The notes beneath the pieces were generated by a model. That model saw only the letters and a program-made list of their open reading frames with translations. It did no database searches and was not told the DNA's origin. Below, in pieces: positions 1 to 64,000 of a DNA stretch of 64,000 nucleotides. Origin of the DNA: a virus. Position numbers and translations under genes: made by a program. How positions within the stretch are numbered: the stretch's first letter is position 1; the number at the start of each line of letters is the position of its first letter. Location of the stretch: the IMG/VR virus record IMGVR_UViG_3300044701_004608, positions 1 through 64,000 of that record, one strand, 5' to 3'.

Positions 1-411
1 CCATTCACGCTTCTCTACCCCACCCCGCAGTTCATCCACCCAGTCATCAGGCGTATCGGCCCAAGCCTTCGTGCCTCGCTTGACCATTTCCTCAAACTCA
101 TGTTCACGTTTTGCCGTTTCATCGACAGGTTCTTGGCTTATGTCGCTGGCGTGTACAGGTGCTGTATAGAGTGCTGTTCCTGGACTAAACAATTTGTCTT
201 TGTATATAGGCAAAATAACGCATTGTCCTCCGTAATAACCAGATACAAACGCCACAGGCTCTTGCTTCTCTGCCTCTGCGATGGCTTGGCGTAGTGGCTG
301 TATGGCTTTTGTTGCTCTACCAAGTTCATCGCTTGCTCTGCCAACATCAAGGCAAGTCTTTTGCCATGACTCCAAAGCCTCCAATGCTTGCTTCATTGCT
401 GAGATGCTCAT
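1..411 (-). CDS. Mosaic small phage protein (MSISAMKQALEAL...EKQEPVA...KREW), runs off left edge
   Basis: Hand-translated open frame from ATG 411 to the window edge; shares DNA blocks with 1224..1715. Confidence 0.8.
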   Translation of the reverse strand, partial: MSISAMKQALEALESWQKTCLDVGRASDELGRATKAIQPLRQAIAEAEKQEPVAFVSGYYGGQCVILPIYKDKLFSPGTALYTAPVHASDISQEPVDETAKREHEFEEMVKRGTKAWADTPDDWVDELRGGVEKREW

Positions 412-414
412 AAT

Positions 415-615
415 CTATCGCTCATTGATATTCTCCAATCTTTCTCGCCACATCCTCATGGCGATATCCAACTGGCGGATTTGAGATAATCTTATATCAT
501 CCATGACGCCCATACCAATATACTCTGAGGTCATGTTCCGTTCAGTCATCTTCCAGAGTCGATCTCTCTTTTCTTGTAGTGTATCGAGCACTACATCATA
601 TTTTTCTTCTGTCAT
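415..615 (-). CDS. Hypothetical protein (MTEEKYDVV...)
   Basis: ORF track; start trimmed to the ATGA overlap with the upstream gene. Confidence 0.65.
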   Translation of the reverse strand: MTEEKYDVVLDTLQEKRDRLWKMTERNMTSEYIGMGVMDDIRLSQIRQLDIAMRMWRERLENINER

Positions 616-803
616 TTGCCTTCCTTGGCGTCGCTGTGACCTATGATGTAGCCGAGGAACACGGCGAACAAGATGGCCACTATGGCTATCGCTGTACCGA
701 TGATGGGTCCCCAGTTCACGGTCTCGATCCGCAACCAAGAAGGCAGGATCAACACCACCCCTAACACCATGCCGATCAACAATGCTTGGAGGTCTTTTTT
801 CAA
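612..803 (-). CDS. Small two-TM membrane protein
   Basis: Two hydrophobic segments; overlaps both neighbours. Confidence 0.65.
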   Translation of the reverse strand: MKKDLQALLIGMVLGVVLILPSWLRIETVNWGPIIGTAIAIVAILFAVFLGYIIGHSDAKEGK

Positions 804-964
804 GAGTTCTTCTCCTTTTCCAATGCCGCTTCGATGGCTCGGACCAGTGCCATCACGGCCGCATCCACATCCACTTCGGGTTCTTGGATCCAGAGGTTGC
901 GGCCATCATAGGGAGAAAACGATCGCAGGGCCTCCAAGGCTTGCCCCATTGCTTTGATGCTCAT
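800..964 (-). CDS. Small phage protein (MSIKAMGQALEAL..., 54 aa)
   Basis: Hand-translated; N-terminus paralogous to 1..411 and 1224..1715; ATGA overlap. Confidence 0.7.
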   Translation of the reverse strand: MSIKAMGQALEALRSFSPYDGRNLWIQEPEVDVDAAVMALVRAIEAALEKEKNS

Positions 965-1227
965 GTGTTCTTCTCCTTTAGTTTGGCTTGCGTTAGAAGC
1001 ACAATATCTGCGCTGCTTTCTTGTTCGTATATAGCTTCTATATCCTCATCCGTCAACCCAACCCATTCACGCTCAGGCTGCGCTAGTCGTTCACGCAGGG
1101 CTTCAAGTGTTTCGTCGGTGTGTTGTTTGCAACTCTCAAGTGCCGACTCAGGCCACACCCATTCGCCATAGTTATCCCAACCCTCAAGCGTATGCAACGC
1201 CATCTGCATTAGTTCACGGTCTGTCAT
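961..1227 (-). CDS. Mosaic small phage protein (EREWVGLTDE...AKLKEKNT)
   Basis: ORF track; shares C-terminal module with 1224..1715. Confidence 0.8.
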   Translation of the reverse strand: MTDRELMQMALHTLEGWDNYGEWVWPESALESCKQHTDETLEALRERLAQPEREWVGLTDEDIEAIYEQESSADIVLLTQAKLKEKNT

Positions 1228-1715
1228 GTATTCTTCTCCTTTAGTTTGGCTTCTGCGTTTCGTATTGAAACTTCACAGCATTCTGGATATTCCCGTATCA
1301 AGAACACTTCCTCATCCGTCAGCCCAACCCATTCACGCTTTGGTGGTGCGGTGTAAAGTGCCTGAACTGTTCGCAAACCTTTTGTTTGCTCAGCAGACTC
1401 AAGAAAACGCCAGTGCGGTGTGCGATCCCAAAAAGTGCCAGTTTCATACATCCACGCCACAGGCTCATGTCCACATTTTGCCGTTTCATCGACACGTTCT
1501 TGCGATATGTCGCTGGCGTGTACAGGTTGTGGTTCACGGTGACTTATCGGTTCGCCGTCCTCAAAGTAAACCTCACGCAATATCCATCCGTCTTGCTTCT
1601 CTGCCTCTGCGATGGCTTGGCGTAGTGCGGTAACTGCCTCATAACTTATGATTGCCTGCTCATCGTTTATCCACTTCAAAGCGTCCAATGCTTGCTTCAT
1701 TGCTGAGATGCTCAC
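1224..1715 (-). CDS. Mosaic small phage protein (EPVAW...LYTAPPKREWVGLTDEE)
   Basis: ORF track 1224..1778; GTG start at 1715 chosen by homology to 1..411. Confidence 0.8.
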   Translation of the reverse strand: MSISAMKQALDALKWINDEQAIISYEAVTALRQAIAEAEKQDGWILREVYFEDGEPISHREPQPVHASDISQERVDETAKCGHEPVAWMYETGTFWDRTPHWRFLESAEQTKGLRTVQALYTAPPKREWVGLTDEEVFLIREYPECCEVSIRNAEAKLKEKNT

Positions 1716-1949
1716 TTGGATTCCTTCCATGCTCGATCTTGACATTCTTTCCAGGTCCGGGCCAGCCACTCTTGCCATTCTTTTGCTGTCATCATCGAAC
1801 TTCTCCTACGAATTGTCTATAGAATTGGATCTCGATTGCCAAAGCCTCGCGGAACTCCTGTGTGCCGGGCTGGTATCCAAACGCTCGCACATTGGCCTCG
1901 CATTCACGATACAAGGGCATCTCTCTTTTCAGCAGTTCAGGTGCGGTCA

Positions 1950-2252
1950 TCATGCTGCCTCCAATTCAATAACTTTAGCGGGGTACTGGATCGAACCTTC
2001 GTATTCCAGTTGGCTACGCTCGAAGTCGGTGACATAGTCATCGGCCACCAACTCCCAGTCCAGGATGTACTCTTCGGTGAACTCACCCGAATACTCGATC
2101 TGGCCACGCACCTGCTCGACCAAGAGCCCAGGAGCCCGGGTACACGGGTCCACGTTCAGGATGAAGTAGTCCTCGCCGCCCTTGAACTTCCAGTAAGGCT
2201 CTTCGGCGGTACCGTAGTTTTCGCGATATTGTGTGGTGATCAGGATCTTCAT
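1950..2252 (-). CDS. Hypothetical early phage protein (TQYRENYG...YWKFKGG)
   Basis: ORF with GGAG RBS downstream of an early promoter. Confidence 0.8.
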   Translation of the reverse strand: MKILITTQYRENYGTAEEPYWKFKGGEDYFILNVDPCTRAPGLLVEQVRGQIEYSGEFTEEYILDWELVADDYVTDFERSQLEYEGSIQYPAKVIELEAA

Positions 2253-2282
2253 CTTCGCTCCGTTCGTTTACTGTATGCTTAT

Positions 2283-2312
2283 ATTATAACCGAAATGGCC
2301 ATTTCTGGTCAA
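2283..2312 (-). promoter_or_regulatory. Sigma70-type early promoter TTGACC-N18-TATAAT
   Basis: Hexamers visible; spacer resembles those at 2525, 13610 and 58220. Confidence 0.75.
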
Positions 2313-2318
2313 CCGCCC

Positions 2319-2492
2319 TTATTTTTGGGGTTTTGGGCCCACACCGCAGGCGTAGAAGAAGCGATCTTGATCGAAGCGGCTGTTGGCTTCTCGGCAGGCT
2401 GACGCCACAGCGATGGCCGCTTGCAAGCGAGCATGTGGGTCCAGGATCGAGTCGATGTATCGGGCGAGCAGTTCAAAGTGTTTCTTAGACAT
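2319..2492 (-). CDS. Small phage protein (MSKKHFELLA...RFDQDRFFYACG, 57 aa)
   Basis: Hand-translated; AGGAG RBS; lies between two early promoters. Confidence 0.75.
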   Translation of the reverse strand: MSKKHFELLARYIDSILDPHARLQAAIAVASACREANSRFDQDRFFYACGVGPKPQK

Positions 2493-2524
2493 ACTGTGGC
2501 TCCTAGTAGTTACTGTATGCCTAC

Positions 2525-2553
2525 ATTGTATGGAAATGGGAATTATTGGTCAA
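2525..2553 (-). promoter_or_regulatory. Early promoter TTGACC-N17-TACAAT
   Basis: Hexamers plus conserved ATTCCCATTT spacer. Confidence 0.8.
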
Positions 2554-2658
2554 CCGCGAAACTCAATAGAAACCATTAGTAATGTTGCGCTACAGCATAA
2601 ATACTAGTAGAAACCATGAGTTTCTGCCCTATACAAAAATCTCACGAGGAAAAAGAAA

Positions 2659-2793
2659 ATGAAAAAAATATTGAAATCTATCGCTTGCTTTTTTGAAAGC
2701 ATGGCCCGGGCCCGTGCAGCCGCTGAACTTTCTCGAGCTGGCAAACACGAAGCGGCTAGGCGTGTTATTTCGGAGAAGTGCGAATGCTGTTAA
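2659..2793 (+). CDS. Small protein (MKKILKSIA...ARARAAAELSRAG, 44 aa)
   Basis: Hand-translated; GAGGA RBS; downstream of CATAAATA late box. Confidence 0.65.
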   Translation: MKKILKSIACFFESMARARAAAELSRAGKHEAARRVISEKCECC

Positions 2794-2915
2794 AATGGTT
2801 AGATGATTTCATGCGTCGTTGGACGCAGAGTGAAATGGACCGATTCTTTGAAGGGGTGAACCCGGAATCTGTCAAGGACATCGACAAATTCTTAAGGAGC
2901 AAAGGATGGCTATGA
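2784..2915 (+). CDS. Small protein (MLLKWLDDFMRRWTQSEMDRFF, 43 aa), possibly DUF3563-like
   Basis: Hand-translated; GGAG RBS; coupled to a 23-aa ORF at 2912..2983. Confidence 0.55.
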   Translation: MLLKWLDDFMRRWTQSEMDRFFEGVNPESVKDIDKFLRSKGWL

Positions 2916-3158
2916 CCAATTGGTGGCCCGTCACGGACGAAGAATGGGAACAGTTAAACTATCCCCGGAACAAGCAGAAGTGATTTCTGCTTTTTTCAAC
3001 TTACCTATCTACGACTAGTCGTAGATACGGCTTTTTCTGGTGATAACATTGATCTAATAAGCGAGTAGGAAAAAAGACTACAGCTTTAGTAATTTGCGAT
3101 TTAGACAAAGATTTTCATAAATAATTGAGTAAAATACTTTGATCAAAGGATTACCCCC

Positions 3159-3353
3159 ATGCCTTGGAAATTAAAAGAACAAGTCTTAGCAAAAAGAACG
3201 CTGGATCCATTGGATATAAAATTTTTCAACGTCGAAAAAGATACGCCTTTTGAGTCAGCTGAACAGACGAATAACCCCGCATTCACAAGAGTATACAATG
3301 CCGATGGCTTATCTTTGTTCGTGCCTACTGCATCATTAGAGCAAGTTGCCTAA
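3159..3353 (+). CDS. Hypothetical protein
   Basis: ORF with AAGGA RBS after CATAAATA box. Confidence 0.65.
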   Translation: MPWKLKEQVLAKRTLDPLDIKFFNVEKDTPFESAEQTNNPAFTRVYNADGLSLFVPTASLEQVA

Positions 3354-3367
3354 GGAGATTTATAATA

Positions 3368-3793
3368 ATGACATACTCTCTAATTAGTAAATTTTATAAC
3401 CAGACACAGAATTTATTTTTCGAAACCGCACCAGAAAATGCCTCTCTATTGGGCCGGTTCGCAGAAATGAAGGCTTCAATATCGTTGAAGCATAACTATG
3501 ATTTCCACCTTGTTAGCAGAACAACTACTCAAGAATCCGACGGAACATGGGTATATACCATCACTTCTACAAATATTCCCACAGTAGAAGACGCCGAGAC
3601 TAGATATCAGGATCAGTTGAATGCCTCATTTTGGCAAGATCATATTTTCGAGTGGAACAAAAACAACAATGTTAAATCAAGGACCGAGATCGTAGATTCG
3701 TCAGGTAATCTGGTTAAGTTGTTGCATGACAATCGCAGTATTGGAGTAGCGGGCTCTGGCCCGAGTGCTTGGGCTCCTTACGTTCCTGCCTAA
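3368..3793 (+). CDS. Hypothetical protein
   Basis: ORF with AAGGAG RBS. Confidence 0.75.
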   Translation: MTYSLISKFYNQTQNLFFETAPENASLLGRFAEMKASISLKHNYDFHLVSRTTTQESDGTWVYTITSTNIPTVEDAETRYQDQLNASFWQDHIFEWNKNNNVKSRTEIVDSSGNLVKLLHDNRSIGVAGSGPSAWAPYVPA

Positions 3794-3802
3794 ATCGTTC
3801 TC

Positions 3803-3839
3803 TATGTTGGTTTTTGGTTAGACGCCAAAAACCAACATA
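3803..3839. terminator. 15-bp stem hairpin after 3368..3793
   Basis: TATGTTGGTTTTTGG-N7-CCAAAAACCAACATA. Confidence 0.55.
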
Positions 3840-3903
3840 AACTCTCAAATCAGATAAATATTACTAAGGATCTTTCGATCCCTAAATCCTAGGAGAAATA
3901 AAA

Positions 3904-4845
3904 ATGACACAACCTTTGAAACTTCGTTGGGTACTTGCGCATATACCTTACGATCTTTTCCTTCGTTCTGCCAATGCTTTTGCTCGTGCTGTTAAAGAAA
4001 AAACTAACGGTGCGATCGAAATCGAAGTATTAGGTAAGAAAGAATGGGAACAGCAATACAATAATGGTAAAGAAGTTGGCAACTTTGGTTTTCTGAAACT
4101 GTTGTCGAGCGGAGCCATTGAAATGAGCCAGACATATTCCACAGTACTGGGTCATGTAAATAAAGACTTTTTCGTACTTGACATGCCTTTCTTGTTTGAG
4201 AACCATGAGCACGCCGCTCGCGTTCTTGATGGCGAAGTTGGTCAGCAGTTGATGAGCAGCCTAGCTGAGACATCGGGCACACGTGGCCTGGCATTTACAT
4301 ACTCAGGTGGTTATAAGATGATGGCCGTTAACAAGCGTGCCGAAAGCATCAATGACCTGAAAGGCCAGACACTACGTTGTGGCAACAGCCCTGTTTCTAA
4401 AGCTACATTCGAAGCCATCGGTGCTAATCCTTTCCCCAAAGGTGTTGACGGATTCGCTGATTCTGTTACAGCAGGCGAGTGCGAAGGCGGCGAGAACGTG
4501 TTCCCACGTTACTTCCGTAGCAATGTAAACAAGGTAACAAATACTGTCGCTAATACCGAGCATGCTTTGTTCCTGACAAGCATCATCATCAGTGAAAAAG
4601 TTTGGAACCAGCTCACAACTGAGCAGCAAGAGATCCTGCGTGAGTGCGCCGAGATCGCTGCCAAGGAAGAGCGCCACGAGAGCCTAGTAGACGGTGCTGC
4701 TGCTGTTGAGCGTTGCGCCCAAGAAGGTATCGAAGTCATTGAGTGGAGCGAAGAAGCTATCGCTGAATTCAAGGCTGCTGTACAACCTGTTTACGAGCAG
4801 TTCGAGGAATATGCTGATATTGTAGCTAAGATCAAGAATGCCTAA
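3904..4845 (+). CDS. dctP: TRAP transporter substrate-binding protein, DctP family
   Basis: VKEKTNGAIEIEV, LDMPFLF, DLKGQTLR, GGEN motifs; no signal peptide evident. Confidence 0.85.
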   Translation: MTQPLKLRWVLAHIPYDLFLRSANAFARAVKEKTNGAIEIEVLGKKEWEQQYNNGKEVGNFGFLKLLSSGAIEMSQTYSTVLGHVNKDFFVLDMPFLFENHEHAARVLDGEVGQQLMSSLAETSGTRGLAFTYSGGYKMMAVNKRAESINDLKGQTLRCGNSPVSKATFEAIGANPFPKGVDGFADSVTAGECEGGENVFPRYFRSNVNKVTNTVANTEHALFLTSIIISEKVWNQLTTEQQEILRECAEIAAKEERHESLVDGAAAVERCAQEGIEVIEWSEEAIAEFKAAVQPVYEQFEEYADIVAKIKNA

Positions 4846-4863
4846 TTAGGTTTTGAGATCATG

Positions 4864-4890
4864 AAAAAGCCCGCCTAAGCGGGCTTTTTT
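4864..4890. terminator. Bidirectional intrinsic terminator
   Basis: AAAAAGCCCGC-CTAA-GCGGGCTTTTTT between convergent genes. Confidence 0.85.
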
Positions 4891-4902
4891 ATTGGCTACG
4901 GT

Positions 4903-5760
4903 TTACTTCTTTTTCCAGTAATGATTGTAGACGTTATCGACATGCTCTCTCACTGAGTTCACGTCTTTGCCTGCGATGCTCTTAGACTTGGTATCAGCGA
5001 AACCGTTCTGCTCGATAGATGCCAAGAAGTCTTTGTCTTGTCCGGCCGCTTCTACTGCTTTCTTCACACCACCGTTGCCATTGGTATGGATCATCTGGAT
5101 GATCGGTAATGTAGGTACCTTCATGCCCTTGAATGTATTGCCGATGAACTTAGGAGAACGTGGGTCATAATCATACACACATTCGATCTCCCCACGCTTC
5201 TCAGGTTCGTTCACTACGCCTGCGCCAATGATGCCGTAGTCGATGTCACCGGCTAACACAGCGGCCAACACGGTCTTGGAACCGGAATAAGGCACACCAC
5301 GTAATTTACGTTTGCCACCATTGAGGTCTTCGAACAGTCCGTCACTGAGGATCACTGAAGCGATGCCTACCGTAGTAGGTTCATCGCCGAACCCTTTCTT
5401 GTTCCCGGGCTTCCGGCAGAACTTGAGATAGCTCTTGGTGATCAGCGTGGTGTTGTTAGGTGTAGCACTGAACTCACAAGACACATCTTTGTTCTTGGCA
5501 GCGATAGCCACGTCTGCGTTGTAGACCATGACAGCATTCTTGGTGCTTTTATATTTGGAGTCAGCGTCGGCGCACGAACTGGCTTGATAGAACTCTACGT
5601 CGTATTTTCCGTTTTTGCGCAAAGCGTCTTCGTAGCTTTTAGCGAACACAGTGGCCGGGCTCGCTTTGTTGCTGGGGTTGATCACCGTGATGGTCTCTTT
5701 CGCATGGGCCAGAGAAGCGACAGTGATCATTGCCACAGCGAGGATGGTTTTCTTGAACAT
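4903..5760 (-). CDS. Periplasmic binding protein, TctC/Bug-like
   Basis: Signal peptide; VPYSGS...LAAVLAGDIDY motif; adjacent to TctA-like gene. Confidence 0.7.
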   Translation of the reverse strand: MFKKTILAVAMITVASLAHAKETITVINPSNKASPATVFAKSYEDALRKNGKYDVEFYQASSCADADSKYKSTKNAVMVYNADVAIAAKNKDVSCEFSATPNNTTLITKSYLKFCRKPGNKKGFGDEPTTVGIASVILSDGLFEDLNGGKRKLRGVPYSGSKTVLAAVLAGDIDYGIIGAGVVNEPEKRGEIECVYDYDPRSPKFIGNTFKGMKVPTLPIIQMIHTNGNGGVKKAVEAAGQDKDFLASIEQNGFADTKSKSIAGKDVNSVREHVDNVYNHYWKKK

Positions 5761-5771
5761 CGGGGTTCCTT

Positions 5772-7079
5772 TTAGTAAAAATATATATTGTAGAATTGTA
5801 GCACGGTCCAGATGAGTCTGTCACCGAACATTATACCAAAGATAAGCAATATGGGATTCGCTTTAAAGTATTTAAGTACGGTCCCTATCACGGTGAAAAA
5901 AACCAATAACGATACATAGATCAGTAAAGTGGTCTCGTTGAAATACATATCTGCCACGACCATTGCGGAGATGATCGCGAATAACAACCATTTGCTCTTT
6001 CCGTACAGCCTTTTGACCACGGAAACATAGATATCGATGAACTTCGTGCTGAGCAAAAAGTAAAAGACAGTAGCTAACATCGCTGTCGCTATCACGGTAT
6101 CAAACACAGTCAATCCAGAAAAATAATGACTGCTTTGTGCGGCCAGTGTAGGTATATCTACGTTTTTGATATCCATCACGTTGCTGATGATCAATGCCGA
6201 AGCGGTGATAGGCAGACCCATCACGAAGAACGGTAAGAACATCATGACCACCCCGGGGTTGTTCGCTGTCTCGGCGGCCACTACTTGTTGGAACACACCT
6301 TGCCGTCTATGGGCATGATATGCGGCCGCTGACGCTGTTTCTGCCGCAGGCCCAGGCACGCTACCAGCGAAAAGTCCTATGACCGTGCTTTTGATTATAG
6401 TCCACCAGGTGCGGTCATCGCTGGCACTGGCTTGATAATGTGTCGGTGCCTTGCCGTCTGCGTGTAAACGATCGAAGATCAGATCTGGTATGATCATTAG
6501 CCCTGCGACTAAAAGGAAGAACGAAGTGTTTTCGAACAACTGTTGTATCTGATACCACCAAGTCGGCAAGGCATAGTTATTAGTTGGTCCTAACGCTATG
6601 CCCACTAACAATAAGAACAATGCTATCAAAGGACGACGATCCGTGGCCGCGAATAACGAAACCACTATCAAGAATATCGCTAGTGTGAAGTTGACGCTGG
6701 CCAAGACATGGCTCATCCCCGACAGCCAATGATACGCTGACCATACTACTGCTAATGCCACCACTCCTGCGAAAAGACTACCTTTAGCAGTCTGATACAG
6801 CAAACGGTTGCGTTCTTCTAGCGTCATTGACTTCAAGTCATTGATGTATACTAGACTAGATGCTTCGCCCGGTATGCCGAGCGTGATGGTGCTCACTGAA
6901 CCAAAGAACTGGCTACCGATCGCGGCAGTAGCCCAGAACACCAACAAGAGCTCTGGGGGCCAGAAACTATGTAGGGCATACACTAAGAAGCCAGCGAAAT
7001 ATATCGGAAAGACAGAAAACAATCCCAGCAGGATACCAACGAGTAGCCCTAGTAGTACAACCGATATAACTGAAATCAA
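5772..7079 (-). CDS. tctA: Tripartite tricarboxylate transporter permease, TctA family
   Basis: FFGS...LGIPGEASS, VAAETANN, GLPITAS motifs; polytopic membrane protein. Confidence 0.8.
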   Translation of the reverse strand: MISVISVVLLGLLVGILLGLFSVFPIYFAGFLVYALHSFWPPELLLVFWATAAIGSQFFGSVSTITLGIPGEASSLVYINDLKSMTLEERNRLLYQTAKGSLFAGVVALAVVWSAYHWLSGMSHVLASVNFTLAIFLIVVSLFAATDRRPLIALFLLLVGIALGPTNNYALPTWWYQIQQLFENTSFFLLVAGLMIIPDLIFDRLHADGKAPTHYQASASDDRTWWTIIKSTVIGLFAGSVPGPAAETASAAAYHAHRRQGVFQQVVAAETANNPGVVMMFLPFFVMGLPITASALIISNVMDIKNVDIPTLAAQSSHYFSGLTVFDTVIATAMLATVFYFLLSTKFIDIYVSVVKRLYGKSKWLLFAIISAMVVADMYFNETTLLIYVSLLVFFTVIGTVLKYFKANPILLIFGIMFGDRLIWTVLQFYNIYFY

Positions 7080-7081
7080 AT

Positions 7082-8035
7082 TTAGTTCGCTCTTATAAAA
7101 TCAGTGATTCCGGAGATCAATTCATCCTCGACCCCACGGAATCCATGATGTCCCATTGAAAAATGGGGAAGCCCGGGGTCAATGCCACCGTCGATGGGTA
7201 AGTATTTTGTGACCTTGGCCCCTGATCTTTCTAAAATCGTGACAGCGATTAATTCGTCAGTGACTAACGCTCGATCTCTGATATGTTGCACAGTCATTAA
7301 TGGTATCTCTACTTCTTTCTGGAAATATTGCAATTTGTCAAGGCAATATCTCCAGGTGCTTCTCCAGCTCGGACTGGCCAAAATCATTCCAGAGATTTTT
7401 GTATGATCTTCTATCGTATCGTAAAACCTAGCCAGGAATTCACAGGCATTACAATGCCCAATAGTCCATAGTTGATTGTTCTCTCCCATTAGATTTTTAA
7501 TCTGCTCTAAAATCATAAAAAAATCTCGGTAGGCACTTAACAATCTTCCTTGCTGGGTATCGGGCGCCTTATCTGCCACGTAGGATAATTTATCCCATGG
7601 AAGATTTTTAAATTTTAAATTTTCTGTGACCCTAGTCCAGGCCCAGCCGAGTCCGTGGTCAAAATCTATCACTACAAGATTGATATCGTCGGGCCAACGA
7701 GCGAACAGATTCATAGGCAATATCATACCTCGAGGATAAATTTTTGTGTCGACAGCAAAGATCCTTCCAGCACCGCCGTGCAAGAAAATCGCTGTTTTAG
7801 AATTGTTTGGGTTCATCTTGACAAGAGCACGGTGTTTTCTTTTTGTACCTGTTATTGGATAAGGGCAAAAATCACCGTAGGTCGTTGATAAGAGTTCAAG
7901 GTCTTCGTCTGTGAGTATTTCTCCATGTTCAGACGGAAGATCGGGATCAAAGTCTTTTTTCCCCCAACCCTTAGAGTTTGACAAGTCTAGATTAAATTCT
8001 TTTTCCATTGAAGTTTGCCTATTCGAAAGGAGCAT
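7082..8035 (-). CDS. Alpha/beta-hydrolase-like protein
   Basis: IFLHGG, GHCNA elbow, C-terminal HHGF. Confidence 0.55.
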   Translation of the reverse strand: MLLSNRQTSMEKEFNLDLSNSKGWGKKDFDPDLPSEHGEILTDEDLELLSTTYGDFCPYPITGTKRKHRALVKMNPNNSKTAIFLHGGAGRIFAVDTKIYPRGMILPMNLFARWPDDINLVVIDFDHGLGWAWTRVTENLKFKNLPWDKLSYVADKAPDTQQGRLLSAYRDFFMILEQIKNLMGENNQLWTIGHCNACEFLARFYDTIEDHTKISGMILASPSWRSTWRYCLDKLQYFQKEVEIPLMTVQHIRDRALVTDELIAVTILERSGAKVTKYLPIDGGIDPGLPHFSMGHHGFRGVEDELISGITDFIRAN

Positions 8036-8044
8036 AAAGATAAG

Positions 8045-8383
8045 GCCCGGTTCTTTGGGTGATAAGGAAGAACCGGAAAAAGACCTCAGCTATGCCTTAA
8101 GCGGCGATAGCGAATGAACTGTCGTTTGCAGTTACTTGTTTTGCTTCTTCGGCCAGGAAACCCCAACCCTACGGTTTTCACATTACCGCGCTGTCCACTC
8201 CGCTACTCCTTGCCCTGTCGAAACCAGGTCCGGCCCATCAGAAGAAAACTTAGAACCTTTCACAGTGGCAACCATTTCTGGTTATGCCCGGGCCGCGGAC
8301 CCGCTAAATTTTCTTTTGGTGGACCGGGCGGGAATCGAACCCGCGTCCAGAACACATTTTGCTTCGCTTCATACAGCGATACT
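8045..8383 (-). ncRNA. ssrA: Permuted (two-piece) tmRNA; tag ANDSSFAIAA*
   Basis: T-arm and CCGGTCC-ACCA end at 8317; 80-nt spacer; GGGCCGG 5' end at 8236 giving a G3.U70 pair; tag frame 8129..8097; outer ends approximate. Confidence 0.9.
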
Positions 8384-8414
8384 ATTATTTATTATACACC
8401 CATCGGTCCGAAAG

Positions 8415-9236
8415 TCAACTGACTTTGGGTAGTTTGCCCGTACAGATCAAGTTGCTGGCGATGTAGCCAACGATACCTGACAGCATCAATGAAGCAGTCT
8501 GTGGGCTCAACCAAGCATATGGTGTCTTGATAACTGCTTGACTCATAACAAACGTGATAGCGGCGATGAGATCATCTTTGTGCTTTTCACCTACACCTTT
8601 TCTAACATCGGGAATGTGCCAGATCATATCAACCAAGAATGATGAGCAAGCATTACATTGAGTCATGACCACTGTGCGGGTCAGCGCACCTTTGGCCATA
8701 GCAGTAGCAGTTGCGGCGCACATTGGTGCGAACATGGCAGTGGTTTCACCTTCGGTGGCTGGGTTGTTTAGGCTTGCGGCAAAGGCACCAGTGATGGCGC
8801 TACTGACGCCGATCAGGCATGCGTTTTCAGCAAGGTATTCGCCCATGTCAACTAAACTGTCGCCAACCATGACAGCACCATCTTCGATCGCACTACCAGC
8901 GGTTTTCAATCCGGCGACGAATTCATCACTGGCATAGTTGGCTTTCTTGGCAGCATCGTTGTAGGTGTCAACAGCGGCTTGCTCAGCAGGCTTCAGCACC
9001 GTCTTGGTGATGTCGTTGATGGCCTTGGTGCTTTCCTTGGCGATCTGGTCTGCGGTCTTGTTGAGCGTCTTGGCGCAATCATTGACCACATCCTCTACTG
9101 TGTCCGTGGCATCTGTGAACGCTTTGCCTATGTCCTTGCCAGCATCTACCACTGCGTTGCCTACATCCTTGGCCCCATCGGTGATGGACTTGCCTACCTT
9201 TTTCCAACTCTTTTTGCTGAACGGATTGAATCCCAT
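8415..9236 (-). CDS. Hypothetical protein with amphipathic 11-mer-like N-terminal repeats
   Basis: ORF with AAGGA RBS. Confidence 0.75.
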   Translation of the reverse strand: MGFNPFSKKSWKKVGKSITDGAKDVGNAVVDAGKDIGKAFTDATDTVEDVVNDCAKTLNKTADQIAKESTKAINDITKTVLKPAEQAAVDTYNDAAKKANYASDEFVAGLKTAGSAIEDGAVMVGDSLVDMGEYLAENACLIGVSSAITGAFAASLNNPATEGETTAMFAPMCAATATAMAKGALTRTVVMTQCNACSSFLVDMIWHIPDVRKGVGEKHKDDLIAAITFVMSQAVIKTPYAWLSPQTASLMLSGIVGYIASNLICTGKLPKVS

Positions 9237-9254
9237 GTGTTTTTCCTTTTTATC

Positions 9255-9386
9255 TTATTCGTAAGGCTTTAGAAAATCATCGCCTTTGAAGTCTTCATCA
9301 AACTTGCTCCAGTCATACGTTGCTACTTTATAAATCCAATAAGCGTGTAGCCCAATGATCAGGAGAGCGAGAATTAAATTTGACAT
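9255..9386 (-). CDS. Small membrane protein (MSNLILALLIIGLHAYW, 43 aa)
   Basis: Hand-translated. Confidence 0.55.
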   Translation of the reverse strand: MSNLILALLIIGLHAYWIYKVATYDWSKFDEDFKGDDFLKPYE

Positions 9387-9393
9387 AATGTTA

Positions 9394-9609
9394 TTATAAA
9401 CTTTCTTGTTGCTTTACCTCGACTAGATCCACGATATGGACATAACCTTGTACTTTGACTTCGGGATCGTCGTCACAGATCAACCAGACATGCCCACCCA
9501 TCTCATCTTCGGGATGGTAGTGGCAGATGCGGAACACATGTCCGCGGTAAGCATCGTAATAGGGCTTGTAAGGTTCTTCGAAAACTCGGTCACAAAAACG
9601 GTATAGCAT
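9394..9609 (-). CDS. Hypothetical protein
   Basis: ORF track. Confidence 0.6.
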   Translation of the reverse strand: MLYRFCDRVFEEPYKPYYDAYRGHVFRICHYHPEDEMGGHVWLICDDDPEVKVQGYVHIVDLVEVKQQESL

Positions 9610-9648
9610 GGCTCTAAGTTTACAGACTTAGAGCCATGCTGTCAATGA

Positions 9649-11160
9649 CTAATTTCGGATGATGTAATCAAAAGCACCTAAAGCGGCATTAGCGCCCGAA
9701 CCCATGGAAATGATGATTTGCTTATACGGAACATTGGTACAATCTCCCGCGGCAAAAACACCTTCCATAGTAGTAGCGCCGTGTCCGTCGGTGATGATCT
9801 CACCGTAGCGAGTGCGATCCACTGCACCTTCCAACCAGTCAGTGTTGGGTACTAAACCGATCTGTACAAACACACCTTCTAAGGCCAAGTGCTGTTGGGT
9901 ATCAGTGTCACGTTCCACATAAGTGATACCCGTCACACGTTCGTCACCTTTGATCTCTCGGACTTGTACATTGGTGCGGACAGTGACATTAGGCAGACTC
10001 TTGAGTCGATCCTGTAGTACAGCGTCGGCCTTGAGTTTGGGCATAAATTCAAACACAGTGACATGACCTACGATACCTGCTAGGTCGATGGCTGCTTCTA
10101 CACCGGAATTACCACCACCTATGACAGCAACATGCTTGCCCTTGAATAGTGGTCCATCACAGTGTGGGCAGTAGGCCACGCCGCGATTCTTAAACTCCTC
10201 TTCGCCGGGAACGCCTAGGTTACGCCAGCGGGCACCAGTAGCGATGATCACTGTCTTTGATTTTAGCGTAGCACCTGATTCTAGTTCCACCTTGATCTGG
10301 CCGTTCTTCTCGATCTTTTTGGCACGCTGTAGGTTGAACACATCTACGTCGTACTCTTTGACATGCTCTTCTAACTGTGCCACGAGTTTAGGACCTTCTG
10401 TGTACTTGGTACCAATGAGGTTTTCGATGCCCATGGTGTCCATGACCTGTCCGCCAAAGCGTTCAGCTACGATGGCAGTACGGATGCCTTTGCGAGCCGC
10501 ATATACAGCAGCCGATGCTCCAGCAGGGCCACCACCTACTACAAGCACATCATATTCACGACCGTCGATGTCTGAAACATCTGCGGCTGATCCCAACTTG
10601 GCCAGGATCTCTTCGATGGTCATGCGGCCTGATCTAAACGATTCACCGTTGAGCCATACACTAGGCACAGCCATGATGTTGCGGTTGGTGGCTTCTTCTT
10701 GGAAAGCCGCACCGTCGATCATAGTATGAGTGATGCCAGGGTTCAGCACAGCCATGGTATTGAGTGCCTGGACTACATCGGGGCAGTTATGGCAAGTGAG
10801 ACTGATGTAAGTCTCGAAACGATACTCGCCACGCAGGGCTTTGATCTGTTCGATGACTTTGTCGTCGATCTTGGGTTTACGTCCGCTGACTTGTAACAAG
10901 GCCAAGATCAAACTAGTGAACTCGTGTCCAGTGGGCACACCTGCGAATGTGATGCGGTCTCCCACACGGAAACTAGGGGTGCGAGGCAGTTGGCCTGGCT
11001 CGATGGTGATCAAGTCTGTCATACCTGCGATCTCATGTAAGAGATCTAACATGGCTTGGCTAGTCTCGTCTAAGCCGGCACGCACCGTGATGGCAACAGG
11101 ACCCTCGAGCAGTTTGAGATACTGCTCGAGTTGGCTACGGATAGTCTGGTCCAATAGCAT
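9649..11160 (-). CDS. ahpF: Alkyl hydroperoxide reductase subunit F
   Basis: CHNC and CPHC redox centres; GGGPAG and GGGNSG nucleotide-binding motifs. Confidence 0.97.
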
Positions 11161-11162
11161 AA

Positions 11163-11726
11163 TTAGATCTTACCTACGAGGTCAAGACTTGGTGTCAATG
11201 TTGCGGCACCTTCTTTCCACTTAGCAGGGCAGACTTGACCTGGGTTAGCGGCTGTGTATTGTGCGGCCTTTAGTTTACGTAGAGTTTCCTGTACGTCACG
11301 AGCGATCTCGTTTGAGTGTACTTCGGCTGTCTTGACGATACCGTCTGGGTTCACGACGAATGTGCCGCGGAGTGCGAGACCTTCGCTGTCGATGTGTACA
11401 CCAAAACCACGTGTCATTGTATGTGTGGGATCGCCTACGAGAGGAAACTTGGCCTTGCCAACAGCAGGCGATGTTTCGTGCCATACTTTGTGGCTGAAGT
11501 GTGTGTCAGTTGTGACGATGTAGACTTCGGCACCCATCTTCTGGAACTCGGCATAGTTATCAGCGGCGTCTTCGATCTCTGTTGGGCAGTTAAATGTAAA
11601 TGCCGCAGGCATGAAAATGAACACATTCCACTTGCCTTTGATCGACTCGCTAGAGACTTCCACGAACTTGCCATTATGGTAGGCTTGTGTTTTAAACTCG
11701 GGTACTGCTTGATTAATAATAGACAT
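11163..11726 (-). CDS. ahpC: Alkyl hydroperoxide reductase subunit C (peroxiredoxin)
   Basis: [23 protein letters not shown]. Confidence 0.97.
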
Positions 11727-11816
11727 ATCGGTTTTTCCTTTTTCGTTGAGGTAAAGATAACATACTTGGGCATTTCGATTTCCAAGATGTTTTGTTGCGT
11801 TGCGTTATTGTACAGA

Positions 11817-11892
11817 TATTTATAATAGAAATCAACTATTTTTCAGTCATTTTCCATTTTATTTTCCTATGGGACTAATAGCCTGCGCTAAT
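11817..11892 (-). promoter_or_regulatory. TATAAATA late box plus OxyR-like ATAG-N7-CTAT sites upstream of ahpC
   Basis: ATAG-N7-CTAT at 11825-11839; ATTT-N7-CTAT-N7-ATAG-N7-TAAT at 11856-11892. Confidence 0.65.
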
Positions 11893-11905
11893 ATCACAGC
11901 CAAAC

Positions 11906-11928
11906 AAAAAGGCACCCGAAGGTGCCTT
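11906..11928 (-). terminator. Intrinsic terminator with UUCG loop
   Basis: GGCACC-TTCG-GGTGCC-TTTTT. Confidence 0.85.
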
Positions 11929-11948
11929 CCTCCCTGCTCACAGGATCA

Positions 11949-12176
11949 TCAGGTTTGGCTGACGAAACGGTTGAGCTCTTCGGCTTTGGCCACGATGTCG
12001 TTGGCTGTAGGGAAGTCTGGAAGTGTGGGATAAGGCAAGGATCCACGATTGGCGTCTGTGAGTTTAGAATGGAATTCTTCTCTCAGTGCCTCCCGTTGTT
12101 GGAAGACCGGGGTCTGTAGGATTTCGTTTGCCAGTTTGAGAAGCTCGAGGCGGACCTCGTAGGGTGTTTTGCTCAT
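11949..12176 (-). CDS. Small phage protein (MSKTPYEVRLELLKLA)
   Basis: AAGGAG RBS; paralogous to 54341..54742. Confidence 0.85.
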   Translation of the reverse strand: MSKTPYEVRLELLKLANEILQTPVFQQREALREEFHSKLTDANRGSLPYPTLPDFPTANDIVAKAEELNRFVSQT

Positions 12177-12265
12177 GGTTTAACTCCTTTCTGTGTGTGT
12201 ATGTGTGTAAAACACGAGCGCGACTGTTGTCGCAATGATACTTATCCCACAGATCTTATACCCAT

Positions 12266-12297
12266 AAAAAAAGGCACCTATAGGGAAGGTGCCTTTT
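12266..12297. terminator. Intrinsic terminator
   Basis: AAAAAGGCACCT-N7-AGGTGCCTTTT. Confidence 0.75.
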
Positions 12298-12314
12298 GGT
12301 TGGAGCGAGTGCTG

Positions 12315-12653
12315 TTAAGCGGCTTCGCCTTGTGCGTCAGCGACGCGAGCTTTGATAGCATCCATCGAAGGCTTGGCCTTGACTTTGGTTGCCTTGGCTT
12401 TGACTACGCCGTTGTATTTGGCATCGGCGTTGTCGATGGCCTCTTTGAACTCTGCCTTAGAGTAGAGGTCAGTGGTTTTGAGATGCTTGACCAAGTCGCC
12501 TTTGGTCATACCAGCAGGCAGTTCAACAAGATTGATATCGCTATCAGTCTTGGCCAACACTTTGACACGGGTCATGTCAGTGGCGAAACGAACTTTGTAG
12601 ATGCCACCAGCAGATTTAGAAACACCACCAACTTTGAACAGTTTGTTAGTCAT
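12315..12653 (-). CDS. Basic phage protein with Lys/Ala-rich tail, possibly nucleic-acid binding
   Basis: AAGGAG RBS; promoter TTGACA-N17-TACAAT at 12718-12746. Confidence 0.8.
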   Translation of the reverse strand: MTNKLFKVGGVSKSAGGIYKVRFATDMTRVKVLAKTDSDINLVELPAGMTKGDLVKHLKTTDLYSKAEFKEAIDNADAKYNGVVKAKATKVKAKPSMDAIKARVADAQGEAA

Positions 12654-12775
12654 TTAAGACTCCTTTTGATTGATTGAAGTTTACACAAACACATGCCGTC
12701 ATTGACAGCATATCCATATTGTAGTTGAAATTGATTTTGGTGTCAACCACTTTTTGGATTCTTTATGCCCAAAAA

Positions 12776-12904
12776 TTACTGGGCGAGTTCCTTGCTCTTG
12801 GATTGGATAGTCTGTACGCCATTGTCAAGTAGTTTGGCGACGCCAGAAAACCCAATCGTACAGATCACGATACCTACGATGATACCGGCTACGAATCTAA
12901 TCAT
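12776..12904 (-). CDS. Small membrane protein (MIRFVAGIIVG, 42 aa)
   Basis: Hand-translated. Confidence 0.6.
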   Translation of the reverse strand: MIRFVAGIIVGIVICTIGFSGVAKLLDNGVQTIQSKSKELAQ

Positions 12905-12905
12905 T

Positions 12906-13046
12906 TTATTTCCCTACCTTTTGGAGAGAGTTGCCCACGCTCGAGACGTCTTGTCCGAGCCCATTCACGAAACCAGTCGCGGTGCCTTTTACGGTGCCAC
13001 AGGCCTGGAGAGCTACTGCGGCGAATACTACTACGAACCAACGCAT
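12906..13046 (-). CDS. Entericidin EcnA/B-like small lipoprotein (46 aa)
   Basis: Hand-translated MRWFVVVFAAVALQACGTVKG...GQDVSSVGNSL; lipobox LQAC; AGGAGG RBS. Confidence 0.6.
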   Translation of the reverse strand: MRWFVVVFAAVALQACGTVKGTATGFVNGLGQDVSSVGNSLQKVGK

Positions 13047-13082
13047 ATGACCTCCTTTTGATCTGTCAGCGTTACCATTATT

Positions 13083-13313
13083 TTAAAAGATTCTGGTTTT
13101 CTGGTCAACCGTTTGATCGATCTTTAGAAACTTGTATACGATCTGGGTCTTGATCATGTTTGGTACAGATTGGTATGGGAACTCGGCCTTAAAAGGACAC
13201 CCACTCACACCCCAGCTACCGTTTTCGAAAAAATCGCGAGCGATCTTGATGTGCTTCTTGTTCGAGATGTCAAAGGTCTCACGGACACGAGTTTTCAGGA
13301 CATTAGTTTTCAT
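13083..13313 (-). CDS. Hypothetical protein
   Basis: ORF with ATGA overlap. Confidence 0.75.
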   Translation of the reverse strand: MKTNVLKTRVRETFDISNKKHIKIARDFFENGSWGVSGCPFKAEFPYQSVPNMIKTQIVYKFLKIDQTVDQKTRIF

Positions 13314-13579
13314 TGAAACTCCAGCATATTGATGGGCACATTGTATCGAATGCTACCACAGCCCACGATGGCTTTCTTGATCTTCACACTTTCCACGACA
13401 CCAGTGACTCGGCTACCGTAACGGTCTTTAAAATAGACACGGACGCCGGGACGCAGGTCTTGCTTGACCTCGTGGGTCAATTGAGCACGGGCGAAAGTGA
13501 TGGCCTGAGCGATAGCGTTGAGTTCATTATTAGTGAAACCATTGTATTTGATCTCACGGATGATGTCTTCGGCTGTCAT
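13310..13579 (-). CDS. Hypothetical early protein, SH3-like C-terminus
   Basis: AGGAG RBS after early promoter. Confidence 0.8.
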   Translation of the reverse strand: MTAEDIIREIKYNGFTNNELNAIAQAITFARAQLTHEVKQDLRPGVRVYFKDRYGSRVTGVVESVKIKKAIVGCGSIRYNVPINMLEFQ

Positions 13580-13609
13580 GTTTACTCCTGTTTTTTACTG
13601 TATGTCAAT

Positions 13610-13638
13610 ATTGTACGAAAATGGGAATTTCGGGTCAA
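13610..13638 (-). promoter_or_regulatory. Early promoter TTGACC-N17-TACAAT
   Basis: Hexamers plus ATTCCCATTT spacer. Confidence 0.8.
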
Positions 13639-13713
13639 CCAGAATCTGTTGTAAAAAAGCCACAAAAAAACCCTTGATTTACAAGGGTTTTTAAGGGGAG
13701 TTTTTGGGGTCGT

Positions 13714-14490
13714 TTATTTCATTGCCACTTGCATATAACTCTTAAAGTTTTCTTTGCGATCCTGTAGTCCATTGAGACTTGGATTGATGGGCTTGGTCAC
13801 GTCCGTAACGTCGTGATAATTATCCACGTTTGGTTGTACACGATGTTTCCAGAACCAGACAGCGATCTGTGCAGCGATCTCTGGTTTCTCTGCGAGCTCA
13901 GGATGCTTCTCTAGTGGAAGATTCAATTCTTGACCGGCACGACGGTAATTGTCTCTACCAGTGAGTTGTATGTATCCGCGGCCTTTGTATCTAGCACCAT
14001 CGCCAGCATACTTGTTGCCTAAAGCACGAGCTTTCTTAGGAGCATGCTTTGGATCATACTTACGGAAATCTAGGCTACCGCCGATCTCGCGTAGTGTCTT
14101 GAAGTCCAGTGTTTCGTGGGCGCATTGTGCCATGAAGGCCGCGAGCTCTGTGCCTTTGATTCCTGAATCCTTGGCTGTCTTTAGCAAGACATACTCTAGT
14201 TTGTTTCCGGTAATGGGTTTGACGTCTACTTTTTTGGGTTTGGTCTGACCAGCTTTGGCCACCGAGGTCTTGGGTGCGGGTTGTGTGACAGGTTTGACAT
14301 CTTGCTTTGGAGCAGGTGCTGTCACTGCGGCCGCGGCCTGTGGTGCTTGCTTAGGAGAAGTCAGTGCTTGTTTAGCCATCAATGCCCCAGTTCCTGTGGC
14401 AGCGATAGTTCCAGCCATGGCTAGGTTGGCCAGTTGTTCTCTCCAACCTTCGTCTAACTGTTCTTCTATGATAAACTCTTGTGCTCGCAT
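13714..14490 (-). CDS. GH19 chitinase/lysozyme-like protein with MRAQEFIIE leader
   Basis: FMAQCAHET, YKGRGYIQLTG, AVWFW, INP..NGL.DR motifs. Confidence 0.9.
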   Translation of the reverse strand: MRAQEFIIEEQLDEGWREQLANLAMAGTIAATGTGALMAKQALTSPKQAPQAAAAVTAPAPKQDVKPVTQPAPKTSVAKAGQTKPKKVDVKPITGNKLEYVLLKTAKDSGIKGTELAAFMAQCAHETLDFKTLREIGGSLDFRKYDPKHAPKKARALGNKYAGDGARYKGRGYIQLTGRDNYRRAGQELNLPLEKHPELAEKPEIAAQIAVWFWKHRVQPNVDNYHDVTDVTKPINPSLNGLQDRKENFKSYMQVAMK

Positions 14491-14494
14491 ACTA

Positions 14495-15400
14495 TTACTT
14501 ATTCTTCCCAGCCTTCATATTAGCACACCAGTGATACATCTTGCCCTTTTCTCCACCGTACTTACGAGCCTTGGCTCTTAAATCAGTTACTGATCCGGCA
14601 CAACTAGCACCTGCACGTTTTACACGTCCAGGACGGCTTTTACCTTTGACCTTGCCATCAGCAAAGTTTTCTTCGATTGAACTTTGCTCGTAGAGTCGGT
14701 ATAATTTGTAAGTAGTGGAACCAGCAAAGTCTGATATGTCTGCTTCGTAGCCCATGGCACTGGCATAACGACGGACCAAACTTGTGTATAAATTTGATCT
14801 ACTGCCAGCCTTTTGTCCAGGCTCAACATCTTTGTTGGCACTGAAATATAATTGCTCGGGTTTTCTTTTTTCAATGAATTGTGCGATAGCCGCTAGTACT
14901 GTGGCAAACACACGCTGAGCATCGCCTGCGCCTGTGACTTCTTGACTGTTGTCGCGCCAAAACTCCACACTGTAAATGCCTTGGCCATTGTCATCATAAT
15001 CCTGGTTAAACATGATGCTCAAATTTGATCCATCAGGCAAGCGAGCCAGCGCATCTACACTTTCGTCGGCATCGCTCTTCGACCATTTGATAGGGTAAGG
15101 TTGATCCAAAGATTCCATAATACCAGTGGCACGACGTAGTCTTAAATCGTAGTCTACATCGCTTTCATAGTTGGCAATATAGTCAGCGTAATAGCGTTGG
15201 GCTTCCGCAGGTGTATTGGCTTCGAACTTGTGGACTATTTTAGTAGGGTGTTTGGCATGATATATTTCATAACCTTTGTTAAGTCTATCACGCACACGAG
15301 CCATGCGTTCTAATCTTGCGTCAACTTGACGGCCAGCACGACTTAGATAGCGTTCTAACTGTTCATCGCTGATTTCGTTGATAAATTCTTTTGCTCTCAT
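14495..15400 (-). CDS. Multidomain putative internal virion protein (MRAKEFINE)
   Basis: Shared leader; central domain similar to 15975..16418. Confidence 0.75.
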   Translation of the reverse strand: MRAKEFINEISDEQLERYLSRAGRQVDARLERMARVRDRLNKGYEIYHAKHPTKIVHKFEANTPAEAQRYYADYIANYESDVDYDLRLRRATGIMESLDQPYPIKWSKSDADESVDALARLPDGSNLSIMFNQDYDDNGQGIYSVEFWRDNSQEVTGAGDAQRVFATVLAAIAQFIEKRKPEQLYFSANKDVEPGQKAGSRSNLYTSLVRRYASAMGYEADISDFAGSTTYKLYRLYEQSSIEENFADGKVKGKSRPGRVKRAGASCAGSVTDLRAKARKYGGEKGKMYHWCANMKAGKNK

Positions 15401-15978
15401 AGGCTAAAAGGATCCAGTATGACGATGTGTCCATCGGCTCTTCGAGCTAGGTTCTCCACATTAGATAGGTCCAATGGTGCCCAACCTCCCAAAGCGGCCA
15501 CTAGTTCGTCGGTGGCCATAATCAACCCGGTTATTTCGTCGGGGTTTAGTCCTGCGGGTATTTTGTTTTTGTCTTGGAATTCGCCTACTCGATCTCTATC
15601 AATAGCTGACATCAATTTTTCGATGTAGTCTAAGATGTCATCGTCGTTGGATAGATAGTTTGGTAGATATTCCATTTCATACAAAAAATATGTTTCTCCG
15701 TCTACAGTGAATTCTCCAGAATTATATATCTTTGGATAGTAAGGATTGCGCTGGTTGCGGACAAAAAAGTCTACATATCTTTTTACTATGTCTTCTCTTT
15801 CGGATTCGCCGGTACCCAGTATTTTGACCACTGTTTGTCTAGGACTCAGGAAAGCCATTTGATCTCTCCCCTCGCCAATGAGTTTATATCCACGCTGTAT
15901 GAAATACTGTTGGATACGATCACTGACAGTGAGTTCGTCGGGGTAGTTGACTTCGCGAACAAATTCACTGGCTCTCAT
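15397..15978 (-). CDS. Protein kinase-like protein (MRASEFVRE)
   Basis: IGEG loop, VVKI, EMEYL hinge, DLSNVEN, ILDP; start trimmed to ATGA overlap. Confidence 0.7.
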   Translation of the reverse strand: MRASEFVREVNYPDELTVSDRIQQYFIQRGYKLIGEGRDQMAFLSPRQTVVKILGTGESEREDIVKRYVDFFVRNQRNPYYPKIYNSGEFTVDGETYFLYEMEYLPNYLSNDDDILDYIEKLMSAIDRDRVGEFQDKNKIPAGLNPDEITGLIMATDELVAALGGWAPLDLSNVENLARRADGHIVILDPFSL

Positions 15979-16418
15979 CGCTTGGGCTCCCAGACAAATA
16001 CAGTCATGTCTCCTGGTACGATCTCCAGTTGCCACCGATCGCCCAAGATGTCTTGGATCACTGGCACGAAATATCGCTTGTACAGCTCGATGCGGCTGGC
16101 ACCTTTGGCCGTGAATGTGACCTTAGGCGGTCGTGCTGATTTCATGTACTGGGGCAACTGTTCGCGGACGATCTTCAGCACTGTGCTGAGGATGCGTATC
16201 ACCGATCCACTGGCTTTTGTGGCCCGGGGTGGTGCTTCGTAGTTTTGATTCACTGTGAATGTGATCTGTAGACTGTCATTTATAGGGCTACGATCAAAGA
16301 AAACATCCACCCATTGGCCGTCTACTGTGGCATGGAACAGGCTACGCCGCCTGCGACGATTGGGTTCGTATTCGCTAGGCCGATCACCTATCTCTCGTAG
16401 GAACTCGCCGGCCCTCAT
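15975..16418 (-). CDS. Putative internal virion protein (MRAGEFLRE)
   Basis: Shared leader; ILSTV...FTAK..SRIELY matches VFATV...FSA...SRSNLY of 14495..15400. Confidence 0.75.
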   Translation of the reverse strand: MRAGEFLREIGDRPSEYEPNRRRRRSLFHATVDGQWVDVFFDRSPINDSLQITFTVNQNYEAPPRATKASGSVIRILSTVLKIVREQLPQYMKSARPPKVTFTAKGASRIELYKRYFVPVIQDILGDRWQLEIVPGDMTVFVWEPKR

Positions 16419-18847
16419 TACCTCATCTCCGGCACTACTTCGACTTCTTGTCCGGCTAACTCGGGGTGGTTGCGTCCTAACCAGCCAGCGGCAAATCTGT
16501 TAGCATCGTGCTGGCTGTTGCCTATGCCACCAAATCTGTGTAGCACACGGCCGTCAGCATTCTTGATCAGCCATTGGCCTGTCCACTCGCCCTGTGGTTG
16601 GGCGGCACGCTGTTGTTCACGTTCCTGATCTTGCTTATAATACATTTTTTCATCGTCAGTGGCCAGTCTAGCACGGGCATCCTCGTGCCCAAAGTCGCTG
16701 TCGATCATGGCGGCTGTCTGGATGGCTTGGGCTTGGCTACGGGCCGTGACGAACTTGTATTTGCTGTGTAGGTTCACACGCCACAGTTGCTCACCCACAT
16801 CTTTGGTGCTACGAGTCACACGCTTGGCCAACTCAGCACGACGGTTGATCTGTTTCTTTGGCTCTGTGGCCTGCGGATTCTCGACGTCGATTGGAACATC
16901 CTCGTCACCTTGCTTGGCACGCAACACAGTCTCGGCCCACTGGCGCTTGAGCTCTTCACCGGTGATATCACCTGCGGAATAGTTAGCGAACAGTTGCATG
17001 AAAGGATTGTTGGGGTCGTCTTTGGTCAAGACTTTGTAGAGTTTCTTAGCGTATTCTTTTCTATATAGATCGGGTCTGCCGGCTATGCTCATGGCATATG
17101 CTAATCTTAGCATAGTGTTTTCTAGTATGCCGTCGATCTCGCTTTCCTTAGAGAGATAATCGCCGCCGGGGCCGCGGAATTCGATATAGCCATCGTGCGG
17201 ATGGACGCTCATATACTTGTCGCCCAACACACCACGCTGTAATTCACGATCTGCGAGTTCGATGAGATTAGATTTCATCAGTTCCATCACACCCTCGATT
17301 TGCTTGGGGCCGGCGTTCCTCATGCTGGAGATCTTCTGCGTGAGTCTTTCATAGGCAGACTTGGTATAGTAGTTGCCGGAGCGGCCAAACTTTTCAAGTA
17401 GATCCTTATCGCCCATGAACAGGATCAGTTTGATGGGATCAACATCGCCACCTTTAAATGGCAACGAAACACCCATATGTATGCCCGTGGAACTATTAGT
17501 GTAGGCATCACCGGAACCATTGGCCCAGTCAATGACCTTCATCAGTTGTTCTATGGCTTCGGGTAACGGCATAGGTGGAGACACCACTTCTAGGCCGTAG
17601 TCTGTGCTGTCGTCGGGATCAAGGCTTGAGTCAGGTTCCAATACATACCATTCGCCACGACGGGTGCCGTGATAGCCACTGCTCACACGTACATCTAGAC
17701 CAGTTGCACGTTCAAGGCTATTTCCAATATCGTCCCAATCTCGGCTTCCGCCGTTGCCATCACCGCCACGATAGTAAGGCCAATCCACTTCATAGGAGTT
17801 AGAGACGTCACTCATCCAGCGATAGTTTTCAGCCAGCCAATCTTCTTCCGAGGCTTGGCTGTCACGGAAATCATCCCAGGACTCTTCTTCGGCCTGTTGA
17901 TACCACTCGCCTTGGCTTTCAAAATCACCAAGGCGATCAGTTTCAAAATTATCACGTGCTAGTTCTTCTACTGCTGTGTCTTCGGCGTCTTCGCCCAGTT
18001 CCTCTCGAGCACGATCCATGTATCCATCTTCGACATCGGGCCAGATATTGTCTTGTACCCAATCGTTGTACACATTCTCGTCCCAGTAGTCATTGTAGAA
18101 TGATTCTCTCTGCCAGTCCTGCCAATCTTCGTACATGCTATTGCGTAGTCGATTGGCAGCGTTGCGTCCTATGCCATCGCCACCTTGGAAAAAGTCGATC
18201 ACCGATTCGATGCTATAAGCACGCTCGTCAGTGTCGTAGTCGGGTTCATATTCTTCGTCATCGTCGCCGTTTTTGGTATCACGGAATATCAGCTCTGCTT
18301 CAAAGCCAGCACGAATGCCTTCGGCTTCAGGACTGTTAAGGAATCGTCGGAATGCCGATGGCGACATCTCTACTTCGTCTAGGATCTCTTCGTTAATGGC
18401 AAAGTCTCGGGTCGGCTTCGCGGTCTTGACTATCTTGTATCGGCTTTGTTCGTTGCCGAGCCCGGCTAGTTCGTCGCGAGCAGACTGCTCGTCGTCGTGT
18501 GTGCTCAATGTGTCACCGGATTCTCGATCACGGATGGCGAATCGTGTTTCCTGACTTTCTCCGATAGCCTTCTGTAGTGTGAGATAGTGGAAACGACCCA
18601 ATGGAAGTTGGAACTTGCGAGCGATCATCTCTAGGTCATTGAGTAGCTGGCGTGTGAGACGACTCTTGTTTTTTTGCTTGGCTAAAAGTTCAACGGCCTG
18701 TTGCATGGATTCCACGCTGTTGTTGCCAGTGACTCCCAAGATGTCATTCAAAGCATCACGGATGTCGGTATCTTTCTCGATGGGCTTGCCAGCCAAGGTG
18801 TAGTACTGTGCTTCGCGTAGTTTCTTGTTTATCTCACGGAACTTCAT
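16418..18847 (-). CDS. Putative amidoligase (COOH-NH2 ligase type 2) multidomain protein
   Basis: GFEAE, EPDSSL, GLEVVSPP, TNSSTGIH, KY, IEFR motifs. Confidence 0.75.
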   Translation of the reverse strand: MKFREINKKLREAQYYTLAGKPIEKDTDIRDALNDILGVTGNNSVESMQQAVELLAKQKNKSRLTRQLLNDLEMIARKFQLPLGRFHYLTLQKAIGESQETRFAIRDRESGDTLSTHDDEQSARDELAGLGNEQSRYKIVKTAKPTRDFAINEEILDEVEMSPSAFRRFLNSPEAEGIRAGFEAELIFRDTKNGDDDEEYEPDYDTDERAYSIESVIDFFQGGDGIGRNAANRLRNSMYEDWQDWQRESFYNDYWDENVYNDWVQDNIWPDVEDGYMDRAREELGEDAEDTAVEELARDNFETDRLGDFESQGEWYQQAEEESWDDFRDSQASEEDWLAENYRWMSDVSNSYEVDWPYYRGGDGNGGSRDWDDIGNSLERATGLDVRVSSGYHGTRRGEWYVLEPDSSLDPDDSTDYGLEVVSPPMPLPEAIEQLMKVIDWANGSGDAYTNSSTGIHMGVSLPFKGGDVDPIKLILFMGDKDLLEKFGRSGNYYTKSAYERLTQKISSMRNAGPKQIEGVMELMKSNLIELADRELQRGVLGDKYMSVHPHDGYIEFRGPGGDYLSKESEIDGILENTMLRLAYAMSIAGRPDLYRKEYAKKLYKVLTKDDPNNPFMQLFANYSAGDITGEELKRQWAETVLRAKQGDEDVPIDVENPQATEPKKQINRRAELAKRVTRSTKDVGEQLWRVNLHSKYKFVTARSQAQAIQTAAMIDSDFGHEDARARLATDDEKMYYKQDQEREQQRAAQPQGEWTGQWLIKNADGRVLHRFGGIGNSQHDANRFAAGWLGRNHPELAGQEVEVVPEMR

Positions 18848-19542
18848 AGTGTAAGGTCTCTATCTTGTAATTTCAGTGCGGCTTTCGCGATCATGTCGAT
18901 GGCACCCATGTTGCGCAGGGTCTTGAATGTGAGGTTCTCTACTCCGAACTCGCCACCGGACTCTAGTCCGGCTTTCCGCATGTCGCGCAGTCGCTTCAAT
19001 ACCATTTTCAAATCGTCGGCCGATTCGGCATGCTCCATGCTCTTGCGTATCAAGTTCAGCATCGACTTGACTTTGAGTTGTATGGCGCGGCCATCGATCT
19101 CGGGTTCATCATGTTGGGGTTCTTTGATCCACTCGTCGTTCATTAGGCTATACATGCCACCCGAGTGTGGGGGATTGTCATCGTCTTCGATGTAGAGTTC
19201 GATCTCGTGATCCTGGATCATGATGTCGTGGGCATCGTTCCAGATCTTCTTCTTGGCATTGTAGAAGTTTTCTGCGATGTCAGGACATCGTAGGCTGTCG
19301 TAGTCAGTGACCACATGTAGGTCGAAATCGCTGAAGCGATTCCAGTTGTAGTTGGCGTTAGATCCTGTCAGCACTATGTCTAGGACTTGGAAATTCGGTA
19401 TCTCAAGATACTCCACGAACTGCTTCGCTACTTTCAGCAAGTGTGCGCGGATCTCAGGTCGGAGGCTGGTGCCTTGCCAGGCCACTGGATTCAGTGTGTC
19501 GTTGTAGCGTGTGGTCTGGGCCAACAAGTCTCGTGCGTTCAT
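18844..19542 (-). CDS. Pol-beta superfamily nucleotidyltransferase
   Basis: LTGS...SDFDLH motif and third acidic strand IELY. Confidence 0.8.
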   Translation of the reverse strand: MNARDLLAQTTRYNDTLNPVAWQGTSLRPEIRAHLLKVAKQFVEYLEIPNFQVLDIVLTGSNANYNWNRFSDFDLHVVTDYDSLRCPDIAENFYNAKKKIWNDAHDIMIQDHEIELYIEDDDNPPHSGGMYSLMNDEWIKEPQHDEPEIDGRAIQLKVKSMLNLIRKSMEHAESADDLKMVLKRLRDMRKAGLESGGEFGVENLTFKTLRNMGAIDMIAKAALKLQDRDLTL

Positions 19543-20345
19543 TATCTTTTACAGGTCTTTTTCTTGTCGTCGGCCACTGTCTTGTAATCGATGTTCCAGA
19601 TTGGGGCCTTGGTTGTCTTATTTACCGCTGGCGATAACGGGAAGTTTATACCGCTAAAACGCTCGATGTCAGCGATGGTAGTCTGTACGCGGCCGAGATC
19701 TTTACCAAGATCTTCTCGATGTGGGAATATGAAAGCCAAGGCTTCGTTGGTGCGCTGGTCCACGATGATCTTGAAGAAGCCCTTGGGCACCACCACACCA
19801 GATCCGATCTTGGGATCTGTGGCTGTGTCATAGATGGCGCCAGCATAGACGATCAAGGTAGTTTTGCGTTCAAACGCCCAAGCACCTGTGGCTGTCTCCA
19901 ACAGTTTCCATATGCCGCGATTGAGTCCGGGCAACTGTGGCATCATGTTAGTCATCAGGAACGATTCGTATTCCACCATCTCTGCCCAGCTCTGGTGTGC
20001 GTCGTTGGCCAAGTGACCTTTGTCGTAGCCGGTGCCGGCATAATCTTGTGGAGAGGCAGAACTAGGGATATATTGGTTCCTAGTGAAACCATCTGTTCGT
20101 GGCCAGCAACCGTTCACGCGATCATGGCGGACTTGCCAGGCGCCCCACACAGGGATCTTGGCTTGATTGTCATGCCCAAGATAATAGCCTTCACGGCATT
20201 CGTTAGTCACAGATGGTTTTTGGCTTTTAGGAGTGCCCCAAGGTGCGTGTATAGCACAGGCTGTTTCGGGAAGTGGAGCTCGCTGTTGCCAAGCCCAGAC
20301 CGGGGAAGTTAATAGAAATACTAATGCTAGTAGAACGCGACGCAT
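19542..20345 (-). CDS. Secreted DNA/RNA non-specific endonuclease (NucA/EndA type)
   Basis: Signal peptide; GYDKGHL, NMMPQ..LNRG.W..LE motifs. Confidence 0.9.
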   Translation of the reverse strand: MRRVLLALVFLLTSPVWAWQQRAPLPETACAIHAPWGTPKSQKPSVTNECREGYYLGHDNQAKIPVWGAWQVRHDRVNGCWPRTDGFTRNQYIPSSASPQDYAGTGYDKGHLANDAHQSWAEMVEYESFLMTNMMPQLPGLNRGIWKLLETATGAWAFERKTTLIVYAGAIYDTATDPKIGSGVVVPKGFFKIIVDQRTNEALAFIFPHREDLGKDLGRVQTTIADIERFSGINFPLSPAVNKTTKAPIWNIDYKTVADDKKKTCKR

Positions 20346-20385
20346 ACTTGATCCTTTTTGGTAGATCAAGTATTTATCGTAGCAG

Positions 20386-20988
20386 TTATTTCAGTGCGAC
20401 TTCCGTGTAGTCGTAGTTGGCCATATGGCCCCAGCTCTGGGATATACGCTTTTCGCTGTCGTCTGCGTCCAATATCACACGCAATAGACGTGCTCCGTTT
20501 GAGATATGGAAACGTGCCACGGGATCTCGCTTGTTTTCCAGGAATTCACGCAAGCCAATGACATCAGGGCATTCGTCAAAGTTTTCACGAAGCGTGGGGA
20601 TAGGACTCATAGTAGTGAAATGCCGGATATCGGGATATTTTTCGCGTATGATCTCTGCGGCTTCTAACACCAAGTCAGCACCGATATTTTTGGTAGAAGA
20701 TTCCACGTCTGTGCGGAACACAGAATAGAAGATAGCGTGTGTGGCCTGCTCGATGGGCACGATGTCAGAGCCGATGTCTAAGATATCGCTGATCTTGTCG
20801 GGCAAGCCACGAGTATATGCTACGCAGAGCACAGCGATAGGTAGTCGGTTTTCTGTGCGGAAGAAGATCTCTCGATCTTCTTTGGTCCTGCGTTTTACAG
20901 GTCGATCTTCACTGATCCCGTGGACTGGGTCCTGATGTAGATACTCTAAATAAGAGTCTGCTCCGGGGAATAAGTGATTCACTATCAT
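20386..20988 (-). CDS. Malonyl-CoA decarboxylase C-terminal-like protein
   Basis: [33 protein letters not shown]. Confidence 0.75.
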
Positions 20989-21581
20989 ACTTCTCTTTTC
21001 TCGATGATCTTGTCGATTAGACCGTAGGCCAAGGCTTCCTCGGCGGTCATGAAGTTGTCGCGTTCCATGTCGGGTACAAACTCTTCGTAGGTCTTGCCGA
21101 TGCTGTTGTGCTTGACATAGAGTCCGGTCAGGAAACGCTTCATGCGCATGATCTCTTCGACCTGGATCAGCATGTCAGTGGCTTGTCCACGAGCACCACC
21201 CAAGGGTTGGTGGATCATGTGTCGAGCATGCGGTAACATGAGTCGCTTGCCGGGTGCGCCAGCAGTGGCCAGCAATGAACCCATGGAGCAAGCCTGGCCC
21301 ATCACGATGGTCGACACGTCGGGCTTGATGAACTGCATGGTATCATAGATGGCCATGCCGTCGGTGATGCTCCCGCCCGGGCTGTTGATATAGAACAGGA
21401 TGTCAGAATCGGGGTCTTCGGCCTCCAGGAACAACATCTGGGCTACCAGTAGCGATGCTGAGTGTTCGTTGACATCCGTGTCTAGGATGATAATCCGCTC
21501 TTTGAGCAAGCGGCTGTAGATGTCATAGGCACGTTCGCCGTTTGAGGTCTTTTCTAATACAGTTGGTACAAAGTTTGGCAT
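20985..21581 (-). CDS. clpP: ATP-dependent Clp protease proteolytic subunit
   Basis: [36 protein letters not shown]. Confidence 0.97.
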
Positions 21582-22693
21582 TTTTCACCCATCCGTTGAT
21601 ATAATTCAGGAAATGTCTCAGGGAAACTCTGATCCCTGTGTTTGTCTAGTATTTTAACATAACGCATCAATATGTCAAGCCTATCACTGTGATCATCGGC
21701 CCACATGGCATCCAAAATAGGCAATAGAGCCGGGTCTCGACAACGCTCAGTGATGGCCTGTTTGGCTTCCTCAGGCAATACCGTTATGGAATATTGCTCG
21801 GGTCGGGACACCAATCCGAGGTAAGGATCGGGCAGGCCTTCCCGCCTACACCATTCTATGAACTCAGGTAGGTGCCAGATGGTGAAAACGCTGACGCTGT
21901 GGCTTATGGATATCTGTAGGTTAGGCAACACCGAACGGAGTCCATCATTGAAGTACTTGACGTTCATGTAGACTTCTTCCCAGTTCGCGGGCCAACGATT
22001 GTATTCGAACACACCATAGATGCCATCGATGCTGATCTGGAGATCCACTTTCTTGAACTGGCTCCAGCGTTCCAATAGTTCGGCACAGGGCATCTGTGTA
22101 CCATTGGTGATATAATGTAAGCTGACTTCTGATGCTCCATGACCGATGATATGATCCAAGAAGTCGATATGCTGTTCTTTGCCGGCTAGGAAAGGCTCGC
22201 CACCAGGAAACTCTATGTGCTTGACCTTCTCTAGTAAGGCTTTGATGTGCCGCATGAAGTGGTCGTCACGGTAGTAGCGTTGGTGACCGTAGATCTTGAT
22301 CTCGGGAAAGTTTGCGGCCAGCTTGCGGCTTTCTTGTCCCCACTTGCTGGAAGCATGGCTACCACATATTCGGCAGGCTAGATTACAGGTGTTGCCAAAA
22401 GGCAAGCTGATCACCGCGAGATAGTCATGATCAGGTTCCTGCTCTTGGAAAACATACTGCCAGTCCAGTTGTCGCTTGCTGGGCAGGCCGGAATCTTCAT
22501 CTCGCCAGCAACGAGCACAACCTGCGGGCCGTTCACCTCGTTCAAAGGCCTGCTTGAGTTCTTCAAGCTCGTTGCTGGCGAAATAGCCTTGTAGGTCGTG
22601 TGCTATAGGGTGGGAGTATTTACAGCAGGGTTTGAAATCGCCTTGCGGACTGATGTCAAGCCCCACCCAGGGGTGGTGGCATAGTGACATCAC
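21554..22693 (-). CDS. Radical SAM protein with N-terminal twitch/SPASM-like domain
   Basis: [20 protein letters not shown]; N-terminal PCC and CARC. Confidence 0.85.
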
Positions 22694-23271
22694 TTCTTTA
22701 CGCGACGTTTGTGGACTTCGGCGACATGATCGCAGAGTCCGAGTTTGAGTGCTTCTTGGGCACTAAGATAGACATCATGCGGTGGTAACAAATGTTTGCG
22801 GATGTTTTCGTCAGAAAGGTTGGTACACACACGATAGTGATTGAGCATGCGCTCTTGTGTGAGTTCATACTCTTTGACCACTGCGAACAGTTCGTGCTCT
22901 TTGCCCGATGTGCCCCAGGAGAACTGGTGACTTAGGATCGAAGTGTTCGGGGTGAGCACCCGGCGACCAGCCGTGCCAGCCAGGAATATCAGCAATCCGC
23001 ATGAAGCGATACAACCTAATCCCACGGTCTTGATAGGGATGGTGCTGGCGTTCATGACGTCGATGAGCGCGAACCCATCCACTACCGAACCACCGTCCGA
23101 ACAGATCATCAGGATCAGTTCTTTCTTTTTGGTCTTCTGGACATGATTCTCGATCAAGATCCATTCGATCACGGGTTTGACATTCTCTTCGTTGATGTCT
23201 CCCATGAGGACGAAAATACCTGCGTCCTGTGTGCTTAACTCCGGGGTATCGTTGTAATTTTCTTGTGGCAT
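22690..23271 (-). CDS. Second, divergent ClpP-family protease
   Basis: ICSDGG, IASCG, LSHQ, DVYLSAQEAL.LGL.D. Confidence 0.85.
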   Translation of the reverse strand: MPQENYNDTPELSTQDAGIFVLMGDINEENVKPVIEWILIENHVQKTKKKELILMICSDGGSVVDGFALIDVMNASTIPIKTVGLGCIASCGLLIFLAGTAGRRVLTPNTSILSHQFSWGTSGKEHELFAVVKEYELTQERMLNHYRVCTNLSDENIRKHLLPPHDVYLSAQEALKLGLCDHVAEVHKRRVKK

Positions 23272-23372
23272 ATTATATGATCAAAAAAAATGTTGGAACG
23301 GCGCTACTTAGACTATTATATAGCATACATAGCGCCGAGCCAACATTTTTTGGCTAAAACTCTATGGCGGAT

Positions 23373-23951
23373 TTACTCGCTTTTCTCCTTCTGCTGATCC
23401 AATTCTTTGAACTCAGCATCGCGACGGGTGATAGCCAAACGAGCCTGGCGGTTAGCTTCTTTGGTAGTCGCCAACACATTAGCCTCGCCCATCGGGAGTG
23501 CTACTAGCACATAAGCACGGAAACGGGTGCCGTCGCGAACCATTTTAGTATCAGTGACGTCTGCGCCCGTGATATCCACGTTAGGGCACATGGATTTGAT
23601 GGCCGTGGTATTGAGCTGGGTGCTGGTGCGCTCGGTATCCGTCCGGAATACTTTGGTCTGGCTCTTCACTTTGCCGCCTGCGGCCATACAGATGCCTTCG
23701 AACGCATTGGTGCGAGCGATGCCCAAGGCCATGTTGTAATCGCCCGAAGTAGCCGTCCCTGACGCATATACAGCATCTTTGGATTTGGGCAGTTCTGTCA
23801 TCCATTTTGGTGCTTGGTCAAGAGCACGATCGACGGCCTTTTCCTGGCGCTCACGTGCGTCTTCGGCACGTTTTTCATAGATGTCAGTGGTGCCACAACC
23901 AGTGAGGATGGCGCCGATAGCAGTTACTAGGATAAGACGTTTCATGTTCAA
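23373..23951 (-). CDS. Lipoprotein, LPP20-like
   Basis: Lipobox LTGC; APKW motif. Confidence 0.7.
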   Translation of the reverse strand: MNMKRLILVTAIGAILTGCGTTDIYEKRAEDARERQEKAVDRALDQAPKWMTELPKSKDAVYASGTATSGDYNMALGIARTNAFEGICMAAGGKVKSQTKVFRTDTERTSTQLNTTAIKSMCPNVDITGADVTDTKMVRDGTRFRAYVLVALPMGEANVLATTKEANRQARLAITRRDAEFKELDQQKEKSE

Positions 23952-23997
23952 ATCTTCCTTTAGGGGTTACGATAGTGTAATAATAGCATTTAATGAT

Positions 23998-24453
23998 TTA
24001 TTGGTCAACCATGGGTTGCCAGCGATCTATGACGGGTTTAGCCCGTTTTCCATCGTAGCATCTTTGGCCCTGGCTGTACCCATTTTGGGTGGAATCACGG
24101 ACGGTCACGCATCCTGCGGGTTTTGGCGTGTTTGGACAGTAATTTTCCAGATCACGGATATAACTACGGATCACCGCTTGTGTGCGCCGATCGTATACGT
24201 TCCTGCGCTCATCATATGTCCCATCCATCAACGACCAGATAGTGCCTCCGATGCTAGTAACGGCCATGGAATCGCGTTGCTGTTCCCAATTCGAAGGCAT
24301 CTGGGCCCGTAACCACGTCATTTGTTCTTCTTTCCGGCTACAATCGGGCACGAAATGGTTCAGATCATCTATACTCATGCGCCGGGTATCATCAGCATAA
24401 CAAGCCACGGAGATCGCCAAAAGTGGCACCATCCAAAAACGCTTCATTGGCAA
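23998..24453 (-). CDS. Hypothetical exported protein
   Basis: Signal peptide; PDC..KEEQ motif resembles neighbour. Confidence 0.7.
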   Translation of the reverse strand: MPMKRFWMVPLLAISVACYADDTRRMSIDDLNHFVPDCSRKEEQMTWLRAQMPSNWEQQRDSMAVTSIGGTIWSLMDGTYDERRNVYDRRTQAVIRSYIRDLENYCPNTPKPAGCVTVRDSTQNGYSQGQRCYDGKRAKPVIDRWQPMVDQ

Positions 24454-24674
24454 TATCCTTTCAGGCGAGAGATATAGAAATCTAACTTTCGATCGGCTAG
24501 GTATGGATCTTCGCTAGGGTGTGGCTCATACTTTTTGAGTTCGGTGAGATAGCGTATCTGGCGGTCGCGATTTTGGCAATCGGGCGCCATGCCCATGAGG
24601 GTGTTGGATGGGGGACGATGCTGGGCACAGCCCACCAAGGCAACCAAAAATAAAGGCACTAGGAACGATCTCAT
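24444..24674 (-). CDS. Small lipoprotein
   Basis: Lipobox LVGC; PDCQNRDRQ. Confidence 0.7.
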   Translation of the reverse strand: MRSFLVPLFLVALVGCAQHRPPSNTLMGMAPDCQNRDRQIRYLTELKKYEPHPSEDPYLADRKLDFYISRLKGYCQ

Positions 24675-24705
24675 AGTGCCATTGTATGCGTATATTATTT
24701 TCTAG

Positions 24706-24960
24706 TCAAACGATTTCGGGGATTTTGGGCGAAAATTCAATTTTTGGGTCAACCAAACGATCGGTATAAGGGTTGTAGTAATAGACTTGGTTGTCGGGCC
24801 CACGGAATGGACCATGTAGGACGGGGTGCGGCCCCCAGCCATCTAGCATGAAGCCTTTTTCGAAATCTTTCAATACCCTCGAGGAGTAAATAGTCATTGA
24901 ATGCTTTCGTATTAGTCGAACAACATTCTTACTTAATGTCGTTATAGTTTTATTAAACAC
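24706..24960 (-). CDS. Hypothetical protein, start uncertain
   Basis: ORF track. Confidence 0.45.
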   Translation of the reverse strand: MFNKTITTLSKNVVRLIRKHSMTIYSSRVLKDFEKGFMLDGWGPHPVLHGPFRGPDNQVYYYNPYTDRLVDPKIEFSPKIPEIV

Positions 24961-24979
24961 TATTAGAAAGGGAAAGTCA

Positions 24980-25336
24980 ATGAGTGCCTACTGGGGCTAT
25001 CACCTGATGTTGGACTGTAGCGGGTGTACTGGAATCGACAGCAAAGAAAACATCTACAATTTCACCAAGGACTTAGTCCGTCGCATCGACATGGTCGCGC
25101 ATGGCGAGCCAATCATCGAGTATCTGTTACCCGGCGATCCCAAACAAGGTTACAGCATGTTACAGTTGATCACTACCAGCAACCTGTCGGGCCACTTCAT
25201 GGAGCTCGACGGGACCGCTTACTTTGATGTGTTCAGTTGTAAAGAGTTCGATATCGAGACGGTCAAACAGATAGTCACGGAATACTTCTCACCCGCCAAG
25301 ATGCGTGTGAACTTCTTGACTAGACACGCCGATTAA
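24980..25336 (+). CDS. speD: S-adenosylmethionine decarboxylase proenzyme-like
   Basis: G.HLMLD, ITTSN cleavage region, DVFSCK. Confidence 0.8.
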   Translation: MSAYWGYHLMLDCSGCTGIDSKENIYNFTKDLVRRIDMVAHGEPIIEYLLPGDPKQGYSMLQLITTSNLSGHFMELDGTAYFDVFSCKEFDIETVKQIVTEYFSPAKMRVNFLTRHAD

Positions 25337-26099
25337 GGAACCAGTCTCGCACATAGCCGAGACCTTTGTAGTCTAGGACGTTTGGGGTCATTGACATTAT
25401 GCTGTCGATGACCTTTTGTTTTTTCTCTTCGTCCCGGAAGGTATCTCGCAACGGCTCCATATACACACGGATCAAGAATAGTGCCGCCCGGTCCTCCACA
25501 GGGATGGTCACTTGACGCTCCACACGGAACCACATGTCATCTAGCGTCTCCGAAGTCCAGGGTTCGCACACACTGGGATGGCGAGCCAATCTCGATCTGT
25601 TGGCGATGGTCCATACATGTCGTATGAAAGGTCCGCGGGTGGTGATCATCTTGGCGATGTGTCCAGCGGCTTTGTTGACTGTTTCAAAGTCAGGCACGGG
25701 TTCGTGTATTTCCAAGAAGGTCTTGTTGGCTTTGGTGCGTGGATCCCAGCCCGATGGCAAACACACCGACAGGATCTGCGCTGATAGGTCACCGTTTTTG
25801 TTGGGAGCCCATATCACGAAATCCTCTTGTAGTGCTCGCGTCAACTGCCACACAGGTGCGTCACCTTCGATCATAGGCGCCCGGGGATCAAACTGTCGTA
25901 ATGCTCTCACCGCCGAGTATACCAAGTCCACCGAAGCAGAGTCGCCATAGACAGGCCCATAGTTTTCTAGTTTGGCGTCTTGATATCTTTGGAAGTCTCG
26001 ATCTTCAGTGAGTATGGGCTCACCAGGTTGCCATGGCCGCATGTGTGGCCGCATGGCATAAGGTGTCTCGACAGGGAACGGGATACTACCTGAAAACAT
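25320..26099 (-). CDS. DUF3445 / heme-dependent oxidative N-demethylase alpha-like protein
   Basis: LQEDF, VCLPSGW.P..K, IHEPVP, RVERQ. Confidence 0.75.
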   Translation of the reverse strand: MFSGSIPFPVETPYAMRPHMRPWQPGEPILTEDRDFQRYQDAKLENYGPVYGDSASVDLVYSAVRALRQFDPRAPMIEGDAPVWQLTRALQEDFVIWAPNKNGDLSAQILSVCLPSGWDPRTKANKTFLEIHEPVPDFETVNKAAGHIAKMITTRGPFIRHVWTIANRSRLARHPSVCEPWTSETLDDMWFRVERQVTIPVEDRAALFLIRVYMEPLRDTFRDEEKKQKVIDSIMSMTPNVLDYKGLGYVRDWFLNRRV

Positions 26100-27099
26100 A
26101 ACTAGAAAAATCGTCTCGTGCCAGGTTCTTGGCTTTTGATTCGCACATGATATCGGCATACTCAGAAAACTCAGCGGCCCACTCGTTGACAGCGCGGTTC
26201 CAATAGAAGTCCGAATGCGCTCGTAACTTGGCCTTCTTGTGGCCTTGCGCTAGGAGAGATTGAAAATCCGGGCGAGTGTTACTACAATGATCAATGAGCA
26301 CATCCTCGCGACTGACGGAATAATGGACCACAGGACGAACGCCGCGCCAACTATCACGGACACGTTGAAAGCGAGGATCTTTAGGGGTGATGTATTCTCC
26401 GGCACTGTTGATCCAATGATGATGTATGTCTAGCACCAAAGCGAGATGGTCTGCCAGTTCGAGTGAGGATTCGATTCCCCAGGACATCTCGTCGTTTTCG
26501 ATAGTAATACAGTTTCGCGCCTCTGGTGAGAGACGCCCAAGGACGTCGAGGATACCGGCTGGACCGCGTTTACCCGCGATGTGGACATTGATCTTAAAGT
26601 CCTGAAATCGTTTACCGTACCCCATCCAACGGGCCATATCTGCATGATATTCAAACTCCTCTATAGAGTTATTTACGATGCCTTCTGACTCAGAAGCCAA
26701 AACGCAAAACTGGCCAGGGTGGAAACTAAGACGAACATCCCTCTCGCGAGCCATATCGCCCACGGCGGCAAATCTTCTTTCGCACTCACTCCTAACGTCG
26801 GGCCTCCGCCAAAACTCGCGCCAATCGCGGTGAGTATATACAGGCAGTATATCGCTGCCGAGTCGAACCATCCTATGAGTTTCATCATATTCTCCCACTC
26901 GTTTTACTAATGCTTGTACAGCGTCGATGTTCTTGATCATCAAGTCCCAGAGTCGTTGCTCTGCTTCTCCACGCGACTGCCTGCTGAGCCAAGCGACCGT
27001 GGTCGCACCGGTATTGAAACCTTCTACGTTTTCGTAGAGTTTTTTTGGATGTGCTTGTACATATTTACAAGCGAAACCTATGCGGGGAGATGTAAACAT
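26086..27099 (-). CDS. uvsE: UV DNA damage endonuclease
   Basis: RIGFAC, RLSFHPGQF, IENDE, LDIHH, RAHSD, CESKAKN. Confidence 0.93.
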   Translation of the reverse strand: MFTSPRIGFACKYVQAHPKKLYENVEGFNTGATTVAWLSRQSRGEAEQRLWDLMIKNIDAVQALVKRVGEYDETHRMVRLGSDILPVYTHRDWREFWRRPDVRSECERRFAAVGDMARERDVRLSFHPGQFCVLASESEGIVNNSIEEFEYHADMARWMGYGKRFQDFKINVHIAGKRGPAGILDVLGRLSPEARNCITIENDEMSWGIESSLELADHLALVLDIHHHWINSAGEYITPKDPRFQRVRDSWRGVRPVVHYSVSREDVLIDHCSNTRPDFQSLLAQGHKKAKLRAHSDFYWNRAVNEWAAEFSEYADIMCESKAKNLARDDFSSYVFR

Positions 27100-27126
27100 G
27101 ATGCTAGTATAGCATCGAAGGGAATA

Positions 27127-28194
27127 TTAGTCAATGATTCCGAAATTGGCCCATTTTGCGCCACCCAAACAGACCCAACCCATCGGGCCACCGAGACTGG
27201 GGTTAGCGTTAAACACCACTGTGCCTTTGGTGCTTTCATGACTAGGTGCCTGAGTAGAACTGGAAAAGGTCTGTGAACCAATTTTCAGTTTATCGATCTT
27301 TGTAGAGCCATCTGTTTCACAGATGATATTTTCTTTATTGTTACTGCTAACGATCACACGCTGAGCCCTTGGAGTATTGATCCAAGTGGTGTCTTTGTAT
27401 CGTTTACCAATTTGTAATTCAGTTTCCTCGTCCCATACAGCCAAAGCAGAACTAGGATCCATGGTGTTGATGCCCACACGTTTCTTAGAGGCATACAAAC
27501 TTTCGCCGAGCAAAGACTCGCCGTTAACCTGTAGTTGTTTAAGTACGCCCACAGTCTGTAAGCTACTATCTGTGATCGATGGCATGAGTTGACCGTTGCG
27601 TATGACTTCTTTGCCGTCGACTTTGATGGTGGTAAGATCTAGACCGTTCTTCTTGATAGATTCAAACAGTATATCACTGTAATCTTCAAACAAAGAATGA
27701 TCGAGACTGGCTTTGACCTCGTTGGAACTGTAAGTCACTAAATTTTTAAACATAGGGCTGTCTACAGGTATTATGCCGCGGACGATCACATCCCCTTCTA
27801 ATGTAGTCAAGCCTTTGACATTTAGTTCTTTAACAACCAACGTGTTTTCTACCACGGTGTTGTTGTCCATGATTGTGACTTGGCAATCGGTGGCCCGGTC
27901 ATCAATGCCGGTACTACCAAACCCGGCGATGATACCACCGTTTATGTTATCGCCAGAGAGTTTTTGGCCTTTAAAGTTCAGTGCAGATAATGGTATTGAT
28001 TGGTCTGGAAAATCCAGAGTTCGTAGATTTTCTTTGATGACTTTGCTAAAAGCATCAACGGTGAGTTGGTCGAATTTTTCTGACCGCTCGGCAATAGCAT
28101 TAGTCAAGGCAGTTTCTATATCTGCCTTGATGTTTTCAATGACTTGTTTTGTTATGCCGTCTATCAGTGATTTGAGTTGTTTTTCAATATCCAT
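27127..28194 (-). CDS. Hypothetical, probably virion structural protein
   Basis: Long ORF; SSLQTVG.L and RVGINT fibre-like segments. Confidence 0.7.
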   Translation of the reverse strand: MDIEKQLKSLIDGITKQVIENIKADIETALTNAIAERSEKFDQLTVDAFSKVIKENLRTLDFPDQSIPLSALNFKGQKLSGDNINGGIIAGFGSTGIDDRATDCQVTIMDNNTVVENTLVVKELNVKGLTTLEGDVIVRGIIPVDSPMFKNLVTYSSNEVKASLDHSLFEDYSDILFESIKKNGLDLTTIKVDGKEVIRNGQLMPSITDSSLQTVGVLKQLQVNGESLLGESLYASKKRVGINTMDPSSALAVWDEETELQIGKRYKDTTWINTPRAQRVIVSSNNKENIICETDGSTKIDKLKIGSQTFSSSTQAPSHESTKGTVVFNANPSLGGPMGWVCLGGAKWANFGIID

Positions 28195-28933
28195 CGTCTT
28201 CGTCGAATCGTATGCTAATTACATGTTCGTAATTCTTTTTGATTAAGCTCTTGTACATGAGATTCTTGTGTACTGTGAATCCCGCGGCTCCCGCATCATG
28301 CGAAAACTTGGCTAGTTGTTTGAAGTACATCGTCCTACGGCTGAACGGCCCCCAGGTGCGGAGAGAACCATTTTTCTCGATTTCATGTACCTGTGTAGTC
28401 CAGTGTGCGCGATCTTTGATATCCCAATCGTGTATTTCGATGTACGACGTGTAGTCATTACCATTACGCACTAATGCTGGTATACTGAATTCTCGATCTT
28501 TGAAGTCGAGATTCTTGTAATCCTTTAAAGTACTTATCACGAATTCTTTGGCTAGGCTACATAAAAATTTGATCTGCTCTTGCTGGTCGGCGTCTGACGT
28601 CGCGAAAGTGAAATACTCCTCTAGCGCGATCACGCTGTCAAATGCTTTGACATGATTCCCGAGCTCAGACGGATCAATATATGTGTATTTAATTTTTTGG
28701 GAATCCAACCACTCTCGGCAAGCTTCTGTGAGCTGTGTGGCATAGATATTTTTCACAGAGCAACCGATGATGCTGGGTGTGAACCCAACATATAAAACGC
28801 TGTTGGGCATCATGTTGTGGTACCCGCCAACTTCCCGCAGGATCTCCTGCTTTCTTGCGATAGCATCTTGTGGTTTTGTGTTGCGTTTTAGGGCTTCTAA
28901 TGTAGCCTCTGTGTATCTTGCGAATTGAGTCAT
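28184..28933 (-). CDS. Hypothetical protein, possible degenerate methyltransferase fold
   Basis: SVLYVG and FDSVIAL resemble class I MTase motifs. Confidence 0.5.
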   Translation of the reverse strand: MTQFARYTEATLEALKRNTKPQDAIARKQEILREVGGYHNMMPNSVLYVGFTPSIIGCSVKNIYATQLTEACREWLDSQKIKYTYIDPSELGNHVKAFDSVIALEEYFTFATSDADQQEQIKFLCSLAKEFVISTLKDYKNLDFKDREFSIPALVRNGNDYTSYIEIHDWDIKDRAHWTTQVHEIEKNGSLRTWGPFSRRTMYFKQLAKFSHDAGAAGFTVHKNLMYKSLIKKNYEHVISIRFDEDDGY

Positions 28934-28970
28934 ATCCCTTGATTTTTCTTTTTAAATATCGCTTGAATAT

Positions 28971-29882
28971 TTATGGCTGGCGCACAATATCAAGAGTGAC
29001 GCAATGGAACCCTCCTCCCAAGGTCCTGCTGTGCCGTAAGCGGTGTGGGATAACCGTGATGCCGCGGCTTTCAAGAGTACGTCGCAGGTCTGCTTGATCA
29101 GCATCCATGACCACTGTGTCCGGGGATAGACTCAGCATGTTGAGCGCGATCCACTTGCTGGCATAGGGGTATTCGTGGAACCCTTGTGGCACTACATCTT
29201 CCACCCATATCTTGTCCCACCCGTCAAACACTCGGGGGCAGGTGTTGGGAGTGACACGGCTGGCGTTCAACAACACCAAGCCTTCACGCAGTGGCACGAT
29301 GGTGGAGTCGATGTGTACCCCGGCATAGAAGTTACAGAGTTCTATGCGTACATTTGGAACGTTCTGGCACAGCCATTCATATGCGGCACGATTTCCCGAC
29401 GCCGATTCCAGGAACAACCAATCGTCGTTGAGTCTACAGATGTTGGCCGCATCTAACACGAGTCCTTGATCGCGTGGCATTTCGTATACATCACGAGCAC
29501 GCTCAACGACGAAATCTAGTGCTTCGATCTCCATGTCGCGGCAAGGATACATCATAGCTGCATCAATGACACGGCTACCGTGTATCACCAAGCGATCTCT
29601 AGGACAATAGTTGTACATACCGCCACGAGCCACGAAATCCATATCGCGTGGTCTATGGACTATCACACCTTCTTCTTCGAGGATGTCGCTCAATACTTCA
29701 AGGTCTTCGTTGGCTTCTTCGATGATCCAAGCAGGAACCGGACCCGAGGGCACAGGCGTTTCTTTCCATAACGTCTTTTCGCTTTCTTGTGCGAAAACAG
29801 GATCGCTGGAGGGCCAATTGGCATTGGTAGCAGAGCCGACTACTACTTCTCGTAGCCGGTCCCATTCGTTGAAACTGTTCAT
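28971..29882 (-). CDS. Amidinotransferase (glycine / inosamine-phosphate type)
   Basis: NEWDRLREVVVG, CPRD, HIDST, GGGFHC. Confidence 0.9.
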   Translation of the reverse strand: MNSFNEWDRLREVVVGSATNANWPSSDPVFAQESEKTLWKETPVPSGPVPAWIIEEANEDLEVLSDILEEEGVIVHRPRDMDFVARGGMYNYCPRDRLVIHGSRVIDAAMMYPCRDMEIEALDFVVERARDVYEMPRDQGLVLDAANICRLNDDWLFLESASGNRAAYEWLCQNVPNVRIELCNFYAGVHIDSTIVPLREGLVLLNASRVTPNTCPRVFDGWDKIWVEDVVPQGFHEYPYASKWIALNMLSLSPDTVVMDADQADLRRTLESRGITVIPHRLRHSRTLGGGFHCVTLDIVRQP

Positions 29883-30394
29883 AGATGTCCTGTGACTTGT
29901 AATGTATATCTAGGAGTCAGCCCTATATTAGCGGCCATGTGTGGCGTATCATACGTCCATTCAACGGTAGCGCCCGGGCTCCAATTCACATAAGGTCTAC
30001 CATCGTACTCGGCATAGTGGCCGGGTTGCCAACCTTCTAGGAATATCACCGCACGACGTATAGTTTGTTCTCGCCCTTGTAGTCCAAATATATCAATATA
30101 CTTAACATATCTGTCTTGGTGTGTAGGTAGCACTACGCCTGGCATCATGCGATAGTAACTGGTACCGATGTCTTGCCAACCTTTCGCTTGGAATATCTCG
30201 ATGATCTTGGCATTCCATTCGGGCTGTGGCTTACGCATATCACATAGATCACCGGTGAAAGGGCCGCGGTAGCCCAACTCCTGCCAGGTAGTCACATCGT
30301 CGGGCGCATTGAAGTCTTCGTTAGCATAATCTAATGCTTTGAAACTATCGTCCCAGAACGGAGTGGTGGTATAGTAAGTGACGGAATGTGTCAT
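29879..30394 (-). CDS. 2OG-Fe(II) oxygenase/cupin-like protein
   Basis: PTHQD, PHMAAN, R..LQVTG. Confidence 0.7.
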   Translation of the reverse strand: MTHSVTYYTTTPFWDDSFKALDYANEDFNAPDDVTTWQELGYRGPFTGDLCDMRKPQPEWNAKIIEIFQAKGWQDIGTSYYRMMPGVVLPTHQDRYVKYIDIFGLQGREQTIRRAVIFLEGWQPGHYAEYDGRPYVNWSPGATVEWTYDTPHMAANIGLTPRYTLQVTGHL

Positions 30395-31620
30395 CGGTTC
30401 CTTGTGTTTCCATAGTGTACGACACGATAGCGTGTGTCGTCAACAGGATAAGATCTCCATGGATCTACTATGATGCTGCCAGTAGCCATCTCTACATACA
30501 ATTCTTGCGCAGCTTGTTCGCCACTATAGCCGTAAGTGACACCACGATTGTGTGCCAAGAATGCTATACCTAGCACAGGTCCCTCGATGTCGTCGCCGGT
30601 GAGTGGATCGCAATAAGAGAATTTGGCACCTAGCTTTTCTAAGTAGTGTCCTATCAATAGGCTGTAACTACCATCGATATAATCGACATCGGGTTTGTAG
30701 GCTTTGCCCATGATGATGATGGGAAGGCGGCCACCTTGCTGTAGATAGTTGAGATAGAGGGCGATGTTCTTGGCTTGTTGTTCGCGAGCATGTATGATGG
30801 TGTCAAAGATATCGTACCCGAGATTAAGGTTCTCAGCAAGGTAGCGTAGCGCGATGTTGTCACGGGGATGGCAAGGACCTGCGTCACCCATGCCTGCGGT
30901 CATGTACTTGGGACTCATGATGCGGATAGTGCTCTTGGCCAATGCGTCGGTGACTACATCCACGTTGATGTTGCCGATCTTCATGGCCACATCTTGTATC
31001 ATGTTGACCAGGCCGATCTTGGCCGAGATGAAGGTGTTGTAGAACACCTTGATGCTTTCGCATTCTTCCCAGGTACCGATGATATAGCGCGGATCGTTCT
31101 CCATGAGTGGGCGGTAGAAATCGACCAGTTCACCGGCTTCGGCAGTGGTGTCTCCATCGTGTGTGCCGATCATGACCATCTCGGGATTGACCATGTCCCA
31201 GGCCACTGAACCCATGGCGATGAGATAAGGGTTGTAGACGAACCTGGCATTGGTGATACAAGGATATAGTCTCTTCCTTACAGTACCGGGTAGTACAGTA
31301 GAGATCAGGACCACGATCTGATCCTTGGTCACATGCGCATTGACATCACGGAGGACTTGTTCTACGATATCGTAGTTGAAGTCTCGGTTGTCGAGATGGC
31401 TAGTTGGTTCCCTGCCATCGTATCGTTCTTCGTGTGGAGTTTGTACCGCTACGAAAATAAATTGTTTGTCGTGTACCGCTTCTTCAAGGGTATTGGCTAT
31501 TTTGATCACTTCGCTAGACCGTGGATAAATATCATACCCAGTGACATCATAGCACTTAGACATAGCTTCTGCACATGGTAGTCCTAACTTACCTATTCCG
31601 ATAAACCCCACTTTTAGCAT
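30391..31620 (-). CDS. UDP-glucose/GDP-mannose dehydrogenase family protein
   Basis: GIGKLG, AVQTP, STVLPGT, K.FYN, GPCHPRD, G.AYKP. Confidence 0.92.
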   Translation of the reverse strand: MLKVGFIGIGKLGLPCAEAMSKCYDVTGYDIYPRSSEVIKIANTLEEAVHDKQFIFVAVQTPHEERYDGREPTSHLDNRDFNYDIVEQVLRDVNAHVTKDQIVVLISTVLPGTVRKRLYPCITNARFVYNPYLIAMGSVAWDMVNPEMVMIGTHDGDTTAEAGELVDFYRPLMENDPRYIIGTWEECESIKVFYNTFISAKIGLVNMIQDVAMKIGNINVDVVTDALAKSTIRIMSPKYMTAGMGDAGPCHPRDNIALRYLAENLNLGYDIFDTIIHAREQQAKNIALYLNYLQQGGRLPIIIMGKAYKPDVDYIDGSYSLLIGHYLEKLGAKFSYCDPLTGDDIEGPVLGIAFLAHNRGVTYGYSGEQAAQELYVEMATGSIIVDPWRSYPVDDTRYRVVHYGNTRNR

Positions 31621-31622
31621 AT

Positions 31623-32783
31623 ATGGTCTCCATTAATTATTGGTATAAAAAACTCTACGATGGGTTCTTCAAAGATCTCAAATTTGGGATGTTCGTCAAT
31701 TCTGACTATTTGCACCATGATCCTTTTTACATTTTTTCTCGAGTCCCGCATGATGAAAAAATCTTACACGACAAACAGACTATAGTATTCTTCGATCAAG
31801 AACCTTTTGAACGAAGGTTTATGGATTCTGCATTACGTCCCGATCCCACGAACGAGAATCTCAACTCTCAGTGGGCACGGTATTATACATTTCTTAAATT
31901 TTTTGTAGTCAGCGAAAAATCACGTGACATAGACTTGTTCTGTAAAAGCAGATCTCTAGAAAAAATTTATTACTTTTCTCATGCATTACTGGCCAACGAT
32001 TGGTATAGAAATTACTGGAAAGATGATATCAATATCGAATTCGAACATGAATATTTATTTGTAAATTACCAACATGTTTTAAATCCGAAGAGGTCTTATA
32101 GAGTTGATTTTATGTGTCGTGCCAATGATTGTGGGCTGCTTGATCATGGGCTGACAAGTTTTAAGAGCCCTGGGATCAACGAAATAGATAACATATTAAA
32201 ACAAACTCCAGAATTTTCTGAAGAAAGTTGGGCGATTTATAAAAAAAATCAACACATACTCGACAAAAATTATATAATCGACACTAAAGATCCCCATGGG
32301 GCTTTAAGTACATCCATAGACATTGAGAATTCAAAAAAATGTTTTTTACATGTGGTGTCAGAAACAGTTTACTATAGTAAAAAACTCCATCTCACTGAAA
32401 AGGTTTTTAAACCAATAGTGATCAAGCAACCATTCGTATTACTTGCGGCGCCAGGAAACTTAGATTATCTGAAAAGTTACGGATTTAAAACTTTTTCCAA
32501 TTATTGGGACGAAAGTTACGACAGCATCGAAGATCCCGGGCAAAGAATGGCGGCCGTGATAAAAATACTAGAAAATCTGAAATCTATGTCTTACAAACAA
32601 AGAGTTGAGATGAAAAAAGACATGCAGGACATTTTGCAATATAATTTCGATCATTTCTATCATGATCTTAAACATATTGTAGCCGACGAATTCATCACTA
32701 ATTCCAAAGAATCTTTCAGTAAATTTAATATCAACATCTCCGACGATCATTGGAAAAAACTCTATAAGATCCTGACTTTCTAA
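31623..32783 (+). CDS. Hypothetical glycosyltransferase-like protein, AT-rich
   Basis: VSET...LTEKVFKPI...PF motif; divergent from the sugar-modification cluster. Confidence 0.55.
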   Translation: MVSINYWYKKLYDGFFKDLKFGMFVNSDYLHHDPFYIFSRVPHDEKILHDKQTIVFFDQEPFERRFMDSALRPDPTNENLNSQWARYYTFLKFFVVSEKSRDIDLFCKSRSLEKIYYFSHALLANDWYRNYWKDDINIEFEHEYLFVNYQHVLNPKRSYRVDFMCRANDCGLLDHGLTSFKSPGINEIDNILKQTPEFSEESWAIYKKNQHILDKNYIIDTKDPHGALSTSIDIENSKKCFLHVVSETVYYSKKLHLTEKVFKPIVIKQPFVLLAAPGNLDYLKSYGFKTFSNYWDESYDSIEDPGQRMAAVIKILENLKSMSYKQRVEMKKDMQDILQYNFDHFYHDLKHIVADEFITNSKESFSKFNINISDDHWKKLYKILTF

Positions 32784-32835
32784 AAAGTCGTCTATCCAAT
32801 AAATACCAGTATAAAAATAAAATCAAGGAGCTGGT

Positions 32836-33114
32836 ATGGATTTCTTCAAACTCGTAGCCGAAGTAGGCTTTCCCATCGCGGCGGCCTGTGCTGGCGGTTA
32901 CTTCATCTTCCTAACACTTAAATTCATCCTGGCCGGGGTCATGAGCTCGGTATCGGGATTAAGTGGTATTATTACTGCCCTAGACAATCGCGTCAAGACC
33001 ATGAACCACGATGTCATACGCATCGACACAGTGGTATCTAACGCCCTAGGACTCAAGCCCGACACTAACCGTATCGCTAGAGCTGACGGCAAGAACGACG
33101 CACGTAGAGACTAA
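32836..33114 (+). CDS. Small membrane protein, YvrJ/holin-like
   Basis: VGFPIAA TM helix; paralogous to 33799..34164. Confidence 0.7.
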   Translation: MDFFKLVAEVGFPIAAACAGGYFIFLTLKFILAGVMSSVSGLSGIITALDNRVKTMNHDVIRIDTVVSNALGLKPDTNRIARADGKNDARRD

Positions 33115-33261
33115 GATGTATTCAGATCCACTGTTTGAATCGTTCCTAGTATTCTACTTGTTAGAGTGCTTGGTTTTGTTTTCGGCCTGGTATCTCTATT
33201 ATAGAGAACCTAAGAAAATAGAGAAAAAAATATATAACCCATGGGGGTTTTGGAAAGAATA

Positions 33262-33453
33262 ATGTTACACCTCGATTACACTTGGGACCTATCCGAAAAC
33301 GGGATATTGCTCGACGAAGAACTCAACATAGATCGCCTAGGCTGGCGCGGCGGCGATTATTTCCAACTAGTCAACATCAACGGCCGGGCCATGTTACGCA
33401 AAGTAGACCCATTGGTCAAGTTCCTCAAAGACGGAGAAAAAAATGAAAACTGA
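33262..33453 (+). CDS. Hypothetical protein (MLHLDYTWDL)
   Basis: ORF track with start trimmed; flanked by short membrane ORFs 33116..33262 and 33443..33601. Confidence 0.65.
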   Translation: MLHLDYTWDLSENGILLDEELNIDRLGWRGGDYFQLVNINGRAMLRKVDPLVKFLKDGEKNEN

Positions 33454-33613
33454 TTTCAACAAGATGGCTATATGGTATGACTCGGACATGCTCAAGTTTG
33501 CGCTGTTTGGCGCATTCGTTGGGTTCATAGTCGGCGTAGGTGTAGGATATGAGCTAGGGTTCAAGCCCGTGGTGAATACTGTAAGATACTTGATAGGATG
33601 ATAGGAGTAAAAA

Positions 33614-33802
33614 ATGAATGAACTTTATATCAATCATACGATCGCAGAATACCTATTCATGGTTTTGTGGATGGCATTCGTGTGTTTAATCATATACACA
33701 TATGTCAGAGTCAATGATCTTAAAGAACAGAGAGATTATTACAGATATCTACAGCAGATCAGAGAGCAGGCTTATAAAATTGATAGAAATCGAGGTGTAT
33801 GA
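33614..33802 (+). CDS. Small membrane protein
   Basis: AGGAG RBS; one TM helix. Confidence 0.6.
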   Translation: MNELYINHTIAEYLFMVLWMAFVCLIIYTYVRVNDLKEQRDYYRYLQQIREQAYKIDRNRGV

Positions 33803-34164
33803 TGGATTTAGTAGCGATGATCAACAAATACGGCTTCCCCATCGTGGCGGCCGGTGGCATGGGATACATGATATACTATGTGTGGACTTGGGCCACCAAA
33901 GAAGTCAAGCCTGTACTCAAAGAAGCCAACACCGTGCTGATCGCGCTGATCGATCGCATCCGCATGCTGGACAACGATCTCATCAGACTCAATCAAAAAG
34001 TTGACGTAGTGTTACACCTGCGTGGCAAGATCATCGAAGGTGAGCGTGTTATCGAACAGCAGAAGACCGAGCGTGAAGCTGGAGAGAAATTCAAACAAGC
34101 TATATCCGAAACTGATCAAGACAAGCAAGACGATAAGAAAACAGCGTCTGCCGGCGAAGGTTAA
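33799..34164 (+). CDS. Small membrane protein, YvrJ/holin-like
   Basis: YGFPIVAA...ALIDRIRMLDNDLIR matches ALDNRVKTMNHDVIR of 32836. Confidence 0.75.
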   Translation: MMDLVAMINKYGFPIVAAGGMGYMIYYVWTWATKEVKPVLKEANTVLIALIDRIRMLDNDLIRLNQKVDVVLHLRGKIIEGERVIEQQKTEREAGEKFKQAISETDQDKQDDKKTASAGEG

Positions 34165-34300
34165 TCCTTACGGCAAATGCTGGAGTTCACCGACTTCCCT
34201 ATGTTCGCATAGGGAAGGAAATACAGTTCTAAAAATACCTTAAGCCAATAGTCAAACGCCCTGGTCCATACATCATATCCGTACATGGCCTGCTCCTTGT

Positions 34301-36355
34301 TTACTTCTCGTGCGCGATGAACTCACCGTTCCAGTTATTAGGTAAGTTCTGCTCCTTCATGAACTCGCAACGTTCGATCCAGATCTTGTAATACTTGTCC
34401 ATCTGTCCACCGAACGAACCTTTCATCTTCTTACACATGGCTGCGGTCTCATCGAACTTTTTCTGTTTATATAAGGCATGCATCTTTTCATGTTGCTCTC
34501 GATCTTTGGTCCAATCTTCTCCGTTAGGACGTAAGGCTGTGTAGATCAAGTCTGCTACAGTCTTGCCTTTTGGCTGTAAGTTGTCTAGCATCAAGTAGAA
34601 GAAGTCGTCTTTAGTACGGTTGTATGTCTCGGCACCAATGATACACAATACGCCATATGCTTTACAACGTGCTTCTAGACGTGCGGCGGTTGAAACCATG
34701 TCGCCTAAGATGTCGTAACTGTGTCTATCAGTCGATCCCATCTCGCCGATAAAGCCAATACCAGTGTTACAACCCCAACCCATTGCGGCTGGTGGTAAAC
34801 CTTGTGCTTCCATTTCTTTAGTGTAGGCATCTACAGCATCTAACATCTGTAAGCCAACGGCAACGATCGTGCGAGCATGGTTAGGATCTTCGATCGGAGC
34901 ACCATGAATGTGCATACTCGCGTCACCTACATACTTGATGACCATGCCTTTGTTGTCCATGATAGGACGACTGATGGCATCCATGTAGCCGTTCATGTAT
35001 TTGCCGAGGCCAGCGACGTCATCACCATAGTGTTCACCAATGGGAGTGAAGCCACGCAGGTCTGAGAACATCACCGACACATCTTTGCGCACACCACGCT
35101 TGATCAAGTCGGGATCTTTCTGTAGCATCTCTACCACTTCTTTGCTACAGTATCCTGCGAACTGTTTTTTTATGGCTTGCTTCTGTAAGAACTCACTTAC
35201 AAACTTAACACCATAGGTGTGAAGAGCAACAAGCAAAAGACCAACAGTAGGTGCCGTCGCGTCGATGAGCACGTTTCGTGTAGTAAACATCCACCAAGAA
35301 CAAACAGCATAGGCAACGAGCCCAAGAATAGTTGTTGCGATACCGACATAAGTCCACCTCGATATTATTATTATTGTCAGAGATAGTGCCAGGAAAGCAG
35401 CCAGCTCAGCCATGTCGGCCCAGCCAGGTCGTTGAATATGGACGTTGTTAAACATCGTGCCGATCACAGCGGCTTGCACAGTTTGTGGCCACACGGATCC
35501 CTGTGCTGTGGCAACAGGGTTAGATAGGCCGGCGGCAGCGGTGCCCACGATCACTACAGCGCCACCTAGGTCTTGCGGTAGTTCAGTGAGCCCAACCGAT
35601 TTTGAAGTCTGGCTCCAGTCTATCCATATACGACCTAAGTCGTCTGTAGGTATGACGCCAAACTTGGGAATACGCATCTTCTCTACACCTAGCTCGTTGA
35701 GCTTGGCTTGGAAGTTGGGGTCACCAGCAATGACTCTCAGCACTTCCATAGAGAGTGCGGGATATACTTGATAGCCGGCTTTGTCGGGGACCGATACTAA
35801 TAACGGCATGCGGCGTGTGACGCCATCCACTTCAGGGAATGTGGTAGTGAGTCCCACACCCACGGCAGAGTTTTCCAGTCGTGGTATGTTGGCTATGATG
35901 CCGTCTACTGTGGGCAGTCGATCAGCGAACTGTGCGCCGATGATAGCGGCGCCAGGACTGCGTGGTTCGTTCTTGCCTTTAGGTGCTGCCACGTTGGGCA
36001 ATATCACTGGCAGTTCTCGCATGGCCTGTGACAGACGAGCATCGCCGCCGGAACGATCCGCCTCGGGCATCAAGACATTGAACACCACCAAGCCAGCACC
36101 GCGCTTGTAAAGGTCTTCGATGATGTTGGCGTAGATCTGACGAGGGAATGGCCATTGGCCATAACGCTCTAGCGCGGCTTCGTCGATGTTGACGGTGTAG
36201 ATATTGTTTTCTGTGGGAGTCTTGCTGGTGATCAGCGTGTCGAAGTATCTGAGTTTTATGCTTTCTACAAAGACAGGATTGGCGAGTATTGTAATTGCTA
36301 GAAAGACAACAGTGACCAGTGCCCACAGTGGGCTGAGTGCTATTTTTTTGAACAT
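34301..36355 (-). CDS. CHASE2-domain class III adenylate/guanylate cyclase
   Basis: IDE..L..YGQWPFPR (CHASE2), TM helices, FSDLRGFT, KYVGD, GDMVSTAARLE; start trimmed to MFKK. Confidence 0.92.
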   Translation of the reverse strand: MFKKIALSPLWALVTVVFLAITILANPVFVESIKLRYFDTLITSKTPTENNIYTVNIDEAALERYGQWPFPRQIYANIIEDLYKRGAGLVVFNVLMPEADRSGGDARLSQAMRELPVILPNVAAPKGKNEPRSPGAAIIGAQFADRLPTVDGIIANIPRLENSAVGVGLTTTFPEVDGVTRRMPLLVSVPDKAGYQVYPALSMEVLRVIAGDPNFQAKLNELGVEKMRIPKFGVIPTDDLGRIWIDWSQTSKSVGLTELPQDLGGAVVIVGTAAAGLSNPVATAQGSVWPQTVQAAVIGTMFNNVHIQRPGWADMAELAAFLALSLTIIIISRWTYVGIATTILGLVAYAVCSWWMFTTRNVLIDATAPTVGLLLVALHTYGVKFVSEFLQKQAIKKQFAGYCSKEVVEMLQKDPDLIKRGVRKDVSVMFSDLRGFTPIGEHYGDDVAGLGKYMNGYMDAISRPIMDNKGMVIKYVGDASMHIHGAPIEDPNHARTIVAVGLQMLDAVDAYTKEMEAQGLPPAAMGWGCNTGIGFIGEMGSTDRHSYDILGDMVSTAARLEARCKAYGVLCIIGAETYNRTKDDFFYLMLDNLQPKGKTVADLIYTALRPNGEDWTKDREQHEKMHALYKQKKFDETAAMCKKMKGSFGGQMDKYYKIWIERCEFMKEQNLPNNWNGEFIAHEK

Positions 36356-36369
36356 CAAGTATTTAGTGG

Positions 36370-36464
36370 TGCTCACTTCCGGGGTCCACGGTAGCGAATC
36401 GCTTTCCCCGCGCCAGCAGCCGGCGCACACTACGGTAACTTAATACCGGTCCTAAGGTGTGTCC
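36370..36464 (-). ncRNA. Candidate structured RNA, unassigned
   Basis: GC-rich intergenic stretch with several short stems: CACAC/GTGTG, CGGTA/TACCG, GCGCC/GGCGC, AGCG/CGCT, GGGG/CCCC. Confidence 0.45.
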
Positions 36465-37172
36465 TTATGGGGTCTTGACTCGAGCAAGACCCACGATCTC
36501 TAGCATCCTGATATACATCCAGCCTATGTCAAACTCCCACCACTTGTCGCTTAGTTTCGCCGAAGCAGGGCTCTTATGGTGGTTATTGTGTAGTTCTTCG
36601 CCGCCGACGATGATGCCAAACGGTGCGATGTTAGTGGACCGATCACCAGTCTCATGATTCCTATATCCTATGAAATGTGCCAATCCATTGATGACGCCAG
36701 CGGCCCAGAAGGGTATCCAAGCCATCTGTACCAACCACATCACTATGCCCCAGCCATGGAACAAGTATGTCTCTAGGACCAGCAGGGCAGTGATGCCCCA
36801 CTTGCTGTGGCTGCTGTAGATGTTGCGTTCCACCCAGTCATCGGGCGTGCCCACACCATAGGCTTCGACCATGGCCGAGTTCTTGCTGGCATCGTTGTAG
36901 AGCCACGCACCGCCAAACAGCACACGCCAGATACCGTAGACATGTGGTGAATGTGGATCACCTTCGCCTTCGGTGAAGCGATGATGCTTGCGATGTATGG
37001 CCACCCATTGCCGAGTGACCATACCTGTGGTCAGCCACAACCAGAATCGCATAGCGTGGCTGACTACTGGGTGTAGTTCTACTGCGCGGTGTGCCTGGCT
37101 CCTGTGTAGGTAGATGGTCACACACGCGATGGTGATGTGTGTCATCACCAATACTAAAATAAGTTCTGTCAT
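36465..37172 (-). CDS. Membrane fatty acid (delta-9-type) desaturase
   Basis: His boxes HRSQAH, HRKHH, HNNHH. Confidence 0.92.
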   Translation of the reverse strand: MTELILVLVMTHITIACVTIYLHRSQAHRAVELHPVVSHAMRFWLWLTTGMVTRQWVAIHRKHHRFTEGEGDPHSPHVYGIWRVLFGGAWLYNDASKNSAMVEAYGVGTPDDWVERNIYSSHSKWGITALLVLETYLFHGWGIVMWLVQMAWIPFWAAGVINGLAHFIGYRNHETGDRSTNIAPFGIIVGGEELHNNHHKSPASAKLSDKWWEFDIGWMYIRMLEIVGLARVKTP

Positions 37173-37173
37173 A

Positions 37174-37815
37174 TTATTTCCAAGTTACCATCTTGAAGCG
37201 TTCGTCGGGCATGCCCACGAACTGACACTTCCAATGGCTTTGTGCGAAGTAGTCTAAGTCATACCACTCGCTTTTCCGTTCCAACATCCTTTTCGCTACA
37301 TCGTCCCAGTCCAGTTCGCCAAAACGCATTTCAGCGAAACATTTGAGATCCAGCATCTCGTTGTGGTCGAAGCAGTCGTATTCCCAGTGTAGGACTTCGA
37401 AGCAGTTGCCTTCGCAGTCCACCCAGTCCACAGAGAAGTCCACCCCCCACTTGGGTCGTATGGCCAACAGTTTGTGGCACAGTGGCATGTCTCGAGTCCA
37501 GCGTTCTAATTGTTTCTTCGCCTCGCCAGCATAACCTTTGCGCTCATACAGGTTGCTGTGATTCAATGTGGCACCTACCACGCTCTGGCGATCTTGCTCG
37601 AACCAGTCTTGCCGGATGGCATTGCGATGCGGATGCTCACCAGTGAAGTGGCAATGATTGGCCCTGGCATATCTGCGCTCGATGGCTGTGAGATCATAAC
37701 CGGTCTGGTCGAACATCACGAAGTCATCGGCGATGGGCATGAACATCATTGAGTCTATGGGCATGTTCCAGAACCCGTCAGGGTTGAAACTGGTGCCTCG
37801 ATTCATCAAACGCAT
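37174..37815 (-). CDS. Hypothetical protein
   Basis: ORF track; start trimmed to MRLMN. Confidence 0.7.
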   Translation of the reverse strand: MRLMNRGTSFNPDGFWNMPIDSMMFMPIADDFVMFDQTGYDLTAIERRYARANHCHFTGEHPHRNAIRQDWFEQDRQSVVGATLNHSNLYERKGYAGEAKKQLERWTRDMPLCHKLLAIRPKWGVDFSVDWVDCEGNCFEVLHWEYDCFDHNEMLDLKCFAEMRFGELDWDDVAKRMLERKSEWYDLDYFAQSHWKCQFVGMPDERFKMVTWK

Positions 37816-37816
37816 C

Positions 37817-38212
37817 TTACAATGTATCTCGTTGGACCCACTGCTGTTCGTACTTCTTGGGCACGGACTTCTTCTGCTGCCCGGGTTGTTCGCCGGTATA
37901 AGGAGCGATCTTGGTGCCAGTGGCCGTGACACAGAAAGCGTCTTCGGCCACACGCTCAACCAAGCTCCAAGTGCCCGATTTGGGATTGGCGAACATGATG
38001 GTCACGAACTCCATGCTCTGGCCACCAACTTCGCGACCCGCGAGCATCGACATCATGGGCTGTTCTTCATATTTTGCCAAGACTGCGCCCAGGGCTTGTG
38101 TGGTCATGCAGTAAGCGTCAAACTTCACTGTTTCCACTTTGGGTGCTTCTTTTTCCTGGGCTGTAGCGATGCTGCCTGCTAATAGCGCCAACACCAATAG
38201 TAATCTTTTCAC
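37817..38212 (-). CDS. Hypothetical exported protein
   Basis: GTG start with AGGAG RBS; signal peptide. Confidence 0.7.
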   Translation of the reverse strand: MKRLLLVLALLAGSIATAQEKEAPKVETVKFDAYCMTTQALGAVLAKYEEQPMMSMLAGREVGGQSMEFVTIMFANPKSGTWSLVERVAEDAFCVTATGTKIAPYTGEQPGQQKKSVPKKYEQQWVQRDTL

Positions 38213-38235
38213 GACCTTCTCCTGGTTAAAGTTAT

Positions 38236-38664
38236 TTACCGTGGGTCCTTTGGCATCGCCGCGGTATGATCCCATTGATAGAACTCGAAAGGACTCTCGG
38301 GTTCGTCTTTTTTGCCCTTCATCTGTATTATCCGGCCTTTTTTGGCTTCTTTGACCGCTTGTCCCACTTTTTCTTGGTTCTTTTCGGTCCAAGGTATCTG
38401 ATGTAGTCTCGGGCCTTCTTTGTCGATGACCCAGATGTATATCCAAGGTTTGGCGTTGACGCCGTGTACTAATCTGCTGCCTTCCTGGGGCATGCTGGCC
38501 ACTGGTCGGCCCCGGATCTCGTCAAGGGCTTGCCAACTGAACCCTATACCAAACACCAGCAAGGGCGTCAGCAACAGCGTCAGCACGAAACTGCGATAGC
38601 GTATCAGTATGGTCAGCAACAATATCGCTAGAGTGAGGAATGAAGCCACGGCCAGCCAGATCAT
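38236..38664 (-). CDS. Membrane protein
   Basis: Two TM helices; coupled to upstream gene. Confidence 0.75.
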   Translation of the reverse strand: MIWLAVASFLTLAILLLTILIRYRSFVLTLLLTPLLVFGIGFSWQALDEIRGRPVASMPQEGSRLVHGVNAKPWIYIWVIDKEGPRLHQIPWTEKNQEKVGQAVKEAKKGRIIQMKGKKDEPESPFEFYQWDHTAAMPKDPR

Positions 38665-39299
38665 GGGTTTATCCTTTCGCCGGGCGGCGGCAATGTTTCC
38701 AGTGGGATGGCGCTACGGTCGGTCTCCGCGACCGTCGATACGAATCCATTGACATCCACAGTGAACGAATAATAGTTGTGTGCTTCTCCGCGGGCACCAA
38801 AATTGACGGTCTGCTGATAGATGATCTTGTAGGGATTGATCTTGAGCACTTCCACACGCACGGGTATGGGTGCTGAGATGTCTTGGTTAACGCGGTATAG
38901 GTGTCCGGATATCAAGTATTCGCCAGGCACTATGCCGCGTATGCTGACCGTCTCTTTGTTGCCCTCGACCATGACTTCTTGGCCATTGACCATCACGGTG
39001 TCGTTGAAACTGCCGAGGTCATCGCGGTCCAAGTTCATGAGCCCGGCTTCTTTGTTGCGGAATCCCACACGGTTGCCCATGGGATCTGCTACCCATAGAT
39101 CCATGTCGTTCTTGTCTGAGTCGGGCCATTCCATGGTGATCATGAACTCGGCCTTGGCCTTGATGTCGTTCTTCTTGGCCACGGGATTGATCATCAGGAA
39201 AGCCACCAGGAACAGGAACACGAATCCCACCAGGATGTTGAAAAGTAGATCTATGAACGCTATGGTGCTTTTGTAGCGGTCTTCACTGAGCATCGGCAT
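38661..39299 (-). CDS. Single-TM protein with ExbD/MotB-like anchor (FIDLLFN)
   Basis: TM Asp motif; DMDLWV.DP periplasmic domain. Confidence 0.6.
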   Translation of the reverse strand: MPMLSEDRYKSTIAFIDLLFNILVGFVFLFLVAFLMINPVAKKNDIKAKAEFMITMEWPDSDKNDMDLWVADPMGNRVGFRNKEAGLMNLDRDDLGSFNDTVMVNGQEVMVEGNKETVSIRGIVPGEYLISGHLYRVNQDISAPIPVRVEVLKINPYKIIYQQTVNFGARGEAHNYYSFTVDVNGFVSTVAETDRSAIPLETLPPPGERINP

Positions 39300-39780
39300 G
39301 GTCACGCCCCTCGTGGTAGTCGAGGACATGCTCGAGATTGACCAGTTGACTCTTGAGGAATAGGCTCGAGATGAGTCCCACCAGGGTGGTGTAGAGTGCA
39401 GTGCTCATGCCCAGGGCCATGTCAGCGAGAGCACGCTGTAAGGTGGCGGTATCGGCGACATTGATGCCCGAGAAAGTGGTGCCCAGCATCAGCAAGAATC
39501 CAGCCACTGTTCCAATCATGCCCACGGCCAGCATGGACTCGCTGAGGAACCAGCCTATCTTGATGTGATAGTTGACATTGGTGACAGTGATGTTATAGTG
39601 CCAGATGCCAGCGGCTATGGTGGATACCACCCATAGAAACAAGATCACGAAACTCAGTTTGGTCTGATCAGCCGCCCACAGTTCGTCGTAGGCACCGAAA
39701 TAGCCCACGACCATAAAAAATAGCCCCTGTAAACAGACCAGGAGCCACCAACGAAGGAAACTGGCTCTGATATATTTCAT
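39283..39780 (-). CDS. MotA/TolQ/ExbB proton-channel family protein
   Basis: GMIGTVAG...GMSTALYTTLVG. Confidence 0.8.
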   Translation of the reverse strand: MKYIRASFLRWWLLVCLQGLFFMVVGYFGAYDELWAADQTKLSFVILFLWVVSTIAAGIWHYNITVTNVNYHIKIGWFLSESMLAVGMIGTVAGFLLMLGTTFSGINVADTATLQRALADMALGMSTALYTTLVGLISSLFLKSQLVNLEHVLDYHEGRDHADAQ

Positions 39781-39790
39781 GTCCATGTAT

Positions 39791-41713
39791 TTATTGTCCT
39801 TGCGTCACAGTTATGGCCGCACAACTAGCGGTAGCACAATTGTGAGTTATAGAATAACTCTGTTGAGTAGAACCGCTCTGTGTGGCCGTTACACTGGTGG
39901 CACCACCTGTGAGTTCTATCCGTGCCATGTGATTGGCCGAGCCGCTCTGTGTGAGATTCACTGTTTTGTTGCCGCCTGCGAGGTTTATTTCGGAATAGTG
40001 ATTGCCTGTGCCGGTTTGATTTATGGTAAGGCTATTTGAATCGCTGTTAACGGTGGCTAATACACCTTTGCTGCCGCCAGTGCTGTTCTGTGTCAGCCCA
40101 ACGGTATTGGAACCACCTGTGAGATCTAATTCCACATAATTGCTGGAGGAATTCGTGGTGGTTTGATTTGTGGTCATGGAGTTATTGCTGCCAGTGATGT
40201 TGGCTTCTAGATAGTTCTTGCCACCATGTTGTGTCACAGAGATAACATTGGAGTTTCCTATCTGTTCGATGATGACTCGGCTGTCGCCCACTGCAGAAAA
40301 TACTCCTGCTCGGGTGGCAAATCCGCTGTTGGCATCAAATGGAGTGCTTACCCCGCCGCAGCATAGGTCACTGGGATTTGACACAGAACCAGATCCAGTG
40401 GCTGTTGAAGTGGCTGTACTACTGGATTCATAGTAAAAGGTGATCTCAGCGATCTGCATGCTGTCGCAGTTCAATCCACAACCGTCACCGGCCTTGGTGG
40501 TGGGGAAGAAAATATAGTAATAGATATAAGGAGTGGCGTTGGTCACTGAGATCATGCTGCTGGTGGTTTTCCTATCATCGGTCAGTGATAGATTTCCTTC
40601 TCCCAGCAGAGTCCAGGTCACACCGTCGTTGGAGGCATACAACTTATAACTGGTGGGATCTCTACCGGGAAAATCGTTGGCTGTTGTTAGAGTAAATCCA
40701 GTTATGACTTTACCGATGTTCAACTTCACTGTGACTCCGGCGTTCTTCTTGTCAAAGTTTAGATACTTGGTATCAGGGTCGTTGTCAAAGGCCTTGGCAG
40801 CATCTTCACCCGCAGGACTGTTGTTCGATGTGGGATAGTGATTGGTGATCCAGACATTCTGGCTGATGCCTGAATTGTAAACAGCAGTGGGCACAGATGG
40901 AGAGGGCGGTGGCGGAGCATCCGATCCTGGATTGGGATTTACTGGAGTGAATGTTTGTCCGTTCAATGAGGTTGTTCCCTGCACTTCGTCTACCAGCAGG
41001 ATGGGACTTAGTGCGGTATCACCTAGATTGAATGATGTGAAACCCAACACATAGGTTCCCGACACTGGCACAGTGAATGTGGCCACTTGCCAACCCGTGG
41101 CACCATAACTGCCTGTGGCATAGTTTCCTGTGCCGGGATTGGTAAAACCCAGCAAAGAATATCTCTGTTGTTTGTTGTTGAGAGTGGGAGTGATATTGCC
41201 GTCGGTGCTGTGGACCAGACTCATGATAGATCCGTCGTTGAAGGGAGTGTAGTCTGTGGAAAGATACTGCCAGGCCATGGTATAGGTCTGTCCTGCCTGC
41301 AAGGTGATCTCTCGCTTCATGTAGGAGCCTGTGGTGGGAGTTGGATTACCTCCTCCGCCGTTCTGCGATTGATAAGTCAGCATGTTTTTGATCGCGGTGT
41401 TTTCCACACCTGATAATCCCAGGCCCGAAGTGATCTGGTCAAAGGCCAAGCCGCCGCCTTGTATGCTGGCCATCTTGGTTCCATAGGGAGTGATGTTCCA
41501 GGTTAGGCCGCCACCAGGACTGTAGTTGGTGACGCCAGTGACCACGCTGACTCCCACACCATTTGGATTCCACCCGGTGGCTGACTGTGTTCCTGTGGTT
41601 CCACCAATCTGCCACTCTGCACCTAGACCGTTTTCGAATCCATAGTTGGCGTTGGCCAGCGCGGAGTGTAACACAGACAGTATCCCAAATAAAAAAATCA
41701 GTAGATTTTTCAT
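39791..41713 (-). CDS. Secreted protein with lectin/discoidin-like domains and C-terminal curlin-like repeats
   Basis: Signal peptide; AFDND..TKY F5/8-like domain; repeated QxGxxN; start trimmed to MKNLL. Confidence 0.75.
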   Translation of the reverse strand: MKNLLIFLFGILSVLHSALANANYGFENGLGAEWQIGGTTGTQSATGWNPNGVGVSVVTGVTNYSPGGGLTWNITPYGTKMASIQGGGLAFDQITSGLGLSGVENTAIKNMLTYQSQNGGGGNPTPTTGSYMKREITLQAGQTYTMAWQYLSTDYTPFNDGSIMSLVHSTDGNITPTLNNKQQRYSLLGFTNPGTGNYATGSYGATGWQVATFTVPVSGTYVLGFTSFNLGDTALSPILLVDEVQGTTSLNGQTFTPVNPNPGSDAPPPPSPSVPTAVYNSGISQNVWITNHYPTSNNSPAGEDAAKAFDNDPDTKYLNFDKKNAGVTVKLNIGKVITGFTLTTANDFPGRDPTSYKLYASNDGVTWTLLGEGNLSLTDDRKTTSSMISVTNATPYIYYYIFFPTTKAGDGCGLNCDSMQIAEITFYYESSSTATSTATGSGSVSNPSDLCCGGVSTPFDANSGFATRAGVFSAVGDSRVIIEQIGNSNVISVTQHGGKNYLEANITGSNNSMTTNQTTTNSSSNYVELDLTGGSNTVGLTQNSTGGSKGVLATVNSDSNSLTINQTGTGNHYSEINLAGGNKTVNLTQSGSANHMARIELTGGATSVTATQSGSTQQSYSITHNCATASCAAITVTQGQ

Positions 41714-42759
41714 CGGTTCCACTGCCTTATGGTTATCTTGGTAGACCCATCGCCGGTGACCCGTGTATGTAGGTCGTTGTCGTTGATGGATATGCTGTAA
41801 GTGACATTGTCTTGTAGTTCGCCCGACTTCACTGAGATAGTGTTGCCTTTTTCGGGATCGTGACGCCAGTAATAGTTGCGACCTTTTTCGTTGCCGCATT
41901 CGTTGAATGGGTAACAGTTGTCGTTCCGGCTGGATTCGTTGCTTTTATTCTCGGCACTGGCATCTACCAATAACTTCGTAGAGGACTCATCCGATTTCGC
42001 TTTCTGATCCCGGGCCGATTTCTTATCTTCATCCTCTCGGGCTTGTTCTTTCTCGCGATCTTTTTCTTTAAGTTGTTCATCAATACCATCGGGCTTGACC
42101 AAGTTCATGTCGTTGTTGATCAAAGCTATGTCGGGAATGACCGCTACCGGTGGTAGTGGCGCGGCATCTGAAGAAGCTACATATGTGGCCGTGAACGCTT
42201 GGTTCAAGCTCACCATGCCTGCGGCCGTTTCCACATCGATCTGGCCCACTGTACAGTTGTCAGCGATGCGATAGTTGTTAGTATTACGAGGATCTTCACA
42301 GCTGGGCAATAAAACGACCACAGAGCGTCCTGCTTCATCCACGGTCATGGAGAAGTCAGTGCCGCGCACAGCGATGGTGGCCGTGGGTGTCTTGAGGTTC
42401 ACTGCCTGTCGGTTGGTCTTGGCTATCTGGCCCGAAGTGTATTTCACTGTGCCTAGTGCCACTTTCATGGCCAGTTTGCCAGCATCGCTGGCCTTAGGGT
42501 CAAACACGAAATCGTCGATGACCAATCGACTGTTGGCTGTTATCTTTACCTTTGTGTTGTCTTGGAAAGTCAACCCGGCTTCAGTGGCCGATCCCACTAC
42601 TACGAGATCGTTGCTTTCGATGCCGGACTGTTTTGTTATCTGTGATGTAGCAGAACCGCGTTTGACGCTCGCGTTGGCACCTTTGAGTTCAGTTACCGAG
42701 CCTATAGAAGCCCATGAACTCACAGATGCCAACAGTAATAACGAGCATATCCAACGCAT
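41710..42759 (-). CDS. FecR-domain periplasmic protein
   Basis: F.D.T.V....NS.L.ID, TPTATIAVRGTDF. Confidence 0.85.
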   Translation of the reverse strand: MRWICSLLLLASVSSWASIGSVTELKGANASVKRGSATSQITKQSGIESNDLVVVGSATEAGLTFQDNTKVKITANSRLVIDDFVFDPKASDAGKLAMKVALGTVKYTSGQIAKTNRQAVNLKTPTATIAVRGTDFSMTVDEAGRSVVVLLPSCEDPRNTNNYRIADNCTVGQIDVETAAGMVSLNQAFTATYVASSDAAPLPPVAVIPDIALINNDMNLVKPDGIDEQLKEKDREKEQAREDEDKKSARDQKAKSDESSTKLLVDASAENKSNESSRNDNCYPFNECGNEKGRNYYWRHDPEKGNTISVKSGELQDNVTYSISINDNDLHTRVTGDGSTKITIRQWNR

Positions 42760-43424
42760 TAGTTTCCAGTGATCACTGTCACTGTGTTCGAGTTACCGTT
42801 AGTGTTGATGCTGACGATAGTATCAATGCTTCCCGACTGTGTGACGGAATGCGTATTAGAAGTTCCTGTGACTGCGGCTGTCAATGTATGGCCACCACCT
42901 GCTGATGTGCCCGACATTGTATGTGTGAACTGGTTGCTGTCGCCCAGGATGGTGATCGAGGCTGAACTGTTGTCAGTCTGGATGTCCTGAGATACTGTGT
43001 TGCTGTTGCCAGTGATGCTAAGGCTGTTAGTGATGGCAGAACCTTTGATGGTCTGTGTCACTGTGTTGCTGTCGCCTTGTATAGTTGTAGTGCTTGTCAC
43101 TCCTGTACATGCAGTAGTTCCGTCACCGCAAGTCATGGTGATGGCGTTAGTGTCGCCAGTCACTGACTTAGTGATAGTGTTGCCAGAACCTGTGACAGCG
43201 TAAGCCAGCGTGTTTGAATCGCCGGTTTGTGTCACGGTCATTGAGTTGTTGCTGCCAGTGATGGTAGCGTCAACGCTGGAAGTACCCACAGAGTTGAGCG
43301 TACCAACTTGTGTTATGCTGATGGTGTTACTGCCACCAACCTGCTCGATATACACTGAGTTTCCTGCATGGGCCACGGTGAATGACATCGCCACCGCTAA
43401 ACCTATCAGTGTTCTTTTAAACAT
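42759..43424 (-). CDS. Curlin-like (CsgA/CsgB-type) repeat subunit
   Basis: Signal peptide; tandem 11-residue (Q/I/V)xGxxN beta repeats. Confidence 0.8.
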   Translation of the reverse strand: MFKRTLIGLAVAMSFTVAHAGNSVYIEQVGGSNTISITQVGTLNSVGTSSVDATITGSNNSMTVTQTGDSNTLAYAVTGSGNTITKSVTGDTNAITMTCGDGTTACTGVTSTTTIQGDSNTVTQTIKGSAITNSLSITGNSNTVSQDIQTDNSSASITILGDSNQFTHTMSGTSAGGGHTLTAAVTGTSNTHSVTQSGSIDTIVSINTNGNSNTVTVITGN

Positions 43425-43466
43425 GCTTTATCAGAGGCGTTAAACCTCCGCTCCTTCATTTTATGT

Positions 43467-44618
43467 TCAATCGTCTAAACGACTGAATCTGCTTTTATGT
43501 ACCCAACCGGTATTGCCGCTATATTCGACGAATACCCAGTCTCGTTTCTTTTCTAGGACCACGACACGCGACCCGGGTTCAAGCCTTGTTGTCTTTTCAC
43601 TGTCCGTGATAGGCTGGCTCCGCAGGTTAGACCAATCTTTGATCTCACCTGTTTTTTTGATGGGCACAGCTTTCTGTTGAGGTACTACTTTTTCAGTTGT
43701 GGGTGAGGGCGGAGTTTCTTTTTCAATTTTCTTTTCTGTTACTGGAGAAGCCGCAGGAGCGGGTGCTACTTTGACTTCTTCTTTTTTTGGTTCAACCTTG
43801 GGTGTTTCTGTCAATGGTGTAGCCACGACCACTGGTTTACGATACTGCCAATGTCCTTTTTTCTCGCCTTGCTTGATCATCTCGATCACGGCGGCGTGGA
43901 TGGCTAGTTGTACTGCGCTGTTCATGCTTTCGTTGCTGGCGGCACCAGTTTCAAGTTCCAGTGCTTTAGTGCCAAGATCATAGAAGCGTAGCACGCCCAT
44001 CTTGTCTTGGAACGACACTACGGTTTTCTTGATCGTGACTGCTGTGAGAACTTCACCGCTGGCCACAGAAACAGCACGGAGACTAATCACGATCTCGTCC
44101 TGGCGATATTCTGTGCTGGCCCCGATGCCTAATAATCTAGCGCCCGAGCCACCACTGATCACGTTGCTGTCATAACCTACGATACCACCTTCAAGTATCA
44201 GTCCTGCGAACACCATAGGAGGCAATGCCTGTGCGTCCTTGCCTTGATAGAGTTCGCGCATCTGGCGTATGAGCTGGCGTTCCTTGACGATGTTGTCTAG
44301 GCCGCCACGCTCGACTACTTTAAACCAACTGCCGTTGCCTACTTCCTGTAAGCTACGGATGAGATAGTTGTCAGCACCTTGTGTCACAGCCGAGCTCAAT
44401 GATGCTAGAGTCTGGCTGGCTTTGCGTTGACCTGTTAAGTCACGGAAACTGTAGACGGCCACGGTGATAGCACCACCTTGTGGTGGTAACAGTTGTTCTT
44501 GGTTCAATAATACTGGTTGTGTGGCTTCAGGTTGATCGATGGTACGAACTTGTTTAGAAATCGTAGAGCATCCAGCCAACATGGATATCACTGCGAGTGC
44601 TAGGATAGTCTTCTTCAT
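43467..44618 (-). CDS. csgG: Curli secretion channel CsgG with C-terminal SH3b-like domain
   Basis: Lipobox LAGC; VAVYSFRDLTGQRK, SSAVTQG, VVER.GL..I.KERQLIR. Confidence 0.92.
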   Translation of the reverse strand: MKKTILALAVISMLAGCSTISKQVRTIDQPEATQPVLLNQEQLLPPQGGAITVAVYSFRDLTGQRKASQTLASLSSAVTQGADNYLIRSLQEVGNGSWFKVVERGGLDNIVKERQLIRQMRELYQGKDAQALPPMVFAGLILEGGIVGYDSNVISGGSGARLLGIGASTEYRQDEIVISLRAVSVASGEVLTAVTIKKTVVSFQDKMGVLRFYDLGTKALELETGAASNESMNSAVQLAIHAAVIEMIKQGEKKGHWQYRKPVVVATPLTETPKVEPKKEEVKVAPAPAASPVTEKKIEKETPPSPTTEKVVPQQKAVPIKKTGEIKDWSNLRSQPITDSEKTTRLEPGSRVVVLEKKRDWVFVEYSGNTGWVHKSRFSRLDD

Positions 44619-45076
44619 GGCGCGATCCATCCAAAGTCACCGATGGGCACAGACACGGTAGTGACATTACCATTGTTGTCTGTGATAGTCATGGTGATGG
44701 TCTGTCCATCACTGGTGTAACTGATAGATCCGCCATTGAAACTGAAAGAACCATTGACTTGTGTGCCTTGGCCTTCGAATAGTTTTTCTGTGATCTGGCG
44801 TGCGAGTTCGTTGTAGACGCGGCTTTCCAAGTTGGCAATGAATCGTGCCATAGTGGTGTTTTTGGCGTCTTGCTCGGCTTTCAAGTCAGCGGCTTTCTTC
44901 TCGGCTGCGATAGCGAGTTTGCGGCTGAGTTCTTGATTATAGATAGTCAGGACATGGCTCGAGTAGCCGATGCCAGAAAATGCGGGTGAGTTAAATTGAT
45001 GTACTAATTCACTTGCTACTATACTGCTCGATATCACACAGCTCACGACCGCTATTGTAATTTTTTTTGCGATCAT
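44615..45076 (-). CDS. csgF: Curli assembly protein CsgF
   Basis: SELVHQFNSPAFSG mature N-terminus; directly upstream of csgG. Confidence 0.85.
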   Translation of the reverse strand: MIAKKITIAVVSCVISSSIVASELVHQFNSPAFSGIGYSSHVLTIYNQELSRKLAIAAEKKAADLKAEQDAKNTTMARFIANLESRVYNELARQITEKLFEGQGTQVNGSFSFNGGSISYTSDGQTITMTITDNNGNVTTVSVPIGDFGWIAP

Positions 45077-45077
45077 T

Positions 45078-45110
45078 TGTCTGCTCCTAATATTATTTAA
45101 GGAGCAGACA
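45078..45110 (-). promoter_or_regulatory. RBS-sequestering hairpin with a late promoter in its loop
   Basis: TGTCTGCTCCT-TAAATAATATT-AGGAGCAGACA just before csgF ATG. Confidence 0.75.
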
Positions 45111-45128
45111 TTGCTTTATATTATGCTG

Positions 45129-45431
45129 TTATTTTGTGCGACTCAATATTTCGTCGTAGAATGAATCGAGTTCTCCGCCGAACTTGCCATAAAGTGTCTT
45201 AGACAACTCCTGACAGGTTTCGTAGTCGTTGTCTCGGGCCGCAGCAACAAACTGCTGGTGCAATTTCTTAGACTCGTCAAGTCCGATGAGATCACCGAGT
45301 TTTATTTTATCTGCGGTGACTACACAAAATGCTTCAACAGTCTGTCCTTCGACTACAAACGATTCTAGTTCAAGTACTGTGTGCTTCTTAGCCACTTCTT
45401 CGGCTATGTGACGATGTAGTATTATTTGCAT
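45129..45431 (-). CDS. Hypothetical protein
   Basis: ORF track; LYGKFGGELDSFY resembles the cyclase C-tail MKGSFGGQMDKYY. Confidence 0.75.
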   Translation of the reverse strand: MQIILHRHIAEEVAKKHTVLELESFVVEGQTVEAFCVVTADKIKLGDLIGLDESKKLHQQFVAAARDNDYETCQELSKTLYGKFGGELDSFYDEILSRTK

Positions 45432-45436
45432 GAGTG

Positions 45437-46717
45437 TTATCCTAAATCGTATCCTTGACTATGGAAAATTTTGTATGATTTAGGAAATCTAAAACGATGA
45501 TTGGGTGTTTTAAAAAATGAAGGAAATTGTTCGTGATTGGGGTAGACAAAATCCTTGAACATATTAGAAAATTTTGTCCTATTATGATCGCCGATCCATT
45601 CCCAGTTAAACCAGTCAGGGTCCACCTGCATGGTTTTAGCGGCATTGATCATGTAGGCCTGGGAGGCATCGGTGTTTGATCCATAGAACCATTCATCTCT
45701 TTTAGTAAAGTAAATGCCAGTGACGCTTTTTTCGTTACTGAATGTGTCCAATGACCAATAAGGATATATTATAGTCTTGACATGTTCATTAGTGAGACGC
45801 CGGTCATTGAACCAAACAAGAGATTCAGCAACTTCGTACCCCCAACGATTTATTTTAGAAAATTGTTCGATTAGTGCTTGATTTTGGGGGTTTAACAAAT
45901 GTTTTTTGATTTCGTGGCATTGCTTGATGACTAATTCGGGAAGATCGGGAGTCCAATAAAAAAACTCACTGTGGTCTGTTTCTCGATTATACATCTGAAA
46001 GTTAGCTGGCGCACTATGATCAATGATGTCATAAAAACTAGCTGACCATTTTCCGTCACGATATCTCACTGAAGGTTTGTCGGTAGCATGTATGATCGCT
46101 AATTTTTTACCTGACTCAATGATCTTTTTGTAATCATCAATGTAGAGTCTTAGGTCTGCGCGGCAGACATTTTGTATACTAGCACAAGCATTACCATAAT
46201 AGATAAATTCAAATTTAGCTTCGGGATGATCTTTCCAAAATTGAAATTGAAATTCGGTGAGATCAACAAATCTATGTTTGACGTTTGGAAATTTTTCTTT
46301 GACCAATTCTCCATAAGGATGTGCCACTTTCCATATCTCGGCATTTTGAAAAGAATCCTTGTCGCCTTTGTTGCCTTCATAGGTATGCCAACTTAGCAGT
46401 TCGTCAATAGGAATATCATTTTTCAAGAAAGCCATGAGAGCATTGTGGCTGTCCGATCCACCGCTGAAGGCTAGAACAAGATAGTCGTATTTGTTTCTTA
46501 ATTGCTCGGCTCGCCGGCGATAGAGATCTAACAACGATTCGCTGGGTTCAATGGCCCAGTTATAACAGGAAAAAACTTCGTCGTTGAAATTCCAGCGTGG
46601 CTTTTTTTTAGATTGTTCAGATACTACTATAGCATCATATTTGCTGTAGGTTTTGTAGTCGCCAACTTCGTAATAACCAAATCGATTCTTATCGCTATTA
46701 GGGTGGAAGAGTTTCAT
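45437..46717 (-). CDS. PP-loop (adenine nucleotide alpha-hydrolase-like) protein, AT-rich
   Basis: LAFSGGSDS; start trimmed to ATGA overlap. Confidence 0.7.
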   Translation of the reverse strand: MKLFHPNSDKNRFGYYEVGDYKTYSKYDAIVVSEQSKKKPRWNFNDEVFSCYNWAIEPSESLLDLYRRRAEQLRNKYDYLVLAFSGGSDSHNALMAFLKNDIPIDELLSWHTYEGNKGDKDSFQNAEIWKVAHPYGELVKEKFPNVKHRFVDLTEFQFQFWKDHPEAKFEFIYYGNACASIQNVCRADLRLYIDDYKKIIESGKKLAIIHATDKPSVRYRDGKWSASFYDIIDHSAPANFQMYNRETDHSEFFYWTPDLPELVIKQCHEIKKHLLNPQNQALIEQFSKINRWGYEVAESLVWFNDRRLTNEHVKTIIYPYWSLDTFSNEKSVTGIYFTKRDEWFYGSNTDASQAYMINAAKTMQVDPDWFNWEWIGDHNRTKFSNMFKDFVYPNHEQFPSFFKTPNHRFRFPKSYKIFHSQGYDLG

Positions 46718-47247
46718 CTTAGTTTTTTGATATTGTGTTCTCGGTAAACCTGCTGTACACCTTGTGCTTGATACACGCAATCGGCCAGGGCATTGTGGTG
46801 TCCTACTCGACCTTTTGCCCTTGGATCGCCGAGGACTCCAAATAGTGTGCGGCTGTCTCGTATCTGCCAAAACTGCCACGGAGTAGGCCAGCCATACTGG
46901 CGATAGATATTTTCAAGGATCGCGATGTCAAACACGGGGCCTTGTGCCCATATGTTATTTACACCTACAAGGAAACGGTTCAATTGTTTGTACATCTCTT
47001 CCACAGAGACACGATCATTTTCGCCAATGGCTTCTTCGCGTACCGCTTCGTCCTGTTTCATCCACCATTGTAGAGTGTCTTCCTGGACTTCTCGGCCACG
47101 TGCGATCTGTTCGTCGGCGTCTACCCGCAGATACAGTCCGGGGCCAGGTTCATCAGATGAGTAAGGGTCAAATTTAACCGCGCCCAGAGTCAGTATCACG
47201 CAATCGGGGCGGGTTCCTAGTGTTTCGAGGTCAAGCATCACATCCAT
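46714..47247 (-). CDS. DEDDh 3'-5' exoribonuclease (Rv2179c-like)
   Basis: MLDLETLG, FDIAIL, RDSRT, HNALAD. Confidence 0.88.
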   Translation of the reverse strand: MDVMLDLETLGTRPDCVILTLGAVKFDPYSSDEPGPGLYLRVDADEQIARGREVQEDTLQWWMKQDEAVREEAIGENDRVSVEEMYKQLNRFLVGVNNIWAQGPVFDIAILENIYRQYGWPTPWQFWQIRDSRTLFGVLGDPRAKGRVGHHNALADCVYQAQGVQQVYREHNIKKLR

Positions 47248-47264
47248 ACGGATATTATATGCTA

Positions 47265-47744
47265 TTATTTTGATTGTGTCAAGAGTTTTTGGCTTTCGGC
47301 GGCCACTACCCGTTTACGCAGGCTCGAACTGGAAAAACTATGGTCCCGGCCATTGAAAATGATTTCGATGCAGCGATGTTCACATTCATCTCGACCAGTG
47401 AAATGTTTACCTTCGTATTCCACACCCAACACCCGCACATCAATTGGAAGTATCAGTAACAAGTCTACGAGATCTTGTTCGGTTTGGTAGACCACCACTT
47501 CGTCCACATAACGGCAAGCAGCCAATTGGATCTGGCGTTCTACGATGCTTTGTACCGGAGAATTTTTAGTATCAGGACGGTCGATGGTGGGATCAGTCTG
47601 TAAGCCAGCGATGAGATAATCGCAATGGTTCTTGGCTTCGGCCAACATAGCGATATGCCCGGCATGTAGCATGTCAAAGGTAGAGAAGGTTATGCCGATC
47701 CTCTTGCCCTGGGCTTTGAGGTCTTTGATGTGGTTGAATATCAC
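47265..47744 (-). CDS. Cytidylyltransferase (TagD-like)
   Basis: FDMLHAGH, ERQIQL, SSSSLR. Confidence 0.88.
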   Translation of the reverse strand: MIFNHIKDLKAQGKRIGITFSTFDMLHAGHIAMLAEAKNHCDYLIAGLQTDPTIDRPDTKNSPVQSIVERQIQLAACRYVDEVVVYQTEQDLVDLLLILPIDVRVLGVEYEGKHFTGRDECEHRCIEIIFNGRDHSFSSSSLRKRVVAAESQKLLTQSK

Positions 47745-48058
47745 TGATCAGCTTCGAGTTTGACTTGTAAAGGGAAACCGTTGTTACGGGCGAGTAGTGT
47801 GACTTCGATGCCTTTTTGTTCGGCGATCTCAAAGGGCAACACCGCTACTACAGCAGATCCGTCACTATGGATACGGACGGTGATGTCTTGGGCCCGGTCT
47901 TCGTCGTAATCGAAGATAGCTTTAAGGGTTTCGATGACGAACTCCATTGTAGTTGTCTCGTCATTGATATAGATCACCTTGAAGAAGGGCGGCTCTTTGA
48001 TGGAAAGGTCTTCGGCGATTCGGGGTCTCACGATAGTTTCAGTTTTTGTGTCTGCCAT
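47741..48058 (-). CDS. clpS: Clp protease adaptor ClpS
   Basis: KVIYINDETTTMEFV, IH..G, EIAEQK, FPL. Confidence 0.92.
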   Translation of the reverse strand: MADTKTETIVRPRIAEDLSIKEPPFFKVIYINDETTTMEFVIETLKAIFDYDEDRAQDITVRIHSDGSAVVAVLPFEIAEQKGIEVTLLARNNGFPLQVKLEADQ

Positions 48059-48115
48059 GTCATGTCCAGTATTTAATCGAAAGTCAAACAAGGGCGGGTC
48101 TCCCCGCCCAGGGCA

Positions 48116-48556
48116 TCACTTAGCAAAAGTGATGGCGATCTTTTTAGGCTTCTTCTCCTCGGGAACCACATGCTCGAGTGCTACACTCAAGATACCATTC
48201 TTGACTGTGGCGGCACGCACTTCCACGTTGTCTGCCAGGGTGAATCTGCGAACGAAACTGCGAGCAGAAATACCACGATGCAGATACTCAGGAGTATCTT
48301 CCTGCTTGGCACGCTCACCGGCCACGGTCAGCACGCCATCTTTGAGCTCAACGTCGAGTTCTTCTTCGTTGAACCCAGCCACTGCTACTTCGACCACATA
48401 ATGTGCGTCGTCGAGCTTGACCACGTTATAAGGAGGATAGTTATCGCCTTTGCTGTTAGCGAAAGTGCGATTCAGTTCCTCAAACATACGGTCGAAGCCG
48501 ATAGCATGGCGGTGTAATGTAGGAAGATCAAAAGTGGAAAAAGTATATTGTGTCAT
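48116..48556 (-). CDS. Small heat shock protein (Hsp20/IbpA-like)
   Basis: IGFDRMF, YPPYN, AVAGF, YLHRGIS.R.F. Confidence 0.95.
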   Translation of the reverse strand: MTQYTFSTFDLPTLHRHAIGFDRMFEELNRTFANSKGDNYPPYNVVKLDDAHYVVEVAVAGFNEEELDVELKDGVLTVAGERAKQEDTPEYLHRGISARSFVRRFTLADNVEVRAATVKNGILSVALEHVVPEEKKPKKIAITFAK

Positions 48557-48631
48557 AATATTCTCCTTTATTAAGCAAGTATGACGTTAATGAAATGTAG
48601 CCCGACCATCGGCGCTACATATGTATTTATA
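48557..48631 (-). promoter_or_regulatory. TATAAATA late box and ROSE-like 5' UTR of hsp20
   Basis: CTTGCTT-AATA-AAGGAG hairpin with bulged G; upstream ATGTAG/CTACAT stem. Confidence 0.65.
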
Positions 48632-48656
48632 CAGTTTTATTTGGTGAATGTCAAGA

Positions 48657-49004
48657 CTATTGTAAGTCTTCGTTGGGATCATCGTCCAATTCTTCGCGGG
48701 CGAGATTCAACATGATTTGGTATTGTTCCCAGGCGTGTTGCACAGCAGGGTGTGTTTCACGGATGCGTTGGTCGGCACGGTGTTGATCCAAAATCTCGCG
48801 ATCTTCCAGCCAGCCACTGATTCCATCCCAGTTGGTGCCATCGAGTGTTATGGTATCTACTGTGTTTATGGTGTATGCGGGCTGTGCAGCGGCGTAATCG
48901 GAAATATCGATAGTGATATTGCTATCTGACAGATCGATGACGCAATCTGCGGATTCTGCGCCAGACTCGGCGGTGAAGATGAAGACGTCTTTATCGTCCA
49001 TCAA
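48657..49004 (-). CDS. Hypothetical protein
   Basis: ORF track; overlap-coupled. Confidence 0.7.
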   Translation of the reverse strand: MMDDKDVFIFTAESGAESADCVIDLSDSNITIDISDYAAAQPAYTINTVDTITLDGTNWDGISGWLEDREILDQHRADQRIRETHPAVQHAWEQYQIMLNLAREELDDDPNEDLQ

Positions 49005-49249
49005 TATAGACGTTTTGGTAGGCTTTCGTCGCGCAGTTTTTTCTGCCAGCGATTTTTCGCTGCCGCTTTCTTTTTCTTGCGGGTCACGTTGGGTTTCTCG
49101 TAAGTTTCACGATCACGGAGATCTTGTAGTTTTCCGCTTTCCATGATCTTCTTTTTGAATTTCCGGAGAGCTTTTTCCACATTACCATCTTGCCCCACGA
49201 AAACTGTGGAACCCATAAGCCTGCGATAAGGATCTTTGTTATATGACAT
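49001..49249 (-). CDS. rpsU: 30S ribosomal protein bS21
   Basis: VEKALRKFKKK, RETYEKP...RK.KK.AA..R. Confidence 0.9.
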   Translation of the reverse strand: MSYNKDPYRRLMGSTVFVGQDGNVEKALRKFKKKIMESGKLQDLRDRETYEKPNVTRKKKKAAAKNRWQKKLRDESLPKRLY

Positions 49250-49300
49250 ATCAATAAGTATTTAGCAAAATAATATAGTACTATTTAGATTTTCGCAAGA

Positions 49301-49690
49301 CTATTCGGACAAATCAATCTTTTGCTGATTCTGTATATAAAGTAAAAAATATTCTTGTGCCGATTTGATGTGCTTGGCGGTTGATAGGAATCTTTTTGGG
49401 CCATAATGATAGGCTTTTTGGTGTTCAACTAAACGGTCTTTGATGGGAGAAATCTTTGAGGGTTCAGTATTGATCAACACCGTATCTACTAAATTAAACA
49501 CAGTTTCCAACCATTTAAGATCGTCAAAGATATCAGCATAGAGATAGACATCAAAGTCTGTTCCGGCAGTTTTACATATCATGCCTAAGTCTAATACAGT
49601 TTTTTGATTGGGGTCAATAACCAATACTGAATGGTTTTGTCTTTGTTCTAATTCGAGTATGTCTGGGGGGCTGATAAAGTTACTATGCAT
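49301..49690 (-). CDS. Hypothetical protein
   Basis: ORF track. Confidence 0.7.
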   Translation of the reverse strand: MHSNFISPPDILELEQRQNHSVLVIDPNQKTVLDLGMICKTAGTDFDVYLYADIFDDLKWLETVFNLVDTVLINTEPSKISPIKDRLVEHQKAYHYGPKRFLSTAKHIKSAQEYFLLYIQNQQKIDLSE

Positions 49691-51356
49691 TTTTTCCCGA
49701 AATTTTTAGATATTCATCAACTTGTGCTCGTTCGATATCATTAAGATCATCGCGGTCGTATTCACCGGATTTAATGCGTTCAACGAGATGCAGTATATAT
49801 TGTTCGTTATAGGCATAAGAATCTGTGGATTTTTTATCAACCTCTATCCACTTAGTGCCGTTCCATTTGAAGAGTTTGCTTGGCAAGTAATCTACTCGAA
49901 GATAGAGATCTCCTTTGTTGGGATCGCTAGGGAAGCCGCTACCGAAACTGACCTCACCGCCGGACAGTGGCACATCATTGACATCAGCTACCAACGAAAA
50001 CTCTTCTTCGAGATTTTTTGGCATCGTTGTTAGCTGTGATTTTTGTTTAAATTGGTTGAGTTCATTGATGGCTTGTTCAGCGGCTATCAAGGCTTCTTCC
50101 ATTTGCACATGCAAATCATTTTGTTGCTGTCTTAGGTCTTCAATCTCTTTGTTTTTCTTTTCGATCTCAACCGAGAGCACCGAATTGCGCTCAGTAATTT
50201 CAAAATTTTCTTTCTTTCTTTGATCTGCTATCTCTATAAAAGACGTGAGTTCAGTATCAATAGTCCTGATCGCTGTTTCAAATTCTTGGATCTCAGAGTT
50301 TAATTTTTCTATATGTTGAGTCTGCTGGCGTATAGTTTCTTCGTAGGCGATCTGTTGTTGTTCGATTTCTTGTATGGATCGTGCCTGATCAATTATAAGA
50401 TCAACATCGATTTCGGGTTCGATCTGTTGTGCTAGTTCGTTAGCACGATCAAGGTCGGACAGATCTTCATTCGCCACTGGTGCTTGCGCCAGTTCGTTAC
50501 CCTCCTCTTTCTCGATCTCTTTTTTCCTCATCACTTCTCGATGATGGTCTTCGGTTTCAAAGTTTATTCCTTTAGCCCATTCGATCTGTTTGCTACCGGC
50601 AAGGATCAGCACGATAGCCAGTGGGTCGAACACTAGAACGATGAGTATGATCACCCAGCGCACGGCTTTTTCTAGTGTATTGGTATCAGGATTGTCACCA
50701 TAGATCAGTGCGGCCACATATTTCACAGGACCCACTTCGGCTTCGATCTTGCGAAGATCTTTGGCTATAGGTGCTTTCTGTTCTTGTAACTTTACGATAT
50801 TGGCCTGGGCCTGTTCGACTTGCTTGGTTAGTGCGGCACGATCTCGGGCCTGCTGTCTGCGGATCTGTAATGAGCGTTCAGCCGCACTATTAAGTTTAGT
50901 GGAACCATCTTTTAATTTAACTTCTTGATCCCCACTGGCGATGACACCATTGACGGCGGCGTCCATCTGTTTGATGACTGCTTGTGCGTTGGCGATATTA
51001 TCACGCTCGATCTTGATCTTCTCATCGATGAGTGCTACCTGCGCGGCCACATCACCGGTGGGTACAGTCTGATCGAGGTGTGCCTTGGAAAGGAACCCAA
51101 AGATGCCCATGCTGGTGAGTAACATCAAGAAAGCCAGGGCAGGCACTAGATAACATTTATATGTCCAGGTAGCTCGACCCCAGTTGCGATGCAACCATAC
51201 AGCAGTCATGAGCTTGCCGGCCTCGAGCGCACCGCCCATGATCACGATGGGCCAGAAAGCCGCCGCGAATATGGCTGTGAGACCTAATATGGAGTAATAG
51301 GCAGCGACCACAGAAATCACTATGGCCACTGCCAGAGTCGCTATACCTAAAAACAT
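49683..51356 (-). CDS. Membrane-anchored coiled-coil phage protein
   Basis: N-terminal TMs, VFDPLA, long heptad region, FP..P.KGD..LRVD C-terminal module. Confidence 0.8.
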   Translation of the reverse strand: MFLGIATLAVAIVISVVAAYYSILGLTAIFAAAFWPIVIMGGALEAGKLMTAVWLHRNWGRATWTYKCYLVPALAFLMLLTSMGIFGFLSKAHLDQTVPTGDVAAQVALIDEKIKIERDNIANAQAVIKQMDAAVNGVIASGDQEVKLKDGSTKLNSAAERSLQIRRQQARDRAALTKQVEQAQANIVKLQEQKAPIAKDLRKIEAEVGPVKYVAALIYGDNPDTNTLEKAVRWVIILIVLVFDPLAIVLILAGSKQIEWAKGINFETEDHHREVMRKKEIEKEEGNELAQAPVANEDLSDLDRANELAQQIEPEIDVDLIIDQARSIQEIEQQQIAYEETIRQQTQHIEKLNSEIQEFETAIRTIDTELTSFIEIADQRKKENFEITERNSVLSVEIEKKNKEIEDLRQQQNDLHVQMEEALIAAEQAINELNQFKQKSQLTTMPKNLEEEFSLVADVNDVPLSGGEVSFGSGFPSDPNKGDLYLRVDYLPSKLFKWNGTKWIEVDKKSTDSYAYNEQYILHLVERIKSGEYDRDDLNDIERAQVDEYLKISGKNA

Positions 51357-51415
51357 GATTATGTATTTAACCCTAGAGTTGTTAAAAAATATAGTAGCAG
51401 AAACTCAGAGATAAA

Positions 51416-51625
51416 TCAACCGAGAATAGTAGGTTTCCACGCCAAACACCAGTATTCTGGACGTACTGGTGCGAACCAGCGACGGCACTGCCCAGAATCG
51501 AAATAGCCGCAATTACCACAGGCTTGGCTTCCCGGTGTTACACCGGGCACACCCGAAAGCTGATATTCGGGCGGCAGCTTTGGGCATATAGGTGTGCCAT
51601 CGGGATACAGCCTCTGGTCACTCAC
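51416..51625 (-). CDS. HiPIP-like 4-Cys small protein
   Basis: CGNCGYF-x4-C-x11-WC.AW pattern. Confidence 0.55.
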   Translation of the reverse strand: MSDQRLYPDGTPICPKLPPEYQLSGVPGVTPGSQACGNCGYFDSGQCRRWFAPVRPEYWCLAWKPTILG

Positions 51626-52400
51626 TGGACGCCTCCGTGAAACGATCTGGGAACTGCAGGACTATGCCTTTGGCGAATATGTCCGAAAACGCTGGCGTGC
51701 CATCATACTGTCCGGCCAGGATGATACGGTGCGCTGTGTCCACCGCTTCGATATCGGCAGGCCAGTTTTTGCTGACGCGGGCACGACATTGTTCGATCCA
51801 GGCCTGGAGCACTTTGCCAAAGATGGCCTTGACCACATCGGCGGGCCAGTGCTGGGGGTTGGCTTTTTGTGCGAAGTTGGCGAAATCGTCGAGTTCGGCA
51901 TCGACTTTCTTGACTAAGGCATCGATGTTGCCGCCTTTCTTGAGCGTCTGCACGATCTCTAGTACTGTGAGTACAAACGATCTCATGTATTGTGCCAACT
52001 GTTTGCTGGCTACTAATCCATAGTAGGGGCGAACCGAGTCACCGATCTCGTCGATGTTTTGGAACAGTTGCTCTTCGACCACGGCCAAGTCTTCGCCGTT
52101 GTGCAAGGCGCTGGTGATGTAGTTGCGCAGTCTCCACAGGTATCTAGCCCAGATGGTGCGCTGGTCCATGCGCCAAGTCACAGCGGGTTCTGTGTTGAAC
52201 ACCGATATCGTGCCGGGCACATACATGGCTGTTTCTGTGACCACTACGCCGTTGCCGTTGGGGTTACCGTTGCCGTTGGTGTAGCCGTTGCCGTTAGTGT
52301 AGCCGTTGCCGTTGAGTTTGACGCCGTTGATGGCTTCCAGGGCCAAGGGATGATCAAAGTGTTCTTCTTTGATGGTGTGTGTTATGAGTTTGTAAACCAT
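51618..52400 (-). CDS. Helical-bundle protein with NG repeat; paralogue of 56341..56955
   Basis: W..Y.WR.R, YYG, NP..W, GIV.Q.PDRF shared with paralogue. Confidence 0.8.
   Translation of the reverse strand: MVYKLITHTIKEEHFDHPLALEAINGVKLNGNGYTNGNGYTNGNGNPNGNGVVVTETAMYVPGTISVFNTEPAVTWRMDQRTIWARYLWRLRNYITSALHNGEDLAVVEEQLFQNIDEIGDSVRPYYGLVASKQLAQYMRSFVLTVLEIVQTLKKGGNIDALVKKVDAELDDFANFAQKANPQHWPADVVKAIFGKVLQAWIEQCRARVSKNWPADIEAVDTAHRIILAGQYDGTPAFSDIFAKGIVLQFPDRFTEASSE
52248..52313 (-). repeat. Coding tandem repeat NGNGYT/NGNGNP (18-bp unit)
   Basis: Repeated gccgtt units. Confidence 0.8.
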
Positions 52401-52415
52401 TTTAAATCTCCTTTG

Positions 52416-52937
52416 TTAAGATTGTTGTACATTGGCGATGACCCACCATGCGCCGTTTTGTCCCAGCAGAGTCACTGACTCATAGGGTTGTTGCAATTCA
52501 AGTTCTTGATCTCTGCCTTCGAGATCGTTGCCACCTTGTGGGATGATCTTGGTCTTGTAGCCGCCGGGGCCACGCTGGTCCTTGATGATCAGGATCCTAC
52601 AGATGGCACCTATCACTGGCAGTTTGATATCCACTGTCTTGCCCACGGATGGTTTGACGACTCCGATGTAGTAGTCATCGCTTTGTACCGTGTAGTCGGC
52701 GTTGACATAGCGTGTGACGCAGTTGTGATTACCCCCGCCACCGTTGGCGCTCAATGTACCATCGGCGGCCACTGTGAGACCTGTGCCGACCTTGACCACG
52801 CCCAGATCAGTGGTGGTGGCGATGTCAGCATCGATTTCAAAGTCCACGTTGCCAGCAGGCGCTGTAGGATCCGGAGGTATGCTTTGTTTCAAGGCTCGCC
52901 CTGCTCGCACTGCGGTGGGTGCGCGGAAGTAACTCAT
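52416..52937 (-). CDS. Fibre-like modular protein (modules A+B)
   Basis: TDLGVVKVGTGL and DDYYIGV...IIKD motifs. Confidence 0.75.
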   Translation of the reverse strand: MSYFRAPTAVRAGRALKQSIPPDPTAPAGNVDFEIDADIATTTDLGVVKVGTGLTVAADGTLSANGGGGNHNCVTRYVNADYTVQSDDYYIGVVKPSVGKTVDIKLPVIGAICRILIIKDQRGPGGYKTKIIPQGGNDLEGRDQELELQQPYESVTLLGQNGAWWVIANVQQS

Positions 52938-52946
52938 GATCGCTCC

Positions 52947-53339
52947 TTAGACCACGTGCCATTCCGTGCCACGGAAGATGAAACTCACTGATCCGTAAGT
53001 CACGGTGTTGACGAAAGTGGCAGATCCATCGATGGTCTCGCCGCCAGTACCTTGGATGGTGATGTTGCCGGATCCTGGGCCCAGTTCGTCTTTGATGATG
53101 AACATCTTGCCATCGGTGCCAGTGGGCAGCGTGATGGTAGTGGCCACAGCCGAGTTCACTCCGATGTAGTAGTCATCGTTGGTGGCCGCGTAGTCCACTG
53201 TGACCACTGTAGTATTGTAGATGGGATTGCTGGGCGAGCCGCCTGTGACAGAGATCACGCCCCCGGTGATGGTTATTCCTGTGCCGGCCTGTACTAGGCC
53301 GAAATCTGTGGTTGATGCTAAAGGTACTTTGTATGACAT
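52947..53339 (-). CDS. Fibre-like modular protein (modules A+B)
   Basis: TDFGLVQAGTGI and DDYYIGV...IIKD...TIDG...GTEW. Confidence 0.75.
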   Translation of the reverse strand: MSYKVPLASTTDFGLVQAGTGITITGGVISVTGGSPSNPIYNTTVVTVDYAATNDDYYIGVNSAVATTITLPTGTDGKMFIIKDELGPGSGNITIQGTGGETIDGSATFVNTVTYGSVSFIFRGTEWHVV

Positions 53340-53351
53340 GGTGTTTTCCTT

Positions 53352-53906
53352 TTATAGTTGTATGATGGTGCATCTCACGCTGGGTGTCGCTGGTCGGATG
53401 GGCCCAACTTGTGCAGGTGTAGTCAACAATCGCATGTTGACATCAGTGCTTTGCCAAGCGACCTGTATGTTGTCGCCGGCGTTTAACGCCACGGTGAAAT
53501 TCCACGACGCCACCAACACTCCCACGGTGCCTTCCACTGACACCTGAGAGTTGGTATTGGGATAGGCTGTGCCATTGCGTATCAGCCATAGGTCTGCGAG
53601 ATCCGTCCCAGCGTCGGTCTTGTCGATCTGTATCACGAACTGGAAGTTGTAGTTGGCATCCTTGCTCACAGTGATCTGGGAGCCACCCACCAATGTGATG
53701 CCCACGTTGATGGCAGAGTTGTCAAATGTGATGATGTTGACAGCGTTGGCCACTGGGTTGGTCTGTGTCTGTGTGCTGAAAAAGTAGGCTTGATCCAGCA
53801 AGGCCACCGGCACCACGCTGATCACCCCATCAGTGACAGACAGTCCGGAGCCGGACTGTACCACTCCATAGTCACCGGCGGTGCTGATGGGCTGCTTGTA
53901 GGTCAT
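53352..53906 (-). CDS. Module A plus C1q/BclA-C-like beta-sandwich protein
   Basis: GDYGVVQSGSGL; ITF...ITV...YNFQF...LNAGD.I. Confidence 0.7.
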   Translation of the reverse strand: MTYKQPISTAGDYGVVQSGSGLSVTDGVISVVPVALLDQAYFFSTQTQTNPVANAVNIITFDNSAINVGITLVGGSQITVSKDANYNFQFVIQIDKTDAGTDLADLWLIRNGTAYPNTNSQVSVEGTVGVLVASWNFTVALNAGDNIQVAWQSTDVNMRLLTTPAQVGPIRPATPSVRCTIIQL

Positions 53907-54340
53907 TACACCACGTTCCATTCCGTGCCGTTGAACACCAGGGTTATGCTGGCATAGTCGGTGTTGAGCACATAAGTGGCAGCACCATCTATGGTGTTGC
54001 CGTTGCCGGACACTGTTATGTTGTTGGTGTTGGCGTCACCGTCGATGTCCTTGATGATCAAGACCTGTCCCACGATGGGACTGGCTGGCAGCACCACAGT
54101 AGCTGGTGCCGCTATGTTCACGCCCAGATAGTAGTCTCCGGGTTGCACGGCGTAGGGCGTGGAATTCACTATCGTGACATTGACCGGGCTGGGACTGCCA
54201 GTGAATGTGCCTAGATTGATGAAGTCATTTCCCCAGCCACCAATGCTGTTGTTGAGTTGTGACACTGGCGCAGGGCGTGCTACGGGTAAGAGACCCGGGC
54301 GGCGTGGGCGGAATATTATCGGGCTGTAGTACTGGAACAT
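53906..54340 (-). CDS. Fibre-like protein (module B)
   Basis: DYYLGV...IIKD...TIDG...NGTEW. Confidence 0.75.
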   Translation of the reverse strand: MFQYYSPIIFRPRRPGLLPVARPAPVSQLNNSIGGWGNDFINLGTFTGSPSPVNVTIVNSTPYAVQPGDYYLGVNIAAPATVVLPASPIVGQVLIIKDIDGDANTNNITVSGNGNTIDGAATYVLNTDYASITLVFNGTEWNVV

Positions 54341-54742
54341 TTATTTTTCCTTGTTTTCGTCAATGATGTCTTGTGCGGTCAACACCTGTTTGACCTTGTT
54401 GATTTTTTTGGTCACTTCGTCCAAATTGGAGAATAGTGGGCCGGCCGCGGGTGCTTGTTCCACTGGTTCTTCAACTTCTGATTCTTTGTCGTCAACGACG
54501 AACTTGAGAAGTTGTTCGGCCCGCTCTAAAATCTGTGCTTCTGTGGGATAAGGTGCGAATGGTGGATATGGCAAGCGTTCCCGGCGAGTTTTCCACACCA
54601 GATCAGCATCTGCCAACCACTTGTTGTGATCTTCGGCGCGCTTGTTGATGTATTCTTCGTTGAGGAGGGTGCGCGCCATCCTCAAGACCTCCATCCTATG
54701 TTTGGCTAGTTCAATGTCCTTGTCTATCATTGTTGTCCCCAA
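54341..54742 (-). CDS. Phage protein paralogous to 11949..12176
   Basis: R.E.L..A..L...LPYP...PT...I...AE.L..FV shared. Confidence 0.75.
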   Translation of the reverse strand: MGTTMIDKDIELAKHRMEVLRMARTLLNEEYINKRAEDHNKWLADADLVWKTRRERLPYPPFAPYPTEAQILERAEQLLKFVVDDKESEVEEPVEQAPAAGPLFSNLDEVTKKINKVKQVLTAQDIIDENKEK

Positions 54743-54930
54743 TCACTGCGGTTCCATAATCTTTCATGTATGATATAACTGATAGAGTTGATCACCAGTG
54801 TGGCAGCTCCTATCGATAGTCCTTTCCAGGGATCTCCAGTCACTACCCAACCCACTGTGCTGTTAGTGATCATCATCCAGATCCTCCAGGTCAGAGTTTT
54901 GACTGCTGTGCGTGTCAGTGTGTCTGTCAT
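54727..54930 (-). CDS. DUF2061-like small membrane protein
   Basis: R..VKTLTWR...HERLWN...WG. Confidence 0.75.
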   Translation of the reverse strand: MTDTLTRTAVKTLTWRIWMMITNSTVGWVVTGDPWKGLSIGAATLVINSISYIIHERLWNRSDWGQQ

Positions 54931-55178
54931 TGCCAGCGATCTAGCACGATAATCAGCACAGAGATCAAGGCTGTGGCTATTGAAACTGCTGTACCCACTA
55001 CCTTGATCGTCTCTTGTCGATGGTGGTCACGATATTCTTTGAGCCGGGCCAGATCGTGTTCGGCCTCATCTATTCGTTTCTCGAGTGCCTGGTATCGTTC
55101 ATGGCACAATTCTACATGTGCCTCAAGGTTGTCGCGCTCGATGCCGAGATACTTTTTGGCTGTGACCACAAAACTCAT
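54927..55178 (-). CDS. Coiled-coil plus C-terminal TM protein (XhlA/holin-like)
   Basis: LEAHVELCHERY coiled coil; TM tail. Confidence 0.65.
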   Translation of the reverse strand: MSFVVTAKKYLGIERDNLEAHVELCHERYQALEKRIDEAEHDLARLKEYRDHHRQETIKVVGTAVSIATALISVLIIVLDRWQ

Positions 55179-55182
55179 TGTG

Positions 55183-55443
55183 TTAACCCACTACAGTTGG
55201 TGTAGAAGTCTGCGCAACGGTATCCATGTCGCCGGTGTTTATCAAACGCTGACCTGACACTGCACTACGGTTGTAGTTGCCTACAAATGTGTTGTTGGCA
55301 CTTTGTACCGCGCCTACCCCAGGATAACCGTATCCCACACCGTATCCGCCAAATCCATAATTTGGCCATCCCCAGCCGCCCCATGGGTAACGACGGTGAG
55401 CAAAGCTACCGTAGAAGGGGTGGTGATGATATAAACTAAACAT
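55183..55443 (-). CDS. Gly/Tyr/Trp-rich protein with C-terminal NTGxM...QTSTPT motif (86 aa)
   Basis: AAGGAG RBS at MFSLY start. Confidence 0.75.
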   Translation of the reverse strand: MFSLYHHHPFYGSFAHRRYPWGGWGWPNYGFGGYGVGYGYPGVGAVQSANNTFVGNYNRSAVSGQRLINTGDMDTVAQTSTPTVVG

Positions 55444-55459
55444 ATTCAATCTCCTTGTT

Positions 55460-55490
55460 AAAAGACGAGCAGGGATCACCCGCTCGTCTA
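55460..55490 (-). terminator. Internal terminator/attenuator hairpin
   Basis: AGACGAGC-GGG-TGAT-CCC-T-GCTCGTCT-TTT. Confidence 0.65.
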
Positions 55491-55497
55491 CTCTCAA

Positions 55498-55644
55498 TTA
55501 CCAGTAATAGGGACCGTAACCCCCACCGTAGTAGGGATAACCGTATCCATATCCCCAATATGGGTAGGCTAAGCCCCCATAGTAAGGATAACCAATACCG
55601 GCTGCCAGGTAAGGCCTGGCGTAACCCCAGGGCCTATAGAACAT
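55498..55644 (-). CDS. 48-aa Gly/Tyr/Pro micropeptide (not in ORF track)
   Basis: MFYRPWGYARPYLAAGIGYPYYGGLAYPYWGYGYGYPYYGGGYGPYYW; GGAGG RBS. Confidence 0.75.
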   Translation of the reverse strand: MFYRPWGYARPYLAAGIGYPYYGGLAYPYWGYGYGYPYYGGGYGPYYW

Positions 55645-55659
55645 GGTCTCTTCCTCCGA

Positions 55660-56223
55660 TTAAGTGATCGAAGTTGGAGTCGATGTCTGTGTAGTACCTG
55701 TCATGGTTCCGGTATTGACCAGACCTTGGCTAGAGATTGCACTGTTCAGTGCGTTGATAGCGGCTACGCTGTTAGCGCTCTGGTAAGCACTGACAGCACC
55801 ACCGTAGGCTAGACCTAGACCACCATAGAGACCGTTAAGACCTGTCAGAGCTGTGTTGGTATTGATCAGAGCCGTGTTGAGGTTTTCACGGTTGATGCCG
55901 TTGATGAGCTGGCGTGTGAGTTCAGCTTGACCCATCACAGCTTCGCGTGTGCGAGCAGCTTCTTGCATGACGAGTGCGTCAGTGCGAGCGGCGGCCAACA
56001 TAGCGGCTGTGTTAGCATCATTTACTGCCTGCTTGGTAGCAGCCAGTGCCTGGTCCGTGTGGAATGCTGTTTGCATAGCACGGTTGTTGATGTCGTTGCT
56101 TTGTGCGACTTGAAGTTTGTAGTTTTCGAAAACGCTGTCAGAAACTTTTGTGTTTACGGCCTGGATCTGTGCGCTCAGGGCGTAGAAAGGATCTGTTGTG
56201 AATGCTCCTGTTACATCTGCCAT
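55660..56223 (-). CDS. Ala/Asn/Gln-rich helical protein with C-terminal NTGxM...QTSTPT motif
   Basis: AAGGAG RBS; own promoter and 5' hairpin. Confidence 0.8.
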   Translation of the reverse strand: MADVTGAFTTDPFYALSAQIQAVNTKVSDSVFENYKLQVAQSNDINNRAMQTAFHTDQALAATKQAVNDANTAAMLAAARTDALVMQEAARTREAVMGQAELTRQLINGINRENLNTALINTNTALTGLNGLYGGLGLAYGGAVSAYQSANSVAAINALNSAISSQGLVNTGTMTGTTQTSTPTSIT

Positions 56224-56272
56224 TTTAGTAGTCTCCTTGTAAATGGTGTTATACCGGACGTCCCGGTATAAT

Positions 56273-56327
56273 TACTTAGAAGCAAATGGCCAAGAAAAAG
56301 CCAGGCTTGAGCCTGGCCTAGTACTTG
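56273..56327 (-). promoter_or_regulatory. CAAG-N11-CTTGGC-N10-TAAGTA operator/promoter overlapping a terminator
   Basis: Same architecture at 57662-57699. Confidence 0.6.
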
Positions 56328-56340
56328 AGTGATGCGATGA

Positions 56341-56955
56341 TCACGTTGCTATGGCAAATCTATCGGGACTCTGTTGTACTATCCCCGAAGCAAACACATG
56401 GGCCAATTGTCTAGCTGTGTCGAAGCATCTGTCAGTCGCAGTGAGATCCTCGTTCCAGTTTTTAATCAACCTCATATTGATCTGCGAAAACCATGTCTCT
56501 ACTAAATCCATCAATTGATTTTTGATATTGAGCATGTTCCATGCTCCGGGATTGAGTGTAGACATGAGATCAAATAATTCAGATGCACTGTTTTTTAATT
56601 TAGTCACTAAATCCTGCACGAACATGTCTGTGTTGATATTAAAATTTACCGGAGGTTTCTTGATATAATCTAACAACTGTATCATTTCAGTAGTCTGTGC
56701 CTCCATGATAGTACGCCATCGCTGTGCTGAATCAGTACCATAGTAATCATTGATGGTATCGAAAAAATCAGAGATGTTAGCCATGACCCATTCTCTCGTG
56801 ACTGGCATCTCAGGCATCCCATTCATTACAGCTACTAGGTGGCTACGATTTCGCCAGACATAATCGTTCCAGAGGTCGCGGGACCTGGCATGGAAATTGC
56901 CTACTTTGGCAGGATCTTCTTGGAAGTATTGTGTTGTGGTGACTTTGTAAACCAT
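56341..56955 (-). CDS. Helical-bundle protein; paralogue of 51618..52400
   Basis: Both start MVYK and end GIV.Q.PDRF; start trimmed. Confidence 0.8.
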   Translation of the reverse strand: MVYKVTTTQYFQEDPAKVGNFHARSRDLWNDYVWRNRSHLVAVMNGMPEMPVTREWVMANISDFFDTINDYYGTDSAQRWRTIMEAQTTEMIQLLDYIKKPPVNFNINTDMFVQDLVTKLKNSASELFDLMSTLNPGAWNMLNIKNQLMDLVETWFSQINMRLIKNWNEDLTATDRCFDTARQLAHVFASGIVQQSPDRFAIAT

Positions 56956-56957
56956 TT

Positions 56958-57638
56958 TTATAACCTCGCTCCATTGTTGACTGCCAGGGCCAGTTGTGTA
57001 CGGTTCCTGACACCGTATCGTTTCAAGATGGCACTGACATGTATTTTCACTGTGCTTTCTGATATGTTGAGTTGGCGTGCGATGGCTTTGTTTGACAAGC
57101 CTCGTTCGCACAACAGTTTCTGTACTTCTTGCTGACGATCTGTGAGTGTGACTTCGTCGCTGTGCGATTTGGTGTCTGCTTTAGAAGTCTGCTCCATACA
57201 TTCACGGGGCCAGAAATCCTGACCTTTGGTGAACATCTCTTCATAGGCTCGCTGATTCAGATAATAGTCGAAATCGTCGATGTGTGGGATCACTCCCGAG
57301 ATGCCCATGTCCTTGAATGCTTTGACCTGTTGCCGTGTCAAGGGAGTCCTTAATAATACCAGGAATTTGCTATCCACTTCGCCGAATCGACAATCAAGGA
57401 ATATCTTGAAACCCAGCACGAGGTCCCGGAATCGTTCGTTAAATTCATCGACGATGTTTTGATCGATGGAGATGAACTTGGGGGGCGAGTCGAGATGGGA
57501 GATGAACCCAAACGCTTGCCTGACATTGTTGGCCGACAAGGGTTGGAACCCAAACTGTTTGCCTCGGTCATTGAATACCTGTGATTGTTTTAGATTCGCA
57601 GAGATCCTCAATCCCAGTGGTGTGTTTTCCGTGTGCAT
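56958..57638 (-). CDS. LuxR/NarL-family regulator with degenerate receiver-like N-terminus
   Basis: LTDRQQEV...[36 protein letters not shown]. Confidence 0.9.
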
Positions 57639-57661
57639 TAGAATTCCTTTTCTTACATAGA

Positions 57662-57699
57662 TACTTACATCGTAGAAGCCAAGGAAAACTAGTACTTGG
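57662..57699 (-). promoter_or_regulatory. CCAAG-N11-CTTGGC-N10-TAAGTA upstream of the LuxR gene
   Basis: Matches 56273-56309. Confidence 0.6.
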
Positions 57700-57880
57700 A
57701 CGCGGGTCATACTTCATTAGGGTCTCGGTATGACTGTTGTATACAAAGATACACGATATTTTTTCACAGTCAATACTCCCGGGAGTATGTATTTCGTCGT
57801 GCGGCACAACACGCATTAAGATATTTTGACACATCCACCACAAAAAAAAACGGCACCTTAGTGCCGTCAATAACTATATG

Positions 57881-58213
57881 TCAGTGTGTGTTGAGACTTG
57901 GTGAATATTGCCGAATCAATTCACGCTCACGGGCATGGGCGGGTTTGCGTCCACGCACGATCTCGATGAGACCGTAAGTGTGAGCTTCGGGGCCATGCTC
58001 TCTAATACTTTCGCATAGTGCCCATGACTTGTTTTCGGTGAGTGCTCTGCGGATGTGCTTCTGGATGCGGATTTTAAGAGCGCGGCGTACTTGGCTACCG
58101 CACACAGTGATGCCGATATACTGCTCGCCAGTCTGGGTGTTAGTGATACAGTAGACAGCATGTTTGGTGTCCTGTCTACGGCGTCTTTTTGGGGTGGGAT
58201 TTCTCATTTCCAT
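57881..58213 (-). CDS. GIY-YIG nuclease domain protein
   Basis: VYCI...YIGIT...R...H, E.ELI....P.LN. Confidence 0.85.
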   Translation of the reverse strand: MEMRNPTPKRRRRQDTKHAVYCITNTQTGEQYIGITVCGSQVRRALKIRIQKHIRRALTENKSWALCESIREHGPEAHTYGLIEIVRGRKPAHARERELIRQYSPSLNTH

Positions 58214-58219
58214 AATAAT

Positions 58220-58248
58220 ATTATACGAAAATGGGAATAATTGGTCAA
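58220..58248 (-). promoter_or_regulatory. Early promoter TTGACC-N17-TATAAT
   Basis: Hexamers plus ATTCCCATTT spacer. Confidence 0.8.
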
Positions 58249-58254
58249 CCAAAA

Positions 58255-58335
58255 GGTTAGTATGCGCTAACCTATTGATTTTGGGGGGTTAGTGTGTACT
58301 AACTTAGTATTACCTCGGGTTAGTACACACTAACC
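58255..58335. repeat. Three phased 18-bp palindromic boxes GGTTAG-N6-CTAAC(C/T)
   Basis: Copies start at 58255, 58287 and 58318. Confidence 0.8.
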
Positions 58336-58374
58336 AATCGCGTTCGCAATATTATTACTATTTGGTCAACCTGT

Positions 58375-58590
58375 TTAATGTAGTGTCCGTTGTCCACCGA
58401 ACTCGTCGATGCCAAACATAGCCAGCAGTTCTATCACGGACTCGGGTACTTCTGTCACGTCGGCCGCATGTGGGATGAAGACGCTTTTGAGTTCCCCATC
58501 TGGACCTAATATAAAACCGTAATCACCTTCGCCTAATTCATCATCGAATGCGTCACCAATGCTGATTTCATTTTCCTGATCTTTTAACAT
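58375..58590 (-). CDS. Hypothetical acidic protein
   Basis: ORF track. Confidence 0.7.
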   Translation of the reverse strand: MLKDQENEISIGDAFDDELGEGDYGFILGPDGELKSVFIPHAADVTEVPESVIELLAMFGIDEFGGQRTLH

Positions 58591-59194
58591 GGTCTGGCTC
58601 CAGTCGTTTTAGATATTTAACTATTTCTTTTTCGAGTTTTCGTACTATATTTGGATCGGCCACGAAGAGTCCTTCGTAGATTTTGTACATGGCTGTCTCG
58701 TGATAATCGATACCGTGTACTAGAGAATCTGCCGCGATGCTGAATCCGTATGCTTCGATCTCTTCAGTGGCACCTAGATATTCTTGTTCGTTCTTGGTCG
58801 CGGGGTCAGTGTCCTCGCTGATATACGGACGATTTTTTTCTTTCTTGTGATGCTGTTTTTGATGTACATGTTCGTGGCCTACGCATTCCGCGACATCAAA
58901 GGCTAGTCTCTCCCAATCGATGATGTCAACGAAATATACTTCTTGTTGGGGGTGGTAGCAAAGATCTATATCTATCGATGGCTCGCCGACTGATTCGTTC
59001 CAACAATCATATATCCCTGCCACTAATATCATGTCCGGAGCGACCGCTTCATCTCTCACGGTACGGAAACGGTATTCGTGCCCGTGTACTGCCCGGCGCA
59101 ATATCTTCGTGATATCAGACGGTGACTTTTTTTGACCATGATACCTACCAGGGATATCTAGTATCCTGCGGTACAGGTCAAAAAAGTCGTACAT
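58568..59194 (-). CDS. Hypothetical protein, possible zincin-like (HEHVH...EIEAY)
   Basis: HExxH motif. Confidence 0.6.
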   Translation of the reverse strand: MYDFFDLYRRILDIPGRYHGQKKSPSDITKILRRAVHGHEYRFRTVRDEAVAPDMILVAGIYDCWNESVGEPSIDIDLCYHPQQEVYFVDIIDWERLAFDVAECVGHEHVHQKQHHKKEKNRPYISEDTDPATKNEQEYLGATEEIEAYGFSIAADSLVHGIDYHETAMYKIYEGLFVADPNIVRKLEKEIVKYLKRLEPDHVKRSGK

Positions 59195-59201
59195 CTATCT
59201 A

Positions 59202-59507
59202 TTATTTGAAAAGTATCAGTGCCATCAACGATGCTTGGATCACGAAACCGATGCTGATAGTGATCATTATCACCAGGTCTTTGACTAATATAGATCTGAT
59301 GAAATATAACAGCAATGATGTCCATACGAAAAACACGACATCTATGCTTGGTACTTTATCAGTCAGTCCTTTGAGCACGGCCAGCAGGCTTGGGATAGTC
59401 GCCGCATGTAACATCACGACAGCGAGCCAACCCATGGTGTCTGCGCCCATGCGGCCGAGATTGGTTTTAAGATAATTCTTTGCGGTATCAAACAATGATT
59501 TAAACAT
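59202..59507 (-). CDS. Small three-TM membrane protein
   Basis: Hydrophobic ORF. Confidence 0.75.
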   Translation of the reverse strand: MFKSLFDTAKNYLKTNLGRMGADTMGWLAVVMLHAATIPSLLAVLKGLTDKVPSIDVVFFVWTSLLLYFIRSILVKDLVIMITISIGFVIQASLMALILFK

Positions 59508-60106
59508 CAGATATCCTTACTTTTATCTTTGTAAAAAATATGTCTACCGATCTTGGTGATCTTTTCTTTGTTCCAGCGAGGGTTGACATAATCGGCATGA
59601 TAATACAAGGCGCTATTGAGTCCGGGAAGTCTAAAGTTTTCTAATAGCACACGTTTGGCTACATCATAGCTTTCTTGGTAGACCGTATCATTGACTGGTC
59701 GCTGGCGATGCGTGCCATCACAGTACCAGCTGAACTGGCAGACCACTTTTTCATAGACGATATTCTTTTGATAAACTACCTGGCAGATCTCGCTGGGGAA
59801 TTGTCCCGAAGCGGCCCGGTTCAATGTCACTTGGGCGACTGCTACTTTGCCTTCGAATGATTCATATCCTGCTTCTTTGTAGATATTCATCGCCAAGCAT
59901 GAAAGTTGTTTGTCCCGGTCGGCCATGGTCACGAAATTCTGTTTCCAGGGTGCGCCGGACGATTTGAGTTTGTCGAACTTGTGATCAGTCACGAAGGTGA
60001 TCACCGAAACTGCTAATACCACAGAGACGAAGGCCATGAATACTTCTACCAACATCTCCACTACTTTTGAAGTCGACGAATCATCTGCTAATGTTACGAA
60101 TTGCAT
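59507..60106 (-). CDS. Cell wall hydrolase, SleB/Hydrolase_2 family
   Basis: CLA.NIY.EA, VAQVTLNR, CQFSW, YYHADYV.P.W, IGRHIFY. Confidence 0.92.
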   Translation of the reverse strand: MQFVTLADDSSTSKVVEMLVEVFMAFVSVVLAVSVITFVTDHKFDKLKSSGAPWKQNFVTMADRDKQLSCLAMNIYKEAGYESFEGKVAVAQVTLNRAASGQFPSEICQVVYQKNIVYEKVVCQFSWYCDGTHRQRPVNDTVYQESYDVAKRVLLENFRLPGLNSALYYHADYVNPRWNKEKITKIGRHIFYKDKSKDI

Positions 60107-60247
60107 TGTTTTCGTTCTCCTTTTTTAAGAGTCTAAGTTATGTAGTGCTCTATAGTGATAGAAAAACACCGCTATAACCCAATATAATAGTATATTATAG
60201 CGGTTTTTTAGTACGAAATCAAGGTTTTCTGGGGTTTTAATCTGGGC

Positions 60248-62233
60248 TTATGTAGCCAGATTACGGCCTTCGTAGAGAGCGGCGATCACAGCATCACCAC
60301 CTCTGGAATCTGCGGATAGGCCCAATTCTTCGATGAATCGGCCCAAACCTAAGTTCTGTTTGTCCACACCATATTGATGTAGTTTTTCAGCGAAACCGGT
60401 CACTCCCATATATCCAGTGGGGCCATCGTATTTGAGATTTATGCTGGCGGCGGTGAGTGCGCCTTGCTCTTGATCCAGCGCCATTTGTATCTGGGCCAAC
60501 GCTTTATTGACTTTATCTACATCAACTGGATTTGGTAATGTCTTCGAAACAGAAACTAGATATTGTAGATGCTCGAGTATAGGGCCCTCTGAGGATATAG
60601 ATCCCAACATCTGGAATACGCCCGGAGTTCCGTTTGGTGTGGCTGTTGCTGGAACAGGTGGCTCTTCGGGGCGCGGAGAACCGATAGCCGCCAGATCAGG
60701 CAGACCACGATTCAGACGTTCAGTGTTCACACGATCCCAAACGATATGGTCATCACCGGTATAAGTGAGATCCTCGTCAGGTGTTTTCGTGTACAACGAT
60801 GTATCGATGGCGCCACCGGCTGCGAATCCGTCCATCTTTAATGGAATGCTAGGGACGCCAGGTATGTTAGGTACCTTGGGTATATGTCCGGGCATCGATG
60901 GTGCGCTGAGATTTTTAGGAATGCTTATACCCGACAAGGAGAACATCTCCGATAGCCCTTCCCGTGACTCGTCGGGTACCAATGCTTCATTCATCGGTGG
61001 CAGGGATAACGATGTAAATTTACCTTTGAGAGAATCGCTGAGTTGGCTGAAATCGGGAGGGGCTGCCATGAGATGCTTGAGATCAGGGACTTTAGTTCCA
61101 GAAAGTTTTTTCCCGATATCCGAGAAATTTCCAGTACCAGCTACTGTTTGTAATCCAGCGCCTAACGACGACATATCTCCGCCACCGGAAAAACTGGTAG
61201 ATGATGCTTCTGCATCTTTCTCAGGTTGTGGGGATCCAATCTCTTCTAGCCCGGGCAAGTTTCTTTTAAGACGCTCAGCATTGACCCTCTCCCATACGAT
61301 ATAATCGTCCCCGGTGTAAGTGAGATCCTCGTCGGCGGTTTTAGCATAAAGTGCTCCTGTAAACGGGACATCAAATTTTGGAGCGCCGGCTGCTGATGGT
61401 GTCGCTGACAACGCGGCCGGAGAAAGTACTTTAGAAGCATCAAGCGCATCGCCAAGATTACCTAGTTTTTCTACTGGGAATCCGGTCGACCTTCCTACCG
61501 CTAAAAGGTCGCTGCCCCCGACTTCCGACAAGACTTTTTTCAAAGTAGTTTCGTCATCGTCTGACAGGTCGTTGATATCAATGCCTGCGCTCGATAGTCT
61601 TTCAGTGACCGAACTAGGTAATGCTCCTTGGGCACTGAGGTTCTTAATCAATGATGAAGCTTTGCCTAAGTCAGCTAGGGAATTAGTATCATACATAGAA
61701 CCAAATCCCTTGAGGTTGTCCCCCAACTTGGACATAGCAGCGGCTCCGCCGGGGAAAGAACCAGTCTTGCCGCCTGTGACGAGATCCTGAATATTATTGA
61801 TGTTGGGACCAAAGTCAGTGAATGATTTAAAAGAGTTTAAGGCCGCGGCCGAATCTAATATACCATTACTAGTGGCAGATGCCCCGCTCGATGCCTGGAA
61901 GATACTGACGAATCTTCGTATCGCTTGTTCATCGGGTACGATCTGATATGTTCCCTGGTCATCGAATTGGACTGTGCCTAACAAACGTCCAATACGTGCT
62001 CGAAGATTACCTAGAACGACCGACCGTGGTAGATCTGCTAAATCTGATGCTCCAGGCCATAACTCGGTCACTGTTGGTTCTTCGCCTTCGGCGACAGGAG
62101 TACTACTCGTACCAGTCCACTCTTCGAGCTTTTTACAATCCACGATAGCATCTAGTATGTCTCTAGATGGTGCTAGTCCATCACCTTTGAGCAGGAAATC
62201 CATCGCTAATAAAACTATAGGAGTCTGTGCCAT
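60248..62233 (-). CDS. Large hypothetical protein, probably tail/baseplate-associated, with an internal 43-aa duplication
   Basis: Follows PAAR gene; repeats at 61223-61351 and 60668-60796. Confidence 0.7.
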   Translation of the reverse strand: MAQTPIVLLAMDFLLKGDGLAPSRDILDAIVDCKKLEEWTGTSSTPVAEGEEPTVTELWPGASDLADLPRSVVLGNLRARIGRLLGTVQFDDQGTYQIVPDEQAIRRFVSIFQASSGASATSNGILDSAAALNSFKSFTDFGPNINNIQDLVTGGKTGSFPGGAAAMSKLGDNLKGFGSMYDTNSLADLGKASSLIKNLSAQGALPSSVTERLSSAGIDINDLSDDDETTLKKVLSEVGGSDLLAVGRSTGFPVEKLGNLGDALDASKVLSPAALSATPSAAGAPKFDVPFTGALYAKTADEDLTYTGDDYIVWERVNAERLKRNLPGLEEIGSPQPEKDAEASSTSFSGGGDMSSLGAGLQTVAGTGNFSDIGKKLSGTKVPDLKHLMAAPPDFSQLSDSLKGKFTSLSLPPMNEALVPDESREGLSEMFSLSGISIPKNLSAPSMPGHIPKVPNIPGVPSIPLKMDGFAAGGAIDTSLYTKTPDEDLTYTGDDHIVWDRVNTERLNRGLPDLAAIGSPRPEEPPVPATATPNGTPGVFQMLGSISSEGPILEHLQYLVSVSKTLPNPVDVDKVNKALAQIQMALDQEQGALTAASINLKYDGPTGYMGVTGFAEKLHQYGVDKQNLGLGRFIEELGLSADSRGGDAVIAALYEGRNLAT

Positions 62234-62234
62234 G

Positions 62235-62522
62235 TTAACCTCCTATATCTACATCAGGGCTTCCAGCAGCAACGATGTGACCACATTCAAATGGGTCTCC
62301 GACTCGCGCGGCGGCACGGCCTTCAATGAATACTGTTGACGATGCCGCCACGATGGGATTAGGCACATGCGGTGGGTGAGGAGGACCATAAGGCGCATGG
62401 TCTACGTCTAAGCTGCCTATAATAGCCGCAGGAAGACCGTTAGTAAACACGGTAGTAGCGACGTCGGCGTTGACCATTCCGTCACTATTATCTGGGTCTG
62501 TTTTTCTTGCGGCCGCCGGCAT
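62235..62522 (-). CDS. PAAR-domain baseplate spike tip
   Basis: MPAAAR, AAARVGD..CGH. Confidence 0.9.
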   Translation of the reverse strand: MPAAARKTDPDNSDGMVNADVATTVFTNGLPAAIIGSLDVDHAPYGPPHPPHVPNPIVAASSTVFIEGRAAARVGDPFECGHIVAAGSPDVDIGG

Positions 62523-62812
62523 TATAGTGCGATTCCCGTTGTAGTCTGTATGTAATGATTCTTGATCGCATCGCTGGTCAATGCCATCATCATGATATGT
62601 TGACGCAGTAATTCGATAGGCTTACCATTGTCCACGCTGAACATCACTGGCATGATTCCCAGACCGTTTTGATTAGGGATTACCACGAAGGGTTTTTCGA
62701 TCTTGAATCCGTCGCTGATTTTTTCCGTGACTTTGGCCACGATCTCGTCACCATTGACGAGCTTGAATGACACGACGTCATTGACGTCTATAGTTGAAGG
62801 GCTGATTAACAT
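62522..62812 (-). CDS. Hypothetical phage protein, Sm-like
   Basis: KLVNGDEIVAK...Y.Q.TTGI. Confidence 0.75.
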   Translation of the reverse strand: MLISPSTIDVNDVVSFKLVNGDEIVAKVTEKISDGFKIEKPFVVIPNQNGLGIMPVMFSVDNGKPIELLRQHIMMMALTSDAIKNHYIQTTTGIAL

Positions 62813-63060
62813 TATCTTCCTAATCTCTCATTGAGTTCTTCTGTGGATAGTTTTGAAAGGCCCATCCAACCGCCTTCTACGAATAATTCACCGTCTTTAT
62901 AGATCTGTGGTACAGTACGATGATTCTGGCTACGCAAAAATTCTCTCGCAGCTTCGTCCTCTTCGATGTTGACTTCCTGGAAGTCGATACCACGGGCCTT
63001 TAGCAAATTCTTGGCGTTGACGCAGTAAGGGCACACGGTTTTTGAATAAACAGTCAGCAT
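62812..63060 (-). CDS. Glutaredoxin
   Basis: CPYC, TVPQI, GG. Confidence 0.93.
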   Translation of the reverse strand: MLTVYSKTVCPYCVNAKNLLKARGIDFQEVNIEEDEAAREFLRSQNHRTVPQIYKDGELFVEGGWMGLSKLSTEELNERLGR

Positions 63061-63144
63061 TTTTTACCTCTTTGTTATTGTTTTTCATAGGAAAAGCCAG
63101 CGCAATATCCTTGTTAGATATTTATCGCTGGCTTTCTTGGGGGT

Positions 63145-64000
63145 TTAAAGACTGAAACCTTTAAAGGTGTCGTTGGTGACGTCCTGTTTGGTTCCGCCTA
63201 TCACATAGGTGGTGATTTCAGTTTCTTGTGGTGCCACTTGTACTTCGGCACCGGCGATCCACTTAGCGGTCCATGGCAATGGGTTCGAGCCAGGTTTGAT
63301 GCCACAGTTGAGTCCCACAGCAGTCATGCGCTTACACAATACCCAGTCCACATAGTCGCAGAGAAGTTGCTTGTTCAAGCCGATCATGCTGCCGTCTTTG
63401 AACAAATATTCAGCCCAGGACTTTTCCTGCTCGGCGGCTTCGAAATAGATCTGTTCGCATTCTCTCTGGGTCTCTTCGCGGATCTCAGCAAACTCCGGGT
63501 CATCTTGTGGCAGCAATTTGAGTAAGGTTTGCGTGGACCCTAAATGTATGTTTTCATCCCGGCAGATGAGCTTGATGATCTTGGCATTGCCTTCCATCTT
63601 CTTGAGTTCAGCGAAGGCCCAGGAGCAAGCGAACGAAACATAAAAACGGATGCCTTCTAGGGCATTCACTGATGTCAGTGCCAACCACAGTTTCTTCTTG
63701 AGATCTCTGCGATCGACTACTACTGTTTGACCATTGACAGTGTGAGTACCTTCGCCCAAGACTTGATACCATTGGCTAGCATCGATGAGTTCATCATAGT
63801 AACGGCTGATGCCAACGGCACAGTCCACGATCTCTTTGGTGTCCAAGAGTTCGTCGAAGATCTTAGAAGGATCCGAATACACGTTACGGATGATGTGGGT
63901 GTAACTGCGACTGTGGATGGTCTCGTTGAACGCCCAAGTCTCGATCCAAGTCTCTAGTTCAGGTAGGCTGGCCAGTGGCAGGAATGCCAGATTGGGACTG
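63145..64000 (-). CDS. nrdB: Ribonucleotide reductase class Ia beta subunit, 5'-truncated by the window
   Basis: ETIHSRSY, LEGIRFYVSF, RDENIH, VAPQETE. Confidence 0.96.
   Translation of the reverse strand, partial: SPNLAFLPLASLPELETWIETWAFNETIHSRSYTHIIRNVYSDPSKIFDELLDTKEIVDCAVGISRYYDELIDASQWYQVLGEGTHTVNGQTVVVDRRDLKKKLWLALTSVNALEGIRFYVSFACSWAFAELKKMEGNAKIIKLICRDENIHLGSTQTLLKLLPQDDPEFAEIREETQRECEQIYFEAAEQEKSWAEYLFKDGSMIGLNKQLLCDYVDWVLCKRMTAVGLNCGIKPGSNPLPWTAKWIAGAEVQVAPQETEITTYVIGGTKQDVTNDTFKGFSL

Follow-up and report, generated by a model that had tools for sequence, protein, structure and literature searches.

Gene content of the locus

The locus described here lies on the minus strand of a 64-kb stretch of viral DNA (the window), the first 64 kb of the 111.8-kb record IMGVR_UViG_3300044701_004608, which is a fragment of an uncultured T4-like jumbo phage with a CheckV completeness of 32%. 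Seven genes form a single run, in which an endonuclease gene is followed by six genes designated P6 to P1 in the direction of reading. The features, all on the minus strand, are as follows.

20371..20378, GATAAATA box, candidate T4-type late promoter, 26 nt upstream of the ATG at 20345
19542..20345, DNA/RNA non-specific endonuclease (PF01223, E 2.7e-37) with Sec-type signal peptide MRRVLLALVFLLTSPVWA
18844..19542, P6, nucleotidyltransferase-like protein, 232 aa (Pfam, phrog_36119)
16418..18847, P5, 809 aa (Pfam Amidoligase_2, E 6e-7)
18812-18847, P5 leader MKFREINKKLRE
18389-18397, P5 joint INE153, which separates an N-terminal module (residues 13-153) from the amidoligase module (from residue 154); a C-terminal module of 60 aa occupies residues about 745-809
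15975..16418, P4, GNAT-like module, 147 aa (hhalign to P2 family)
16392-16418, P4 leader MRAGEFLRE
15397..15978, P3, minimal protein-kinase-like enzyme, 193 aa from the first ATG (Foldseek, AF2)
15952-15978, P3 leader MRASEFVRE
14495..15400, P2, three-module chain, 301 aa (AF2, Foldseek)
15374-15400, P2 leader MRAKEFINE, followed by a helical module (residues 10-96)
15113-15121, P2 joint IME96, followed by a candidate GNAT-fold module (residues 97-244)
14669-14677, P2 joint IEE244, followed by a basic two-Cys tail (residues 245-301)
13714..14490, P1, GH19 lysozyme, 258 aa (PF00182, phrog_181)
14464-14490, P1 leader MRAQEFIIE
13664..13690, intrinsic-terminator-like hairpin closing the run (AAACCCTTG-TAAAT-CAAGGGTTT and a T run, read from the sequence)

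The candidate promoter that heads the seven-gene run is a single 8-mer with one mismatch to TATAAATA. In a complete relative (G001), NATAAATA boxes are almost exclusively intergenic, at distances of 6-45 nt before gene starts, including those of the portal gene and the amidoligase homologue. A sigma-70-like promoter is present further upstream in the window (23315-23343), and two ClpP-like genes are located just upstream of the cluster. The endonuclease is the first gene of the run and has no leader of the kind described below; its signal peptide suggests that it is probably exported rather than packaged, and thus not all members of the unit would be head cargo.

A shared N-terminal leader

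The original prediction was that four adjacent genes share a start of the T4 capsid-targeting type and that the next two carry versions of it. The ORF listing bears out the former, P1 to P4 all opening with MRAxEF[I/V/L]xE; as to the latter, P5 does have a fifth, longer variant, but the start of P6, MNARDLL, is a weak, degenerate and non-canonical tag. The genome-wide scan for M[RK]xx[ED][FIL] that had been proposed as a check found the motif at gene starts within the window only in P1 to P5, the two other matches being deep inside ORFs; beyond the window, four looser cases are present in the 111.8-kb record, at 70.8-75.9 kb. When first ATGs of ORFs of at least 80 aa were compared with later ATGs, the strict motif was present at 4/206 against 0/503 in this record and at 56/1433 against 1/5288 in 80 related viral loci (an enrichment of about 200-fold), although the sequences behind these leaders, like those behind the junction statistics given below, are mutually related and the counts are not independent events. 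Within the 80 loci the leader is carried by 64 similarity groups, the protein families concerned being unrelated to one another.

The leaders end in a hydrophobic-x-Glu triplet (IIE, INE, VRE and LRE in P1 to P4, and again LRE in P5). Glu occupies position 9 in 111 of 248 leaders when these are loosely defined, and by definition in every strict leader. Among 42 distinct leaders Ala3 is specified by four codons, and the codons for Glu5, Phe6 and position 7 also differ, so the leader is conserved at the protein level and not at the DNA level; codon 2 is AGA or AAA, and the early codons are A/T-rich. A theme of the MRAxEF type was not described in the literature searched.

Predicted enzymes of the cluster

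The GH19 domain proposed earlier for P1 was recovered by Pfam (PF00182, residues 104-229, E 2e-12, 47.9 bits against a cut-off of 25.5), and P1 also matches the endolysin family phrog_181 (E 5e-43). Its leader is followed by a Gly/Ala-rich hydrophobic segment, a Pro/Ala/Lys linker and the GH19 domain (104-257). The hydrophobic segment, at residues 21-40, stands behind an acidic leader (net charge about -4) and has Lys on its C-terminal side; in some relatives the corresponding segment is Tat-like. Such a signal-like segment is unexpected if the protein is to remain inside the head. SAR endolysins, which are free-standing lysis enzymes, have a weakly hydrophobic segment at the N-terminus that leaves the catalytic domain in the periplasm. 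In relatives the GH19 unit of P1 is the C-terminal end of leader-bearing, multi-enzyme polyproteins; G001 has a separate, plain GH19 of 211 aa.

The first ATG of P3 overlaps the upstream stop as ATGA. In its AF2 model (pLDDT 82.8) residues 1-15 are disordered, and the model gave 121 PDB matches at E<=1e-3 in Foldseek, the best with a probability of 1.00; among the matches listed, nearly all are protein kinases (SRPK1, AAK1, GAK, PknB) or kinase-fold phosphotransferases such as APH(2''). The bilobal kinase fold is marked by a Gly-rich loop, an ATP-binding Lys, a catalytic Asp/Asn and a metal-binding Asp; in P3, G35, G37, K52, D170, N176 and D189 are invariant in 28 homologues. At the level of the predicted fold, the earlier description of P3 as kinase-like is therefore confirmed, and the protein can be placed in the protein-kinase-like superfamily.

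Two copies of an unknown domain had been noted in the cluster, and P4 does prove to be related to the middle module of P2 (hhalign to the P2 family, probability 91.8%, E 7.4e-7, 124 columns; BLASTP, E 7e-4), with a GNAT fold now proposed for both. The P2 model matched the acetyl-CoA domain of ICL2 and many N-acetyltransferases in Foldseek (E 1e-4 to 7e-3), with low TM scores because the model holds several domains. The Pfam match of these GNAT candidates (P2 residues 97-244; P4), to DUF6934, is below the cut-off (23.8 bits against 27). The basic tail of P2 recurs as a C-terminal appendage on many viral enzymes, including ART-PolyVal proteins, and also on enzymes that are as a rule periplasmic, Cu/Zn superoxide dismutase for example, and in a 5'-nucleotidase cluster with a Tat signal in 26% of its members.

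The two remaining assignments fared differently. For P5 the amidoligase is upheld by Amidoligase_2 at 30 bits against a cut-off of 22, while for P6 the Pfam nucleotidyltransferase score falls just under the cut-off (20.4 against 21) and it is the strong match to phrog_36119 that speaks for the assignment.

Polyproteins and module joints in relatives

In relatives the nucleotidyltransferase, the amidoligase, P2-type modules and GH19 are parts of single chains of 1373-2060 aa, in which the counterpart of P6 is the first module and the 60-aa module found at the C-terminus of P5 always terminates the chain. The P6 gene ends exactly at the junction where the relatives read LSLxE. Because the relatives encode the same modules as single chains, the six genes look like one cargo polyprotein split at its joints, with most of the pieces bearing the full tag again.

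Inside the polyproteins only hydrophobic-x-Glu precedes the modules, whereas free-standing modules always gain M-R/K-A-x-E-F before the same three residues. Glu stands directly before the module, as P1 residue, at 137/168 distinct internal module starts, and in 119 of these 137 junctions the P3 residue is V, L, I, M or F, while P2 takes 16 different residues; with a looser window, 171/212 junctions fit against a background of 10%. The kinase module, beginning VNYPDEL, may be preceded by a leader or, behind unrelated upstream modules, by LKE, IKE, IRE, IWE, LGE, LAE, ISE, VNE or LRE. Homologues starting MRFREFELTE/DELFELKMSP and MRYKELLSE/QQLDELRMSP align to P5 from residue 154 onward, and relatives begin each of the P2-type modules directly behind a leader.

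Within the cluster, internal [ILV]xE motifs had been suggested to fall near domain boundaries, and this is the case for IME96 and IEE244 in the 301-aa protein and INE153 in the 809-aa protein. The AF2 model of P2 is folded at 12-77, about 100-235 and 257-296 and of low confidence at 1-7, 81-93 and 240-255; both joints are thus in or beside low-confidence linkers, as are the leaders in the models of P2 and P3.

Head genes in relatives

The complete relative G001 (356,865 bp) is collinear with the source record, with 77/174 ORFs matching and an NrdA identity of 82%. It encodes a Gp23-type capsid protein (E 5e-99), a gp21-type prohead protease (Peptidase_S77, E 3e-25), a T4-type portal (E 5e-108) and, between the protease and capsid genes, a scaffold-like protein of 372 aa. 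Four of the six [ILV]xE motifs of the capsid protein are within its first 42 residues, directly preceding the core that aligns to T4 gp23. A Peptidase_S77 protease is also present in the leader-bearing relatives G004, G008 and G010. The 111.8-kb source fragment, which is 32% complete, holds no head genes and gave no gp21 or gp23 match, and there was no T4-type capsid, portal or protease match in another relative, G002 (343 kb, rated 99% complete); the terminase of G002 is so close to the contig end that its head block may simply be missing.

Discussion

The head-loading sequence of T4, an N-terminal leader of about 10-19 residues, has been something of a textbook oddity, met with in a few small proteins; Mullaney and Black are said to have reported in 1996 that it targets proteins to the capsid and is processed by gp21. 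The T4 genome record (NC_000866) gives MKTYQEFIAE for ipIII, as the original prediction had stated, and the same for ipII, together with MAKINELLRE for gp24, MELITELFDE for alt and MLKEQLIAE for gp22. A capsid-targeting sequence and gp21 processing are described for IPI, IPII, IPIII and Alt (PMC9026906, PMC3012670), with residues 4 and 7 of the leader concerned in targeting and residues 8 and 10 in processing (PMC9026906); at the equivalent positions the leaders described here keep Phe, Ile/Val/Leu and Glu. In both systems a short leader with the core E-F-I-x-E, ending in hydrophobic-x-Glu, is found on proteins that have nothing else in common, and both lineages have head genes of the gp21, gp22 and gp23 types (those of the cluster's lineage being in relatives); the T4 precedent includes an injected enzyme, Alt. 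The cluster differs in that its leader is one residue shorter, with M-R-A instead of M-K-T-Y, and in that its cargo consists mostly of enzymes and not of small basic proteins; it is also modular, being strung into long polyproteins in relatives, where every joint has this motif, and is predicted from sequence.

Since the tag is much like that of T4, the enzymes are probably packed into the virus particle, and we hypothesize, with a probability of about two-thirds, that the proteins of the cluster are carried inside the head of a T4-like jumbo phage, being loaded, trimmed and injected. Our working hypothesis is that the leader of 9-12 residues (M-R/K-A-x-E-F-[I/V/L]-x-E) docks each free-standing polypeptide on the scaffolding core of the prohead, and that a prohead protease of the gp21 family then cuts after the Glu of hydrophobic-x-Glu, both where the leader ends and wherever the motif recurs between modules. 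Cutting would free a GH19 wall hydrolase, two GNAT-fold modules, a small kinase, an amidoligase, a nucleotidyltransferase and small helical and basic modules as separate proteins, which would be kept in the head together with the packed DNA and go out with it when a cell is infected. All the computational tests that were run fit a T4-type leader cleaved after Glu, namely the likeness to T4, the head genes of relatives, N-terminal placement, selection at the protein level, fusion and fission, disordered linkers and the late-promoter-like box. The earlier view of the cluster as a capsid-targeted and cleaved toolkit is in this way partly supported; targeting, cleavage, retention in the virion, injection and the host roles of the enzymes are what we infer, and a part in host takeover or anti-defence is guessed at from the kinds of enzyme present.

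One alternative explanation is that leader and joints are signals for a cytoplasmic protease, the pro-enzymes being used in the same infection and some of them exported to the periplasm. This would account for the Sec/Tat-like segments found right behind the joint in some modules (in one related locus, L036, the leader is followed by ITRRDFLRGVGAA), for the tail module on periplasmic-type enzymes and for the secreted nuclease in the same transcription unit, and the neighbouring ClpP-like genes could be taken to point the same way. To our knowledge, however, ClpP alone does not cut at defined sites and the prohead protease acts only inside proheads. The latter is the only Glu-specific protease documented for T4-type phages in the papers cited here (PMC5694885, PMC9026906), Pfam found no other protease domain in the six proteins, and the likeness of the leader to the T4 sequence would have to be coincidence, so we regard this explanation as quite unlikely. 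We give no greater weight to the suggestion that the leader is an uncleaved docking peptide for some other phage assembly, or a signature of late-gene expression or stability, for which translation might be helped by an AGA or AAA second codon and A/T-rich early codons. In its favour, Glu9 is present in fewer than half of the loose leaders, and instead of marking a cut site the conserved hydrophobic-x-Glu could open the fold of each module, as its first strand or helix cap. Yet at the joint P3 and P1 are fixed and P2 alone is variable, the models place the joint within or beside linkers of low confidence and outside the folded cores, and the free-standing modules consistently extend the same three residues into a full leader; a signal at the RNA level is argued against by the synonymous codon variation.

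That the shared start has no function and is merely left over from the tandem duplication or gene conversion of a single ancestral 5' end, with the GH19 protein an ordinary endolysin, is already disfavoured and seems to us very improbable. The four canonical leaders are indeed on adjacent genes, P2 and P4 share a domain and the GH19 protein matches endolysin families, but the leaders precede proteins of unrelated folds (GH19, kinase, GNAT-like, amidoligase) and are carried by 64 groups in the 80 loci, with DNA that differs at silent sites. Moreover, the GH19 unit ends leader-bearing multi-enzyme chains in relatives, and G001 has its own plain GH19.

Head loading as proposed here can also be compared with the polyvalent proteins of phages and conjugative elements (Iyer, Burroughs, Anand, de Souza & Aravind, 2017; PMC5512222). 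These likewise combine many unrelated effector-type enzyme domains (2-15) in one phage polypeptide, for which packaging and delivery along with the DNA are predicted; in the cluster, P2 consists of three modules and P5 of at least three. Processing by metallopeptidase domains within the chain, frequent but not obligatory, is proposed there, whereas no peptidase family was among the Pfam and PHROG matches of the six proteins, the joints here match the motif of the head protease and the chain is split into separate genes in the window. A term search of that paper gave no match for amidoligase and a single one for 'prohead'. In phiKZ-like giants (SPN3US, phiKZ, 201phi2-1), ejection and inner-body proteins are cut by a gp21-related protease at A/S/G-x-Glu (PMC5694885). 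These too are giant phages with many head-loaded proteins trimmed after Glu, and their paralogues share identical N-terminal propeptides, but the P3 residue is small, the propeptides are mostly longer than 100 residues, the lineage is different and the cargo has been verified by mass spectrometry. The gp0.7 kinase of T7 is an early gene product, made after infection. Like it, P3 is a phage-encoded protein-kinase-like enzyme, with a weak profile match to the gp0.7 family (phrog_15752, E 5e-4), but it has about 180 residues, a cut-down C-lobe and a head-loading-type leader.

It is tempting to speculate on two-step addressing, in which the leader would bring each chain into the head, cutting there would expose new N-termini, some of them of the Sec/Tat type, and the export machinery of the new host would route injected enzymes to the periplasm. 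Candidates are the GH19 unit, RRGFL-type segments in relatives and leader-plus-Tat starts as in L036; we consider the idea unlikely, but if true it would make the injected proteome of a large uncultured jumbo phage clade, and its destination in the host, readable from sequence. If the MRAxEF-type leader works like that of T4, dozens of enzyme families, including kinases, acyltransferases, amidoligases, nucleotidyltransferases and wall hydrolases, would be marked as virion cargo in large, abundant, uncultured freshwater jumbo phages. Since proteins carried by the phage act before any phage gene is expressed, they would be prime candidates for countering host defences and for takeover, and the leader and joint rules would turn many 'hypothetical proteins' into testable candidates and provide a naturally occurring set of loading tags and cleavable linkers with which foreign proteins could be packaged in phage heads. 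The same pattern is found in cultured T4-like phages: in S-CRM01 the neighbours of the nucleotidyltransferase homologue begin MISFDQFLSE, MKKLDQFLTE and MKLFNQFFKE, and ORF252 of nt-1, which adjoins prohead-protease-inhibitor genes, reads NLTE/AFDKP.

The proposed cargo gene cluster and its enzymes

The IMG/VR record, whose first 64 kb make up the window, is a 111,782-bp linear fragment with a CheckV completeness of 32 %, and the region gave no megablast match against 50,697 phage records. The putative cargo genes lie in one tightly packed minus-strand run, extending from 20378 down to 13664, in which seven genes follow one another end to end or with overlaps of a few bases. The exact sequence of P3 is also present on a 339,769-bp contig.

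Features of the gene run (window coordinates)
20371–20378, minus strand: GATAAATA box, heading the run
19542–20345, minus strand: gene 1, DNA/RNA non-specific endonuclease with a signal peptide (Pfam, E 2.7e-37)
18844–19542, minus strand: P6, 232 aa, start MNARDLL
16418–18847, minus strand: P5, 809 aa, start MKFREINKKLRE
15975–16418, minus strand: P4, 147 aa, start MRAGEFLRE
15397–15978, minus strand: P3, 193 aa, start MRASEFVRE
14495–15400, minus strand: P2, 301 aa, start MRAKEFINE
13714–14490, minus strand: P1, 258 aa, start MRAQEFIIE
13664–13690, minus strand: clean hairpin and T-run, closing the run

The original prediction named the cargo as a GH19 lysozyme, a kinase-like protein, an amidoligase, a nucleotidyltransferase and two copies of an unknown domain, and these assignments largely held. 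P1 belongs to GH19, scoring 47.9 bits where the cut-off is 25.5 and matching phrog_181 endolysin at E 5e-43, and P5 contains an Amidoligase_2 core, which scores 30 bits (cut-off 22). The AF2 model of P3 (pLDDT 82.8) gave 121 Foldseek matches in the PDB at E<=1e-3, and among the matches listed nearly all are protein kinases (SRPK1, AAK1, GAK, PknB) or kinase-fold phosphotransferases such as APH(2''); with residues G35, G37, K52, D170, N176 and D189 invariant, P3 is predicted to be a minimal protein-kinase-like enzyme. The module in the middle of P2 matched the ICL2 acetyl-CoA domain and many N-acetyltransferases (E 1e-4 to 7e-3) and is a predicted GNAT fold, of which P4 is the second copy (hhalign 91.8 %, E 7e-7). 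P6, which is nucleotidyltransferase-like, fell just below the Pfam cut-off and was recovered by phrog_36119 (E 2e-46), and one homologue was named aminoglycoside nucleotidyltransferase by its depositor. Searches of P3, P5 and P6 against PDB sequences with phmmer gave nothing significant.

A shared N-terminal leader

Read from the ORFs, the four adjacent genes for P1–P4 do share the leader start MRAxEF[I/V/L]xE. The likeness proposed for the next two genes stood for P5, which has a longer variant, and failed for P6, which lacks the full canonical leader; likewise, a scan of gene starts in the window for M[RK]xx[ED][FIL] returned P1–P5 only, the remainder of the record holding four looser cases at 70.8–75.9 kb. 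With later ATG codons within the same ORFs as the control, a strict form of the motif (M[RK]xx[ED][FL][ILVFT]x[ED]) was found at 4/206 first ATGs and 0/503 later ATGs of the record. The corresponding figures for 80 related loci, fetched using P2 from the more than 590 relatives in IMG/VR, were 56/1433 and 1/5288, counts drawn from related sequences rather than independent events. These loci encode 248 distinct proteins with this type of leader, falling into 64 similarity groups, and the genes often sit side by side, as many as seven together.

A conserved translation-initiation region or a recombination box could generate such similarity at the nucleotide level. Codon choice differs, however, among the leaders of P1–P4, and 42 distinct MRAxEF[ILV]xE leaders use four codons for Ala3 and variable codons for Glu5, Phe6 and position 7. 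On the strength of this silent variation a nucleotide-level cause was rejected, and the target of selection is taken to be the peptide rather than any element of the RNA or DNA. We also considered the leader as a ClpXP degron, a possibility suggested by two ClpP-like genes upstream, and dropped it because degradation fails to explain the defined joints and conserved enzymes; presumably, too, the leader does not match N-terminal ClpX motifs.

The closest parallel is with T4, in whose record ipII and ipIII start MKTYQEFIAE and ipI starts MKTFKEFTST..ITE; the starts of gp24, alt and gp22 are MAKINELLRE, MELITELFDE and MLKEQLIAE. The first ten residues of IPIII are enough for head loading, targeting depending mainly on residues 4 and 7 and processing on residues 8 and 10 (PMC9026906), and cutting after Glu is common to all T4-type and phiKZ-type prohead proteases (PMC5694885). 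When aligned on E-F-I-x-E, the leaders described here retain Phe in the place of residue 7, Ile/Val/Leu in that of residue 8 and Glu in that of residue 10, and are one residue shorter at the front. To judge from their sequences, cultured relatives show the same logic of leader and joint. Beside the P6 homologue of cyanophage S-CRM01 are proteins starting MISFDQFLSE (kinase-annotated, 822 aa), MKKLDQFLTE and MKLFNQFFKE (cytidyltransferase). In Vibrio phage nt-1, ORF252 carries a GNAT-type module after NLTE|AFDKP and its neighbour ORF253 starts MIEFLTE, both lying among genes annotated as prohead protease inhibitors.

Joints between modules

Modules that follow a leader in one protein are found inside longer proteins elsewhere. 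Among 168 distinct internal module starts, again from related sequences and not independent events, Glu directly precedes the module in 137, with V/L/I/M/F at subsite P3 in 119 of those 137 and 16 different residues at subsite P2; in a looser window, [ILVMF]xE occurs at 171/212 junctions against a background of 10 %. The clearest case is the kinase module of protein P3 (VNYPDEL...), which in some homologues from a large protein collection directly follows a leader (MRAQDFISE|, MRVHEFVAE|) and which, after unrelated upstream modules, is preceded by LKE|, IKE|, IRE|, IWE|, LGE|, LAE|, ISE|, VNE| or LRE|.

Internal sites had been placed near apparent domain boundaries, and comparison with relatives bears this out. 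Protein P2 is divided as INE9, helical module, IME96, GNAT-fold module, IEE244 and basic tail; its stretch RRATGIME aligns to the leaders (MRAHEFIAE and similar) of relatives beginning with the second module, and a 66-residue protein of locus L065 consists of leader and tail alone. In the AF2 model of P2 three modules are predicted with confidence, and the low-confidence stretches (1–7, 81–93 and 240–255) are at or adjoin the three sites; residues 1–15 of the P3 model are disordered. P5 is divided as LRE12, N-module, INE153 and amidoligase, relatives starting MRFREFELTE|DELFELKMSP.

Relatives encode chains of 1373–2060 residues that have the nucleotidyltransferase as their first module, start MNILELDSY and continue with a conserved LSLxE joint, a basic linker, P2-type modules and amidoligase, the chain of locus L023 additionally ending in a C-terminal GH19. 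P6 ends exactly at this joint (..DRDLTL, then a stop codon), and the downstream pieces bear the full canonical leader (P1–P4) or the longer variant (P5). The six genes thus look like one such polyprotein divided into separate pieces. Modules travelling alone thus appear, on sequence comparison, to carry the leader, and those within chains only the three-residue joint, a pattern that would follow if the address of the chain were M-R/K-A-x-E-F and cutting took place at hydrophobic-x-Glu.

Head genes of related phages and a proposed mechanism

No head genes were found in the 111,782-bp fragment. The fragment is collinear with the 356,865-bp contig G001, which has a completeness rating of 100 % (77/174 ORFs matched in the same order; NrdA identity 82 %). 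The head genes of G001 are of T4 type and encode a capsid protein of the gp23 kind (E 5e-99), a portal (E 5e-108) and a gp21-type prohead protease belonging to Peptidase_S77 (E 3e-25), with a scaffold-like gene between those for protease and capsid. Four of six [ILV]xE motifs in the G001 capsid protein fall within residues 1–42, immediately ahead of the core aligned to T4 gp23, an arrangement such as a propeptide removed by a Glu-specific protease would show. The Peptidase_S77 family is also present in the leader-bearing contigs G004, G008 (complete) and G010. Contig G002 (342,865 bp, rated 99 % complete) carries leader proteins and a nucleotidyltransferase-amidoligase polyprotein; T4-type capsid, portal and prohead protease were looked for in it and none was detected. 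In G002 a distance of 40 kb separates the terminase, at 303 kb, from the contig end, and the head block of G001 lies 45 kb beyond the terminase, so the G002 head block may have been cut off by the contig end.

We consider it probable, at roughly two chances in three, that the cluster encodes head cargo that is packaged, cut and injected. Cleavage right after the Glu of leader or joint would expose new N-termini in the mature cargo, with predicted starts EQLDEGWR (P1), ISDEQLER, SLDQPYPIK and NFADGK (P2), VNYPDELTVSDR (P3), IGDRPSEYEPNR (P4) and AQYYTLAGKPIEK and EILDEVEMSPSAFR (P5). The T4 capsid-targeting sequence and its use by T4-like phages to load varied proteins have been published (PMC9026906, PMC3012670), as have 'polyvalent' phage proteins, which combine several domains and for which packaging is predicted (PMC5512222). 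Literature searches on the leader, covering cyanophages and jumbo phages, returned T4 and SPN3US work only, with no description of this leader variant, of its occurrence on many enzyme families of uncultured jumbo phages, or of head-protease-type joints as fusion/fission points.

Directly behind the point at which the GH19 unit would be cut is a Gly/Ala-rich hydrophobic segment (14371–14430; P1 residues 21–40), replaced in loci L040, L068 and L036 by twin-arginine-like motifs (RRGFLKGMAGG; leader then ITRRDFLRGVGAA), and other leader proteins have a Tat motif immediately behind the leader. It would take the predicted cleavage to make these export-like signals N-terminal. Such segments fit export after delivery into a host, a bolder reading, and fit export in the producing cell as well.

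The exact TATAAATA showed no enrichment in the window (2 observed, 1.35 expected) and, unlike it, the looser NATAAATA is informative. In G001 NATAAATA boxes are almost confined to intergenic DNA, 6–45 nt upstream of genes. These genes include the portal, together with the amidoligase homologue. This distribution favours the box at 20371–20378, a single 8-mer, as a candidate late promoter.

Additional observations

P2 ends (14495–14669; residues 245–301) in a basic tail of 57 residues that contains two Cys, NFADGKVKGKSRPGRVKRAGASC...MYHWCANMK, and shows 80–93 % identity across many viral contigs. In a protein atlas the P2-type tail is C-terminal on viral NUDIX, 5'-nucleotidase, GNAT, ART-PolyVal, Cu/Zn-SOD and pterin-4a proteins, and may serve to tether head cargo to DNA or as a second, C-terminal address. 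A 60-residue module of P5, GEWTGQWLIKNADGRVLHRFGG... (16418–16612; residues about 745–809), forms the extreme C-terminus of amidoligase-bearing chains in at least 10 relatives and is never internal.

The four genes with looser leaders (MRLREFNDK, MKLTEIGG, MKIVELLNK and MKIDEIMRE) occupy 70788–75866 of the whole record (6788–11866 of locus L001), three of them conserved in order in G001. One product, of 233 aa (71.2–71.9 kb), has a hit (E 1e-10) to a PHROG whose annotation is virion structural protein, with no match to phages by tblastn.

Just upstream of the run, 20386–23271 is a block kept beside the cargo genes in G001. One of its genes is malonyl-CoA-decarboxylase-like (PF05292, E 6e-31) and another is of the radical-SAM type; in addition there is a true ClpP, with 84 % identity to the G001 protein, and a second ClpP-like gene that is divergent. 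A sigma-70-like promoter lies beyond the block at 23315–23343. At 9649–11726 are genes for AhpF-like (503 aa) and AhpC-like peroxiredoxin (187 aa) proteins in a phage, assigned by reading the sequence only and preceded by a TATAAATA box at 11817–11824.

Follow-up and report, generated by a model that had tools for sequence, protein, structure and literature searches.

Gene content and recurrence

The window, that is, the whole stretch of DNA analysed (64,000 nucleotides), comes from an uncultured freshwater T4-like jumbo phage and holds 14 co-oriented minus-strand genes at 51416-57710. Our reading of the open reading frames (ORFs) bore out the gene order and contents described for this block in the initial annotation. 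Genes and candidate signals are given below in the direction of transcription.

56958..57710, minus strand: g01, GerE/LuxR-type HTH regulator, 250 aa (PF00196, 57.9 bits, cut-off 23.5, residues 188-242)
56341..56955, minus strand: g02, helical protein A, 204 aa, degenerate N-terminal tag, paralogue of g13
56298..56319, minus strand: intrinsic terminator closing the LuxR-A transcription unit (9-pair stem, then T run)
56271-56279, minus strand: cassette-specific upstream element CTAAGTAAT, occurring once in the 64-kb window
56250-56270, minus strand: 5' leader hairpin of g03 (folds at -15.9 kcal/mol)
55660..56223, minus strand: g03, 187 aa, Ala/Thr/Asn-rich, modelled as a coiled-coil rod (relatives, AF2, three-copy model)
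55498..55644, minus strand: g04, Gly/Tyr/Pro peptide, 48 aa (Y 33%, G 25%)
55464..55488, minus strand: hairpin and T run after g04, candidate attenuator (folds at -20.2 kcal/mol)
55183..55443, minus strand: g05, Gly/Tyr peptide, 86 aa, C-terminal tail as in g03 (tail HMM)
54927..55178, minus strand: g06, tail-anchored membrane protein, 83 aa (N-terminal coiled-coil segment, C-terminal membrane anchor)
54727..54930, minus strand: g07, DUF2061 membrane protein (PF09834, E 1.8e-14)
54341..54742, minus strand: g08, 133 aa, conserved ~85-aa N-terminal helical domain, variable C-terminus
52416-54340, minus strand: g09-g12, four modular fibre-like proteins with common modules
53906..54340, minus strand: g09, mini-fibre with C-terminal beta-sandwich (PF25692, phrog_972)
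53352..53921, minus strand: g10, mini-fibre with C1q-like C-terminal head (tblastn; phrog_746, minor tail protein)
52947..53339, minus strand: g11, mini-fibre, N-module of g10 and C-module of g09 (blastp 46% to g09, C-terminal; 34% to g10, N-terminal)
52416..52937, minus strand: g12, mini-fibre, own N-terminus and g09-type C-terminal domain (blastp 37% to g11, 30% to g09)
51618..52400, minus strand: g13, helical protein A' (N-terminal tag MVYKLITHTIKEEHFDHP, disordered NG-rich linker, 7-helix bundle)
51416..51625, minus strand: g14, HiPIP-like, 69 aa, four Cys, no signal peptide (Cys pattern, weak PDB match)

For two genes a longer ORF was rejected: g02 (256 aa), whose true start is MVYKV, and g05 (104 aa), whose homologues begin at MFSLY, which gives 86 aa from 55443.

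At least 29 other viral contigs (IMG/VR loci) carry the cassette in the same order, so that the 14-gene block is not a chance run; the genes are syntenic across many large phages, and the initial annotation's reservation that they might not co-occur elsewhere is thereby removed. Among the 20 loci with full flanks, to which gene-presence counts were restricted, 17 have a LuxR gene, and in 17 a homologue of g01 is the immediate upstream neighbour of g03. The A family is present in 18, g08 in 17, g09/g11-type fibres in 19, g10 in 13, g12 in 14 and the HiPIP-like protein in 8 of the 20. In relatives the cassette also includes collagen repeats, an ice-binding-like protein and, in most cases, a papain-like protease at its end. 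As had been suspected, searches of Pfam, PHROGs, NCBIfam, PDB and a set of papers found no described system with such a layout. A fibre module would not usually include a transcription factor of its own, small membrane proteins, Gly/Tyr-rich peptides or a HiPIP-like protein, and their presence counts against one.

Among isolates, the T4-like phages Melnitz and HTVC008M come closest, and related cassette-carrying contigs encode the T4 gp21 protease (PF03420) and gp23. On these contigs the cassette lies outside the head and tail morphogenesis clusters, ~30 kb (G001) or >70 kb (G004) from gp21/gp23, a position that counts against a virion appendage. Likewise against it, neither head genes nor the papain-like protease were found on the window's own 111-kb fragment. 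Large fibre genes, judged from N-terminal sequences only, lie elsewhere in the same record (~79-85 kb), in keeping with a dispensable cassette. One relative (L019) speaks for the same: the cassette interior is deleted in frame, joining the Gly/Tyr peptide to the last ~29 protease residues, albeit on a single 10.7-kb contig that may stem from misassembly or from a defective genome.

Transcription units and the modelled rod protein

The HTH of g01 is confined to residues 188-242, and its N-terminal ~180 aa have no assignment. A LuxR gene does head the block, as proposed, but the block is not the single operon that was also proposed: a terminator (56319-56298), kept in L003 and L004 also, splits LuxR and A off g03, and a further hairpin follows the 48-aa gene. 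An upstream element of its own (TAAGTAAT) and a 5' hairpin precede g03. The motif TAA[GC]TAA is found 50-110 nt upstream in 24 of 39 g03-family genes (expected 0.024 per 140 nt), and the hairpin keeps its stem while its sequence varies between loci. In the lineage devoid of LuxR, all three loci have a perfect TATAAATA 63-97 nt ahead of their first g03 gene, at the position equivalent to that of TAA[GC]TAA in the LuxR lineage, which suggests that a T4 late promoter drives the module there. In the LuxR lineage, expression may be conditional on the regulator.

The signature gene of the cassette is g03 (A 18%, T 13%, N 10%). It has more than 768 metagenomic relatives, on contigs up to 332 kb, and a mean column identity of 65% as against 25-45% in its neighbours. 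It is nearly absent from cells (one match, on a 10-kb MAG contig, among 185,579 species genomes), and neither g03 nor A' has a match among 50,697 isolated or deposited phage records. AF2 predicts a single helix over residues 12-165. In the three-copy model, contacts are in register over 12-115 and ipSAE reaches 0.58, while the best of three controls stays at 0.00. Of proteins solved as pairs of one chain, 20 of 30 attain this mark, compared with 1 of 23 among those solved as single chains; across runs, contact agreement was at least 57% and partner pLDDT at least 62. A Fourier scan found no clean heptad periodicity. The protein is modelled as a parallel, self-associating coiled-coil rod, which agrees with the self-assembling main product foreseen by the initial annotation.

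The C-terminal tail of g03 is conserved and Q/N/T-rich, and in nearly all loci a Gly/Tyr peptide carries it too: an HMM of the tail matches g05 (iE 2.4e-11) and counterparts in 29 ORFs, and the tail type (NTGTMTGTT or VGAGAVGG) switches jointly in both genes of any given locus. The Gly/Tyr-rich small proteins noted in the initial annotation are present, one of them linked to g03 by this common tail. The other, g04, is conserved in L003-L006 and has positional equivalents in every inspected locus. Coiled-coil rods encoded beside small Gly/Tyr-rich peptides recall keratin intermediate filaments and high-glycine-tyrosine keratin-associated proteins, an analogy of composition and common tail only, with no homology.

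Mini-fibres, membrane proteins and tagged proteins

The four mini-fibres, 130-189 aa long, match tail-fibre, tail spike, baseplate and depolymerase families in PHROG and Pfam; g09, g11 and g12 have a C-terminal domain in common (30-46% identity). The view that no gene here is a recognisable core capsid or tail gene was too strong, as g09 exceeds the cut-off of Phage_depo_C (PF25692, 27.7 bits, cut-off 25) and matches phrog_972 (tail fibre, proximal subunit) at 5.7e-13. The initial annotation's alternative, that the genes map to ordinary fibre components, holds for g09-g12, which map to ordinary phage fibre, depolymerase and tip modules, and so in part only. GXY repeats are absent from the window's own cassette genes; among relatives, the L005 homologue of g09 matches collagen (PF01391) at 4e-36, and an Ice_binding-like domain is found (1.8e-30). 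By tblastn, the g10 head matches the C-terminal ends of larger proteins encoded by Limnohabitans phages DC31 and DC33 and by Acinetobacter phage phiAC-1, where the gene directly follows the capsid gene; records annotated C1q-like or cerebellin are matched too. In this respect the set resembles the phiAC-1 capsid fibre and the multi-tailspike adapters (CBA120, G7C type), with several receptor-binding heads on interchangeable N-terminal anchors; unlike the adapters, the mini-fibres have no large enzymatic beta-helix bodies.

Of the small proteins, g06 has 19 homologues in an unchanged position, and g08 has 22, with no family in Pfam or PHROGs and no Atlas lead. Among other loci g07 is restricted to L003 and L004; it is an accessory insert.

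Comparison with Pfam, PHROGs and PDB assigned g02 to no family. That A' (g13) is a paralogue of A with an NG repeat was borne out (E 1.9e-18, 27% identity); its model is confident over residues 66-260 (pLDDT ~97; <50 over 8-64) and has no PDB match. The 17-aa tag of g13 was found nowhere outside the cassette, where it heads three unrelated domains (A-type, HiPIP-like and a VPLMIRLLE-domain protein), nearly invariant on proteins otherwise ~25% identical; in one protein the motif is internal. Across the sampled loci, tag and cassette papain-like protease occur together, and loci that lack the protease also lack the tag, so the protease could be the tag-processing enzyme. Cellular relatives of the helical A family are fused to cupredoxins.

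The name HiPIP-like for g14 stands on the four-Cys pattern, with C36, C39, C47 and C60 invariant in nine homologues, and on a weak best PDB profile match, PioC of Rhodopseudomonas palustris (6xyv), which falls short of significance (E 0.078); Pfam gave no match. All four Cys align in a common Cys-x2-Cys ... Cys ... Cys-x2-Trp pattern. Unlike PioC, g14 has no Tat signal and would be cytoplasmic, and in its relatives the domain either follows the cassette tag or is fused to an A domain.

Possible roles of the cassette

The cassette appears to build a fibrous appendage from protein families described in no database, and this appendage is probably attached to the virion. Most probably it is a composite structure on the virion surface, as hair or whiskers on head, neck or tail; our leading reading, held tentatively (probability about 0.4), is that the virions of these freshwater T4-like jumbo phages bear an accessory system of fibres or 'hair' that is made late and is dispensable. 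The GerE/LuxR-type regulator would switch on the module-specific promoter before g03, a T4 late promoter taking its job where LuxR is missing. The g03 protein would be the most strongly expressed product, given its own promoter, stabilising 5' hairpin, strong Shine-Dalgarno sequence and the attenuator after the next gene, and would form a parallel rod of ~15 nm (modelled). The identical tails of g03 and the Gly/Tyr peptide may act as a common joint, by binding either each other or a single partner common to both. Four to six short fibres, combining interchangeable N-terminal anchors with C-terminal heads (beta-sandwich, C1q-like and, in relatives, collagen or ice-binding-like), would provide adhesive tips. 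Tail-anchored g06 and g08 may serve as assembly factors, the tag on its flexible linker may recruit helical-bundle and HiPIP-like proteins, and the terminal papain-like protease of most relatives may process these components.

The closest known counterparts are T4 fibritin (wac) whiskers and the long-tail-fibre set (gp34-37, chaperones gp57A and gp38): late expression in a T4-type phage, a non-essential parallel coiled-coil rod protein (modelled in our case), separate fibre proteins joined end to end, small helical assembly factors, and for g09 a PHROG built around gp34-type proximal subunits. However, neither sequence nor Pfam relates g03 to fibritin, a foldon is missing, the cassette proteins are far smaller, and the T4 sets have nothing like the cassette's Gly/Tyr peptides, common C-terminal tail, dedicated regulator, membrane proteins and HiPIP-like protein.

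Three other scenarios are considered. The first, put forward by the initial annotation, is a structure that is not part of the virion: rods, Gly/Tyr peptides and mini-fibres could self-assemble late in infection into a matrix, a shell or a layer associated with the envelope, be it inside the infected cell, at its surface or around particles after their release, with the membrane proteins as anchors and the tagged proteins as cargo or decoration. The dedicated regulator and promoter, the signals flanking g03 and g04, which suggest very high expression, the modelled self-association, the co-varying tail, the conserved tail-anchored protein in its fixed position and the far higher conservation of g03 all speak for it, and tag, flexible linker and folded domain together resemble cargo-targeting peptides. 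We nevertheless regard it as unlikely, as the searches matched no family of known coats, S-layers, microcompartments, encapsulins or gas vesicles, export signal peptides are absent, the mini-fibre modules are of a kind met in virion fibres and transcription in the sister lineage would start from an ordinary T4 late promoter. Somewhat less likely again is that tagged A', HiPIP-like (in relatives) and VPLMIRLLE-domain proteins are internal head (ejection) proteins, within a hypervariable 'virion accessory' region mixing internal and external parts. The motif MYKKITHxIxEE would then act like the T4 capsid targeting sequence (CTS, MKTYQEFIAE) and be cut after I-x-E by a gp21-type prohead protease. 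The near-invariance of the tag across three unrelated domains, its I9-x-E11, the PF03420 protease on related contigs and several L/I-x-E sites near the N-termini of scaffold and capsid proteins on one of them are consistent with this. The CTS comprises the first 10 residues of IPIII, processing being governed by residues 8 and 10, and T4 internal proteins are diverse, clustered and non-essential (PMC9026906), as the tagged proteins appear to be. Yet the 17-aa tag is longer, its conservation runs beyond the supposed cleavage site (EHFDHP), a disordered linker of 30-60 aa follows it, unlike in T4 internal proteins, it tracks the papain-like protease, a candidate for the processing enzyme, and the motif is internal in one protein.

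The least probable scenario is that these are ordinary essential host-recognition genes, tail or baseplate fibres with their chaperones, the other proteins being unannotated assembly factors. The family matches of g09-g12 fit it, as do N-terminal motifs of the T-T-x-G-V-V-x-V-G type, common in phage fibres, and small coiled-coil chaperones have a known precedent in T4 gp57A. But the small size of the proteins, the large fibre genes elsewhere in the record, the loss of the cassette interior in L019 and the lack of g03 and A' among deposited phages argue against it, and the regulator, Gly/Tyr peptides, HiPIP-like protein and papain-like protease are unmatched in known fibre modules.

Returning to the virion appendage, no signal peptide was found in the cassette proteins as read, so assembly would be cytoplasmic; this, the T4-type late promoter of the sister lineage and the virion-gene contexts of tip homologues point more to such an appendage than to a spore-coat-like shell. 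The kinship with spore coat and exosporium put forward at the outset was not upheld: no such family was matched (BclA, ExsY/CotY and ExsFA included), the context is a phage genome and a Cys-rich basal-layer protein is missing. The likeness to BclA-type domains did hold. The Bacillus exosporium nap protein BclA combines a collagen-like stalk, a C1q-like head and an N-terminal peptide anchor, and the cassette would likewise yield short trimer-type filaments, with conserved short N-terminal anchors on varied bodies, C1q-like heads and, in its relatives, collagen repeats.

Conservation of the cassette and its phage lineage

All 14 minus-strand ORFs listed in the initial annotation are present, with two starts corrected: protein A, the helical protein g02, begins with MVYKV at 56955, and the second Gly/Tyr peptide (g05) starts at 55443 and has 86 aa. 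Scanning IMG/VR with the 187-aa protein g03 yielded 29 loci, and tblastn together with ORF maps revealed a gene order common to the IMG/VR loci:

Common order, 5' part: LuxR-type gene, one or two g03 copies, Gly/Tyr peptide of ~57 aa, Gly/Tyr peptide of ~66 aa
Common order, middle: one or two A-type helical proteins, small tail-anchored membrane protein, g08 (a 133-aa protein in the window), four to six fibre-like proteins
Common order, end: HiPIP-like protein (some loci), further A-type protein, papain-family protease (most loci)

Among the 20 loci with adequate flanks, the LuxR gene was found in 17, the A family in 18, g08 in 17, fibres of the g09/g11 type in 19, g10 in 13, g12 in 14, the HiPIP-like protein in 8 and the papain-like protease in 16; a search of the window's own record for such a protease was negative. 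The membrane protein g07, which passes the DUF2061 cut-off (PF09834, 54.3 bits against 23.1), recurs in the two closest relatives only among the loci compared, and relatives also encode an Ice_binding-like protein (PF11999, 1.8e-30).

Neither the whole cassette (blastn) nor g03 and A', the paralogue of protein A (tblastn), matched any of 50,697 phage records, and a search for related loci with protein A as a single sequence returned nothing because this protein is too divergent. The ESM Atlas gave nothing usable for g08, no cassette protein matched NCBIfam, and none of the 14 matched Cot, Exs or Bcl spore coat or exosporium families in Pfam or NCBIfam. The initial statement that no described system has this layout therefore holds for Pfam, PHROGs, NCBIfam, the PDB and the literature searched, and the 'moraphage' jumbo-phage paper (PMC12619734) is silent on the features of the cassette.

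The parent record, from a freshwater metagenome, is 111,782 nt long and about 32% complete according to CheckV. Relatives of g03 are located on contigs of 284 to 332 kb, which makes this a jumbo phage. Two lines of evidence indicate a T4-like lineage: a 709-aa cyclase-like protein of the window is 44% identical to that of Methylophilales phage Melnitz and 37% to that of Pelagibacter phage HTVC008M, and two related cassette-carrying contigs encode both the T4 gp21 protease (PF03420, 100 and 91 bits) and the gp23 capsid protein (PF07068, 328 and 259 bits). The PF03420 protease was not found in the window's own 111-kb fragment, estimated at 32% complete. The cyclase-like protein (34301-36430, minus strand) matches phrog_35576 (E 7e-179), and its Melnitz and HTVC008M counterparts are annotated as adenylate/guanylate cyclase domain proteins. 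In one related contig (G004, L034:474-1293), the gp23 homologue is immediately followed by two tandem paralogous small proteins of 122 and 135 aa starting MAFTNKLHG..., which are candidate head-decoration proteins of the lineage. As for the host, a single g03 match was obtained in 185,579 species genomes, at 90% identity, on a 10-kb contig (L039) binned with a Chitinophagales MAG; this is probably a phage contig, so that the host lead is weak.

Comparison of 51416-58252 with the related locus L003 revealed an abrupt change in identity along the cassette: g03 to g08 are 98 to 100% identical, g09 to g12 85 to 92% and the GIY-YIG gene 95%, and the LuxR gene and protein A, in between, are only 46 to 50% identical, with genes further upstream at 47 to 65%. 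Such a sharp mosaic boundary suggests a recent exchange of blocks between otherwise different phages. A homing-endonuclease-like gene adjoins the boundary. It encodes the GIY-YIG endonuclease-like protein (57881-58252, minus strand; weak Pfam match, E 7e-4) directly upstream of LuxR, and many loci have homologues close to the cassette, in some cases inverted.

Components of the cassette

The signature protein g03 has more than 768 relatives in a metagenome protein collection, and a search for longer, fused forms found none. Alignment columns of g03 average 65% identity and include the long invariant stretch KVSDSIFENYKLQVAQ.NDINNRAMQ; its neighbours are just 25 to 45% identical between the same loci. 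As a monomer it was modelled by AF2 as a single helix over residues 12 to 165, and the pTM of only 0.32 suggests that the fold is not complete in one chain. Three copies folded together gave an in-register parallel bundle over residues 12 to 115 with a score of 0.58, where the best of three controls got 0.00. In the calibration, 20 of 30 proteins solved as one-chain pairs attained this mark, and so did 1 of 23 single-chain structures; these counts hold only roughly for three copies since the calibration was done with two. Across the three-copy runs at least 57% of contacts agreed, with a partner pLDDT of at least 62. The modelling thus supports self-association of g03, the three-copy model leaving the copy number unfixed. 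A Fourier scan gave no clean 3.5-residue period. No match to g03 was found in Pfam, PHROGs or the PDB, fibritin and foldon included; profile searches of the PDB gave only de novo bundles or noise, and the ESM Atlas only viral hypothetical clusters.

An HMM built on the last 32 residues of g03 showed that practically all loci have this tail on the ~66-aa Gly/Tyr peptide as well (29 ORFs, iE as low as 1e-13), with no significant match beyond g03 and the Gly/Tyr peptides; the segment FINLGTFTG of g09 was rejected as a further copy (iE 2.7, a weak resemblance). Five loci have VGAGAVGG in the g03 tail in place of NTGTMTGTT, and the Gly/Tyr peptide there reads IGAGAIGG. The two tails change in concert, possibly through a single event.

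A second shared element, the tag MYKKITHxIxEEHFDHP, heads 23 ORFs of three kinds: A-type proteins, HiPIP-like proteins and proteins with a third domain (VPLMIRLLE...). A disordered linker follows it. Within the five related records searched, the tag is confined to the cassette, and one metagenomic protein is a fusion of HiPIP-like, VPxMIRLLE and A domains. Tag and papain-like protease co-occur among the sampled loci, both being absent from loci that have no LuxR gene.

In the HiPIP-like family of g14, residues C36, C39, C47, C60 and W63 are invariant (nine sequences), with the HiPIP spacing C-x2-C ... C ... C-x2-W. The best PDB profile match of g14 is the HiPIP PioC, all four cysteines being aligned at an E value of only 0.078; two further HiPIPs follow at E 2.7 and 9.8, and no Pfam family, HiPIP (PF01355) included, matches at E <= 0.1. 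The protein thus resembles HiPIPs in its four-cysteine pattern, but differs from them in having no Tat signal peptide: no twin-arginine leader was found in g14, which starts MSDQRLYPDG, and its relatives carry the cassette tag in place of the leader.

The AF2 model of A' is a seven-helix bundle with a pLDDT of about 97 over residues 66 to 260. Foldseek found no PDB match to it at E <= 0.001, and PDB profile searches with the A family gave only de novo bundles or noise. Microbial rhodopsins came up in a wide VIA-align search (best Z 9.2, rmsd 4.8 over 167 residues) and were rejected as relatives, because this Z lies below the level meaningful for helical bundles; the likeness is that of a generic seven-helix arrangement. 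The BFVD matches of the model are uncultured phage proteins, a protein of Bodo saltans virus and an ORFan of Tupanvirus. When 1.8 billion representatives were searched by profile, 3,495 A-domain clusters at 50% identity were gathered. In cellular members, a signal peptide precedes one to four A domains, and these are fused to a cupredoxin, a CBM6 or a type-9 secretion tail (metagenome proteins P0122, P0247, P0258, P0180 and P0133 are examples), so the cellular A domain appears to be an unannotated secreted domain family. Four histidines are conserved in the cellular domains inspected and not kept in the phage A proteins, which makes metal binding by the latter unlikely.

The mini-fibres g09 to g12 are assembled from modules in common. 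The first, g09, exceeds the Phage_depo_C cut-off (PF25692, 27.7 bits against 25) and matches tail-fibre PHROGs (phrog_972 at 5.7e-13); g11 falls below the cut-off at 17.3 bits. In L005, a related locus, the g09 homologue carries GXY collagen repeats (PF01391, E 4.2e-36), of which there are none in the window's own genes. The head of g10 is homologous to the C-termini of larger proteins in Limnohabitans phages DC31 and DC33 and Acinetobacter phage phiAC-1, where the gene directly follows the capsid gene. By tblastn it also matched phage proteins annotated by their depositors as C1q-like or cerebellin; g10 has no match to Pfam C1q.

Transcription and regulator

The single LuxR-headed operon initially proposed is not borne out, since a terminator follows protein A and g03 then has its own element:

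56319-56298, minus strand: intrinsic terminator 3' of protein A

After it come, in order, CTAAGTAAT, which occurs once in the 64-kb window, a stem-loop and g03, which has a strong Shine-Dalgarno sequence in front of it; a further hairpin, this one followed by a T run, lies 3' of the 48-aa gene (g04). The conserved DNA element upstream of g03 is TAAGTAAT, and 24 of the 39 g03-family genes are preceded by TAA[GC]TAA at 50 to 110 nt, where 0.024 occurrences per 140 nt would be expected. A palindrome upstream of g03, TATACCGG-N5-CCGGTATA, was considered as a LuxR operator and rejected: its sequence varies between loci, the hairpin at the site being kept. Because position is preserved and sequence is not, we take these hairpins to be 5' RNA structures rather than operators.

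All three LuxR-less loci have a perfect T4 late promoter, TATAAATA, 63 to 97 nt upstream, in a position equivalent to that of TAA[GC]TAA; the module would thus be a late unit in that lineage. Within the 64-kb window TATAAATA is not enriched. In the LuxR lineage the module has a private promoter, and we infer that the adjacent GerE-type protein, g01, activates it. The HTH domain of g01 (PF00196, residues 188 to 242) scores 57.9 bits against a cut-off of 23.5, its relatives scoring 41 to 55 bits. Residues 1 to 180 match no Pfam family at E <= 0.1, and hence no autoinducer-binding or receiver domain; Pfam gave neither domain in longer relatives.

What the cassette may build

The question arises as to what these proteins form. 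Our preferred reading, held tentatively (probability about 0.4), is that the cassette builds a late-made fibrous virion appendage. It is suggested by the T4 late promoter of the sister lineage, by the lack of signal peptides in the sequences as read, by fibre-type modules with homologues in virion-gene contexts, by a coiled-coil rod, by interchangeable anchors and heads, and by apparent dispensability. Such an appendage would rank with T4 whiskers, Hoc or accessory tailspikes. If g03 does form a trimer, its modelled parallel coiled coil would recall that of T4 fibritin (wac), without foldon or sequence similarity. Apparent dispensability is read from locus L019, where the Gly/Tyr peptide gene continues in frame into the end of the protease gene and the genes in between are gone. 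If the contig is genuine, the chimeric ORF (L019:3213-3437), in which the N-terminus of the peptide is followed by the last ~29 residues of the papain-like protease, marks a natural deletion of the cassette interior, which would then not be essential. Least likely of the readings is a plain, essential tail-fibre module.

Several other products are conceivable. The coat or matrix of the initial annotation is in our view unlikely, even though a private regulator, the pairing of a rod with Gly/Tyr peptides, a membrane anchor and the tag-plus-linker layout speak for it. A slightly less doubtful proposal is an undescribed composite protein material, either an outer coat or an intracellular or envelope-associated body, distinct from conventional tail or head fibres. 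A jumbo phage would build it under its own regulator: g03 rods would be joined to Gly/Tyr peptides through the co-evolving Q/N/T-rich C-terminal zipper, collagen and C1q mini-fibres would stud the material, and the portable 17-aa tag would load helical-bundle and Fe-S-type proteins. Alternatively, the tagged subset could be internal head proteins bearing a tag like the T4 capsid targeting sequence (CTS). The tag resembles the CTS in position and in its I-x-E motif (PMC9026906), as a conserved N-terminal peptide of ~10 aa with L/I-x-E such as T4 internal proteins bear, and similar sites occur in the scaffold and capsid proteins encoded on a related contig. However, the tag is linked to the papain-like protease and conservation extends past the putative cleavage site, both of which argue for a role internal to the cassette and make this alternative quite improbable.

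The module is widespread in freshwater jumbo-phage contigs, and almost none of its members is assigned in Pfam, PHROGs, NCBIfam or the PDB. Should the module form a virion appendage, it would represent a new route for large phages to modular adhesive surfaces; should it form a separate assembly, it would be a phage-made material of a new kind that carries a portable targeting tag, relevant to work on protein scaffolds. By-products of the analysis are a confidently folded seven-helix family common to bacteria (in cupredoxin fusions), phages and giant viruses, a module-specific promoter element paired with a phage LuxR-type regulator, and a HiPIP-like phage protein without a signal peptide.

The flanks hold further genes. 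Directly downstream of the cassette, a 557-aa protein (49683-51356, minus strand) has an N-terminal multi-pass membrane region and a long coiled coil; its C-terminal piece has a hit (3e-7) to a PHROG labelled 'virion structural protein'. L006 and L017 have homologues of the protein close to the cassette, and it may belong to the same system. On the other side, a cell-wall hydrolase-like protein (59507-60106, minus strand; endolysin PHROG, 1e-20) adjoins a 661-aa protein (60248-62233, minus strand) with the internal repeat TYTGDD.IVW.RVN.ERL...; these two and a 101-aa membrane protein may constitute a lysis region beside the cassette. Finally, an 82-aa ORF (49001-49249, minus strand) resembles ribosomal protein bS21, from a reading of its sequence alone.
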